Assembly (NCBI RefSeq): GCF_964194025.1
Contig: NC_134473.1
Span: forward strand, 63,054,001-63,118,000
Length of the DNA: 64,000 bases
Direction of reading: 5' to 3'
Source: Convolutriloba macropyga
Lineage: Eukaryota
Shown in pieces: positions 1 to 64,000 of the stretch. Within the stretch, counting starts at the first letter, position 1. Every line of letters starts with the position of its first letter. The translations under genes and the position numbers were made by a program. Under the pieces are notes generated by a model that saw only the letters and a program-made list of their open reading frames with translations, did no database searches and had not been told where the DNA came from.

Positions 1-2379
1 GATCCCAGTGCAAAAAAAGTGCTGAGGAAAACAAAAAAAAAACTAGTCTAGACTTGACTAGCAAAACGAAGCCTTATTATTCACACAGTCAAAAATATAT
101 AAGCAAAACCGGCATTAACGCCAACGTGCAGCGCGCCAATTTTTTTACGTTCTACAAAAACTTAGGTCGTGTAGCTTAAGTTTGGCGTTTTAGAGCACAA
201 CAACGGTTGGAGAAGCAACAATTACTATAATTATTAATAAAATAAATAATACTATTAATAAAACATAATTCAAGTAAATAAATAGATTTTAACTCAAACA
301 ACAAAAATGGTCCCAGCATTTAGCGCTGAAAACGACAACATTCTTCTGCCGTGCATAGAAATGGAAATTGGCTTGATAACATTAATTATATTGTTACCGC
401 GTTAAGTGTAATAGCAAGCGTGAGCTTTAATTCAAGACACGTGTAATCTAATTAAGTTAAACAGCCGTCTGAAAAAAAATGTAGAAGAGCTGTTTCGGTT
501 GAATAGCCGATTTTGCTGGCACTTTGATACTTCCAGAGTAAATTGTTTCTGCCTATATACAATCTCAGTTGGGCTTTCTCTATTCATTTAAACAAAAGTA
601 GTTGGTTAGAGGAAGACAGTTCGATAGGATCTCTCACTTAGGCTTCAAAAAAAAAACTGAATATACCTTCCTTCAAAACGCCTGACAGCACCTTATATCA
701 TGTCCTCCGAAACAGAACTAGCAAACTTCTTGGACTCTTTATAAAGGTCGTGTGCTCTCTCGATGCATCTTTGTCTAATGCTTCAAAAGAACTAAATGTT
801 GCCACGCATGAAAATTTAGGACAGAAGTTTTCAATTGACCATGTGCACCAATTCCTGGATGGTTGCTATTTCTTGTACAAAAAAATTGAAAGACCACAAG
901 CTTTGAAGTACAGCCAGCTTTTGTAGACCTACGGCGTACATCAACGGCATGCTATATTGGGGAATGCTACATTTTGCAAACAATATTCGATGGACTTGTT
1001 TTCTTCCTGATCATTTCGAAGAATAAACAAAGCAAGCTCGAGAGCACGCGTCTCTTTTCCAAACTGGGGCGCCTTCTGTACTCTTCAGCTTTTAAAATCA
1101 TTTCAACATCCTCAATTAATCGGATGAACTCACAGTAGTGATTAATCATTTCGGAATTGACATCAAAAATACCAAAACTCACTCTTTGAGGCATACTTTT
1201 TCAAGGCACTTTTTTGAGGCATACATTAGAACAAAAAATCTACTTCCCCAAGTAAACAGCAGCACATCCGTCATATATGTTTATCAAAAATTTGCTACAT
1301 GAAGTATTATGCATAGCAACTCATTAATCTGAAGCTGCAATCAAAGCAATAGCAAAATTGGTGAAAATAGGCTACAGAGAAGAGTTGCCCTATCAGGGTT
1401 CTGAGGACAAATGGGCATCCTTATAGTTGCAGTTTCTGACGCTCCAAAGAAGTTCACAGCGAAAAACTTAGTAAACGAAGCCCGCAGCAAGGCAGAAGAA
1501 TTCTCTGAAAACTCACAAGTCGGAGTTGGCGTCCGGGTTAGAATAGAATTGTTCGCTCAGCTAAGAGTTGATACAAAAAAATTGAAAATCGGTTCATGTT
1601 CCATTTTTTTTTACTTTGCGAACCACAGAACAACTTTTCCACGACAAAATTATTGCGCCTAGCGAGTCAGCAGTACAAGCGCGAGCAATTACGCTCATAC
1701 CGGTAATGAAAACTATACATCAGCGTTACAAATTTTCTCAGCACAAATTGTATTTAAATGGAATGATAGCAAATTCTGAGGAGAAACCTATTGAAAGTTG
1801 TGAAATGTTAAAAAACCATGCACCACAACATACATGTACTCTTTATCCGGTAGCACTCAACAAATGCAAACTCTGATCACCACAGAATCTAAACAAAACT
1901 GATGATATCAGTACAAAATTTGTCGCTGGCTCAAAAAAGATCGAGTTATCCTTGGGGCTCATATCTCGGCAGTAATCTCATGAAACGGATCGATACAATT
2001 ATTTGTTGACTAGATAAGTTACACTACGTGAAAAAGACAACATATACGTCATTGATGTCTAAGTGGACCAAAAAAAAGTCTTTGTTGCAACAAGCCCACG
2101 GCACTAGCTCGGAATAATGGGAAAACGGAATAACTTTCATGGTAAGCAATAAAAAGTTCTCAACATAGCTGGTTGATTGCCATAAAAAAACTGCGATAGC
2201 TTAGTGAACTTATAGCTTGAAAAAACTTCAGTTTTATACTGAATGCTGATATGTAATTTGATTAGGAATATCTATAACTTATATGCTTTGTTTCTATCAC
2301 CCACACTCAAATAACATTCAATTAGATTAGGATATTCTATGTTGACCTTGATTAATTCAATTAACCTTAAAAAATTCAA

Positions 2380-4620
2380 TTGTGTGACCCCCAAAAAATG
2401 TGTGATCATAATTTATTCACTCCAATAAGCAACAGAATGGGGTAGAATAGTGATTTTTGAGCTGCGGTGAGCGGAGGGAGTGGTGGTATCAGGCGGTGGG
2501 GTCGAGCATGGTTAGGGATGAAATTAGGGGAAGGGCCTGTACAACTTCAGGGGTTTCTGTTTGTTGAGGATTTCCTCTAAGGGCCTCCTCCCTGATCGTC
2601 CACGGATCAGATTGGTGTTAGTTGGTCTTTGCAGATGGGGCAGTCGCAAATGATCCGCCGAGTGAACGGTGTGGACTCGGTGTACGTGGCCAGATAAACA
2701 CGAGTGAAGCATTCCAGAAGAGCCTTCAGCCGCAATGGATCACTGATGTCATTTCTGAAGGTAGGTCCTTGACTAGTCGCAAAGTCCTGAAAATATAGCT
2801 AGAGCGATCAAAATGGGTTTTGAAGTAAGGTATCGGGAAAGTTGGTAATTGTATTCTCGAATCCTTTGTGTGCATCTTCTTTTCTTGCGCAGGCTTCGCC
2901 CATTTCAGAACCAAGAAAACTTGGGATTCTTAATAGCAATATTAGATCCAGTACTTGTGTAAACATTGGAAGAGGAAGGAGGCCCATGTGAAGGAGTCAT
3001 ATTCTAATCTGTAGAATAGCTGTTCCATGTCCACTTGATAATTGTTTTTGAAAATTTTCCAGTAACCTTGAACTGCTTTTGCTTAACCCACCAACATGCC
3101 GCACCAAAATAATTGCCGGGAGGATAACAGACTTGTACAAGCAAAGTTTCGTTCGCATTGTAGTTTTTGACGAAATATTCCTCTTAATCATTGCCAAAAC
3201 TGACATCGCTTTCTTGATTTTCGTTTGGATGTAGAAATTCTAATTTAATTTTTGGACAAAGTACATTTCAAGGTCAAAACCGTTTTGTAGATTGGACACA
3301 GTTTCAATCGACAATCTCAATTCTTCAATGGCATTGTCATCTCGGGACTTGTAGACCATAAGCGCGCACTTCGAGACATAGTTCTAAATTGCTTTCGGAG
3401 TACCGTTTAGATAGCTTGCTCAATTCCCTTTGAGCAACCTCGTTAAAACAGATGGATTTTGTTGATAAGGAGGGTCAGATCAGCAAAAATATAGGGCTTG
3501 TCAGTTTCCGATACAGTCGGGCTATTGTTGATAAAAGCAAGCTTTGCAAGAAGTATGTCATGTGGGACTTTGACAGATGCCTTAGCAGAAACTGTATAAA
3601 GTGCAATACTGATGTGAGTGGGGTTATTCTATACAGCAAGACTAATTGTGGATGAAAGATATAAAATTTCTTTCAATAAAGAGCGATGAAAAACCATGCT
3701 GAAAAGGCGAGATAATTTATACGAGCTATTTTCTCATAGGGGTGCAAACCAATTTTTCCAAAACTTTCTCCGATGTTCAACAGTCTAATTGGCTGACAAT
3801 TAGTCAAATCTGCTACCTCTTTCAAACTAAGGAGAAATCGTCCCAATTTTCCAACCGGATGGAAGCTGACTGCATTTGCCGAAAATCAAAAAATTTGCAG
3901 AGCGAAGCTCTCAGGGTGATATTGAGCTTCTGGCAGAGGACAGTTGGTAAACCATCTGGTCCGCTGCTGTAAACGACATCCAGTTGTGACAGTTCTTTTA
4001 AACATAAATTTTGGAAATCAAAATCGACAACCTCACTGTTCTCACTAGAAATTATGTTGACAGGAGTGTGTCTTGAAGACAGATTGAAAGTATTCCTTTA
4101 TTATTCTCACTTTACCATTAGCTGAGTTTTCTGATTTGTTTTCCAATTTCAGCACTTCATAGAGGGAGCAAGTTGAACGATAGCTTTTGAAGTGTTTGAA
4201 AATAGCATAATTTTCTCGTGATAGAAATAGTTTCTTTTGATATACCAATCTATCTTCTTTTGAGGACAACTTCTTCTTCTTCTTAGTTCCACAGAGCATA
4301 CATTCTTTCACGAGATGGCTTCGGTAGATGGTCGCTGACCTCGAAAATTTGTTGAATTCATTGTATGGTGTAGAATGAACACTGAGATGCTGCTCGAATA
4401 GTACATCAGGTGTGCTGACCGCGAGTATTAAGTCTGTGTTGCGCGTCATTTCTGGAAGCAAGAATATGGAGAACACTTTGTTCCTCCTTGGCATCTGAAT
4501 GCATTGTTCCAATTTGTATTAGGAAAAATTATATCTCAGCAGAAAATCCTGGGTATAGATTTGCCGAATTTGTCTATGTACTGTAACCCTTTATCGAACA
4601 AGGCGGCTCGGTAATGCGCG
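2380..4620 (-). mobile_element. Decayed CR1/L2-group LINE ORF2 (RT and C-terminal region)
   Basis: Minus-strand fragments read GPDGLPT (about 3945-3965, the pre-RT SxGPDG motif) and IKRNISSKTTMRTKLCLYKSVILP...LLENFQK (2997-3206, typical post-RT LINE region). Many stops and frameshifts. Confidence 0.7.
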
Positions 4621-7248
4621 ATCGCACATAAGTTTCCGACCCCGCTCATCCACAATTTTGGCATAATTGTCTACCAAATGAGGAACAGATGGAAAAACAC
4701 AAAAAATTCAAGTATCTTTCGAAAAAAAAACTGGTGTATGAACGAAAAGATAGCCTCCAAAGCAAATAACTCAGTGGAGTACAAAATGATGCATTAGATT
4801 GATGAGATATGCCGATATTAAGAAAGCGAGCGAAGAAGAACGGCAAAATCAAACAACAACAACAAATATTAACTACATCAAAAAAATTATGTCCGTTTTA
4901 AAAAACAAAATTTAATAACAAAGTCAAAATAGCGTCAGATAAAACTGAAAATAAACAAAATAACTTTTAATTCCCCAGAAAAAAATGGTTATTCACCAGT
5001 TCATAATAAAGCTTGGTAACAATTAGACAAAATGAACAGAAACTTTAAAGTTAGAAATTTCGCTGAATTTAAAAAAAAAAACAATTAATTTCGAAGTAAT
5101 GAAAACCATTGGGAATCAACTAAAATATCACATAGGTTTACAATTACCAATGCTTCTATAGAAAACAATTAAGAACTCTTGGTATTTAATTTTTTATGGA
5201 GTTACAAAAAGAACATTAAATGGACAACAAACTAAAAATCAATTAAAACTTGCCAGAAAATGCTTTGGAAGCCGTAAAGCCATATTTTGGCCCCCAAAAA
5301 TATGTTCGATTGCATCTTCGTCGAACATCGATGATGTATTATGTGGCTGCTCATTAATGAAAAAAAGCAAAAATTAGACAAAAAAGAAAAAAATGCAAAA
5401 TTATGTAATACTTGTTTATTTTTCGAAAAAAATTTATTTTCAAAGACATAAAAGCCATTAAATACAATATGAAAAATTTGAATAGGTTCCTCCATTCATC
5501 CAACGGAAGCCCTTGAGACCTTCAATTATGCAGAATATGTCTTACGTCTACAAAAATAACGTAAAATATGACAAAAATCAAAAATTCTTTTACTTTTTTT
5601 TGTGAAAAACCCGTGTCGAAGCCAGTAAAGTCATAACGAATTCTTTAAAAACATTAGATTTTGTGACACCAATCTCTTTTCACACCTTCCCCTGACAAAA
5701 ATAATGTCATCTTCAACCTTTAATTAACGAGACCAGGTAACAAACAGACAATAAAAGGAACAAATTTGCGAAGTTGAAATTTTTTTTTTTTCATTTTGGA
5801 AAACAATTGTTTTCAAAGTCATGAAAGCCATTATCTATCTTCTAATATCAGAACGGCGGCTCATCTACTTTTCCAGGAAAAGCCAATCAAACCGGGTCAT
5901 TGTACAGGAGATTAAATACGACTAAAAAGACAAAAAAAACGACAGTTAGAGACAAAATTAAAAATATCAATTAAATTCTTCGAGATAGTACCGTCGAAGC
6001 GGTAAAGAACCACAATCTATATCTTTCAAGACTTAAATATTATCAATTGTGCGTTATATTAAACGCGAAAAATGTGATATATGAACTGACAATAACGTGA
6101 TAATTTGACAAAACTAGAAAACTTGAAAAATGTGCAAGTACCTAAAAATTTTTAAAAAATTCTGAAATCTAGTAGTATCAAAGCCAGAATACCATAACTT
6201 AGCGTGTAAAACCGCAAAAAAGACTAAATTTGAATTCAGCAGAAAGAAGGAGCACTCTGTGATTGCTGACACTACGCTACAAGTTGACCAACTTGAGAGA
6301 AAAATGGAGGCAAAGTTCAATAAGCCATTTTTCATTTAAAAATCAAACATTTTAAAAGTCAAAACGACCAAAAGCTTTCAAGCAATCAACTAGAAAAATT
6401 AATTTCGAGCTAATTAGGAAGCCAATAGGACTTATCACTAGTGAGCTTTGACTCGAAATGTTCTGTTATTTAATATAAAAAAGATCGATTTTTTTTTTTT
6501 ATAAAAAACCGACTGACGACAATCCGAATAATTTTTGGATTGTAACGACCAAGATTCGCACAGAACTAATCCTGCTAATAATGATTGTCCATTAGGAATA
6601 TTTAATTTTTGGAATGTCATTGATATAGATATTTTGTTAGTTAAAAAATCAAAAATAAATGACGCGGTTTTGATAATCAACGAATAAAGTAAACAAAAAA
6701 CGGCAAAGTTTTATTTACAGAGCACTCTCAACGGAAGTTGAAGTAGAATTAGCCCCCTTTTCAGTCTACGAAGATTGTGTTAGTGGTTTTTGGGTGTGCA
6801 CTTCCTGCAAAATTAATCAGAGTGGACTAAAGAAACCTATTTCGTGGTGTTTTTGATGAAAAAGTCTGAATTTTGTGAAATATTTAGCCGGAATTTGTGA
6901 CAAAAAAAATTCAGTGAAAATAGCCGACAATATATTTTGTCTTTAAACGTGAAATCAACAACATCTTCTTGATTTTTTTTTTAAATTTTATCAAAATTGG
7001 CGAAATTTTAGTCAAAAATTCCGAAAAAAGGTGAATGAAATCAACGGAATTCACTCTATTTTCTCGAACGTTTGAACTTCTATATCTCCCTGTCAAAAAC
7101 AAAAATTAAACAAATCTTTTTAATTACATATTCTAAGGTGGACAAGCTTTCTAATGATACCAGTCTCAACTCTCTACGATGACTATATCGATCGGCCAAA
7201 ATTGACTGAACAAAAAAAACCTATTTGAGTATATAGTTCCTCCCCCCC

Positions 7249-8530
7249 TCAAGAGGGGTCGGAACAATTAACAATTCGTATATCTGTATTTAATATTTGC
7301 CGTTGGATTATAGAAAATGCAAACAAAAAAGGTGAGGGAGATGCAGGTAACTTGCACCAGAATAGACCTGTCAGGTAAATCTGGGACGTCTTTTGAGTAA
7401 CACGATATGAGCTACAGGCGCCTTTCTTCCCCCGTTCCACATGTATGATAAAATAATCGTTTAGCAACAGTTCACCATCCGCGATTGATCCAGTCAGCAA
7501 AATTTCAGTAATTAATAGAACATGGGAACAATGTTGGTTACAGCATTTGTAAGGAGAAATCTTTCAAAGTTTATCAAACTTCTGGTGTTTAGGAGAAGAG
7601 ATGTTATTGTGCATAGTCATTGCTTCGATGAGTCAGGGGATACCTGGACTAGAACTCATTGAATGACTGCAAATTTCGGATCTTAAAAGCTTAGGGTCGA
7701 TTCCTTGCTTTATAAGCTCACGTTTTTTTTATTAGAATGAAAATTTCTGAGCAAACATCTGCGCTGAGAGCTGGCTGAACTAAATGTTCTGTGTTTGGAG
7801 TTTTCGGCGCATTTTAATAACTCCTGACAAGAAAAGACCTTGCGAGCATCCCATGGAGACTTGAATTCGACCATAGTGTTTCGAGGTCCTGTTCTCTTTG
7901 CATCAAACTTACCAAGTCAGCGTACACTTGACAGAGCAGCACTGACATTAAGGTAAAGAAGAGGTGTTCAAATTTTACACTGGTCTCCATTGTGTTTTCG
8001 CTGAAAGTTTTGTTTGCAAACCTCGGGAAATCTGTTGATTCGAACACAATTTATATTGTGATTATCAAGTGCGGGCTTATCAGGGCTGTTGACTAAATCA
8101 AACAACTTTGACATCTGCACTACGTTGTCCTTAAATCTTTGCATATTCTCCGCAACTTTTTTCTATCAATCAGCAGGGTTACATTTCCACGTCAGGCCCT
8201 TGATCTTCTCTATTTGTTAGCATCGCGTGGGTAATAAGACTGCATGCGAGGTGGAACCAGATGCCACACCCTGATCAGCTAAGGCAACTCGTCCTGCAAT
8301 CTTGTCCACTCTCGCCACAGGGGTACCTCGTGTCGCTTTTGTGCCGGTCATTTGTCTCCAGCATTATACAGATCAAATTGATTGCTGTTGCCAACAACCT
8401 CACGGAACCTTCCTCGGGGGAAGTAGTAGAGACGAGACAGAAACTGATACTTTCCAAGTGGAACCTCACGGAATCGTGGAAAAGAACAAAAAAAGAAAAA
8501 GGTAACTACTGCCTGGGACGAGGAGGACTA
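7249..8530 (-). mobile_element. Decayed LINE 5' portion (ORF1 and start of APE endonuclease)
   Basis: LTGSIADGELLLNDYFIIHVERGKKG resembles the APE N-terminal pattern TETWL..I.D.EL....Y...R.DR..GG. Upstream broken ORF1-like coding sequence. Confidence 0.55.
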
Positions 8531-9132
8531 CCAGGTTGAACAGACACAGTGGCACGCATTTTGGTGTACTAAAATTTCTCCAGATCTTTGCGGAGTTAGG
8601 TGATCCAAATCGCCAAGTACTGCCCCTTACACCACAAATCTGTACACTTAAGAGACTGATTAAGCTTTAAGAGAGCAGCTCAGTCACTTAATACCCTCCG
8701 GGATTTAACTGTTTATGAGGACGAACTTAAAAGCGTCAGACAAAAATCGGTCGCGCAAAAAATTGAATAAAAAAGACAGCATGGCTAAAATAATTTCTAC
8801 AACTTTCATTTGAGAACATTAATGAGTGGAAATTGACGTTACCATAAGGGTTACCATCATGGGTTGCCATAAGTTGATCAGGATTTCAAGTTTGGTGAAT
8901 TGGTTTTGAACTCGATACAAAAATTTAACCCCTTAAAAGTCTACAATACAGAGAGAACCCCTCATCTAATTAACAGTACTAGTTGGGAAAAGCCAACACA
9001 GCTTTTTATTTAGCAGATTCCAAGTTCAATTAAAGGGAGGAGAAAAACCCTCCTACTAGGAGACTGAAATGGATCCCGACATCTCTGAATAATTTATCTA
9101 GAAATAATCTAATTTAATACAGATTAACTTAC

Positions 9133-9663
9133 AATGCAAGCTACGTGTACTGGATAAACTCCGTTTCCATCAGGAACTGACAAATAATCATTAATCCAGT
9201 CCTGCTTCAAGTACGAGCACATGCCCAGCTTAACAAGCACATGGGCTGGTCCATACAATTTGTTCACAGTGTAGCTTTCTATCAGTGATCTGATCGTACC
9301 CTCTTTAAAAAATTGAGCTGAATTCTGAAAGAGTAATGTAAACTGGTTACGCAACGCAATACAGTCCTTTTCCGCATCCTCGGGAAGGGCTAGTCTGGCG
9401 ACATTGTACATAATTAACGGTCCTTCAGCATTTTCGGATTTCTGATTCCCCTCTCCACCAGGACTTCGATTATGAATAACTATCATAGAACATGGATTAT
9501 ATCCCTCTTTTCGCTTGTAAAGGCTAATGAAATCACTCTCCTCGGTGATTTCCCAATACTTGGAGGACGGCGCTTTTGCCAATTTCTTCACCTCCCATCC
9601 TAAAGGTTCTTCTTCCAAATCTGTTTTCCAAAGGCTGGCAACTGAACTTATCAGAGAATCCAT
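9133..9663 (-). CDS. PLA2G6: First coding exon of calcium-independent phospholipase A2 beta (iPLA2-beta) homolog
   Basis: 177 codons matching the iPLA2-beta N-terminus as I recall it (WEVKK..., ...AHVLVKLG..., first ankyrin repeat GVYPVHVAC vs GCTPLHLAC). Ends at a phase-0 GTAAGT donor (GT at 9132-9131). A TTTTTAG acceptor lies at about 9752. Downstream exons were not found in the window. Confidence 0.8.
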
Positions 9664-9793
9664 TTTAGATCACATGAACTAAGGAATCTGTTGAGAAATA
9701 AGAAGCACCCGACAATCTATTTGATCTTCTAGCAACCGCATCTGTACTAAATCTAAAAACAGCAGATAAAAACAACAAAAATTTTAAAATTTA

Positions 9794-9879
9794 GGTCTTT
9801 CCCATTATAGACCCATTAAATAATAGACCTCTTCCATTTTGGTAAAATTACGATGATGGGGTCTACAGGTTATCTGACC
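9794..9879. mobile_element. Short GGTC...GACC MITE-like element
   Basis: Reverse-complement homolog of 14045-14127 and related to 9940-10023. No TSD seen. Confidence 0.55.
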
Positions 9880-9939
9880 ACTAAACTTGGGGGGGGGGGG
9901 GGCAAAAAATAACAAATTTCAGAATATGAACGAATTAGG

Positions 9940-10023
9940 GGTCTTTCCCGTTATAGCCCCCCTCCTCCTCCATTATGGTATAATTACCATGATTGGGGGG
10001 GGGGGGCTATGACGAGAAAGACT
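9940..10023. mobile_element. Palindromic MITE with 9-bp TSD
   Basis: Arms ggtctttcccgttatagcccccc / ggggggctatgacgagaaagact, flanked by direct repeat cgaattagg (9931-9939 and 10024-10032). Confidence 0.75.
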
Positions 10024-10449
10024 CGAATTAGGAAACAATAAATAGGCGTAGGAAGCAGAAAATTTTGCTGTCTCAACCAATGACATAACAGGTTTCTTCT
10101 TTTACATTTTACTTAGTTTTTGAACTAAAAAACGTTATGATCTACCCGCCAATGGACGGAAATGAGCCCCCTCTATGAAAAATCGGCTCTTTTCAGTTTG
10201 TGCCCCCCTCTATCACCATAATGACATGCGCTCTGTGACTGGGGGGAGCATAACGTACTTGGGGGGGGGGGGGGGATCAGAAAAATCACAGCTGCGTATC
10301 TAAGTTTGCAAAACAGAAAACGCACCGTAATAAAATTACAAACATGCTAGGTTCTAGGAGCGGCGTCCAAGCGATGAATGGGGAAATGGTAATTTACCAT
10401 AGGTACAAAACAAAATGGGTCTTGGGCCCTGTGCGAATAAACCTGCGCG

Positions 10450-13400
10450 AGCGAAATTGAGAAATTGTCTAAAAGGGGAGGAGTTATAAAGGTTAGCGAG
10501 CACCAGAGAGCAAAAGGGGAGGATGAGTGAGGCGTGGGGTCGTATGGGTGTGAGTGCTAGCGGTTGCTGATGTCATGAATGCTCTTCATTATGCAAGCCG
10601 CATTCCCTTTCTAGATGGCTATGCCAAGTCGTTGTTTTAGGTATATGCACGATTTGGGGTCATCGGTCGCGCCTTCAATGCGCAAGAAATCGGTGCGAAG
10701 GAAGGCGAGGCTTGAGTCGCCGATCCTTCCAAGGGTCTCAACACTGATCGGTTCGAACAGGTAACATGGTGGGAGGTCACTGGTGGTTGCGTTTTCGAGA
10801 TTCTGCGTCGGTCGCCGGGGTTCAGACATGTTCGAATGAGTGACTCTGCGAGGCGGTGGACGCATGTGTAGTCCCAGGCGAGGGAGCGACCTCTACCCCA
10901 GGGAACGAGTGTGGCCCCATCTGGCCGGCGACCATCGTTTCGAAAGAGGCCGACAAGCTCTAAGGATGCTGGGATATTAGGGGGGCGCAGAGTCGTAGAT
11001 GACATCGTCGCCCAGTTGATGACGGGCGAAACAAGACATAATTTTCGGGCACACCAATTGGTGGCTGCCGTAACGGTCTGTGACAACGCCGCATTCGCAT
11101 TTGTGCGAAGATGAGACAGGGGCGCCTAGACGCAGAGGGCAGGCAATGCTGAATTGGTGGTCAGTCAGAGCAAGGCCGAGGTTGTTTGATGGCAGAACAT
11201 TGAGCCAGTCCCCGTCTCCGGGGTAGGCAAAACCGTGGAGGCGGGCTCGATCTATGGACTCATCGGTGTTCAAAAGAGAATTGAGCTTTGACTGCACGAT
11301 TGGCCGGTACCAATCTTTTTGTCTTATACTCTCGAGGGGAGGTGTCGTGTCATTTGGGACCTGTGCAGTCCATATTTCAATTGCTTTTCTCATGAGTTCG
11401 CCATTATGCTTGTTGCCAGAAAGGGTCGAACTGGGTCTGGCGCACGATCGGTGAGAGATGTATGCTGCTGTGCATAAGTCCGAAGGCAGGGGAATGCCGA
11501 TACCACCCGATTTGGTGTCCACCGTAAGTGGAACATTGAACAGCTTTTCACGGGAGTCACGGAATTGCTCGTCAAGGTTTGAGACGAGGTCAGGAAGACA
11601 AAACGTGGGGGAAGTGCGAAGGAGATACAGCAGTTTGGGGACTGCGAGGCAGTTCTTGACAAGGAAAAAGGCCTGCTGGCGGGGAAGGTCAGTGATTCGT
11701 TCGGAGAGAATTGACAACAGATCAGTCATCTCCAAGGTGCAGCTGCTAGGTCGCTGCTTCTTAGTGGGGAGCCTAGTAGTGTGGCGTCGGAGGGGTCAAC
11801 AACCTTGATACCGGGGCAAACTTCTCAAAGGCGGCGCAGATGGCGGGCTTGTTCGACCCGAACACGGTGATTTCGCATTTCGAGGTGTTCAATGACAGTC
11901 CGATGGTCTGCGCTGCCTGTGCAAATGATGCTAGATCAGCAAGTACAATTCTCTATTTATTGCCCATGGAAACATTGTCCAGATGACATTTAAATCGGGA
12001 GACGAGTTGCCGTAGGCTGGGGTACAACGTTAAGTTGAAGCCGAACGATGGGCATCACCTTGTTGGAAATCTTTCCCCGAGAGGATGATGTGTGATCCAG
12101 GTAGAAGGAAGGGTAGCAAGAGCTTTCAGCGCAGGCACATGCTCAGCACACGCTTCGGCGATGCAGTCTCTTCGTAAACTATTGAACGCGTTGCTCGAAT
12201 CAAGTTTGTGGAAAACATCATCTTGGGTAGAATTGATGAATGATGTGGCTGCGTGTGCTGCCACCTCGGCGCCGTGTGGCACGCCCGCTCCAAGCGGTTC
12301 TGGAATAAAATAGTTTGCAAAGCGTCCGGATTCAATTTTGACTGCGCATTTTGCCGTCAGGCGTCTGAATACCTCTCCAACTGCAATCGGGCGCTTGCGG
12401 CTATCTTTCTTGTCTAGGGCAAGAAGATTAGCTCCAAACAGGACCGGCGCTAAGGAACTGGTGATTTCACCACGCAAAATGATGTTGGAAAGGTCCATTA
12501 TAGAGGACAGAACTACTTCCGGCTTCGTTGGCGGCTCTTGAGGTTATGTTTTTCAAGTGTTGTGGCCTTAGTCCGGTTGGTCTACCAGCCGAGCCGGGGC
12601 GAATGAGTTGACGGCCTCCTTCATTATGTCGGGCGACAGTTGTAAAACGTCTGAGATGGTTGGCGGTAAGGCGAATGCGTGACGATCGGGCGGACGCGGA
12701 GGGTGTTTGGATTGCAGCTGATCGCGTGATTCCTCGTCGGCCGGTGAAAGATCTTCCGATGATGTGACAAGATGGACGGCCTGTTTAATCGCGCCTTTGT
12801 CGATCTTAGCTTAAATAAGTTCCGACCGCGGGTCGCGTTCGCGAGGTCTGTTTTTTGCCACCAGCGGGGAGAACATTTTGGTAGGGTCAGCGTGCTCGAG
12901 GCAGAGGGAGATTTGTCGGTTGACAATGCTAGTGAGGGTCTTCTTTTGCTTGCCAGCCCTGGGCACCCTGAGGCAAATCAGTGGCATTAGTAGAAGCTGG
13001 CGCCCGTGATCACTTGGAGTCCCAACAATGTCTCCGATGACTGACTGCAAAGCCATTGCGTAGTTCGTTCTTGAAACCTTGGGCACAAACTTGACAACAC
13101 GGCAACGGGCATTGACAAAATCCGTGGCTAAATGTTTGGCGACATCCTGGGGAGAGGGTTTCTGTGGAGATGCATAATGGGTTGCTGTTGGTGGAATGCT
13201 CGGGTGCTGCAGGCTTATTCCCAGAACGGGTGGTGCGTTGGTGCTTCAGATGAGATACGGAGGTCATTCAGGGCTTGTGTTAGGCCTGAGCTGCCCGCGT
13301 TTTCGTCCAACGTGAGAGAGCTAAGTGCCTGCATCAGGCCAGAGGAGGCTTGCGTTTCAACGCTTGTGCAATGTGAATAAATGAAACCCCTGAAGTACTG

Positions 13401-13610
13401 GCTGTGGGAGCGAAGATTGACGCACTTTAGGCACACATAGCCGCAGATGCTGCACCAAACTGAGACGCTTCAGCGGGGGTTGGAGATGTTAGAGCTGAAT
13501 TGGTTGCAATAACTTTGAGAGCTAGGGGAATGCTGGCTTGCAGAATGTGGGGATTGGCCTGCGTCTGGGAGGATCGCCCTGCCATGAAGAGGGGAAAGGG
13601 GAAGTTCTAC
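10450..13610 (-). mobile_element. CRE-clade (restriction-like endonuclease) non-LTR retrotransposon, near full length, frameshifted
   Basis: N-terminal zinc finger (CSICGYVCLKC..H); RT FGANLLALDKK..RPIAVGEVFRRLTAK..GAGVPHGAE..KLDSSNAFNSLRR; knuckle RLGAPV...CECG..H..VC; endonuclease RRPDGATLVPWGRGRSLAWDYT, PISVETLG, QRLGIAI*KGNA. Locally GC-rich. Confidence 0.9.
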
Positions 13611-14044
13611 TATTAAGGACGTCCGTTTTTGTTCAGATCTGTTTGAAGTGCTATAGGAATTAATTTCCATTTCATTTTCCATTTCACTCATGTATTGCTC
13701 AAACTAAACCTCTGAGACGTCAGGCCAATAAAAGCCGAAAATATATGACCTTGAATCTGACACTTGAGCAGTTATTTCAGAACTTTGATAATTCACGACC
13801 GAGACACTCTCGTAAGTTAACAGAACGTTAAATTCTTAAACATCAACGGCATGAGCTGAACTTATATTTTCTCGACTTGGCGTTCCTTCCTCTAAATGAA
13901 TGTTAAAGGTTCCACTTTGTTCAGTCTCTTCATCGTGACGTTCTTCGGATGCTGTTGGGAGACTTTCTTCTTCGGTGCTGTTTCCCGAAGTAGTGATTTC
14001 ATATTTCTGTTCATTTACATCAGATTGCTGGTTACCAGATTGGT

Positions 14045-14127
14045 GGTCAGATAACCTATAGCCCCACTTGGTAATTATACCATAATGGGGGCTATAATTT
14101 CATGGGGGGGCTATAAAGGGAAAGACC
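14045..14127. mobile_element. Short GGTC...GACC MITE-like element
   Basis: Inverted homolog of 9794-9879. It interrupts a decayed acidic reading frame. Confidence 0.55.
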
Positions 14128-14311
14128 CGACAGTTGGATCGGTTCTTGACCAGGAAGATGACCAAAATCACCAGCGCTGTTCAATGGATCAGAGCTGAAA
14201 CTACTTGTTTGCCGATTGCTCGCCTAAGCCTTGTTTTCTTCTACGGCTAGTTCAGCTTGGCCCAAAAGTGCATCCAAGTCAGGCAGATCATCATCTATAC
14301 CATCCATAAAA

Positions 14312-14409
14312 CTATTTAATAAGTTTATCACAACAATTAGGCGTTGAATTGAAACTACACTAAATAGGCCAATAACTATCCTATTTGTTCTGATAAACTT
14401 ATTAAATAG
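14312..14409. repeat. 98-bp hairpin / inverted repeat
   Basis: Perfect 19-bp arms ctatttaataagtttatca / tgataaacttattaaatag, extending inward with mismatches. Confidence 0.8.
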
Positions 14410-14769
14410 ATCTTGTTTTGGCCATCCAGTGAGCGAAACCGTGGCAGAACATACCAGTCAGTCTTCAACATCATCAGGTTGTTTTTTTTCTTTCAATTGT
14501 TGTAAAATCATAAACAAAAAACTTGCATCCAAAGATTCACTTGCAGTGCACTGCCGAAGAGAATTCCAGCATTATCAAGGAGATTGATCAACCGTATGCA
14601 GACAATTGTGTCTTTTCCTTCACAGGTGCTACCCTACCGGACCTGACAAAAATCATCGAACAATATAGAAAAAATTACACAACAGAGAAACTTAATCAAC
14701 ACAATCATTGACAAATTTGATCATCGTTCTGTTTCCATCAGCAATAATAATAATATTAATACAGAATTT

Positions 14770-15510
14770 AGAAAAAAGTCCAAGGGTTTTACATTAACCC
14801 CAGTTTGTTTCGTTCAGTTTATTAGATAACAAAATTCAGTTTTTTCACGTTCATGCAGTCGTTGCAACCACACATAATTCGCCAAGAGCACGTGTTGTTT
14901 TCATCGTAACGCAGTCTGAAGTTTGGCTTTGTGGTTTTCATGAAATAGGATATTGTATTGGAAGAACTCGTTGAAGGTGTTCGCAAGGTGGCAGGGCCTG
15001 TACCAATAATCGGATTCACATTTCCTGAGTTTTGGTTGTCGACATATGAAGTTACGAGTCGTTTGGTATCGAGTTGTACCTGGCTCGGTTATTGATACAT
15101 AAAGTTTCCAGTTTAAATTAACTTTCCCTGTTAAAATTTTTTGCAAATAACAAAACGACATGTAGCTCACGGTACAAGGATAAGGGAAGTAAATTGAGTT
15201 TTGCGAGTTGTTCTTTGTAAGGAATTTTGCCTCCAGTGATCCAATTTGCTGCTTTTTTCCGTACACTTTCAATTTGACTGAGTTCAACTTTGCCTGGTTT
15301 CCACACACACTTGAGCCGTAACTGATAATTGGAGCAATATAACTGACATACGAGTTTTTCCTGTTTGCGTAATTTGCCAAAGAAAGGTTTCTCTTAATAG
15401 AGTAAAGAGCGTTTAAAGCCTTTTGAGTACGAGAATTGAGAATGAGTTGCCCATGTAAGAGTGTCGGCTACAACTACTCCTAGGTCTTTCATTACTGTCT
15501 CCCCAGTAGG
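14770..15510 (-). mobile_element. 5'-truncated CR1/L2-group LINE 3' end
   Basis: KDLGVVVADTLTW, YVSYIAPIISYGSSV/WKP...IESVRKKAANWI...YKEQLAKLNLLPL, terminal CSWRIMCGCNDC. Confidence 0.85.
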
Positions 15511-16004
15511 TCTTCGTCTCCCCAAAAAATTGTTTTATAAATATCCAAAATAAATATCTTAATTAAGGCATAAATACTTATTGTTTCAATTTTCTTCTTT
15601 GTACTTTAACAAATACCACGCTAAGATCATTAAAAGTATAATAGCTTGCTCTTAGGCAGCTACTATAATGGCAACAGATATTTAAAAAAATGAAAAGATG
15701 TTGTTTAATGTACCATTACCGGTTTATCTGGCAACGAAAATGTTAATCAATGTTAATCATTGATCAGGTGCTACTATGGTGTTGACATAGATTCACAGTG
15801 GATGTCAAAAAAGCGTGCAAAATGCACAATTTTTGATACCTTAACCGGTGACCCGAGGAGAGAGAAAAACGACAATTTATGCGTCAAACCCCTATTCGGG
15901 ACCTCGAAATATTAAGAGACAGTCGTCGACAGATTTAAGGTATGAAAAGAATTTCCTCGACAGATACTGTGTATGGAAAGAATTTGTCTGGTCCCAAGGT
16001 GACG

Positions 16005-16150
16005 TCCTGGACTTTGGCTGGAACTAAAACAACCGACCTAGAATTTGGCTCGAGCTAAAACATACGTACTGAAATTTGGATGGACATAAAAAAAATTGTT
16101 CTGGAATTTGGCTAAACAATAAAGTTGTTCTGGAATTTTGCTGGACAATG
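16005..16150. repeat. Degenerate ~30-bp minisatellite, about 5 units
   Basis: Recurrent ctggaatttggctgga-like core. Confidence 0.6.
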
Positions 16151-17029
16151 AAATTACGATGTCCTTGAATTACGATCGAGACCTTTACATTGACTTGTTC
16201 TCAAATTCCTTCAAAATTAAGGACATGTAGCGCAATTGAATAGGCATTGGATATGATTGGAGAAGGTCACGAGATCGATCACAGATGCTGTCTGAATTTT
16301 TTTAGTTTGCCTCATTTTTGCATATGAAAAGGATTTGGCTGGACTTATGGAAAGATTTAGCCTCGAATTAAACTAGAGTCCTCGAACGTGTAATTTAATT
16401 CAACATTTATGCCTCCCAACTTGAGTTAAGAGGTCTTTTCATAAATTCGGGATATGGACTAGGGACTTAACAACACCTTAAGGCAAAAGCCAAATCTCCA
16501 TATTTGTTGTAAAAGGGACCAACTGACGACTGATTTTTTTTCCACTGCAGCAGAATGGCCATTCCATAGCAAGGACCTGACGCTCGTATGCAGTTTACTG
16601 GAATTTAAGGAAAATTTGTTTAATCAAAAAACACTTTCTAAAAACCTTTTATTTTATTGTTTTATGTAAAAGTGGGAATGAAGTCCTTTTCGTTGTAAAA
16701 AAGAATCACTTTAAGTAGCATTTTAACTGAGAAAAAGTATAGCCACAGTGTTTTTAAATTAATATGAAATAAAAATTCAATACCAGCTCATTTCACTAAC
16801 AGCTATTTATCTCGGTCAACAAATAGAAAAAAAAAACATAGAAAGGCACAAAACAATGATGCTCTTCAAAAAATTTCAATTTTAGAAAAGAGGAGAAAAA
16901 TATTTTGGCAGCCAGTTTACATTTTCACGCTAATAATCATTCCATTTATGACAAAAAGTTTGATCTCTTAGCCTCGCAATATATCGGTACCGGGATATTA
17001 TAAGGGTACCGGAGTATCTTGAGGAATAT

Positions 17030-17950
17030 TCGACATTTGGTGGATCAGAAGACCAAATCAAGTTCACCAGTATGATGCACTAAACGACACTCTAACAAAA
17101 CTCATTTCGAACTTAAAAACCTCCAGCATGAAGTATCTGTTTGAGTAATTGAAATTGAGTACATTTCGGTTTTCGAGAGTATGTGTACTGCCGGAGGATA
17201 AGCACACTTAAAGTTTTCAAAAACCTCTTCATTAATAAGCAATGGACTGCATTTTTTGCTTAGCAGTATAGCCAACTCAATCAGAACGCGGGTCGTGAAA
17301 TTTAAACGCCCGACAATGTTTGGCGACGCGGTAGAAGCAAAACCGTTACATAAGAACTCATTTCTCAGCAGTTCGACTGAGCTTGTCCATTATGGTGCTG
17401 ATTTCCAGCATTGATGTACCCTCCAGGCAACGCCATATGTTGAGTTGGAACAACGAATGTGAAACAAACAGATTTCGAAGCTTACAAAAACGTGAGAATG
17501 GTAACTCAAGAGTATACTTCTTACAGAGGTATTTAATTGACTATTTAACATCCGCTTTTCTGATGTTTTTCATTGCAAATCACGGCGTCATCTCTTATTG
17601 GGCAGTAAATTTTCTCCACCGTAGAGTTTTTAATGAAGAACTGAACAAAGCTTATAAGAAGCGTTGTCGGCCAGCGGAAAAATCCTTTTAGATCAGATCC
17701 GTTTAGGATATACATTTAGCCTCCGCAACCTCAGCAAGAAAATCGCTCATTGATCAGATATTGATCAAAAAGAATGAATCAAAGCATGCAAAGCTGTCAC
17801 ACCGTCTAAATTGACCTTTAAGAGAAAACAACGTCGCAGTCGAAGCTCTGGATAGAAAAGGTGGGCCAGTATTTGACAAAGTATACACACCTCAAGGGCT
17901 AATGCACCCAAAAGCACACAAAATTAACGAAACCCATTAACTAGTAAACA
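17030..17950 (+). mobile_element. Heavily decayed LTR retrotransposon gag-protease relic
   Basis: gacaTTTGGTGG resembles an LTR end plus PBS (about 17032-17043). IRTRVVKFKRPTMFGDAVEA is Gag-like. LIDYLTS ... WAVNFL resembles degenerate protease motifs. Confidence 0.35.
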
Positions 17951-18260
17951 TTAACAAGTTAGTTAATAGGTAGCTTTGTAAGTAGCATACAAGAAAAAGA
18001 TTCCTCGCTGAAAAATTTAGTGAATTAGAGGCATCCGCCGAATCTTACGCTAAAGTTTCAAAACAAACATTAACTGATACAAGAGAAACATCAGCAATGA
18101 GCATAACTGACAAAGTACTGTAGATGGAATGAAATAGAGCTGTGCTTTTGGAGAAAGGTAATGAATTTTGTGTCTTAAGGAGATCGACATATTATTGAAA
18201 ACAGTCAAGACATGAACTGCCCCCAGTTTTTGCGGCAACAAATATTCCCCAAAAAAGATG

Positions 18261-18423
18261 GGATCTATTCTGTTTCGCCCCCCCCAGTGTCTTTTATGAC
18301 CCCCAGTTACAATTTATATGTTATATAGCAAATTAGTATGTAATAAAAAAGCACGTGCGTATGGGGGTCATAAATGATTTATGCCCACTAAGCTGGGGGG
18401 GCGGGGCGAAACAGAATAGATCC
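18261..18423. mobile_element. MITE, GG..CC termini, 8-bp TSD (Merlin-like)
   Basis: TIR ggatctattctgtttcgcccc / ggggcgaaacagaatagatcc; TSD aaaagatg on both sides; second family member at 60011-60174. Confidence 0.85.
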
Positions 18424-18799
18424 AAAAGATGTTAATGAAACTTTGTTTCTTATAAAATAAACAAGAACTCCTTTTTCATACTTTTTTATCATAAACTACA
18501 AACAACGGTATCGCCAGCGCAACCTTACAATATTGCGATTGCTCACAAAAAGAGACAACAAAGCGCCTCGCGTTATCTATTCCAGGAAGTTCTTAACGTA
18601 ATTAAAGCAATACTTAAACTTCATCTTCTGAAAAATAGCCATGAACTAGCTTCAAAATTTTATTGAGACAAAAAATATCAATTCTAGTGCTTGAGGCCAA
18701 TGAGCAACTTTTATAATAAAAAACTAAAAGTTTAAAAATCAAACTTTCTTTCTCGGCCGCCATTGATTTTTTTCGCAATGTCTTTACTCCAGTGACAGT

Positions 18800-19400
18800 G
18801 CTCCCGATATGGAAAGATCAAAAGTCAAGCTCCTACACAAACTAGCAGACAACAATCTGCAATTCATATACAACGGAAGCAGGTATTGTCAAACGACGAT
18901 TTGGAAATTAAGACTTCGCTAGCAGTTTTATTGCTGTATTTGGATAAAACGTTTGAAGAGAATCAAAGAGCCGAAAAAAGAACAGCTCTGGAGAGCTTTT
19001 TTCAAACAAAATATGACAGTGCTCATAAACTACCTCTTGAATATAAAATACTTCCCTCAGAAATTCAAATAGCAGAAATTTCCTTAAAAAGACTTTTCGA
19101 TATTGTCCAACAAACAAACATACAAGACCAAAGAAAATTCAGAAGAATCGAAGACGTTGAAATTAAAGTTAATAATCGTACATATGATTTTTTTTCTCAC
19201 AAAAAATGTAAATCTAAATGGAGTCAAAATTCAATTATAATAAACTTTGTTCGGAAATTGAATAAACTTCCAAAAGCTCTAAGAAAGCAAAATCAAAGGA
19301 AAAATTTAAAAGAATTAAAGCAAGAGATGCAAAAAAGACGCGAAAGAGTTCCAATGGACAAAAAATTGAAGGCCTTAAAAGTTTAAAAAAATACTTTTAT
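18800..19400 (+). mobile_element. Decayed LINE 3' fragment
   Basis: Lys-rich ORF 18886-19386 with post-RT-like pattern (ALESFF..KY...YKILP...NKLP), followed by an A-rich tail. Confidence 0.35.
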
Positions 19401-20769
19401 TATAAAAAAAATACTTTTTTTAAAAAAATATTCACGAGAACTAGAAATTGAACCTTAGTTTTTTATTATTATTATGTTAAGTTATAGAAGGCAAAGATGT
19501 AGTATGTAGTTGATATATATTAGATATATAATATTAGAACATGTAACTTTAATTTTGTGTCTATTCGAATTTACATGTTTGAGATTTAAAAAAAAGCGAA
19601 GTATGGAAAACAATATTACTTTGTTTTCATTAAAAACCATTCGGCCAGGCCGTCAAAAACAAAAAAAATCAGAACTTGTATCACATAGAATGTCCAAATA
19701 AAAAGAAGAATCAGAACAAATAATGGTTGTTGTTGTTTGGAAAACTTTTCAATGCGAAAACACTCTAATAAATAGCGATCTAGTAAGCGAAAACTATTTG
19801 AGTGGAATGTAGAAGACATTAATTGCATTATAGAAATCATCCTCAGTGTTTTGCTTCAGGTATTAAACAAAGTGTAAGCATATTTGGAGTACAAAAACAC
19901 ATTACGAGCAAACCTTACTGAGAACGCCAATCTACGTTAATGAAGAAAAGTTTCCTGTAATTAGAACCACAATCAAAAATAAAGAAAACTTTTCTGAATT
20001 ACGGTAGCTGCATGTTCCTTCAAAATACAACAATATTTTTGAAAGTACTATCCATAGTTTTATCCATCTAAAAGCAACCAAAAGTGATTTGACAAAGACA
20101 CAAAAACCACATATATTAAGCAAAAATTCATATCCGGAAAAACCGTTGTCAGGCTTTGTAAATCAGACAATGGGAACAACCTTCTTTTACTTTGAATGGA
20201 CCGCGAAAACAAAAATGGAATGCAAATTAAATGTTAAGCTAAACCAGGAGATGCTAATAATGCAAACCAGAGGGATCTGCAAAACAGGGAAACACATAGA
20301 AATGGTGGCGGTTCAACCCAATTCAGCAATTTTGCATAATGAAAACACTAGACAGCAGATTTTTGGATGGTATATCATTGGATGGCAGAGCACCAGGCAT
20401 GTAGGCGAAAACCTTATTACCTCACGCGCGTTTCATTGGCATATAAATGAACCGTACTTGTGGTAAAAGAAGCTCGTGAATAGATATCACTAACGACATC
20501 TTTGCTGAATAGGTGCGATGAGAACCGACGCCAGGAGCTGATATTAAAATATTAGTTAACCGCAAGCACTTTCAAAAATGGCAATTTAGTCATTCAAAAC
20601 TTTGAAATGATTCGAATTGTTACGGATTTTGTAGAATATCAATATGTTTTCGCAAAGCTAAATGACGAGACTGTGAATAGCAAATTAAAAAGACATAGCG
20701 GAAAATGACAATTCAAAATTTTGTTTTACTAGCAGAAAGTGATTTGCCAATTTATAACAGATTCTGATT

Positions 20770-22800
20770 TGTGAAATAAACGTTTTTGAACTCTCTAAAT
20801 TATTTTATTTTTCATTAAAAGTTTTTTATACTTTTAAATCGTTTCCCAATTTATTTTAGTATAAAATGAATATGTATTTGCATTTGTCTGAGACCACAAA
20901 TTAAACATTTCTAGGAAAAAAAATTAAAAAATTTCGAATCGAGTTTTTTCTATTCACAATATATTATGCTTAATTACATTTTCATGTATACATCTTCTAT
21001 CACTTAATTTAAAAACTAAATTTCCAATCCAGATTTTTTGAATTTGGTAATGTTTTTGTATTTCTGTTGTCATTCAGAATTTTGTCTTAAGTAAGCATTT
21101 TTGTGTGGGGTTCTGCAAAGTATGTATTGTGATTCATATATTTTTTCCCTATAATTCAATAAAAATAAATGATTTGAACTAATAATTTAGCACAAGTACT
21201 TGCCCCTAAAGTTTGTCTAGTGTGTTTAGTGCCGACTTCAGTTTGCTGATGAATTTGTTTTTGATAATTATGAGCTATTATACTTTGCGGCAATCATCCT
21301 TGACTTTCATTCAACCCTAATCGTTGAGCCAGGCTCAGCAAGAATCTGAACGAGTATGAATCGTTCTTTTGAAGTTTAGATATCCCAATGTTAAGTAGGA
21401 TGCTTGCTTCTCTGCCCAATTTTATGGGATCCGCATTTGTTTTATTTTGTTTCCTACATCACGTGTGATTTCTGGACTTCATCAAAAGATGTTTTTTGGT
21501 TCGGAGGCAAGATCGTTGCAGCTGATTTCAACTCTCATAAATTTTGCAATTTGCTCTAAAAATTTGGTTGCTTCTGTATTGTAAAAAAATAGTTGGTTTT
21601 TCATGAGATCTATCCCGGCGCTTTTGATGCTCTTTAGTTTTGTTTTCACTTGATTTTTGTCAGATAAAGTCTCATTTAAAATCTGGTTCAATTCACTATA
21701 TTTGAAGACCATTCATTTGGTTTTTGGTCCAACATTTCATGTTCTGTTCAAGGTCGGTCAGCTTGTTACACTGTTAAAGCTCTGTAAACAGTCCGTTGAG
21801 CTACGTTTCTTCAAGGCTGATGTGATGTTCAGGTGCCAGAATGGTAATATTCCTGTGTCAATTGGTTGTTGAAACCATTTACAGATCAATTTAGTATTGT
21901 TGCTCAAATTTGTGTTGATATCATAAAGGCCAAATTTCTTTTGTCATTAATTTTTTACAATAAATTGCAAGTTTTTATGTACTGTGTTGGCAAATCTTGA
22001 GTTTTTGTTCGAGTAACCACTAACTGTGGAGATAATATTATTCACATACAGCTTCATCCTCCACTTTTCCAAAGTTCGTATCAACATCCTGCATATTGGC
22101 ATATTCCTTTTGTGTTAAATTTTAGTACTTCCCATGTAGCCAGTTCTTTAGCAACTTAGATTCCACACCTTTTCCTTGTTGCAGTCTTTACAATTACCAT
22201 TTTGATCAGAATTGGAAACTTTTGCCTGCGCTCTGGTTTTTGCATTGATGCCTCAAAATATTTCATCCTAGTTTTTTGGTAGTATTACAACCATTGTTGC
22301 AGCCAAGGCTATACCTGCTTTTGCAAGCACTAGACGCACTTCCGTTTAAATTGAGCATTTGTAAACATTAAACTTAAAAACTTTTTTTGTGGAGCTATAG
22401 ATCTCTGGAGCCAGAATGCTTGAGTTGAGTTCTTTTAGAGCAACTGTAACTTCAACCATAAACACCATTCCATTACATACCAAATAAGTTTGCATAGGCA
22501 GTCATTTAGTTTGAACTTAGTCGTTTAGACGGCATCTTAATAAACTCATAATTTTAAATTATTGAAAAGATTGTGTACTACTTCTGCGTAATTTTTTAGT
22601 TGTTTTTTATCACAAAACGCATCCGAAAAAATTTTCAGTCCTATGTGAACCAAGTTAGACATAGCAAAAATCTGTTTACTTGCTCAGCTTTTTTGAAATT
22701 TATGGTAGACCATATTTTTTAGGAATCACTGCTAATGAAGGTTGATTGTTAAAAGGATGCAAAAAAGCTTTTAAGACTTTTTTTAATCTTTTTCCAGTTT
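20770..22800 (-). mobile_element. Old decayed copy of the PHD-containing Penelope-like element
   Basis: Minus strand reads MKYFEASMQKPE / SDQNGNCKDCNK / GKGVESK..KNWLH..EYANMQDV / MKLYVNNII / WFQQPIDTGIL, colinear with 35582-36895. Its 3' non-coding part (about 20770-21100) matches about 36950-37280. Confidence 0.85.
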
Positions 22801-22919
22801 TCGTAACTTACTCAATCATCATCAGTGCTCTGCACAGTTTTGAAAGAATTTATTATTAACACAATTCAGTCTTATCCATTTGAGAAGATGAATTGAATAA
22901 CAAACCACAAATTTCATAG

Positions 22920-23400
22920 AGTTGTGAGTGTCACCCATAATTTTTCAAAAATTAATACAAACGAAACTCTGGAATCGGAGTTAAGGATATAGTTAATGTC
23001 GTTTTTATTTGCTTGTTTTGTGGCTGACACAGGTTTGATTTTGGCGGGGAAGTACAATAGGCATTTGACAAAACGAGGATCCGGCTTCGAGGAAGATAAA
23101 CCAAACCGATATATCAGAATTGACTTAATTTGTTTTAGTTTGCCACAGTGAGAGAACCAGTGTTTGACACAGTCCTAAGTAAGATTTTCATTTGATCTTT
23201 AAGCTCTTAGTTAACCACTTAATTTAATCTTCTAAACAATAAATCTTTCCCAAGCATAAATACTTATTGTTTCAACTTCTTTCTTGTATTTTAACAAGTA
23301 CCACGCTATGTTCCTTAAAGGTATAGTAGATTGCTCTTAGGCGACTACTAAAATGGAAACAGGGATTAAAAGGAAATGAAACCAACACCAGCTAATAAAG
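22920..23400 (+). repeat. Old unclassified interspersed repeat (other copies: about 15560-15720, and 27570-27806 plus 31823-32060 split by the Gypsy insertion)
   Basis: Shared blocks tgtgagtgtcac, gtggctgaca, gagaacc, tacttattgtttcaa, cacgct. Confidence 0.6.
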
Positions 23401-26400
23401 AGCCTTGTACTGAATTTCAAGAAAAAACTTTTTTTTTGAGCAGACAAAGTGCAAACTTCGAATTTTCAACAAAAAGCTCCTTTAAAAAATGGACAGATTA
23501 AATTGATCGTAAACGATTTTGCGACAATTAAATTGCGTTCAAGATTAAATTAGTGAATTTCTGAGAAAAAATTAACAACAAAACACAATTTTAATTTATT
23601 TTTGTTATTACTTATACTGGCAATAGATAGAGTGTTGTTATTTTTCAAAAGCGGTTGAGTTTGAGCTTTAAAAATGTGTTTGGGCACTGAACAGATTCAC
23701 TGAATTTTTATATGAAAACCAACTGCTTTGAAAGTCATTGCTGAATTTTCTGTTTACGGGAACCAATGGTTTTGAAAATTATCTTACATTCTTTGAGTAC
23801 TTGTCAAAATATCAAAAGCGGCAAAAAAAGAAACAGTAAACGCTAACGACCACGAAAACAATTATTGGCCGCATTATTTTGCGTTAAATTTGGCTATTGA
23901 TTCTTATCGGTCACAATTTCTGAGGTCACTAGGAAGAGTTACCATGAGACTGTGATATCTTTATAAAAATCTTTATAAACAGTTATAATGATATCTTTAT
24001 AAACAACATTATAATGAGAAATTGATAGTGTTCCACTGGAGGCTAGTAGGAGAGTCCAGCATATCAGCGGAAAAGTTACAGATTTTTGGAAATTTGCAAA
24101 CATTTGCGTTACAGCATATCTGCAAGATCGTATTGGAATGTTTTTATGAGGGGTTTCCTCAAAGGCGTAGACACTAATCAAGTCCGATTGGACCTGAGAC
24201 AAAACTTAGGCAACGCGGATATGACTCATCAGAGATAACAATAAATTACATAAAGAAGCAATCAAGAGCCTCGAGGAGGCGGAAAACCAGCTGCGGCGTT
24301 TCCGCTGGTTTCAAATGCAAACTTTCAATCAGCTAACTTGATTAAAAATATCGAGAACAGTGCAAATTACTCAAAAAAATTTATCGAAGGTCTTCTTTGC
24401 ATTGTGAGGGGCTAAAAGATGTTCTCTGCGTAAGAGAGTGAGGTAAAAAAAGCTTACTATGGAAATTATACGAATAGGATTTAGTTTTTTGTTAAATTAC
24501 ACGGAAACGACTTTAACAATTGTTCCCAGAAAATTTACACTTTGGAGCACATTTTGAATGAGATAAGAAGAATTATAATACCGAAAACCATAGAAGATGG
24601 AAGATTAATACATAATGAGGTTCAGTAAAAAAAATTAAAACCCCAGGTTTGAAGCGAAATTTACTTTGTCACGACTTAAAAAGAACAATCTTTATGAAGA
24701 CATCTTCTGGTCACTAAAAAATCAAGGTTTTGAGAACGTTATGCATTTTTAAAGAAGAATTCTGAAAACGGTGGCAACAAAAAAAGTTTTCTAATCAGGA
24801 TTTGGATTATTATCGTTTAACATCAAAAAGTCTTTTACGGATAATATTTTAATCTAGCAGGAAACTTAGCGAAAGCTTCAGTACAAAAATATACGCGAAA
24901 ATTTTATATAAACTGAGACTGTAGAATAAGTTCTACCAACAGGACAAGAACTTAATGAAAATGTGATAATCAAGGAAAACGTTTATATTAATATAATTTT
25001 GGTGACACTGCTGCAAGAAAATCTATCAGAGGTCAAAACTCCGCTTCGTTTTTCGAAAATAGTTTTTCTCACATTTTGAAAACGATTTTTAAGTTTTTTT
25101 CGAGAGCGAAGGCAAACATTAAACCTTTTAAAAAAGATAACCCTAAAAAAGTTTTTGCGAACAAAAATACATTTTTGCGAAAAAAAAACCGGACCAAAAC
25201 AAATTAGAAAAAATTCCCCTCAAATGTTTGAAGAAAATATAGTTTTCAACTGGAAAGCAGGTGAAATAACGAGAGTCCCAGATATTTGTTTTAATCCAAA
25301 AAAACATCAAAAACTCAAATTGGTAATTTAGCATGGAAAGCTTCTTTCAAGCGTTTTCGACAATTTTAACTTAAAACATACTCAATCAACGCATGACCTA
25401 CTTGAGGAGAGGGAAATTTTTTTGAATGCAAACGTTTAAATCTTACTTAGAACGTTTCAAAGTGAGATTCAATAATTGAACATTCAAAAAAAGATAAAAT
25501 TTATTCAAAAACGTCGTGACCATTCAGTAACGCTCTTTGAGACAGGACCTCCCGTTGAAAGAGCGGTTTTCAATTTTTTCCTTCACAAAAGTGTCACGTT
25601 GGTAACAGCAATTACTAAGCTTCTCTTTCGCGCAGAAATGGGGACTGTATTAATAGATGGTCGAAAATTCTCTTCTGTCAGACATTTAAATCCTCCTATA
25701 TGTTTATATCAAAATTGCCCAACCGCGGCATATGAACAATTCTCTTCGAACTAGCAGTCATAAATTTTCAACACAATGGAGAACCACTGAAGTAATTCAA
25801 ACGGGAAATTCACCAATGGCAGTTGAAAAACTATTTGAATATGGGTGATCACAAAATACATTGTAGTTTTTCATCACTGCAAACTTAAAAACTGACTCGG
25901 CAATTAAGAAGCCAACTCGAATACTTTGCCACAACTGAGAAGGACTTATCAGTCGAGAAGCCTTCCGAGATTGAAATATAGAAAATAAACACGACAATTT
26001 AAACGTTGTAACAACTAAACTTCTTCCAAAACATTTTCTCCCGAATGAAATTATATATTTTTTTCAAGACCTATAAGCTTAGATCTTTGATGAGCACCTG
26101 AAGAAATTGCTGAGTCGGTCCTAACAATCTGCCTCAAATTAATTTTTTCCAAAAAATTTTCTCAAACAGTTCATCTAGTCGGGATCAGTAGTTAATGGAG
26201 CAAAGACCGTTCGGGAATACCTATGTATAATCAACTATTGAAACAAATTAATGCACGCAGATATCAATAAAAAACTATTGAGGACAAAGAGTTTTTGAGC
26301 GCACCCAGTGTTTAAAAAATAAGTTGTCTTCAGCTGAAGACCAGAAAAAATGCCATTTTCTCTAGAGGCCAAACACAGCAGAAAAATAGCGTCTTAAATT

Positions 26401-26599
26401 CGAGACTATGAAAAACCAAAGGACTGAAAAAAAGCAGGACAAATTGACTGTCATGCATGATAAATAATCGAAACTTCTCCAATTTCAAAACCAAGGAAAA
26501 CATAGAGAGCCAAAAAAAAACATAAAGTCTAGAGTTCTCAACCGAAAAAATTGTAAAGTTTACAGATATGAAAATTTCTCAATTCAATTCTTCAAAGCA

Positions 26600-27460
26600 G
26601 GCAACAAGATTGCATAAAAATGTTGAGGTTTGTTTTATACTATAATTGTTAAATATACCCGATATTTCTCCGGGAGAATACCGTGTTGGATCTTGTCTTT
26701 CTTGCACTTGCAAAGTGTCTTCGATAAAAACTAACGGCACTGAAAAATTCAGCCCAAACATTGCGGGCTGAGGGGAATTGCAAAGCCAACTGAAGAGGTT
26801 GAAGAGCACAAACTATTCACTTCAAAGGAATTTGGTCCATCTTCGACAAAAAAGGTACAGTAATTGCAACAACGCCAATAAGGTGATAAAAGATGCAAAA
26901 GATCAATTGGGCGTTAAGTGTGAGGCACTAAGAGACCACTTAAAAGCAGCCAGACGCGCAGAAATCGACTGAAAAATTAATTCGTTGAAAAAAGAAAAGG
27001 CATATTTTAAATTCAATGCAGCTAAAAAGAGAGAGGCATCTAAAAGACTGGAAAACGATAATGACCAATTAACGTTGGAGTTTCTAAAAATGAGAAATTA
27101 GAACAAGTATATGGTGGAAAAACACCGTTATTGAAAAACCAAGAAAATCCCTAAAAATGAAAAATATAAAGCGACGGCCACCGAGAAATGCATTTTTTAG
27201 CTTTGAGGCAAAGATATAGTGACTCGGCCTGTTACGTTGTACAAGATCTTTTTGGTTAAGATTTCTGACGACAAAGAGTGAATCGAAAAAAATTAACATA
27301 AATAAGCATAATGACGCATCTTGATTCCGGCAATGATGAAGAAATCTTCGAGATCATCATTCGTGCATACCATTTACTGAAAATGATCAAAATGTGAAGC
27401 GTGCAACATTTTTGGACACGAAGAAGAATAGAAGTTTATGAACAATGACAACTCATCTTA
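26600..27460 (+). pseudogene. Decayed coiled-coil plus C-terminal J-domain gene
   Basis: Coiled-coil ORF 26778-26972, then TLYKIFLV..E*IEKN*HK / ISIMTHLDSGNDEEIFEIIIRAYHLL, a J-domain pattern with HPD decayed to HLD. Confidence 0.55.
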
Positions 27461-27806
27461 AGGCATCGTATATAAAAAGTAGCAATTTTTTTTATACTGA
27501 AATTCATTTAAAAAGAAATATGAAAAAAAATTTTGTTTGAATATTGAGTGAGTTATTATTATTGAAAGACCGGCTGTGTGAGTGTCACAAGTATACTAAG
27601 AAAACATGTGACTTCGGGTTCAGAGATATAGTTCAAGTTCTAATTTGATGCCTGATTTGTGGCTGACATAGGGTTGGTATGTGTCGGAAGGAAAAAAACA
27701 TTTGATTATAACAATGACCAATTTTTGTGTGGTATTAACAAACTTGGCATATCACTTTTGATTTGGTTTATTTTCAATGGTAGGAGAACCGATATTTGGT
27801 ACGAAC

Positions 27807-27936
27807 TATAGTATACTCTCAGGAAAACACGTTAGCGTCGAAGCTTTACTCAGACAACAATCTGAAAGCATGCAAAGTATGAATCAAACTGAAGGCACAA
27901 ACTGAAAGGTTTATTTATAACTGAAATTACACAACA
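27807..27936 (-). repeat. 3' LTR (130 bp)
   Basis: Direct repeat of 31693-31822, about 11 differences in 127 aligned bp by manual count. Starts TGTTGTG on the minus strand, preceded by a purine-rich gaggagac. Confidence 0.9.
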
Positions 27937-30900
27937 GTCTCCTCAGAAGTCTTCCGCATAGTCTTTCAGGTGTCCAGAAGCTTTTCGCTGACGGTTTGGC
28001 GTCAGGGCTGCGCACCATAGTCAGTTTAACAGGAAAACCCGCGATTTGTGACATGGAAAGGTGACTCCCCTGAGTCTCTTCTTCGGCAGACCGGCTTGGA
28101 CGGGTGATTGGACTATCAGAAGACGATTCGATGACCTCATTGTGAACAGAGGATGGAATGGGCGAAAGCTGTGTGTCGACAGATTCCGGAATCATAGAAT
28201 TTGCTTGAATAGCTGGTTTCTCTGAAATATGGTTCTCGGTTTCGTCATGCTCAAAGTCAATAAAAGGGTTCACATGAACTGACGTCGGCGCCAGATCTGA
28301 GCTGGACACAGTGCTTCGAGGGCCATCTGCGTATTCAATACGCACCACTTTTTGGCTGACAACCTCAATAATTTTCACTTTCGTCACTAATGGCTCAGAC
28401 TTATTTCGCACAAAGTTACGTAATAGAACATTGGCTCTTGCTCGTATCCACGCTGGCATGTGATAGCTAAATCCTTCACTCCGCTAGAACTGGAACAATC
28501 TATAATGAGGGTTTTCATTCGTCGCCGTTCACAATAAAGTACGAATAGCAGTTAATGCTTCGCATAAAACACTTTTCAAGTGACCGGCGGGTAATTTGCG
28601 AGATTCTAAAAGACAACAAACGGCCTTCCAAGTCGTTCCGTTCCTTCTTTCACACTGACCGTTCCCTATTGGGTGATAGGGCAAATTTTGTGACTGAGCA
28701 ATCCCGTTTTCTTGGCAAAATTGTTGAAACTCATTTGAACGAAAGTGTTTTTCTCGATCAGTGTGGATAAAAAACGGATAACCAAAAACGCTGAAAACAT
28801 GACGAAGGCATGAAATAACAGTTGTCGAATTGATCGATCGAAGCGGTAATGCAAAGGGGAATCTGCTGTATTCGTCAGTAACGGTAAGTAAGAAGCAGTT
28901 ACCAGTGCCCGGAGACGGCAGTTTAGGTCCCATTATATTGCGAGCAAGGCGCTCGAATGGTTTTAGAGCTGATATCAATTTTCCATTCGTGAACTTAACG
29001 AAACGCGGTTTGGTTACACAACAAACTTCGCAGGTCTTATCGACAGTCTTGCTGACTTCAAGTGAAAACGGCAAACTTGGTCGGTGTACATAATTCCACA
29101 TTCGAGTAATTGCAGGGTGCGCTAAATTACAGTGTAAATCGAGTAGCTTTGGTATTCTTAGAAAAGAGCCAATAGCCGCAATCCGTGACAGCGCATCGGC
29201 CCCCACGTTATCTACGCCCAACTTATTTGAGATATCATATCAAAACTTGGCAAGTCCAAGTCTCCATGGCATGAGTTTCTCATTTTTTGACTTTGGATTT
29301 ATTATCAGCAAATATGAAAGCAACGCTGCGCAAATCAGTCTTAACCAGAACCCGATAAGGCTTCAGTAAATTGTCAGACTTCCGAAAAGACTTTACTATG
29401 GCTAGGGCTTCTTTCTCCACAGACGAATAGACCTTTTCGGTATTGATAACCTCTGAGAGAAAAATGCTATTGGTCGCCCAGCATGTGTGATAGCGCATCC
29501 GACAGCCGACACCGATGCATCAGTCTCCATTATAAGAGGTCCTTTGTCGGGCACTGGCAATGACAGTGACAATTTTATTATCTCCTGTTTCAGCTCCTTG
29601 GTTCTGTTAACAACCAACTGCGGTAGTGGAAACGCACACTGCTAAGACGCAGTCGGTAAGGGCTGTTTTTTATCCGAATATCGGTGAATCCATTTTGAAT
29701 AATACGCGAAAAAGCCAATCAAACGCTTTGAAGCTTTTTGTTCTTCCGGCATAGGAAAATTTTCAAGAGTTTGAAATCGATCGGGGTTATGCCGTTTGCT
29801 TCCCGCCGAGATAATATGCTCCAGCATGGCACAAAAACGCAATGCCAAGGGGCACTTTTATTAATTCAGTGTTAATCGGTCGGCTTTTACCGCATTCAGA
29901 AATTTCTCCAGATTCTTTTCATAATCATCCTTCGAACGACCTCCAACAATGACGTCATCCAGAAATGGGTGAGCACCAGTAATTTTATGCTTCTCAATCG
30001 AGTCATCCATTCGGCGATGAAAGCAGGGTATTGCGTTGGTCAAGCCAAAGGGCAATCATGTAAACTGGTACAACTTGCCTTTTACTTCGAAGGCTGTAAA
30101 ATTTCTGTCACCTTCCTTCAGCGGATTCTGATGGTATGCTGCTTTGAGGTCGATTTTTGATAAATAATGGTAATTTGTGTCTTTGTCCAATAAAACCTCC
30201 AATTCGGGAAATAATAAGCATCCACATCCGCGAATCTATTGACTGCTTCTGAATAGTTTATCACCATGCGATCTTTATGCCCGTGACGCGCAAATGCTCG
30301 TGCGCTCTAGGGGGATGTGGAAGGCTCGATTATTTCCTCTTTTAACATTCGTGCAACTTCAGTCTTCATGAGCTCCTGATCCGCGTGTTTGCACCATCTG
30401 TACTTGGTAGTGATAGGCCTCGCTGAATAGACAGAATCATCGAAAATAATTGCTGGCTAAAAATTCTTTTTGGAAAATGAACATACGGGTTCTGACAAAG
30501 TTGCCGCTAGGAAACTAAAATCAACTGTATCCTCCTTACCCTCAAAAGTGAAGGCAAAATGTGCTATGTTGGGATAAAACGTTCAAATCAATGACAGATC
30601 ACAAATGAGAGATTTTACCACAGCGAGTTTAACGGCGTAAAACTTGATTTAGATTGTCAATAGTGCATCACAAAAACCAACATTTTTGAGTGTATCTACG
30701 TTTGCCTAGCCAGAACTTCTCTGCGACTTTCTAACATCCAGACATTGTGAATAACAAGAACTCTCAGTAATAAATGATATTGTTGATCCGGAATCGATGA
30801 GTGCCTTAACCTCAACGCATTCTTCACCAAGACCGATTTGTTCAGAAATTCTTGAAAGTCCTTGGCTTTTCGTGGCACACATCTGGATTGCTGACGAAAA

Positions 30901-31692
30901 TGCTTCATTGTCTGGAATTTCTTCTGGTAGGATTGCCGCCGTCTGTGATCTGCAGACCACAGCCCAGTGGCCGGTCTTGTTGCGTTTCAGACAGGATGTA
31001 TTTTTAGCAAGACATTTGAGCGGCGGATGTGCCTTTTTCCCACAGAACGAGCACTTAGTCTAGGAAAACTCCTTGTTCTTTCACGTTGTCCTTTGTCTCG
31101 TTTGTCATAAATTGCAGCCATACTACTTGTGTTATCCGAGGTGCTAGAACCCGAAGCTACAAAAGAACGAGAGAAGTCGGTAGACATTTATATCGCGATA
31201 GCCAAGCTTTTGCAATTGTCAAGTGACACTTCCGGATTGGTTAGCACCAGCAACTTCGCCCAGATAGTATTGCTTCATAGACCTGATACCAAGCCGTAAC
31301 ATAATATTATGTCCTTGTGCTCTTGGATCGTAAGGTTGCTACATTTGTCTTTTTCAATCAGTAATCGAAATCTCTTGAAGAAATCTGATACAGATTCATC
31401 ATCTCGTTGCTTACACGACAGTACCTGATGACTTGCATACATAATCCGACCAGGTTTCTGGAATTGTCTATTGAGTATTGCCAAACCGTGTGTAAATGAT
31501 GTCGCTCCATCTGGTATAGAGAATGATTAAGGCACCGGGTAAGACCGTAGCAACGTCAATTGATGCGCGTCTTCTGTAACCTCGTTGATGACCAGTCCGT
31601 CAGTGAAGCATTTTTTCCACCATGACCATTGTTCAGATGTCGGATTGGGGGGCAGTTCCGGAGGCCGGAATTTCATAGTTGTCTGAGCAAAT

Positions 31693-31822
31693 TAAAGTAT
31701 ACTCTCAGGAAAACACGTTAGCGTCAAAGCTTCACTCAGAAAACAATCTGAAAACATACAAAGTATGAATTAAACTGAAGGCACAAACTGAAGGATTTAT
31801 AAATAACTGAAATCACACAACA
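31693..31822 (-). repeat. 5' LTR (130 bp)
   Basis: Direct repeat of 27807-27936; gag ATG lies 16 nt downstream. Confidence 0.9.
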
Positions 31823-32116
31823 TGAACCATTTTAAACCTTTTATTGAATCTCTTGGCATCGGTCGTCCTACCATGCGAGCTAAAAGCTCTATTGAAATCT
31901 AAATTAATCTTTTTTGCATGATTACTTATTGTTTCAAATTTGTTCCTTTTATATCGATAAGTAGCACGCTCAATTCATTAAATGTCTAATATTTTGCGCA
32001 CGGGCTGCTAATCTACAGTGATTTAAAAATTGCCTTAATGTCCTGATAAAAGAGACTGAAACTTTGTTCACTTTACTCGAGACAAAACTTGTGGCCTCCG
32101 CTTTTCTTTATTGGTG

Positions 32117-32451
32117 CTAGTACAATAGACTGAAAGACAACAGATCGAAAGCCAAGATTGGGACAATAGGTGGAAATAAAAAAGTTGCGTTTTGGCCAAT
32201 CAGATTTGTGCGCTCATTTTTTATACAGCAAGTTCTGTTGTGATATTTTGGTCAGATGTGATAGATTCATATTCAGTCCCTCGGGCAGCTAAGGCATGAC
32301 CATGGTTCTCAAGGCTGGTCCATGGTGTGGTAGTTATATTGCAGCTCGCAGATAATGCTCAATTTCAACCAAAAAGAATAGAGATTGATTTTCGATCTAT
32401 TGTCCCAACTTTTCTGTTTTCGATCTGTCGTCCTTACGGTCTCTTGTCCAG
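32117..32451. mobile_element. MITE-like element with ~50-bp imperfect TIRs
   Basis: gacaacagatcgaaa..ttgggacaatag / ctattgtcccaa..tttcgatctgtcgtc. Confidence 0.65.
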
Positions 32452-33190
32452 CCATTTTCTTTTTAATGTGTCCTTAAATTGATGGCTCCAATATAGTTAA
32501 TTGTTTATTATTGAACATAGCGTTTTTAACTGCGAAGTACAACGCAAATTGTCCAGAAGGTCTTGCTCTTTGCGTAAAGTTCATTCTGGAAAGTTCTATA
32601 GTTCTAGAGAATCCCTTGGAATTAACTCAGATTCTAAAGTACCCTCCGAATTCTTGTGAAAAATTCGAAATGGTAGAACTAGTTGAATTCAGAAATTAAA
32701 GGCAATTTTCAGCTCAAAGAAGGACTAATACAAGTCAATTTTTATAAAAGTGAAATGTAGGGAAGGCAGTTTCAGAAATTGCGTTAAACGTTATTTTGAA
32801 CCGTGATGGTACGAATTTAACCGGTTGAGCCCCCGATTTTATCTTTTTTTTGCGTTTGGCAAGATATTTCGGTCTCAGAGTCCTTGCTCGGTTTGTTTTT
32901 CCCAAACGCAGTTTTGGTCCCAACGATAGCGTTGAACATCATATTTATTCTCTGACATAATCTCGATTCTAACGTTTGAACCATAAATTTTTATGACAAT
33001 TGGTTAAAAAAACTGTCTCGTAAATAATGCGCCATAAACCAGCGTATTTAGTTGTCACTTTCAAATATTTATTTGTTTGCAGCCATTTAAAAGGTATTTT
33101 TCGAAAGCTTCCGCATTAAAAAATTCGTGAGCACGTTTGTAGGGTCACTACACTGCCTTCCCCTATGGAAGCATAATGCTCCACTCATTA

Positions 33191-34051
33191 TTAATTTAAA
33201 AACTGGACAGTGAACTTCCATCCATGAGTTTTGTATATATTACGTGCACCGTCGTCCATAAGCACGCATCTTATTTGATTTAATAACTGGAATCTCTATG
33301 TTCGGTCTCCTTTATCAGGGTGTAACTTTAGAGACAGAAGCTTGAATCGCCGATAGATTTCCTCAATCGTTGCATTGGGCAAAATCCAAAGTAGACTGTA
33401 TATTTACAATTCTCCTGTACCGGGTAACTTTTTTCAATCTCTTGTAGTCGTCGTGTAGTGAGCTCTTTGGCATTTATCTCCGACTCTAATTTTAACTCTA
33501 TTTTTCTTACACTTGAGGCCGTTTTTAAGCTTTTTTCCGAGCTACTTCCAGCTCCGCCTCCTATTCAGCGAATTTTTTACGAGCTGATTTTAGCTCCCCA
33601 GAAAAAACGTCTGGTTCAGTTCTTGCTGACTCGCAGTCGAGCCGCATTTGCTGGAGCTGGCATTCCAACTCAACTAAACTGTTTTTAGCTTCAATTCTAG
33701 CACGAAAATGCTCCCTTTGCTGTTCGGCAACGATTAATTGTTGCTTTAACTCATTAACTGGCCTTTGTAGCATACTGTTTTCTTGTTGTACACTTTTAAG
33801 TTGCTCCTGTAAATGCAAGTAAGCAACTCCCATTTTTCGCTGTTTTCCAACCGGACTTTCATACGACTCCAATCCTTCGTAGTAAAAGGCGGTCTCTGGG
33901 CTAATGTTGTTGCCTATAATTCATCCAGAGCCATGACCGTTCTAAAACGGCTTATGTCCCCGCAGATTCTATAGACTCCCCGTCGGACAACTGCCTTTAC
34001 TTCGTACAGTTGCGGAAGATAATATACATAATCTTCCACTTCTGGTTCCAT
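33191..34051 (-). pseudogene. Decayed intronless coiled-coil plus C-terminal J-domain gene
   Basis: MEPEVEDY... start, coiled coil 33561-33872, then IYSLLWILPNATIEEIYRRFKLLSLKLHPDKGDRT*RFQLLNQIRCVLMDDGARNIYKTHG with intact HPD. Internal stops and frameshifts. Confidence 0.7.
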
Positions 34052-35503
34052 TTCGTTCGTTTTCTAAACAAAACCAATCTTAGACATGTTTAAAAGAATG
34101 AAGATCATTCCAGACATTCAATTGACGTTGAAAAGTTTTCCAGCGGAAAAAGAATTGTTTTTTTGGTTTACATCCCCCGGCTCAAAGACCGTTTTCTCGG
34201 TGCCCAAAAACTCGCTTACTTTTGTTTCAACAACCTTTTTTGAGAACTGTTTTTGCTCTAACTGTTGGTTTTTCAGAACGGTTATATAATTAAGTTCGAT
34301 TAACGTGTTAATCGGCTGTAGTGCCACTCTTGGTTGAACACCTTCCAACAATAACGTAGTTGATAAAATGATTCTTAAACACCTTACTAGAATTTTTGCC
34401 GTCAAAAATATTTTCGCATGTCATTAGCGTTAAGGTCAATTCGCTTACTAAATGCCAAGCTTTCAAAATGTTTTTTCTGTGGGTTTAATCCAAGGAACTT
34501 CATGCCAATTCAATTCACTGATGTTTGTGTTGAAGTCTAATAGTTGTTCATGTGTATACTTTCCATTTGGCCCCAGGAAAACTTCTCTTCCTGTTCATAG
34601 AAAGTGCACCAAAATTGATTTTGTTTCCAGTATTACATCTTGTTTTGTAATTTTAATTTGCCCATAAACCCCATTCGATAATATTTTATTGCTCTCAATC
34701 GACGTTTGTAGCAATTATATTAGACATATAGTTCTTTCAAAGGATTTTTCGCTGAACACAATCTTTGTCCGACCAAATTCAATTTCCGTCTTCAAAAAAC
34801 GGTACAGCCCGGAGGCCATTAAGGGCTCTTAGAGAACCAGAGAACGGTTTCATCTGTCACCAAAAACTCGAGGAGGAATATTTGAACAAGGATGCAGAGA
34901 AGTAACTGTCAATTAAAAGTTAAATTGATTAACTAAAACGAATGTTTTCGAACATTGCGTTAATCGTCAGGTTTAGAAATTAATGGACATCATTTATAAA
35001 ATATAAAAACTTTTCTTTGACTATAATTCTAAGAAATGAGTTGAAATAACATCGAATTTTTGAAATTATTTAGAGTTAAAATCACATTTACAACATGGAG
35101 TTAATTTGAACTTGGAGTTAATTTTCTGAGCCTATAGGACACTATGTAAAAATAAGACTTTCACTTGAATCAAGCCGCTATAAATAATCCACTGTTTCGC
35201 TATCACAGATCGAAAAGTTTTGTTTCTTCGAACTCCTGTATATTTTAAGAAATTTATTCTTTCACTAATCTGCAAAATTGTTAATCGTAACTTCAATATC
35301 AAATGACTTTCAACAATTTCGTCCTCCGTGCCCAGAACTCGGGCTTAAAGCGACCTCATCTCAAGGCACTAAGTCCATCGCGTGACTAAGATTTTGTTCT
35401 AACATATACTTAGAGCCTTACAAGCAGGAATTTGAAGAATTAATTGCAATTCATTGGCGAGAAAGAGGAGCACTCAATTAATTTAATTTGCAAAACATAA
35501 AGC

Positions 35504-35551
35504 ATAATTGGTAAAACATAATTGGTAAAACATAACTGGTAAAACATAAGC
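35504..35551. repeat. Three copies of a 14-bp tandem repeat at the Penelope 5' truncation junction
   Basis: cataattggtaaaa twice, then cataactggtaaaa. Confidence 0.8.
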
Positions 35552-35581
35552 AACCTAGCTCCAGATATCCCAAGTTCCGCC

Positions 35582-36895
35582 ATGAAGAGTTTACTAAAGC
35601 TTGCGGTGACGAATGTTCATTTCAAATGTGATGGGATCTGGTATGTGCAATCTGATGGTCTGGCTATGGGTGCATCACTGGCTGTAATACTAGCAAACGT
35701 GTGGATGAAATCGTTTGAGGCATTTCTGCAAAAACCGGAGCTCAGTGAAAACTTTTCCACATCCGACCAAAACGGGAAGTGCAAAGACTGTAACCGGAGA
35801 GTGACTTACCGAGGAAACGGAGTAGAATGTGAGTCATGCAAAAACTGGTTTCATGCAAGATGCCACAAAATATCGAATGAGGAATACGCCAACATGCAGG
35901 ATGTTGTTTGGATTTGTACTTATTGCAGCAATCAACAGACAGTGGGGCATGATAAGGAGATGAAATTGTTTAAAATGTATGTGGATGATATTATCTGCAC
36001 GGTTCGTGGTGACCCGGATGAGTATTCAAAATTTGCAAACTCATTACACAACAACCTGCAATTTACCTTAGAAAAGGTGAATATGGATGGGGATTTGGCT
36101 TTTCTTGACATTAACGTAAATGAGAGCAGCAAAAATAATATCAACTGTCATTGGCATCAAAAACCAACTGACACTGGAATAATACTGAATTTTTGCAGCT
36201 GTGCAATGCTTCAGCATAAGAAAAAGATGATTCAAGGGGCGGTTCACATGGTTTTTAATGCAACCTCTAATTGGTTGGCCTTCGATCAGGCTCTTGAACA
36301 GAACAAAACTTGCTAGACCAAAAATCAATATCCAGAAGAATGGTCTTCAAAAATAGTGAATCAGACTCTAGAAAAGATAATAAGTGGCGGTAAAGACCAA
36401 TTAAGAACAACACCAAAAGAGCATCAAAAAAGCAAGACTAAATCTATTGATAAGCCAACTATTTTTCTACAATACAGAGGCAACCTTTCTCAAAACTTTG
36501 CGAGCAAACTGAAGAAACTATGCGAATTGCAAGTAGTTTTTACAACGCGGAAATTAAGATCGTGCCTCCCCACACTGAAATCATCATTCAATAGAGACCT
36601 GAAATCCCACGTGGTATATGAGATTAAATGTAATGGATGCGGATCCATCTATGTTGGGCAAACAAGCCGGCATGTTACCACAAGGATAACAGAACATCAA
36701 AAGAAGGATTCACAAGTGGGTCAACATCTGGTTGCATGTCGTGGAGCCACGAATGACATTGAATGGAAAATTCTGGACGCCTGTCGCACAGTAGAAAAGT
36801 TAATGATTATCGAAGCTATATATATCAGCAAGCTGAAGCCGGCACTAAACACACGCGATGAATATAGGGGGAGAGAACTCACGCTAAAATATTAG
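35582..36895 (+). pseudogene. Penelope RT-PHD-GIY-YIG ORF remnant, one in-frame stop (TAG 36314-36316, probably from TGG)
   Basis: ORFs 35582-36316 and 36356-36895 are in the same frame and separated by a single stop. Confidence 0.9.
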
Positions 36896-37239
36896 TTCAA
36901 ATCAAATTTTGACTAGATGGGAATAAATAGGGCAAAAAACATTTTGTGCATGACAAAACGAAATTTGCAAAACCTCCACAAGAGGGATACTCATGGTTAG
37001 GGAAAATTCGCAATAACCCTAAAAATACAAGAACATGGCCAAAATCAAAAAATCCGGAATAGGAATAATTTTAAATAAAATGATAACAGATGTAAATTTG
37101 AGTTGTAAATAGGCTGAATATTGTAATAGGGAAAAATTTTCGATTGATTTTGTAGAGTAGTTCCTAGAATTGTTTTAATTGTTGTCTCAGACAAATGTAA
37201 ATACATATTCATTTTATATTTTAACAGTTTGTAAAACAG

Positions 37240-37286
37240 TTTTAACCTGACGATGAACGTGAAGTTCAAAAACGTTTTTTTTAAAT
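37240..37286 (+). ncRNA. Candidate degenerate minimal type-I hammerhead ribozyme in the Penelope 3' region
   Basis: CTGACGA-tgaac-gtgaa-gttca-AAAA-cg-TT: intact CUGANGA box and 5-bp stem II, but AAAA instead of GAAA and a weak stem I. Confidence 0.4.
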
Positions 37287-37942
37287 ATTGGAAGTGATTT
37301 TAATTTGACAAAATGGTTTCCTTTATATAAAAATCAATAATTGCAATTATTGATCAATTAAATTTGAAGTTCTATCACTTAATTTTTTGCAGAATTGAAT
37401 ACAATTTTGCCTGTATGTACCCAAAAATGTACGCAAATGGTGATATTATCTGAATTATTAAATTTCTGCTCAAACACGAGAAATTGTTTAACACTCAAAT
37501 CTGTCAAATTACATAGATCACTGACAGAAGTTCGTGATCTGGGAACTTTTTCTCTAATTGCGGGTTTCAACCTGACAAAATATTGCCTCAGTTTCCGCCA
37601 TTTATTGGGCAATTATTGGTTGTTCCAATCAATCTTTGCAATTAAAATAGAGCAACCAATCAATTATTGCCCTCGAATGAACTTCAAATTGCCAAAGACT
37701 AGGACAGAAAAATGCGTAAAAAATTAGTCTTCCGCACATCTCGACTGGCCAACAAAGTAAATCACTTGATTGATATCAGCTCATGGACTGGACTCAAGAA
37801 ACGAATCATGCAGCCTCTGCATGATCCGTTTTTTGAGTGGAGAACAAATTCAACGAAAACAACATCTGCACCTGGCAGCTCGCATGCGACTGCACAAACT
37901 GGACAGAGGACAATTTTCTAAACTGCATTTATGGGATAAATT

Positions 37943-37961
37943 AGAGAGAGAGAGAAAGACT

Positions 37962-38004
<43 letters not shown>
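37943..38004. repeat. (GA)n microsatellite, probably the (TC)n 3' tail of the adjacent LINE
   Basis: Pure AG run 37963-38004, starting 40 nt past the LINE stop codon on the minus strand. Confidence 0.9.
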
Positions 38005-38008
<4 letters not shown>

Positions 38009-38557
38009 GGCTTCTGTGGGTCTTTCCACATGGGTTTGCACCCTTCATATAACGACTGAGCTGAGCTTCTGCACCGGGTTACAATGTCCACAGCTGCAGT
38101 TGAAAGCCCAGGAACATAAGTTGACTTCCGAATAACTTTTGAAGAAGAAGTTCCAGTATACTTTTGTTAAATATATCTTATCAATTTGATCGAGATCGAC
38201 GTTCCCTACTTTTCGTATTATATTTAGTAAATAACTGGTTCTTTTCCAGAAGTTTTCATCAGCCTTCCTTGTTCTTGTTTTATTAATTGTTATTAGCTCG
38301 TTTTGACGTGTGCTTAACAACCCTTCATTATTGTTTGTTTTAATGGGTATTTTTATATTGTAAGATCCTTTAAGCAGTGATATGAGCATTAATAGATCAT
38401 GCAATTCAAAGTAATATGACAATGGCAGCAACTTCAGTGTGGTCAGTCTTTGCTTGTAACTAATTTCCCAGTTACTGATTATCCACGACGTTGCTTTTCT
38501 TTGAATGCGCTCGATGTCTTTGCTTTCGGTCTTATTCGCGAACCTATTAAGGGCCAT
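38005..38557 (-). mobile_element. 5'-truncated CR1/L2-group LINE 3' end
   Basis: IERIQRKATSWI...YKQRLTTLKLLPLSYYFELHDL...CSWAFNCSCGHC; frame intact. Confidence 0.85.
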
Positions 38558-38598
38558 AAATAAAAATCAATGAAATTCATTTCTACTATTTAATATTT

Positions 38599-39180
38599 AC
38601 AGAGCTCGTACAAGTGGGGCAATTGCAACAAACAAACCATGAGCATCAAAAACAGGGATTGAAAAATGGAATAATGGATTCAAAATGTTCAACAATCTTG
38701 TTTATCTTGAAGTAGTCATCATCGATTATCCCATGACGATAGAAAAAGTTAATCATGTTAATGGACCGTTCGTAGAAAGATCCAGGGGCTACTTTAAGTT
38801 TGAACTTGTTTCTCCGTCTTACAGAGCTCGTACAAGTGGGGCAATTGCAACAAACAAACCATGAGCATCAAAAACAGGAATTGAAAAATGGAATAATGGA
38901 TTCAAAATGTTCAACAATCTTGTTTATCTTGAAGTAGTCATCATCGATTATCCCATGACGATAGAAAAAGTTAATCATGTTAATGGACCGTTCGTAGAAA
39001 GATCCAGGGGCTACTTTAAGTTTGAACTTGTTTCTCCGTCTTCTCGTCACACCAAGAGATAAAACTTCAACATTATCATAAAAGTCGCTCAATAGCTTCC
39101 TTTGAGCCAAGAGAAGGAACCTCCATAATAGCCCTTCAGTTTTGCTATTAATTTTTACAAATCCCTGCTTACCATTCCTT
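38599..39180 (-). mobile_element. LINE 3' fragment whose terminal 222 bp are tandemly duplicated (38599-38820 / 38821-39042)
   Basis: ..SFYERSINMIN..CSWFVCCNCPTC terminal motif. The two units differ at one base that I could see. Confidence 0.75.
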
Positions 39181-40011
39181 AAGAATGCAATTCATGGAGG
39201 AGACAATTTCATGGCGTTGAGGCGCTCTAAATTTTAAAAGTTTGACCCCCTCAGTCTCCTCATCCCCCACTCCCCTCCACCCCCAATGCCAGCCGGTCAT
39301 TTAAGAGCAATTCGATCGACGTTAGTCGGTTATATTTTATACTTATTAACGCCACCATTGAACAGCTGGTCCATGAGGACAACCTAAGGACCAGAAAAAC
39401 TAAAGTCCCATCCGAGCAATTTTTAATTGATCACCACCTCCTTGTAGTTGTTTGAGAGCAATTTGTCCTACATCAGTCGGTTGTTCAATAATTTCTATTT
39501 TTTTGTTTATATGCTCTACATTTATTGTAACATTTATTCCCGAAATATTTATTAATTTATTCGGACCATAATAAACTTCGGTCTCGTTCGAAGCTGTTTC
39601 TCTGCCTGCGAGAATGAAGGTCGCTGTAAAGAAGCAAACCTAATGAAAACTCATCCTCCGCCATTGTTGAGGGACGGCTCCGAAAAAATTTTCCTACTTA
39701 CGCTTAATCTTAGAAATAAGACACCCATGCTCAGTTAGAGCATTTTTCAATAGAGGCATAATTCGCAACATGAACTAAAAACAAGCGTATCTACTCTGAT
39801 GCCGTCTATTTATATACTGCTTTCATCAGTTCTGTTCGATCAATTTTTTATGGATAAGTACAATTTACTGTTTTCTCATATCTCAGCACAGAGATTTGTG
39901 GGCTCTGCTTCACTCTGACGATGCCATGTATATGTTTTGCTGATTTCTTTCTCTATTTAAAGGAAGTGGGAGTTTGCAATCTGATCTTTGTGAATTGAAA
40001 TTTTCAGTCAA

Positions 40012-40944
40012 ATGGCCAAAGCAATTGGCGCTGCAGCCAAGCGCCTTACACAAGAGATTGCAGATTTACGCAAACAGAAAACTGCCGGTTTCATTGTTGA
40101 CGTAGACGAAAGCAATATTTTCAAATGGAATGTCCGAATTTTTGGCCCACCAGATACGTTGTACGAAGGTGGGTACTTCAAAGGTGTCATGGAATTTCCA
40201 GCTGACTACCCATTCTCGCCTCCCAAATTCAAGTTTATTACTAAAATGTGGCATCCAAACATTTATCATGACTCGGGTGAAGTCTGTATATCTATTTTGC
40301 ACTCTCCCGTTCCAGACCAGCAGAGTGGAGAGAAAGCTGAAGAAAGATGGCGACCAACACAAGAGGCTAGGACCATAATTTTAAGTGTCATTTCTCTGTT
40401 TTCATGTCCCAACACTTTTTCTCCGGCAAATGTGGATGCATCTGTGATGTATCGGAAATGGTGTAACAAAGAAGACGACAGGTATGTAAAGATCATTCGC
40501 AAGCAGGTTGAAAGCACAAAAAGGGACGCTGAATTAGATGGCATTAAAATTCCTTCCTCCGTTGAAGAGTATTTAAAGGAGGAGCGTAGCACAATGGTTA
40601 AAGAAGAGGAAATGGATTTCGACTTTGACGTAAACGACGACTATGACGACGACGATGACAACTACAGCGTCTACTCTGGTTCCGGTGCTTACAGTGACCA
40701 GTCTGATAACGTTAGCAGTGGACTGGCTGCAGCTGGGGAGGGGGACAACAGCATTGATGATGTGATGGCACCAGACTCAGGAAACGAGGAGGAGGGATCC
40801 ATCACTGGTACCCCCACAACAAAAACGGAAGCCACTTTCCCCTCGTCTCTTACACAACAGTCGTCTAACAGCAGTGCTTTCGCCACAACGTCAACCTCAG
40901 GCCAACCAGTGCCCGGTAGCTCCAGAAGTACCACGTACTTCTGA
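40012..40944 (+). CDS. CDC34: Ubiquitin-conjugating enzyme E2 R (CDC34), 310 aa, intronless CDS
   Basis: IFGPPDTLYEGGYFK, DYPFSPPKFKF.TKMWHPNIY, catalytic VCISILH, Cdc34-type loop SGE..EERW, PNTFSPANVDASVMYRKW, acidic tail. Confidence 0.97.
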   Translation: MAKAIGAAAKRLTQEIADLRKQKTAGFIVDVDESNIFKWNVRIFGPPDTLYEGGYFKGVMEFPADYPFSPPKFKFITKMWHPNIYHDSGEVCISILHSPVPDQQSGEKAEERWRPTQEARTIILSVISLFSCPNTFSPANVDASVMYRKWCNKEDDRYVKIIRKQVESTKRDAELDGIKIPSSVEEYLKEERSTMVKEEEMDFDFDVNDDYDDDDDNYSVYSGSGAYSDQSDNVSSGLAAAGEGDNSIDDVMAPDSGNEEEGSITGTPTTKTEATFPSSLTQQSSNSSAFATTSTSGQPVPGSSRSTTYF

Positions 40945-41391
40945 CCATAAATCGAACTTGATATGACGCATATTCTATAGAACTCGTCACATGAGTGCAT
41001 CGCATCAGTTGTTATGTAACAAGACCCTGCATTCAATTTCGCGATCTTTCCCGTTAGTCCCCCCATTTAGTGGATGGTCATTATTCAACCCCCTCCCAGC
41101 GTGCAAGTGCAATAGTTATACAATTGTTTACCGTGTATAAGCACGGGATTTATAAAGTATCGGAGGGCAAAAACGGAAAAGATCAATTTATTTTAGGCAT
41201 TTCATTACTTGAAACAGGCTGTATTTTTAACATTATGAACCCCGATTTTAGTTAGTACTCATTATGATTAGCACCCATTACTCAGGGGGTCAGTAATGGT
41301 AAATAGATAACAGTCGCTCTTCGATAAAGAAGAACAAATGTCGATCGTTTATCGGATGAGATCATTGTAGTTATTGGTTTAATTAGTTGTT

Positions 41392-44300
41392 CCTCTTCAC
41401 AGTACTTTTATCGCTTCGTACTAAGTTGCTATTAGATAACATCAAAGTAATCGAGATATCTATAAATTACCACTGATTGGTGACGAAAGCAGCAGGTCCT
41501 CTATTTATATCTGTCTACTATTGATCCTTATCAGTTAGATTTAAATTTAGCCTAATTTTGTTTAATCGGTTTTATATCCTGAGGTCTAATATTGTGTGCA
41601 ATAAATAATTCATTGACTGAAACCCAAAGATCATCCATGAAATCAAAAGAAATGGTTACGTGGTAATTAGAGCGTGGAAGAAGGATAATTTAAGCTGCGG
41701 GACTTTTGCTATATTTACAACCAGCAGTCTAATAAATCAGAATTTTTTTGTTGGTTTTAATTGCTCTCAAACGAAGTTTGAACCAATTATTTTATTTATG
41801 CAGATTTTTATGCGATTTGACCTACTACCGACCTTTCTACGATTTTTTTCGTCCTCAAAAACAGGATATATAGTAAGTTCTTTGAGGGCATTAGGTCGCT
41901 GAGCAGCTCTGCTAGTCACTGAGTGTACAATTTACCAAAGCGTCAGGAAAGAATGTATAAAGAGCGTTTCTTTGGAGATTTTGACCCCGCCTTGATTACC
42001 CCCGCCACATACTCCCGCTGCTGCCCGATGTCTGTCCTAGTTTTTCGTTCTATTTGACTTTTCGCCCTCAAAAACAGTATAAATAGTTAAGTCTCCGAGG
42101 GCATTAAGTTGCTGAGCAGCTATGCTAGTCATAAAGTCTACAATTCACCTAAGCTTCAGGAATGAAAAAATCATTTTATAAAGGGCGTTTTTTGGAGGTT
42201 TGGACACCACTTTGTTTACTCCACCCCAGACTCCCGCTGCTGACCTCATATCTGTCTCCTAGTTGTTTTAGGGCTTTCGAAGATAAGTAATTTTGTTAAT
42301 GGCATCAATCAAAAGCTTCGAAGTTTTTCTTAGAACTCTATTGAAAGTTAATATTTGAAAAGAAAGCCCATTTTAAAATTTTGTTCAAAATAAAACTGGA
42401 ATTTATTGTTCGTGGTTGTTACAGAACAACCAGCGGATAAATTTCGAAAATAAGTGTTTTGCGTAAAGCCAATTCCCAGTTTTCCAAAAAATTTTCTTTT
42501 CCAGAAATTGGAAAACCCGTTCCTGGAAAATCCAAAAATATTAAATGGTTCTCAGTACTCTTCACAGTACTTTTATCACTTCGTACTAAGTTGCTGTTAG
42601 ATAACATTAAAGTAATCGAGATATCTATAAATTATCACTGATTGCTGACGAAAGCAGCAGGTCCACTTTTTAGATCATTCTAATATTGATCCTTTTCAGT
42701 TAGTTTTAATTTAGCCTAATTTTAATTAATCGTCTTTATAATCTCGATGTCTAATATTGTTTGCCATAAATAATTCGTTGACAGAAACCCAAAGATCATC
42801 CTGGAAATCAAGAGAATTGGTTGCCCGATGATTAGAGCGTGGAAGAATGATAATTTGAACTGCGGTTTTTTTGCCATATTTACAACCAGATTTCTAATAA
42901 ATCAGAGTTTTTTGTTGTTAATTGCTTTCAAACGAATTTTGAAGCAATTATTTAAGTTATGCAGATGTTTTTGCGATTTGGCCTACTAGCGAATTTTTTC
43001 CTTCTATTTGACTTTTCGTCCTCGAATACAGGATAAATAGGTAAATCTCAGAGGGCATTAAGTCGCTTAGCTAGTCAGTAAGTGTACATATCACCTAAGC
43101 TTCCGGAAAGAGGTTATTATTGTATAAAGAGCGATTTTTTAGGGTTTTGGAGGCCACCTCAATTACCCTCGCGCCGGACTCCCGCATCACACAAAAGTTT
43201 CCTGAAGTTTTTTTAGAACTCTGTTCAAAGTTAATATGTTGAATAGAAAGCCAAATTTAAAATTATGTGCAAAACAAGACTGGAATCTTTTGTTCGTTGT
43301 TTTAGAAGAACAACCAGCGGATAACGCATAAAAAGTTGCGACATTCTCAAAATTAAGAAAACTAATATTTTACGTGAAGCCAATTCCCAGTTTTTCAAAA
43401 AATTTTCTTTTCGAGAAGTTGGGGAAACCCGTTCCTGGAAATCCAAAAATATTAAATGGTTCTGCTTAAGCTTTGTCTTCACAGTACTTTTATCACTTCG
43501 TACTAATATTAGATAACATTCGTACTAATAAATTGCTATTAGATAACATCCGAGTAATCGAGATATCTATGAATTACATCTGATAGTTGACGAAAGCAGC
43601 AGGTCCTCTATTTAAATCTGTCTACTATTGATCCTTTTCAGTTGGATTTAAGTTTAGCCTAATTTTGTTTAATCGTTTTTATATCCTGAGGTCTAATATT
43701 GTGTGCAATAAATAATTCATCGACAGAAACCCAAAGATCATACATGAAATCAAAAGAAATGGTTACGTGGTAATTAGAGCGTGGATTTAACTTGCGGTAC
43801 ATATGTCATAGTACCCGAAATCTAATAAATCAGAATTTTTTGTCCTTTTTAATTGCTCTCAAACGAAGTTTGAATTAATTATATAAGTTTTGCAGATTTT
43901 TATGCGATTTGGCCCACTACCGATTTTTTGCTTCTATTTGACTTTTTGTCCTCGAAAACAGGATAAATAGGCAAATCTCAGAGGGCATTAAGTCGCTGAG
44001 CAGCTATGCTAGTCATTAAATGCACATTACAGCTAAGCTTCAGGAAAGAAAAAATCATTGTATAAAGAGCGTTTTTTGGAGGTTTGGACCCCGCCTTAAT
44101 TATCCCCGCCCCAGCCTGCTGCTGCCCTCATGTCTATCTCCTAGTTTTTTCTAGGGTTTCCAGAGATAATTAATTTTGTTGACTGCATCACACAAAAGTT
44201 TCCTGAAGTCTTTCTTAGAACTCTGTTCAAAGTTAATATGCTGAATAGAACGCCAATTTTAAACTTAAGTGCAAAACGAAACTTGAATCTTTTGTTCGTT

Positions 44301-47300
44301 GTTTTAAGTTTAGGCTAATTTTGTTTAATCGTCTTTATGATCTTGAGGTCTTGTATTGTGTGCAATAAATAATTCATTGACAGAAACCCAAAGATCATCC
44401 AGGAAATCAAGAGAAATGGTTACCTGATAATAAGAGCCTGGAAGAAGGATAATTCGCGGTACTTTTGCTATATTTACAACCAGAAGTCTAATAAGTCAGA
44501 ATTTTCTGTTGTTTTTAATTGCTCTGAAACGAAGTTTGAAGCAATTATATTTATGCAGATTTTTATACGATTTGGCCTACTACCGACCTTTCTCCTTCTA
44601 TTTTTTTCGTCCTCAAAAACAGGATAAATAGTTAGTTTTCTGAGGGCATTAAGTCGCTGAGCAGCTCTGCTAGTCACTGATTGTACAATTTACCAAAGCT
44701 TCAGGAAAGAATGTATAAAGAGCGTTTCTTTGGAGATTTTGACCCCGCCTTGATTACCACCGCCCCAGCCTCCCGCTGCTGCCCGATGTCTCCGTCCTAG
44801 TTTTTCTAGGCTTTTTAAAGAGAGTTAATTTTGGGCGATTTGGCCTAGTACCGAATTTTTCGTTCTATTTGACTTTTCGCCCTCAAAAACAGTATAAATA
44901 GTTAAATCTCCGAGGGCATTAAGTTGCTGAGCAGCTATGCTAGTCATAAAGTCTGCAATTCACCTAAGCTTCAGGAATGAAAAAATCATTTTATAAAGGG
45001 CGGTTTTTGGAGGTTTGGACAGCATTTTGTTTACTGCACCCCAGACTCCCGCTGCTGACCTCATATCTGTCTCCTAGTTGTTTTAGGGTTTTCGAAGATA
45101 AGTAATTTTGTTAATGGCATCAATCAAAAGCTTCGAAGTTTTTCTTAGAACTCTATTGAAAGTTAATATTTGAAAAGAAAGCCCATTTTAAAATTTTGTT
45201 CAAAACAAAACTGGAATATATTGTTCGTGGTTGTTGCAGAACAACCAGCGGATAACACATAAAAATTCCGAAGTTTTCAAAATTTAGAAAATAAGTGTTT
45301 TGCGTAAAGCCAATTCCCAGTTTTCCAAAAAATTTTCTTTTCCAGAAATTGGAAAACCCGTTCCTGGAAAATCCAAAAATATTAAATGGTTCTCAGTATT
45401 CTTCACAGTACTTTTATCACTTCGTACTAAGTTGCTGTTAGATAACATTAAAGTAATCGAGATATCTATAAATTATCAGTGATTGGTGACGAAAGCAGCA
45501 GGTCCACATTTTAGATCATTCTATTATTGATCCTTTTCAGTTAGTTTTAATTTAGCCTAATTTTAATTAATCGTCTTTATAATCTCGATGTCTAATATTG
45601 TTTGCCATAAATAATTCGTTGACAGAAACCCAAAGATCATCCTGGAAATCAAGAGAATTGGTTGCCTGATGATTAGAGCATGGAAGAATGATAATTTAAA
45701 CTGCGGTATTTTTGCCATATTTACAACCAGAATTCTAATAAATCAGAGTTTTTTGTTGTTAATTGCTTTCAAACGAATTTTGAAGCAATTATTTTAGTTA
45801 TGCATATGTTTTTGCGATTTGGCCTACTAGCGAATTTTTTCCTTCTATTTGACTTTTCGTCCTCGAATACAGGATAAATAGGTAAATCTCAGAGGGCATT
45901 AGGTCGCTTAGCTAGTCAGTAAGTGTACAATTCACCTAAGCTTCCGGAAAGAGGTTATCATTGTATAAAGAGCAATTTTTTAGGGTTTTGGACGCCACCT
46001 CAATTACCCTCGCGCCGGACTCCCGCATCACACAAAAGTTTCCTGAAGTTTTTTTAGAACTCTGTTCAAAGTTAATATGTTGAATAGAAAGCCAAATTTA
46101 AAATTATGTGCAAAACAAGACTGGAATCTTTTGTTCGTTGTTTTAGAAGAACAACCAGCGGATAACGCATAAAAAGTTGCGACATTCTCAAAATTAAGAA
46201 AACTAATATTTTACGTGAAGCCAGTTCCGAGTTTTTCAAAAAATTTTCTTTTCGAGAAGTTGGGGAAACCCGTTCCTGGAAATCCAAAAATATTAAATGG
46301 TTCTGCTTAAGCTTTGTCTTCACAGTACTTTTATCACTTCGTACTAAGTTGCTATTAGATAACATCCAAGTAATCGAGATATCTATGAATTACATCTGAT
46401 TGTTGACGAAAGCAGCAGGTCCTCTATTTAAATCTGTCTACTATTGATCCTTTTCAGTTGGATTTAAGTTTAGCCTAATTTTGTTTAATCGTTTTTATAT
46501 CCTGAGGTCTAATATTGTGTGCAATAAATAATTCATTGACAGAAACCCAAAGATCATCCATGAAATCAAAAGAAATGGTTACGTGGTAATTAGAGCGTGG
46601 ATTTAACTTGCGGTACATATGTCATAGTACCCGAAATCTAATAAATCAGAATTTTTTGTCCTTTTTAATTGCTCTCAAACGAAGTTTGAATTAATTATAT
46701 AAGTTTTGCAGATTTTTATGCGATTTGGGCCACTACCGATGTTTTTCCTTCTTGACTTTTTGTCCTCGAAAACAGGAAAAATAGGCAAATCTCAGAGGGC
46801 ATTAAGTCGCTGAGCTGCTATGCTAGTCATTAAATGCACATTACAGCTAAGCTTCAGGAAAGAAAAAATCATTGTATAAAGAGCGTTTTTTGGAGGTTTG
46901 GACCCCGCCTTAATTATCCCCGCCCCAGCCTGCTGCTGCCCTCATGTCTATCTCCTAGTTTTTTCTAGGGTTTCCAGAGATAATTAATTTTGTTGACTGC
47001 ATCACACAAAAGTTTCCTGAAGTCTTTCTTAGAACTCTGTTCAAAGTTAATATGCTGAATAGAACGCCAATTTTAAACTTAAGTGCAAAACAAAACTGGA
47101 ATCTTTTGTTCGTTGTTTTAAATTTAGGCTAATTTTGTTTAATCGTCTTTATGATCTTGAGGTCTTTTATTGTGTGCAATAAATAATTCATTGACAGAAA
47201 CCCAAAGATCATCCAGGAAATCAAGAGAAATGGTTACCTGATAATAAGAGCGGGGAAGAAGGATAATTCGCGGTACTTTTGCTATATTTACAACCAGAAG

Positions 47301-50300
47301 TCTAATAAGTCAGAATTTTTTGTTGTTTTTAATTGCTCTCAAACGAAGTTTGAAGCAATTATATTTATGCAGATTTTTATACGATTTGGCCTACTACCGA
47401 CCTTTCTCCTATTTTTTTCGTCCTCAAAAACAGGATAAATAGTTAGTTTTCTGAGGGCATTAAGTCGCTGAGCAGCTCTGCTAGTCACTGAGTGTACAAT
47501 TTACCAAAGCTTCAGGAAAGAAAGAATGTATAAAGAGCGTTTCTTTGGAGATTTTGACCCCGCCTTGATTACCCCCGCCCCAGACTCCCGCTGCTGCCCG
47601 ATGTCTGTCGTAGTTTTTCTAGGCTTTTTAAAGAGAGTTAATTTTGGGCGATTTGGCCTAGTACCGACTTTTTCGTTCTATTTGACTTTTCGCCCTCAAA
47701 AACAGTATAAATAGTTAAAATCTCCGAGGGCATTAAGTTGCTGAGCAGCTATGCTAGTCATAAAGTGTACAATTCACCTAAGCTTCAGGAATAAAAAATC
47801 ATTGTTTAAAGAGCGTTTTTTGGAGGTTTGGACCCCGCCTTAATTATCCCCGCCCCAGCCTGCTGCTGCCCTAATGTCTGTCTCCTAGTTGCTTCTAGGG
47901 TTTCCAGAAATAATTAATTTTGTTGATGGCATCACACAAAATATTCCTGAAGTTTTTCTTAGAACTCTGTTCAAAGTTAATATGTTGAATAGAACGCCAA
48001 TTTTAAACTTATGTGCAAAACAAAACTGGAATCTTTTGTTCGCTGTTTTAAATTTAGGCTAATTTTGTTTAATCGTCTTTATGCTCTTGAGGTCTAGTAT
48101 TGTGTGCAATAAATAATTCATTGACAGAAACCCAAAGATCATCCAGGAAATCAAGAGAAATTTTTACCTGATAAAAAGAGCGGGGAAGAAGGTTAATTTG
48201 AGATACTTTTGCTATATTTACAACCAGAAGTCTAATAAATCAGAATTTTTTGTTGTTTTTAATTGCTCTCAAACGAAGTTTCAAGCAAATTTTTTATTTA
48301 TGCAGATTTTTATGCGATTTGGCCTATTACCGACCTTTCTCCTTCTATTTTTTTCGTCCTCAAAAACAGGTTAAATAGTTAGTTCTCTGAGGGCATTAAG
48401 TCGCTGAGCAGCTCTGCTAGTCACTGTGTGTACAATTTACCAAAGCTTCAGGAAAGAAAGAATGTATAAAGAGCGTTTCCTTGGAGATTTTGACCCGCCG
48501 TGATTACCCCGCAGCAGCATCCCGCGGCTGCCCGATGTCTCTTTCCTAGTTTTTCTAGGCTTTTTAAAGAGAGTTAATTTTGGGCGATTTGGCCTAGTAC
48601 CGACTTTTTCGTTCTATTTGACTTTTCGCCCTCAAAAACAGTAAATAGTCAAATCTCCGAGGGCATTAAGTTGCTGAGCAGCTATGCTAGTCATAAAGTG
48701 TACAATTCACCTAAGCTTCAGGAATAAAAAAATCATTGTATAAAGAGCGTTTTTTGGGGGTTTGGACCCCACTTTGTTTACCCCCGCCCCAGACTACCGC
48801 TGCTGCCCTCATATCTGTCTCCTAGTTGTTTTAGAGTTTTCGAAGATAACTAATTTTGTTAATGGCATCACACAACAGCTCCGAACCAGCGGATAACACA
48901 AAAATCCGAAGTTTTTAAAATTTAGAATATTAGTGTTTTTGCGTGCAGCCAATTCCCAGTTCTTCAAAAAAAATTTTCGAGAAATTGGGAAACCCGTTCC
49001 TGGAAAATCCAAAAATATTAAATGGTTCTGCGTGAGCATACTCTTCACAGTACTTTTATCACTTCGTACTAAGTTGCTGTTAGATAACATCAAAGTAATC
49101 GAGATATCTTTAAATTATCACTGATTGGTGACGAAAGCAGCAGGTCCTCTCTTTAGATGATTCTAATATTGATCCTTTTCAGTTAGTTTTAATTTAGCCT
49201 AATTTTGTTTAATCGTCTTTATAATCTCGATGTCTAATATTGTTTGCAATAAATAATTCGTTGACAGAAACCCAAAGATCATCCTGGAAATCAAGATAAT
49301 TGGTTGCCTGATGATTAGAGCGTGGAAGAATGATTTTTAAGCTGCGGCTTTTTGCCATTTTTACAACCAGAATTTCTAATAAATCAGAATTTTTTGTTGT
49401 TAATTGCTTTCAAACGAAGTTTGAAGCAATTATTTTAGTTATGCAGATGTTTTTGCGATTGGGCCGACTAGCGAATTTTTTTCTTCTATTTGACTTTTCG
49501 TCCTCGAAAACAGGATAAATAGGTAAATCTCAGAGGGCAATAAGTCGCTTAGCTTCACCTATGCTTCAGGAAAGAAATAATCATTGTACAAGGAGCGATT
49601 TTTTAGGGGTTTGGACCCCACCTTAATTGCCCCCGCCCCGGAATGCCGCTGCTGCCCTCATATCTGTCTACTAGTTTTTTCTAGGGTTTTCAAAGAGAAT
49701 TAATTTTGTTGATTGCATGACACAAAGTTTCCTGAAATTTTTCTTAGAACTCTAATCAAAGTTAATATCTTGAATAGAAAGCAAATTTTAAAATTATGTG
49801 CAAAATAAGACTGGAATCTTTTGTTCATTGTTTTAGCAGAACAACCAGCGGATAACGCATAAAAATTGCTACATTCTCAAAATTTATAAAACTAATGTTT
49901 TACGGAAAGCCAATTCCCAGTTTTTCAAAAAATTTTCTTTTCGAGATTGGGGAAACCCGTTCCTGGAAATCCAAAAATATTAAATGATTATGCTTAAGCT
50001 TTCTCTTCACAGTACTTTTATCACTTCGACCTCTATTTACATCTGTCTACTATTGATCCTTTTCAGTTAGATTTAAATTTTGGCAAATTTTGTTTAATCG
50101 TCTTTATGACCTTGAGATCTAGTATTGTGTGCAATAAAGAATTCCTTGACAGAAACCCAAAGATCATCCAGGAAATCAGGAGAAATGGTTACCTGATAAT
50201 TAGAGCGTGGAAGATGGTTAATTTGCGGTACTTTTGCTATATTTACAGCCAGAAGTCTAATGAATCAGAATTTTTTGTTGTTTTTAATTGCTCTCAAACG

Positions 50301-51082
50301 AAGTTTGAAGCAATTCTTTTATTTATGCAGATTTTTATGCGATTTGGCCTACTACCGACTTTTCTCCTTCTATTTTTTTCGTCCTCAAAAACAGGTTAAA
50401 TAGTTAGTTCTCTGAGGGCATTAAGTCGCTGAGCAGCTCTGCTAGTCACTGTGTGTACAATTTACCAAAGCTTCAGGAAAGAAAGAATGTATAAAGAGCG
50501 TTTCCTTGGAGATTTTGACCCCGCCTTGATTACACCGCACCAGCCTCCAGCTGCTGCCCGATGTCTCTGTCCTGGTTGTTCTAGTGTTTTTAAAGAGTTA
50601 ATTTTGTGCGATTTGGCCTAGTGCCGACTTTTTCGTTCTATTTGACTTTTCGCCCTCAAAAACAGTATAAATAGTTAAATCTCTGAGGGCATTAAATTGC
50701 TGAGCAGCTATGCTAGTCTTAAAGTATACAATTCACCTAAGCTTCAGGAAAGGAAAAATGTATTAAGAGCGTTCCTTTGAGTTTTCGAAGAAACCCGCCT
50801 TAATTAACCCCCGCCCCAGCCTCCCGCTGCTGCCCACATGTCTGTCTCCTAGTTTTTCAACAGCCAATTTTAATTTTATTTGCAAAAAAAAACTGGAATA
50901 TTTTGTTCGTTATTGTAGAACAAGCAGCGGATAACGCATAAAAAATTGCGAAATTTTCAAACTTAAGAAATTTAACGTTTTACGTAAAGCCATTTCCCAG
51001 GTTTAAAAAAAATATTTTCGAGAAAATGGGGAAACCCGTTCCTGGAAACTGGAAAAAATATTAAATGGTTCCGCTTAAACAC
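41392..51082. repeat. 9.7-kb complex satellite: 10 units of 0.65-1.25 kb with a ~2.8-kb higher-order period
   Basis: Marker gac(a/t)gaaacccaaagatcat at 41615, 42780, 43722, 44379, 45621, 46538, 47193, 48123, 49263, 50148. Confidence 0.95.
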
Positions 51083-51405
51083 ACTTTCTTTTCTGCTTAG
51101 CTCCAAGAAAATGAGCATTCCCTCCAATGAGTTTGATATGAACTAATAGCTGAACTGCTGATAAAAATTCTTTCAAAAAAATTGATTTAAGGGCCAAGGA
51201 ATTTTTCTTGCTCTGATGTTAAAAAAGATTGATTTGGGAGGTTATATTACATGCAATGAGTTCAGTGGAGGAAAGCAATTTCATGGTACTGGATGATAAG
51301 GACAAATTCGGGTTCTGATAGTCAGTGTTCGAAAGGACGAATAGAATTAATTGTCAGAAACTGATAGCCCCGTGCCCACAGTTTAACTATTTTCAGAGTT
51401 CCAAA

Positions 51406-51986
51406 ATGGATGATTTGATGGACGAGTTTGAATCAATGGATGTTTCAAATAAAGAAAATATGCACAGCGGAGGCGAAACGTATGCGGCCGTTGTTGGTTC
51501 TCTCAAACGTGGCTGCAGTGAAAATGTTGCTGCAGTTCCACGAGACTATAATCAAATTTTGCCAATAGTCGAATCAACCCCTACAAAAACCAGCAATCGT
51601 ATTGTAAATGTCAACTCCGCTCAAATTGTTGAAGTGCCCAATGACAGTTCGCTTATCAGTTCGTCTCAACAAACTGCGATTTATAATCTTATTTCAAAAC
51701 TTTTTGGCCTAAATATTAAGAGTGGTGGTGCCTCAAAGCAGTCGCTGGCTACAAACAAAGACACTGCTGATATGCCCAACAGAAGCTTGGGTTCCGCTAA
51801 TAGCATTAGTAGTTTCGACCTAATACACACCCATAGTATGTCTGCTGTTGATGTTGAAGAAACATTGCGCCTGCTACTTGACAAGTTACTGCAAATAATT
51901 GATATCCAGTTTTTGGAACAAACTTTGGAGTACATGAGTTTGAAAGACAGTGTTGAAAATTATCAGCATCTCTACACGTGTTCCGG
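51406..51986 (+). CDS. DEPDC7/DEPDC1-like protein, visible coding exon 1
   Basis: TTTTCAG acceptor ending at 51396, ATG at 51406, KEN box, VEETLRLLLDKLLQIIDIQFLE (compare DEPDC7 ..RLLQLVDLPLLD). GTTAGT donor, phase 2. Confidence 0.7.
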
Positions 51987-52721
51987 GTTAGTGGATTAAG
52001 TTAATAAAATAAATCTTTTTTTTCCTTAAAGAAAAATAGCTGTTTTTGGCCTCATTTAAACCTCATATCTTTTTCAATGCAAACATTTTAACTTCACATA
52101 TTCTTCAGATATTTCAATTCATATGATTCAAATCACGTGTCATTTGAAAGTATGTCATTTTTATAAACGGAACTGCTTTGCGGTCGAGGTTATTTTTCTC
52201 GTGCAGCTTTGGTTTCAAGACTTCGAATAGCTATGGTGATAGTTGAGTTTTTTCGATCGACACATAAGTAATAACTAGTTCTCAGAGAGCCGATTTAAAG
52301 CATTCGATTAATCAGAGGGCTGAGAAAGTGCAATGAAATATTTGTCAACTTTGTTTATTGTCTGAGCATTGTTACCTAATTTCAAAACAACTTAATATGT
52401 GTAATGATTGGTCGGAAAAGTTAGATGTTTTGTTTCAAAGGTGCGGTTTGTTTTCTCAAATCGATTGATTCAATTGTTGAATGTGGAGCTTGTGGCAAGT
52501 CTTGTGCTTTTCCATATATGTTCTACTGTATTTCCGAACATGTATATATTATGTTTGCTGTCAAGTTTGTTGTTTTAAATGTACCTCTTTTTTCGTAAAG
52601 TTTCACAACTTAATACAAATTTAAATGAGCTGACATAAACTCGATACTAAATTTTCAGTTTGTTCGATTGATTTCTGAGCGGTTTTCAACAGCTTGTCTG
52701 TAATCCGAGATTTTTACTAAC

Positions 52722-53040
52722 AAACCGACTAACGTCCGATGAATTGCTCTCGAACGACAGTTAGGGGCGATTTAATTTAGAGGGGTTGTAGCTAAGAAAT
52801 GTTTTATGGGTGCAAAAAATTGATGCCGCAGGGGTTCAAACCCCTGACCCCCCGTTGGCCGTCTGACAGCTTAACCACTTAGCTACAGTGTCTTTCATTT
52901 CCTTGCGCTCACAATCGAGTGAAAAGGTTGGTCAAGATGTCAGAGAACGTTTTAGAGCGAAAACGGTCAATCAAAAATTTTGCTTAAAAAAGACAGGTTA
53001 ACAATAATTGCTTCAAACTTCGTTCCAGAACAATTGATAA
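52722..53040 (-). mobile_element. Non-autonomous Helentron-like (DINE/HINE-type) element
   Basis: 5' ttgttctggaacgaagtttgaagcaatt; 3' cgttcgagagcaatt followed by the cggacgttagtcgg hairpin and Ts. Confidence 0.6.
52821..52892 (-). pseudogene. tRNA-derived sequence (pseudo-tRNA or SINE head)
   Basis: gacactgTAGCTAAGTGGttaagc...aggGGTTTGAACCCctgcggcatca: A box, B box, D- and T-arms. Acceptor and anticodon stems are mismatched. Confidence 0.6.
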
Positions 53041-53227
53041 GCTGTCTAGTTTGTTTTATCTTTTTATTCCTTTTTGAGTTTTAGCATAGAGTGGAGCAAA
53101 CAATGTCGTCGTCTTTAGTTCCGCTCGAACGAATATTGAGGCAACTTTTGTAGTCGGTTTGTATATTTTTTGCTGGACTTTTCGAGTGACCTTTTCACGG
53201 TTGACGACTTGAATTTTTTAAACATGA

Positions 53228-53650
53228 TTAATTGCTCTCGAACGAAGTTTGAAGCAATTATACTAAACGTGTTGGTCTTTTTAATGCAAATTTTTCGCTT
53301 GACCGATCGGACTTTTCAAGTGACTTTTGCGCCCGTGACTTTTTGTGTTTCGCATGATCTAAAATTCTCTCTCAATCACAATTTCAAGCAGCTGAACTCA
53401 ATTGGTGGCAATTTAATACTAAAAGTCAAATGAAAAGTGCGCCGAAACTGGTGCAATTTTTCACTTAAAATCTTAATAGTGGTATATGTGAACCCCTAAT
53501 GTGGTTATAAGACCACTATTGAACCTCTTAGTCCCATTTAGGCTCCCGTCTTAGTCCCTCCCCACCCCCGACTGAAGCAGGCTGCAATTGAGTTAATTAG
53601 AGCTCCCACTAGTCGTTCGAGATCAATTCTTCCGACGTTTAGTCGGTTAT
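53228..53650 (+). mobile_element. Non-autonomous Helentron-like element
   Basis: subTIR aattgctctcgaacg / cgttcgagatcaatt; 3' hairpin ccgacgtttagtcgg. Partial relatives at about 53830-54045, 60290-60580, 39200-39330 and 39440-39485. Confidence 0.65.
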
Positions 53651-55142
53651 GTTTAAATATGCTAGCCATTGCCTCATAACATTTTGTCAGGCCGAAAAGT
53701 AAACTTAAATGATCAAATAGACGGGAACCATAGTGAACAAAAAAATATCAGATGAGTTGAGAGTTTTCAGTGTGCAGGTTTTGGTGCAAATTCCAGGGGT
53801 TGGCCTGTAACTGTTCTTTATACTATTTTATCATTTTTGCGTGATCTAAATTTCTCTCTTTCATTCGCAATTTTGAGCAGTTGAACTCAAGTGGCGGCAG
53901 TTCACTACTAAAAGAAACGAAAATTTCGCCGAAATTGGTGCCTTTCACTTGAAACTTGGTTATGATGGTACATAATAACCTATAATGACGTCATTTGAAG
54001 CCCCCTTAGCTATTTTTGCTCCCGGACTGAAACTGGCTGCAATATACTTGTTGAATTACATCGGAAAAGCACCAAAAATTATGAAAATGTTAAGTTGCTC
54101 GAAAGCATGTCGAGACGAACAGTCACATTTAAACACGTTCAACAAAGGAAAAGATTTTGTTTGAAGACGTATATTTGAATTTAGTGCTTGTGTTATCAGA
54201 GTGGTTTTTCGGACAGATGTGATTGCTTTCTGTTGTGGTGTTTTATTATTTCTTGGCAGATCATGATTATGTGCTATTTTGGATTAGCAAAAGAAAATAG
54301 AACAATTTTTGCTATTGGGCTTCCTCGGGTTGCTTGCGGAGGTCTTATGCTTTTTTCCACCAATTTTTTAGGAACTTTTGTTCCCATTCTCAAAGCCTCG
54401 GAGAATTGAATTTTTTTCAGTCGACTATGGCGCTGTTCAGCTGAATATCAGTGTGATGTAATTTTGTGCCCTAGATGGTTAATATTTAGATATTTTATGC
54501 TTAAACTTATCATGCGAGGGGTGAATGCCTTCTTTATTTCGACGTTTTAATAAAACTTGATTGCTTAAGAGGTTCCTGAAAGACATTAGTGTTAAAAATT
54601 GGATGTTTTGTGATCTTCACTTTTCAGCGTACTTCACTTTGATGATTTTAATTAATATTGAATTATTTAAATTAATGCAATTGGAAGCACTAGTCCCCTA
54701 TTGCTGCATGTGTACAAGAATATTGCAGCCATCTGCCGTCAATATGTCGACTGTTTTCGCGTTCTTCATACTTTTCAATGCGCATACAAAAATTCTAATT
54801 ATAGATTTTTTCAAATCGCAACAGTCAGACGTTTAATCCTGATCTCCTGGTCTCAGGCTGTTCTTTTGAGTTCTATGGGTTGCAAATTTTAAAAATGATA
54901 ATTGAAGCGAAAAAAAATGTTCGATAGAAAAAAAATAAGTAACTATCCCCGTTCTGTTCTGTTCATCAAATTTTGATGTTCTCAGTAGATTTTATGCTTT
55001 TTTCAGGTTTTGGTTTCAGTACTGTTTTTTAATAGAGTTTTATCTTAAATAAACTAAGAATTAGACTAAAAATATTTTTGCTTAAACCATTTGTGCTATA
55101 AAAAAATGTATTATTGTCTCATCTATTTTTTGTGTTTCACAG

Positions 55143-55509
55143 GCGGGGAGTGAATTTGTGGAGTGGAGTGGGAAGCGAGGAGAGCTTGTCTTCTTTATCT
55201 TCAGCCTCCTCGTCTTCGTCTACCTCCTCAACCCACTCATCTTGTTCATCCCTATCATTCGGCGGTCTCTCCTCCTACACACTCCCTGCTCCGTCCAATA
55301 GTCTTGCTTCTTCATGGATACAAGAGCAACCTGGTGGGACGTTAAAGAGACAAGATGTCCACCAAGGAGGTGGTCGTCAGTGCAATTTAAGAAGCGGCTT
55401 CAACAAGGCAATATCTCCATGTCTGCTGCACTTCAGACCTCAGCTTTCATCATTGGTACCGTCCCACGCTGTACTGAAGCATGATCAGAAACAGTCGCTC
55501 ATTAACATG
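55143..55509 (+). CDS. DEPDC7/DEPDC1-like protein, exon 2 (Ser-rich)
   Basis: TTTCACAG acceptor is phase-compatible with the upstream donor; GTCAGT donor is phase 0. Confidence 0.7.
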
Positions 55510-55652
55510 GTCAGTCTACACTAGTTTGTGGTGCTGTATGGCTTGGTGTATTAAATGATGCATACCAGCCTTAATTAGACCTAAGAGCTCTCCAATTTCT
55601 TATTAATAGCCGCACAGCGATAGCTGGTTCTATTATTGGCCTTCTGTTGGGT

Positions 55653-56444
55653 TTTTCACAATTCAAAGAATTTAATTGTACTGGGGCGCTGTCTTTTTTT
55701 AAGATCTGTTTACACATTTTCATGATCTTTGAAGTCAAATTGGAGTAGTGATTTTGGTCACGCCGAAACAGGAAGTGGAGCGAAAAAGCGAGTGTTTTTG
55801 CGGCGTGAAATTGTTTCGCTCTAATTTTAAAGTACAGTGAGAAAACGGTGTTTGAACAAAAATTCGCTTTCTCGCTAGTGGTTTTTTGTTCAATGCGGCA
55901 ATTTCACTTTGATTCTTAATTTCGATTTTTTGGATTGGATTTTCTAAATGGTTTTCCGAATCCTTTAATAGTCCCTTCTAGGTCTAGTTTTCTGTTTAAT
56001 CAATGAAAATTCTTTGAATTGTACGTCAGGACTTGTCATGCTATGTTTTTTTACAATTCAAAGAATTTGAATTGTATTGGGGCGCTGTCTTTTTTTAAAG
56101 ATCTGTTCACACATTTTCATGATTTTTGAAGTCAAATTGGAGTAGTGATTTTAGTCACGCCGAAACAGGAAGTAAAGCGAAAAAGCGAGTGGTTTTGCGG
56201 CGTGAAATTTGTTCGTTCCAAATTTAAAGTAGAATGAGAAAACGGTGTTTTAACAAAAATTCGCTTTCTCGCTAGTGGTTTTTTGTTCACATGCGGAAAT
56301 TTCGCTTTGATTTTTTCTGTTTTTTTCGAGTTTTTGGATTGGATTTTTTTCTAAATGGTTTTCCCAATCCTTTCATAGTCCTTTCTAGGTCTAGTTTTCT
56401 GTTTAGTCAATGAAAATTCTTTGAATTGTACGTCAGGACTTGTC
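55653..56444. repeat. Two-copy ~395-bp tandem duplication inside an intron
   Basis: Units about 55653-56037 and 56048-56444 both run acaattcaaagaattt...gtacgtcaggacttgtc, with scattered differences. Confidence 0.9.
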
Positions 56445-57228
56445 CTGCTTTGTTTTTTATTTCGTCAAGATTTTTGTTACGACCATATGACGTCAGAACT
56501 ACTTCAAGTCTGCTTTTGTTCATTCGCTCATGCAATTTCAACTGAAGTGCGTGCGTGACGTCATTTTTCACTCTTAGTGGAGCGAGTTTTTTGTTCATTC
56601 GCGTGATTAAGTTTTTGGTCACACTGATTACCTCACGCTCAAAAATGACTTCCTCACTTTGAAATTGATCTTTCGTTACTTTAATTCAAAGAGATAAGGT
56701 CAAGTGAGTGTGTGTCACTCTAATTGAAGGTTTTTTGAGAGCAGCTTATAGAGGCAGCGATACATCATACAGATTCTTAATCAAAATATAACATCTCATC
56801 CTTTAATGAAAAGAGTAAATTTTTTGGTCTGTCTTTACTGTTTTTTTGAGACTGCAGATCTACGCAGCTATTGCGGCTGTTTTCGGGCAATCTGCCAGCT
56901 TGGTTTCGAAAAATGTTCCCTTTTTCCCCCAGTGAACAAAAGTTTTTTGCTTTCATTTTTGTAAAGCTATCAATTATTGAGGGTCATAATCGAACTGATG
57001 AACGGGGGAGGGGTGCGACAGTTCCGAAAAAATGGCAGCCTTGAGCATCGAGACGATATTAAAAATACTAGAATTAATACAATTATCTAATAAAGACAGG
57101 AGTACGTAATTTTTAGAGTGTTAGAACGAGGATTTCGTGATGAAGATTCCAAAAAAAATGTTTGTCTTGTAAAATTTGAGTAAAACTTAAGTTGTTTTGT
57201 AATTAAATGTCCATCTGTTGATTCGCAG

Positions 57229-58155
57229 GTGCTTGTGAATTGCAGAGAGAACAACTTGATTCCAAACAAATTGAGCGAACTATGCTCGGCAGTGGACGTG
57301 TTTGTGGCCTCCGCATTAGACAAAGGGTCCGAAGCGGACTTGAGCAAAGCAATGGAAGCTGTCTTTCTGTTCACGGCACTCCTTCATACAGATTGCAGAC
57401 AACGTCTCTTTGACTTAGTCAACTTTTTCAACTACTTGAAAGAAACAGAACCTGACCTTCTAATTTACACTTTGGGGTTCACAGCCTCACTAGCGCCTCT
57501 TGCCCAACTGAAATGGGATGCCGGGGAATTGGGTTCTGTTGAAAACGGGACACGTGGTAGTGGTGTAGCAGGAGGGTTGAGTACTAGTGCACTATTGCGA
57601 AAATCCTCAACTTCACAGCCGTCTATACTGGACGAGTTTGCGCTTTGTTTCATCTCGTCCGGCGTTAGCGATGGAGGTCGTGTTAGCTGCAGGGCTTTGC
57701 TGCAATTGCTCGTCGATCAGGCATCGCGGATATTCGATGGTTGCTACTGTTGTTGCGGATGCTACTGCTCTTCGCATTACAACGTGCAATCATTGTTGCC
57801 ATCAACATCAGAGGATTCTGCTCTTACGCTGACAAAAGAGCAACAGCAGAAGAGAAAACAACAGAAAAGACGATTGCTGAAAAGAAGTACGTTCTCGAAT
57901 CGCATCTCAATGCAACAGTACCTGGACCAGAAGCAACATAACACGACAGACGAGCTAATGTCTTTGCTACACTTCATTTTGGGTGATAAGAGTACCCTGA
58001 CCACCCGACAGAAGGACAAACTCATCAATGCCATGCAAAGTAAGCACCCGGAGGTCTACGGACTATATTTGTCGAGAAGAAGGTGTCATCACAACTCTAA
58101 CAAGCAAACGGTGCCTGTTTCTGCTTCACAACTCAATTGCGCTGCTGCAGAATAA
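57229..58155 (+). CDS. DEPDC7/DEPDC1-like protein, last exon (RhoGAP-like fold and conserved C-terminus)
   Basis: TTCGCAG acceptor, phase 0. KAMEAVFLFTALL..CRQRLFDLVNFF and RISMQQY..Q..NTTDELMSLLHFILGDK..LTTRQKDKLI....KHPEVY match the DEPDC1/7 C-terminal pattern. Spliced product 624 aa. Confidence 0.8.
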   Translation: MLVNCRENNLIPNKLSELCSAVDVFVASALDKGSEADLSKAMEAVFLFTALLHTDCRQRLFDLVNFFNYLKETEPDLLIYTLGFTASLAPLAQLKWDAGELGSVENGTRGSGVAGGLSTSALLRKSSTSQPSILDEFALCFISSGVSDGGRVSCRALLQLLVDQASRIFDGCYCCCGCYCSSHYNVQSLLPSTSEDSALTLTKEQQQKRKQQKRRLLKRSTFSNRISMQQYLDQKQHNTTDELMSLLHFILGDKSTLTTRQKDKLINAMQSKHPEVYGLYLSRRRCHHNSNKQTVPVSASQLNCAAAE

Positions 58156-58219
58156 CTTGCGATATAGAAGCTTACGTCAATTACCAATACATCAAAATGA
58201 TTTGTACTGTTAAAAAATT

Positions 58220-58225
58220 AATAAA
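58220..58225 (+). promoter_or_regulatory. Polyadenylation signal AATAAA
   Basis: 65 nt after the stop codon, followed by GT/T-rich sequence. Confidence 0.55.
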
Positions 58226-58904
58226 CATGTTGGTTAATTTTGTGTGTACTTAATTGTGCCTCAAGGTCACAAAACTAGATTACTTTGTTGTTGATTGTTG
58301 ATGTTTGATAGCAAACTTGATTTGAGACATTGAACTTTATTGATTTATTTTTTGAAACTGATGTTAAAATGTTTTTTAAGTGGCCTGATTAGTTAGAAAC
58401 TTAATTAATTTAATTTGTGAATTCTCGTTTTGAATATAAATGTCTCTGTATCTCAATACATTTATCATTTAATTCAATATTTTGATTTAATTTTTGAATT
58501 TTACTCACAGTCAAAATATAATTTAATCTCCTAAAGAGACAATGTGGTCTCATTATTTCCGAAATTAGACATTACCAAAATGTATCCACTAAATATACCT
58601 ATTACACACTACTACTAAATATGCCTATTATTATTATGATACAAGCGCAACTAGGGTACCAGTTAAATACGGCAATAAGCGCCTGTGTCCCGCAAACATT
58701 ACCTGCGAATTGCAGCTCTGTGCGATAGCCCCAACAACAACCAAAACGTATCACAAAAATTACCCGATTGGTCGATTGGAAGTAGCATAATGACCGGTGT
58801 CATCGCAATTGCCCTCGATTGGTGTGGTTACGGAGCGGCCTGGTAGAGCACAACCTAGCCGCTAACCATTGATAATCACGCCTCGACATTGCTCTAATCC
58901 AAGA

Positions 58905-59354
58905 TTTTTTGTTAAATGCTCTCAAACGAAGTTTGTAGCAATTATATTAGTCATATCGGTCTTTTTTATGCTATTTTTCGCTTGACCGATTATTCGTCCG
59001 ACCCATTTGACTTTTCGTCCTCAAAAACGCGATAAACAGGTAGCGCCCCACGGTCATTTAGTGCTCTTAGAGACTTTCAGCTCACTAGTCTCCAAGTATG
59101 CGATTCACAGAAACTTTTGTGGAGATTTATACTTATGGTGTGAAGGGCGGTTCGTAGAGGTTGACCCCCCCCCCCCCACACCACCCCTGTCCCCACAACA
59201 GCCCCCTCTCGCTTGCTCCCCCCAATCACCACTCCTGCACATCGTTCAGGCCTCAATTAAGCTAAAGCTAGCCTCACTAAATTGTTGCTAGCTACTGACA
59301 AAGCCAACCGCTCGGCGGTTGCTTGAGAGCTATTCGCCCGACGTTAGTCGGTTA
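58905..59354 (+). mobile_element. Non-autonomous Helentron-like element, closest dispersed relative of the satellite
   Basis: 5' tgctctcaaacgaagtttgtagcaatt, internal tttgacttttcgtcctcaaaaac shared with the satellite, 3' ttgagagc plus ccgacgttagtcgg hairpin. Confidence 0.65.
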
Positions 59355-60010
59355 TTTTCGATTTCATTGTCTCTTTCTTTTAAAACCAGGGCGTTTTTCG
59401 ACCAATCAAATTTGAACTTTCAGCTCTGAATTTTAAAGCTAATTTTGATGATTAAATTGACTGATCACAATTGCTTTTCTGTGGACTGATAACAATTTTT
59501 AAATTTGAGTGATAGGAAAAAAACTTTTAAATTGGCAACGATATGAAAATAAAAAAAAAATCAGGTTTTTTTGAACATAGGCCAGCGTCTAATGTTTTTT
59601 GTTAGTTGCTCTCGAAGAGAAGCAATTATTGTAAACGTGTATGTCTTTTACGACTCGATGATGAGTATTGGGGTTCTACAAGTTTTTTTTGGGATTCTAC
59701 AGCTCAGGTCGTGACTTGAAATTTGACTTTTGTTTTTGAACGTTGACTTCTGTTTTTGAACATTTGATTTTAAAAGTATCTTAGTTTGTGATGTTAGGTA
59801 ATTAATAATGGATGGTAATTTTTAAGATTAAATTGTCATATGGAGATTTTTTGATACCATATAAGTCCCTCCGAACTATCTTAAACTCCTCTCTCCCCCC
59901 AATACCTACCCCCTACCTACTCATTTACTAAAAATTGATTTTTTTTACTATACATTGCTTTATCTGTTTTTTCATATTTCTGAAATAGTTAGGATTAGAT
60001 AAGAGTTTTT

Positions 60011-60174
60011 GGATCTATTCTTCTGTTTTGGCACCCCCACTGTTTTTTACGCCCCCAATTGCAAATTGTGTTAAATAGCACGTTACTATGTAAAAAAGCA
60101 TGTGCGCCTGGGGGGGGGGGGGCTTAAAGATGTAAGCCCACTAAGCTGGTGAGGGGGCAAAACAGAATATGTCC
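60011..60174. mobile_element. MITE, GG..CC termini, 8-bp TSD (same family as 18261-18423)
   Basis: TSD gagttttt on both sides; colinear internal sequence (gcccactaagctgg). Confidence 0.8.
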
Positions 60175-61299
60175 GAGTTTTTATTGCGCAAATCTTCGCG
60201 TCCTTTCCGGTATTCTACCGGCTGTTTTTTTATGCAAAATTTTTTTGACCGCTTTTTTTAAACTTCTAGTGACTTTTACGTTTTTGATTTTTGGCGTTTT
60301 GCGTGATTTTCTCAATCGTAATTTCGAGTAGCTTAACTCAATTGGCGGCAATTTAATACTAAAAGTCAAATGATAAGTGTGCCAAAATTGGTTTCATTTT
60401 TTCACTTTAAATCTTTTTCACTTTAAGTGGTAAATTTTAACCTCTAATGAGGTTATTTGAAGCGCACTAGTGAATTTCTTAGTCCCATTTAGGCTACTCC
60501 CCCTCCCCTTCCTACTAAAGCAGGTTGCAATTGATTAAAGCACCCACTAGTCGATCAAGAGCAATTCGTTAGTCGTTTATTTTAACTGCTCTTTTCTAAC
60601 ATGAAAAACTATTTTGGAAAGGAATTGTTTTCTCTAAGATTAACAAAACGCTCATTTAACGTGATTCAGTTCTGTCGCAGCATTTTAAGATTCGCTGAAG
60701 TCAAACAGTTCTTTTTGTTTAAAAGTTTTAATACTATTTAAGTTTTAAAAAGGCTTTTTTTTCAAGCACCAAAAACATGCATGCATATCACATGTCATAA
60801 CAAAAATCAAATTCTATATGTTCTTATTAAAAATCACTTCAATTTGTTGCCAACTTTTATGCGTATTCGTATTTACGTCTTTTTGCTTGAAGTATCTAAA
60901 GGAAATCACATTTTGACTATTTGTGTAATGTTTACTTCATTGCAAAAAAACTGCGGTTTTTAAATGACAATTTTGTAATTTTTAAAATCCATATGAGGCA
61001 TAGCTTGATTCACAATACTACGAAAGCTAAGAGACGAATTGTTATAGATAATTTACTTGGAGTGTTTTGCACTTGAACGTTAGCAATTGAAAAAAAGACA
61101 TGGCTCTTGATCTCTTTCCAAGCAAAGTTGTCGTTATTTCCATAATGCGTAACAAAAATATGTTTATGTAAATCATTTAAGTTGGCCTGAAAAAGAAACG
61201 ACTATAATTTAAAAAACTTTAATCTCACTAGAACTGGAGAACACTTCTTTTTGTCTCAGCGTTGGATGGAAAAGTTTGTTGGTTGCTGATCATCTATAT

Positions 61300-61740
61300 G
61301 CCGTGCACAGCAATGTATTTTCAAAGATTCGCGGTCTATAATGTACAATGATCAGCTTGAAGTTTGCTAAATTTGAAATGACTTGATTGAGTTGAGATTG
61401 CACAACAGTGTTTAAATTAGCTGCACCTACTACAGATCATACGTTTTCTTACTTTGTTGTTAAAGTCAAAATTTTAAGTGTAAACTTTATGATTTTTCCA
61501 AACGTGCTGCAGTACAGCCGGTACTTAGATGATGGTCTAATAGCAGGCCCCGAAAAACTGTTGGTGCAAACATAGAAAATGTTGAGTGGCTGTGGAGCAG
61601 AGAGTTGTTTCTTCCTGCCAGCAGAGTCTACATCTGTAGGTTTTGTCCTAGCCGTTGGAAAAATAGTGTCAAAAGTAAGTCCTAAAAATTTAAAATAGGA
61701 AATTGTGTTCCGCAAACGTCACAGTTAATTGAAGTCATTC
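61300..61740 (-). mobile_element. Decayed LINE RT 3' fragment
   Basis: FKFLGLTFD matches the RT thumb KxLGxxxD motif. Confidence 0.45.
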
Positions 61741-61759
61741 TATTTGTCAAATAGGACAC

Positions 61760-62540
61760 ACCAGACAATCCAAGAGGAATTTGATATGAAAAACATCAAC
61801 GCCTTAGAGAAGGTCGACCGTCCGCAATAGAAAAAGCCAAACTTATGTCTTCGTCTTTGGAGCTCTAAAAAGCATGGCCTTCACCCGAATCATTGTCTGC
61901 GCTTCCGTTTTCATCTCGGTCCCATTGAATTTGAATTCAGTGCCAAGTAAAGATTAGGTTTTCTTTACAGAAGAGCGGAATTGCCCGTATGGTATAATAA
62001 ATTGAACTGGGCACATTTCTTGAGAGCAAGGAGTTGTCTGCAATGAAAGGAGTGCTGCGACCACCGCGCACAACAAACTACGTGCTAGATTAACATCTGC
62101 TCATCAGCGAATCTGTATCCAACTGACAAATAGAAAAACGCGAGCAGCTTTCCAGCGAGCAGCTCGAGCTCAGGACTTTTTTCTCTACTTGGAAGACGTA
62201 AACCTGCCGCGTTTGACGTGACGTTTACCTCTCTTCGGCGCACACTTTTTGTGCACATACAAGAACAATTTACGCTCTCGATGAAGCAGAGCAGGATTAT
62301 ATGGACTTCAGGAAATCAAATGTACAGGAGTAGGAAAACCTATTGTCAGAATTGCAGTTGAAGAAATTGTGCGCTTTTCCTTACTCGTGAAAACTTGAGG
62401 AGATTGATTGTGCTCGCTGACAACAAGCGCTTCCTACATGAAGGATTGACTGTCGTTTATTAAAATTAGCGCAGTCGATATCTGTTGTTGCAATTCGATA
62501 GACCACACCATTCCTCGTTGCTATGGCGAAATGAGCTTCA
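61760..62540 (+). mobile_element. Heavily decayed CRE-like 3' fragment
   Basis: Broken-frame motifs LSALP..RLG, HNKLR, KPAAFDVT, IAVE, QSISVVAIR in endonuclease-domain order. Confidence 0.5.
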
Positions 62541-64000
62541 ACTTTTTCAAACTTCGGCTCAATAAACCGGACGGGAGTTGTTGTGACTGACTTAGTATCG
62601 TCCGATGAGTGAGGACAATTTCAGTACTAGGTTAAGTTAAGGTTTGGCTAACCAAGAGGGTTAACCAATAGGGCAAATTTTTACGATCTGATTCTGTGAA
62701 GCATGTTTTGTTTCAAAACCATGTGTGTCAGCAGCACAGAAGATTTGAGCTTGAAAGCTGATATCATGAGAAGAATGTGGAAACAAATTTTTAATTGATA
62801 TCATTGCTGCGCATGAATAGTTAATAGAAAAAAAATTGAAAAATTTTATTGAACAACTCAATACACAATTAAAATCACTTTTTACGTTTTCCATAAAGGA
62901 TTGCGCAAAACAGTAACCCGTCGATTTTTCGATTTTATAATTTACACGATCAGCTCTTTATCCTGAAATATTTTCAAGATTCCTAAAAAATAGAGTCGAG
63001 CTCACTCTCCAACAATCCGAAGCAGCCAAGTATGTATATATATTCCAAAATCATAAGAAACACACAAGTTCTTTCTTTGTCATCCACAAGACGTTTTCTC
63101 GCAGTAATTGTATTTCTATTAGATTCTTCCAAAGTTTTCTAGACATTTTTTAATTACACCGCGCGCTAACTTGGCATTTACACTGATGTTTAAAAATTTG
63201 TGAACTCATACACAACAAATTCATGTATCGCGAAAATGTGATTTTTGCCATAATTGCAGCAATTGAATATGTTCTTCTAACAGCAAAAACTGTTCGAAAA
63301 TATTAAAATTTCAAAATTTTATTCAACAGTTTTTGAACAGTTTCCATATAATAAAATCCCCTATTGAATGCACGATTTTAATTAACAATTTAAACAAAAC
63401 AAAGATATGGTCTCTTATTAAGTCTCTCGTTTTCGTCCAAACCATAACGCCTTTTCGTGGATTTTTGCTGCACAAAAAAATGTTTTCCAAAACAGTTTTT
63501 TTATTCATAAATGATAAGAATTAGGTATTTAACAGACTCCACTTTTCAATTTTAAACTTCCAGTTTTGTTTTTTGTTCCCGACGACAAATATGTCGTTTT
63601 TGCTGGTTTATTAGAGCGTTCATTTTAAAAAAAGACTTTTTTAGACGTCTTCATTGCAGATGGAAAAAAGATTTCGAACAGGTTTCCCACTATAAACACT
63701 GCAATGCCCGAAAATAAGAAAGTAAATATTTTGGCAACTTTGAGTAAATAATTGATGTTTATATTCAACAACAAGGTCACAAAAATGATCCCTGTGGTAC
63801 CGCACAAAAATTTTTCATTCATTGGGTTGATGCCAATAATTTGTACTCAAGAATCGAGCTTACAAAATTAATAATTAATTAACTGCAAGAATTTGCACCT
63901 TTTTCCATAAGCGTTGAAGTTTCTTTAGAAGCAGTTTTAAGTTCAAGGTATCAAAAAATTTTTATATATATTTTGATGTCATTACTTTCTTTTGTGTTGA

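Follow-up and report, generated by a model that had tools for sequence, protein, structure and literature searches.

The 64-kb window analysed here (64,000 nucleotides of the Convolutriloba macropyga genome) contains a copy of a Penelope-like element (PLE) in which a PHD zinc finger lies in frame within the reverse transcriptase (RT), in the loop between motifs B and C. It is nearly certain that the finger is a genuine domain under selection in a PLE clade that is active. The best explanation as a whole, to which we give about an even chance, is that the PHD was acquired once and kept under selection in a recently active PLE, where it would serve as a nucleosome tether.

The copy lies on the plus strand at 35548-37328 and comprises codons 421-868 and the 3' UTR of the element. 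It is 93.7% identical in nucleotide sequence (blastn) to positions 1467-3250 of an intact copy elsewhere in the genome, L004 (G000:C9:36029376-36033107), and tblastn covers amino acids 421-868 at 93%. The first ~420 of the 868 codons are absent, and with them the N-terminal domain and RT motifs 1 to A. The remaining ORF (35582-36316, +) encodes motif B, the PHD finger, YVDD and the thumb. It is closed by an in-frame TAG (36314-36316, +), at which intact copies have a Trp codon. Past the TAG, the frame runs on through the core of a GIY-YIG endonuclease (36608-36841, +; Pfam PF01541, 29.5 bits) to a stop that ends at 36895. The endonuclease core has an internal CCHH, with C-x2-C between GIY and YIG and then H...H, in the window copy as well as in L004. 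The 3' UTR or tail follows at 36896-37328 (+; blastn to L004), and is repeated upstream as a pseudo-LTR in full arrangements. Since it is 5'-truncated, carries the stop codon and has an R to M change directly before YVDD, the window copy is dead.

Motif B reads GLAMGASLAVILANVWM in the translation (35657-35707, +), and the motif B or RT4(B) helix reads QSDGLAMGASLAVILANVW (35648-35704, +). Its columns Q, G, A, G and W are invariant in an alignment of 55 sequences. When aligned with PHD-less PLEs, the element shows an insert at 35732-35953 (+) that consists of a variable linker, the PHD finger and a second variable linker; about 20 aa separate motif B from the finger, and a short linker separates the finger from YVDD. 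The catalytic YVDD of motif C, or RT5(C), is at 35978-35989 (+). The original prediction had placed MYVDD in this range, which is correct for YVDD, the M being encoded at 35975-35977. Motif C columns R, Y, D and D are invariant or nearly so in the 55-sequence alignment, and the RT thumb lies downstream of YVDD in the same ORF.

The core of the finger, from the first to the seventh cysteine, spans 35780-35926 (+) and was recognised by Pfam PF00628, by matches to solved structures, by AlphaFold2 and by Foldseek. Its pattern is C-x2-C-x12-C-x2-C-x4-H-x2-C-x17-C-x2-C, including the WFH and W-x-C signatures; both the coordinates and the residues of this complete C4HC3 finger had been predicted correctly. 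The window segment scores as a PHD with 35.0 bits (E 1.4e-8, profile positions 1-47 of 47), against a gathering cut-off of 24 bits for PF00628. The intact copy scores 26.8 bits, and PHD-bearing relatives score 18-33 bits. In a phmmer comparison with solved structures, PHD fingers were matched exclusively: INTS12 came first (E 1.9e-6), and further matches were PHF2, EBS/SHL, MLL1 PHD3, Pygo, BPTF and TAF3. As judged by sequence, the PHD match is far beyond chance. Automated Pfam annotations of database proteins already assign PF00628 and PHD_Pygo to such ORFs.

The seven Cys, the His and both Trp of the finger are invariant or at least 90% conserved across 19 diverse sequences, across which the linkers flanking the finger are not alignable. 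Among the PHD cores of these 19 elements, deep-branching members close the finger with W-x-C-G-C (that is, C-x-C), and one with C-x2-H. The C-x2-C ending belongs to the crown group, which includes the families of the C. macropyga genome. These deep-branching members score below the Pfam PHD cut-off.

That the element is a PLE, as originally predicted, is borne out by the combination of an RT with a C-terminal GIY-YIG nuclease. The intact copy has a single ORF of 868 aa, in which an N-terminal domain is followed by RT, thumb and the C-terminal GIY-YIG nuclease (Pfam RVT_1, 32.2 bits; GIY-YIG, 25.5 bits). PLE homologues with HTH_animal and RVT_1 number in the hundreds in the protein collection that was searched. 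The Penelope/Poseidon clade of EN+ Penelope-like elements reportedly goes back to work by Arkhipova in 2006. With this clade the present element shares a pseudo-LTR, 5' truncation, TSDs of variable length, and the lack of a CX2-5CxxC finger in the linker. Unlike that clade, it has an insert of 62-92 aa with a PHD finger between RT4(B) and RT5(C), its motif B is GASLAVILAN instead of GSPPAPxLAN, and no hammerhead ribozyme was found in it by Rfam at E<=1. The Rfam searches returned no hammerhead match at E<=0.1 in window positions 30000-42000 and none at E<=1 in four full copies, and are of a kind that a divergent or dimeric ribozyme could escape. Inspection of the intact ORF revealed DKG, a CCHH inside GIY-YIG, and no CX2-5CxxC linker finger. 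In the scheme of Craig et al. (2021, PMC8557442), the Penelope/Poseidon type, as opposed to Neptune/Nematis/Hydra, has the CCHH and no CX2-5CxxC finger between RT and EN; by these criteria, the sequence is that of a C-terminal EN+ PLE of the Penelope/Poseidon type.

The RT-PHD-thumb region was modelled with AlphaFold2 from the 55-sequence alignment (mean pLDDT 85.8, pTM 0.78; pLDDT 84-94 over the finger). In this model the finger follows the motif-B helix and precedes the beta-hairpin on which YVDD sits. A Foldseek search of the PDB with the RT-PHD model found TERT (3du5, 6usr) and group II intron RT (6ar3, 7k9y), and also retron RTs and viral RdRps, including coronavirus nsp12 polymerases. 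According to the model, the insertion leaves the right-hand RT fold intact, and the PHD forms a module of its own, predicted with confidence. Whether the palm would still fold had been raised as a question along with the original prediction; in the model it does, as a right-hand polymerase. Going by known RT structures, the B-C loop and the finger in it would be exposed on the surface. Modelled alone (AlphaFold2 pLDDT 80.8), the finger matches the Pygo PHD in Foldseek with an rmsd of 1.0-1.2 A over 54-56 residues of the predicted model. It also matches MLL3 PHD6, MLL1 PHD3, BPTF, AL1, EBS, TAF3, PHF2 and DIDO. Most of the PDB entries that match the finger are complexes with H3K4me2/3 peptides.

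The genome (1.18 Gb) was searched with a piece of 244 aa, which gave 5973 first-look candidates. The PHD core is spanned by 147 of the 150 genomic matches listed, and the other three begin within the core, being truncated. The deficit of ~70 aa expected of a PHD-less copy was seen in none of these 150. Contigs of four public runs of a single study, which have the character of genomic DNA, show no joint of high abundance by which the finger would be lost; the few joints near it account for less than 0.5% of the local depth, none is a multiple of three, and GT..AG ends are absent. A count of copies with and without the PHD, which the original prediction had called for, thus finds the finger in the great majority of listed matches and no common PHD-less form in DNA. 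When a short-linker PLE RT (P0099) was used as query, all listed genome matches consisted of two pieces that break at residue ~158-160, in the B-C loop, and a second family with open frames of 885 codons likewise splits the P0099 match at this loop. Because the matches break there, it follows that, among the matches listed, all PLEs of the genome carry an insert in the B-C loop.

At least 13 matches have open frames of 869 codons. Young-family copies share 98.7-99.6% identity with L004; they are truncated at differing 5' positions and flanked by TSDs of 8-15 bp. In one locus (L052) the element is flanked by a direct repeat of 452 bp, which is a pseudo-LTR of the kind typical of PLEs. In the DNA-run contigs, depth climbs along the element and is about 20 times as high at its 3' end as at its 5' end. 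By the sequence of its copies, the family is young and abundant, and has transposed very recently by target-primed reverse transcription (TPRT).

A pseudo-LTR was also considered as the source of the high depth at L004 positions 1-149. This reading was rejected, as the depth belongs to a separate high-copy repeat that hosts this copy (13-14-bp TSD, empty-site joints). The repeat, found at L004 1-147 and 3256-3370, is the insertion target of the PLE in L004, and joints of the empty site are present. Its summed depth in the DNA-run contigs is ~270,000, which is 20-30 times that of the PLE's own 5' part. Older PHD-bearing copies form head-to-tail arrays at G000:C15:44819388-44827893 and G000:C4:34834866-34841935. 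The periods of these arrays are about 2.6 kb (four copies) and 3.18 kb (three copies), and such arrays are typical of tandem PLE insertion.

Substitution rates were estimated by the Nei-Gojobori method for the intact copy against diverged copies of the same genome that have no stop codons. The dN/dS of the PHD core is 0.25-0.54 where dS is 0.16-0.32, and that of the RT core is 0.35-0.62. Against the second, most diverged family, dN is 0.19-0.25 for the PHD core and the same for the RT core, and 0.77-0.98 for the linkers of the insert; dS is saturated in this comparison, where dN/dS is only indicative, and no reliable dN/dS was obtained for the linkers. On these estimates, the PHD core is as constrained as the RT core and under purifying selection. 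The dN/dS of the insert had been proposed as a check on the prediction, and it falls on the side of a selected domain.

Relatives were drawn from a collection of 5.8 billion proteins. In ~90 PLE relatives, motifs B and C stand exactly 28 aa apart (one has 30 aa), whereas the relatives that bear the finger have 90-120 aa at this place; the statement that this linker is normally short in Penelope-like RTs therefore holds for these canonical relatives. PHD-bearing relatives, about 40-58% identical over the RT-EN region, were obtained from marine metagenomes (two Tara Oceans runs) and from another two long-contig assemblies in ENA; relatives that keep the finger stem from at least three other sample sources. 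A HMMER scan of 1.84 billion cluster representatives gave 1216 matches at E<=1e-10. Among the best 150 of these, many of them fragments, at least 13 have a recognisable finger, which is complete in 10 and present as the N-terminal half only in 3. Feature and fold searches of the protein atlas returned PHD-less PLE clusters only.

A maximum-likelihood tree was computed from 59 RT-EN sequences with the insert columns removed and the position of the root not fixed. All 22 PHD-bearing rows lie on one side of a branch with an SH-aLRT of 100, and terminal branches measure 0.6-0.9 substitutions per site. This sequence tree points to one gain of the PHD (or, as it is unrooted, one loss on the other side), followed by long retention. 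By copy counts, tree and dN, the in-frame PHD of the B-C linker can be taken as a true domain that is family-wide and selected rather than accidental.

The same loop carries other inserts elsewhere in the tree. Within the short-linker group, a small clade from metagenome contigs (P0026, P0056, P0113, P0118) has unrelated inserts of 38-150+ aa in the B-C loop. The insert of P0026 contains a C2H2-like stretch of the TGEKPY type, with a weak match to Pfam zf-H2C2_2 (18.6 bits). Because unrelated inserts occur there in a second clade, the B-C loop appears to be a permissive and recurrent insertion slot.

Further PLE remnants are present in the window. An older, decayed and 5'-truncated copy of a related PLE lies on the minus strand at 20834-22450 (blastn, 66% identity; tblastn, amino acids 411-868 with frameshifts). 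Frameshifts and stops interrupt its translation, in which the PHD insert survives as a shortened remnant (CKDC...). It is truncated at codon 411, almost matching codon 421 of the main copy. A distant PLE fragment on the plus strand at 17473-18895 comprises the N-terminal domain and the start of the RT (tblastn, amino acids 27-455, 29-53% identity, three frames). It stops short of motif B and is hence uninformative on the insert. An inverted bit of PLE 3' tail, 67 nt long, is found at 34907-34973 on the minus strand (blastn to L004 3166-3232, 77.6%), ~575 bp upstream of the truncated copy, and may be the remains of a complex inverted insertion. The 64-kb window has 37.5% GC and a CpG observed/expected ratio of ~0.9, which suggests little methylation-driven depletion of CpG in this region.

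The lineage seems to have acquired the finger once, in the loop between RT motifs B and C, and has retained it under purifying selection while diversifying deeply. As to function, we propose that the PHD, exposed on the palm, might act as an accessory docking module. The likeliest role would be to tether the RT-EN/RNA particle to nucleosomes by way of a histone tail, possibly one with methylated H3K4, and such tethering could influence the site or the efficiency of nicking and priming. Docking to chromatin is suggested because of the structural neighbours of the finger and its invariant Trp. In 19 sequences, the Trp before the His ligand is invariant, and the second cage aromatic is not fixed but shifts position between subclades. 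The invariant Trp occupies what we take to be the position of the methyl-lysine cage Trp in fingers of the BPTF, PHF2 and ING types. That the ligand is a histone tail which guides integration is a tentative proposal, and we rate its chances as somewhat below even. The original prediction went further and had chromatin reading coupled directly to TPRT; this was conjecture and is unsupported as stated, the flanks of 27 young insertions having no GC or CpG enrichment in a crude test and the finger often being basic.

Across members, PHD-core net charge takes values from -8 to +10 and is often basic, and most members share a basic C2-C3 stretch with the conserved pattern [RK]-x-V-T-x-R-G. The H3K4me2/3-reader subclass of PHD fingers is characterised by an aromatic cage, formed by the Trp ahead of the His ligand with one to three more aromatics, and by an acidic groove that takes up the H3 tail. 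Readers of H3K4me3 are usually acidic in the C2-C3 stretch, and a net basic PHD finger is unusual among them. The often basic charge therefore weakens the reading as an H3-tail binder, and would fit the binding of nucleic acid or an acidic surface at least as well as that of the basic H3 tail. The finger might contact template RNA, target DNA or the acidic patch of the nucleosome beside the palm, and aid the handling of template and primer during TPRT. In favour of this are the many strongly basic members (net +5 to +10) with the C2-C3 pattern, the location of the finger inside the polymerase domain between motifs B and C, and the sister-type lineage with other inserts at the same loop, one of them with the weak C2H2-like match. 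However, the charge is not conserved, some members being net -4 to -8, and the closest structures are PHDs that bind histone peptides, whose Trp, presumably of the methyl-lysine cage, is invariant here. We think binding of this kind improbable.

In a crude test of low power, with a single 64-kb window as background, neither GC nor the CpG observed/expected ratio of the 3' flanks of 27 young insertions was seen to depart from that of window tiles (p 0.20 and 0.40), with no enrichment of either; within this scope, promoter-like targeting was rejected. Several insertions lie within other repeats or (TAA)n tracts. The missing bias in the crude flank test agrees with a finger that recruits a host protein, or that is a mere structural or regulatory zinc module of the RT, and leaves the choice of target unaffected. 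PHF2-VRK1 peptide and Pygo-BCL9, among the structure matches, are indeed cases of PHDs with non-histone partners. Yet a purely structural role would leave the ~90 related RTs that do without an insert unexplained, and there is no known candidate partner; we consider this alternative unlikely. An artefact, be it an intron, a cysteine-rich stretch that arose by chance or a host exon that one decayed copy captured, would suit the dead window copy with its stop codon and 5' truncation, but is close to impossible given that the finger is intact and in frame in at least 13 full-length open frames, occurs in several diverged families and other sample sources, is under purifying selection and exceeds the Pfam cut-off, and that the rare DNA joints (<0.5% of depth, not multiples of three, no GT..AG ends) and the P0099 breaks leave an intron or a one-off chimera essentially refuted at the level of DNA.

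The nucleosome tether can be extended to a broader proposal, which is doubtful. An ancient animal clade of PLEs would use the palm-embedded PHD to read a histone mark or nucleosome surface and so steer GIY-YIG nicking and TPRT, and the B-C loop would be a modular slot. If true, a TPRT element guided by a reader within its own polymerase would be a first, and PLEs would swap targeting domains at the B-C loop: a PHD here, and C2H2-like or low-complexity inserts in the second lineage. How target sites are selected by PLEs is poorly understood, and no RT is more closely related to telomerase than theirs. Here a high-copy, active family has a conserved domain of the reader type built into its polymerase, which offers a testable handle on whether chromatin state guides TPRT. 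The finding also bears on the gain of accessory domains in retroelement evolution and on which surface loops of RTs tolerate functional modules, which is relevant to RT engineering. If the finger proves to be merely structural, this is a modest annotation point.

Contrary to the original prediction, which knew of no PHD in Penelope elements, Craig et al. (2021, PMC8557442) describe PHD insertions in five Chlamys PLE families of Chlamydomonas, placed either in the EN or in the RT, where RT2a and RT3(A) flank them. CR1 elements and Rehavkus transposons are cited there as further carriers of PHD fingers. Full-text searches of ~8.4 million papers and preprints, a corpus to which Repbase, Dfam and subscription papers do not belong, turned up no PHD in the B-C loop of a PLE RT, and Chlamys as the one precedent for a PHD in a PLE. 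A PHD in a PLE protein is thus already precedented, and the present case is set apart by the host, the element clade, the B-C site and the old, diversified clade. PLEs seem to have gained a PHD at least twice, at different sites.

The PHD of Chlamys elements, like the present one, is in frame inside the catalytic PLE protein, and in some families within the RT itself. The hosts of Chlamys are green algae and its EN is N-terminal and without CCHH, whereas the host here is taken to be an animal and the EN is C-terminal with CCHH. In Chlamys the site of the PHD is the RT2a-RT3(A) interval or, in the EN, the interval from the H to the E residue; here it is between RT4(B) and RT5(C). The five families in which the Chlamys PHD was reported were not presented as a deep clade, while the present finger belongs to an old and diversified clade that dominates the listed PLE matches of the genome. 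Like the PHD fingers of CR1 ORF1 and the chromodomains of chromoviral integrases, the finger is a retroelement-encoded domain of the reader type, and such domains are thought to link the element to chromatin. The CR1 PHD, the function of which is also unproven, is part of ORF1, and the chromodomain is at the C-terminus of the integrase, whereas the finger described here is inside the polymerase. In this it resembles the IFD (insertion in fingers domain) of TERT. Both are lineage-specific insertions into the RT core of PLE/TERT superfamily proteins, and both are tolerated by the polymerase fold. The IFD is found between motifs A and B' and is no zinc finger; the insertion described here is a PHD between motifs B and C.
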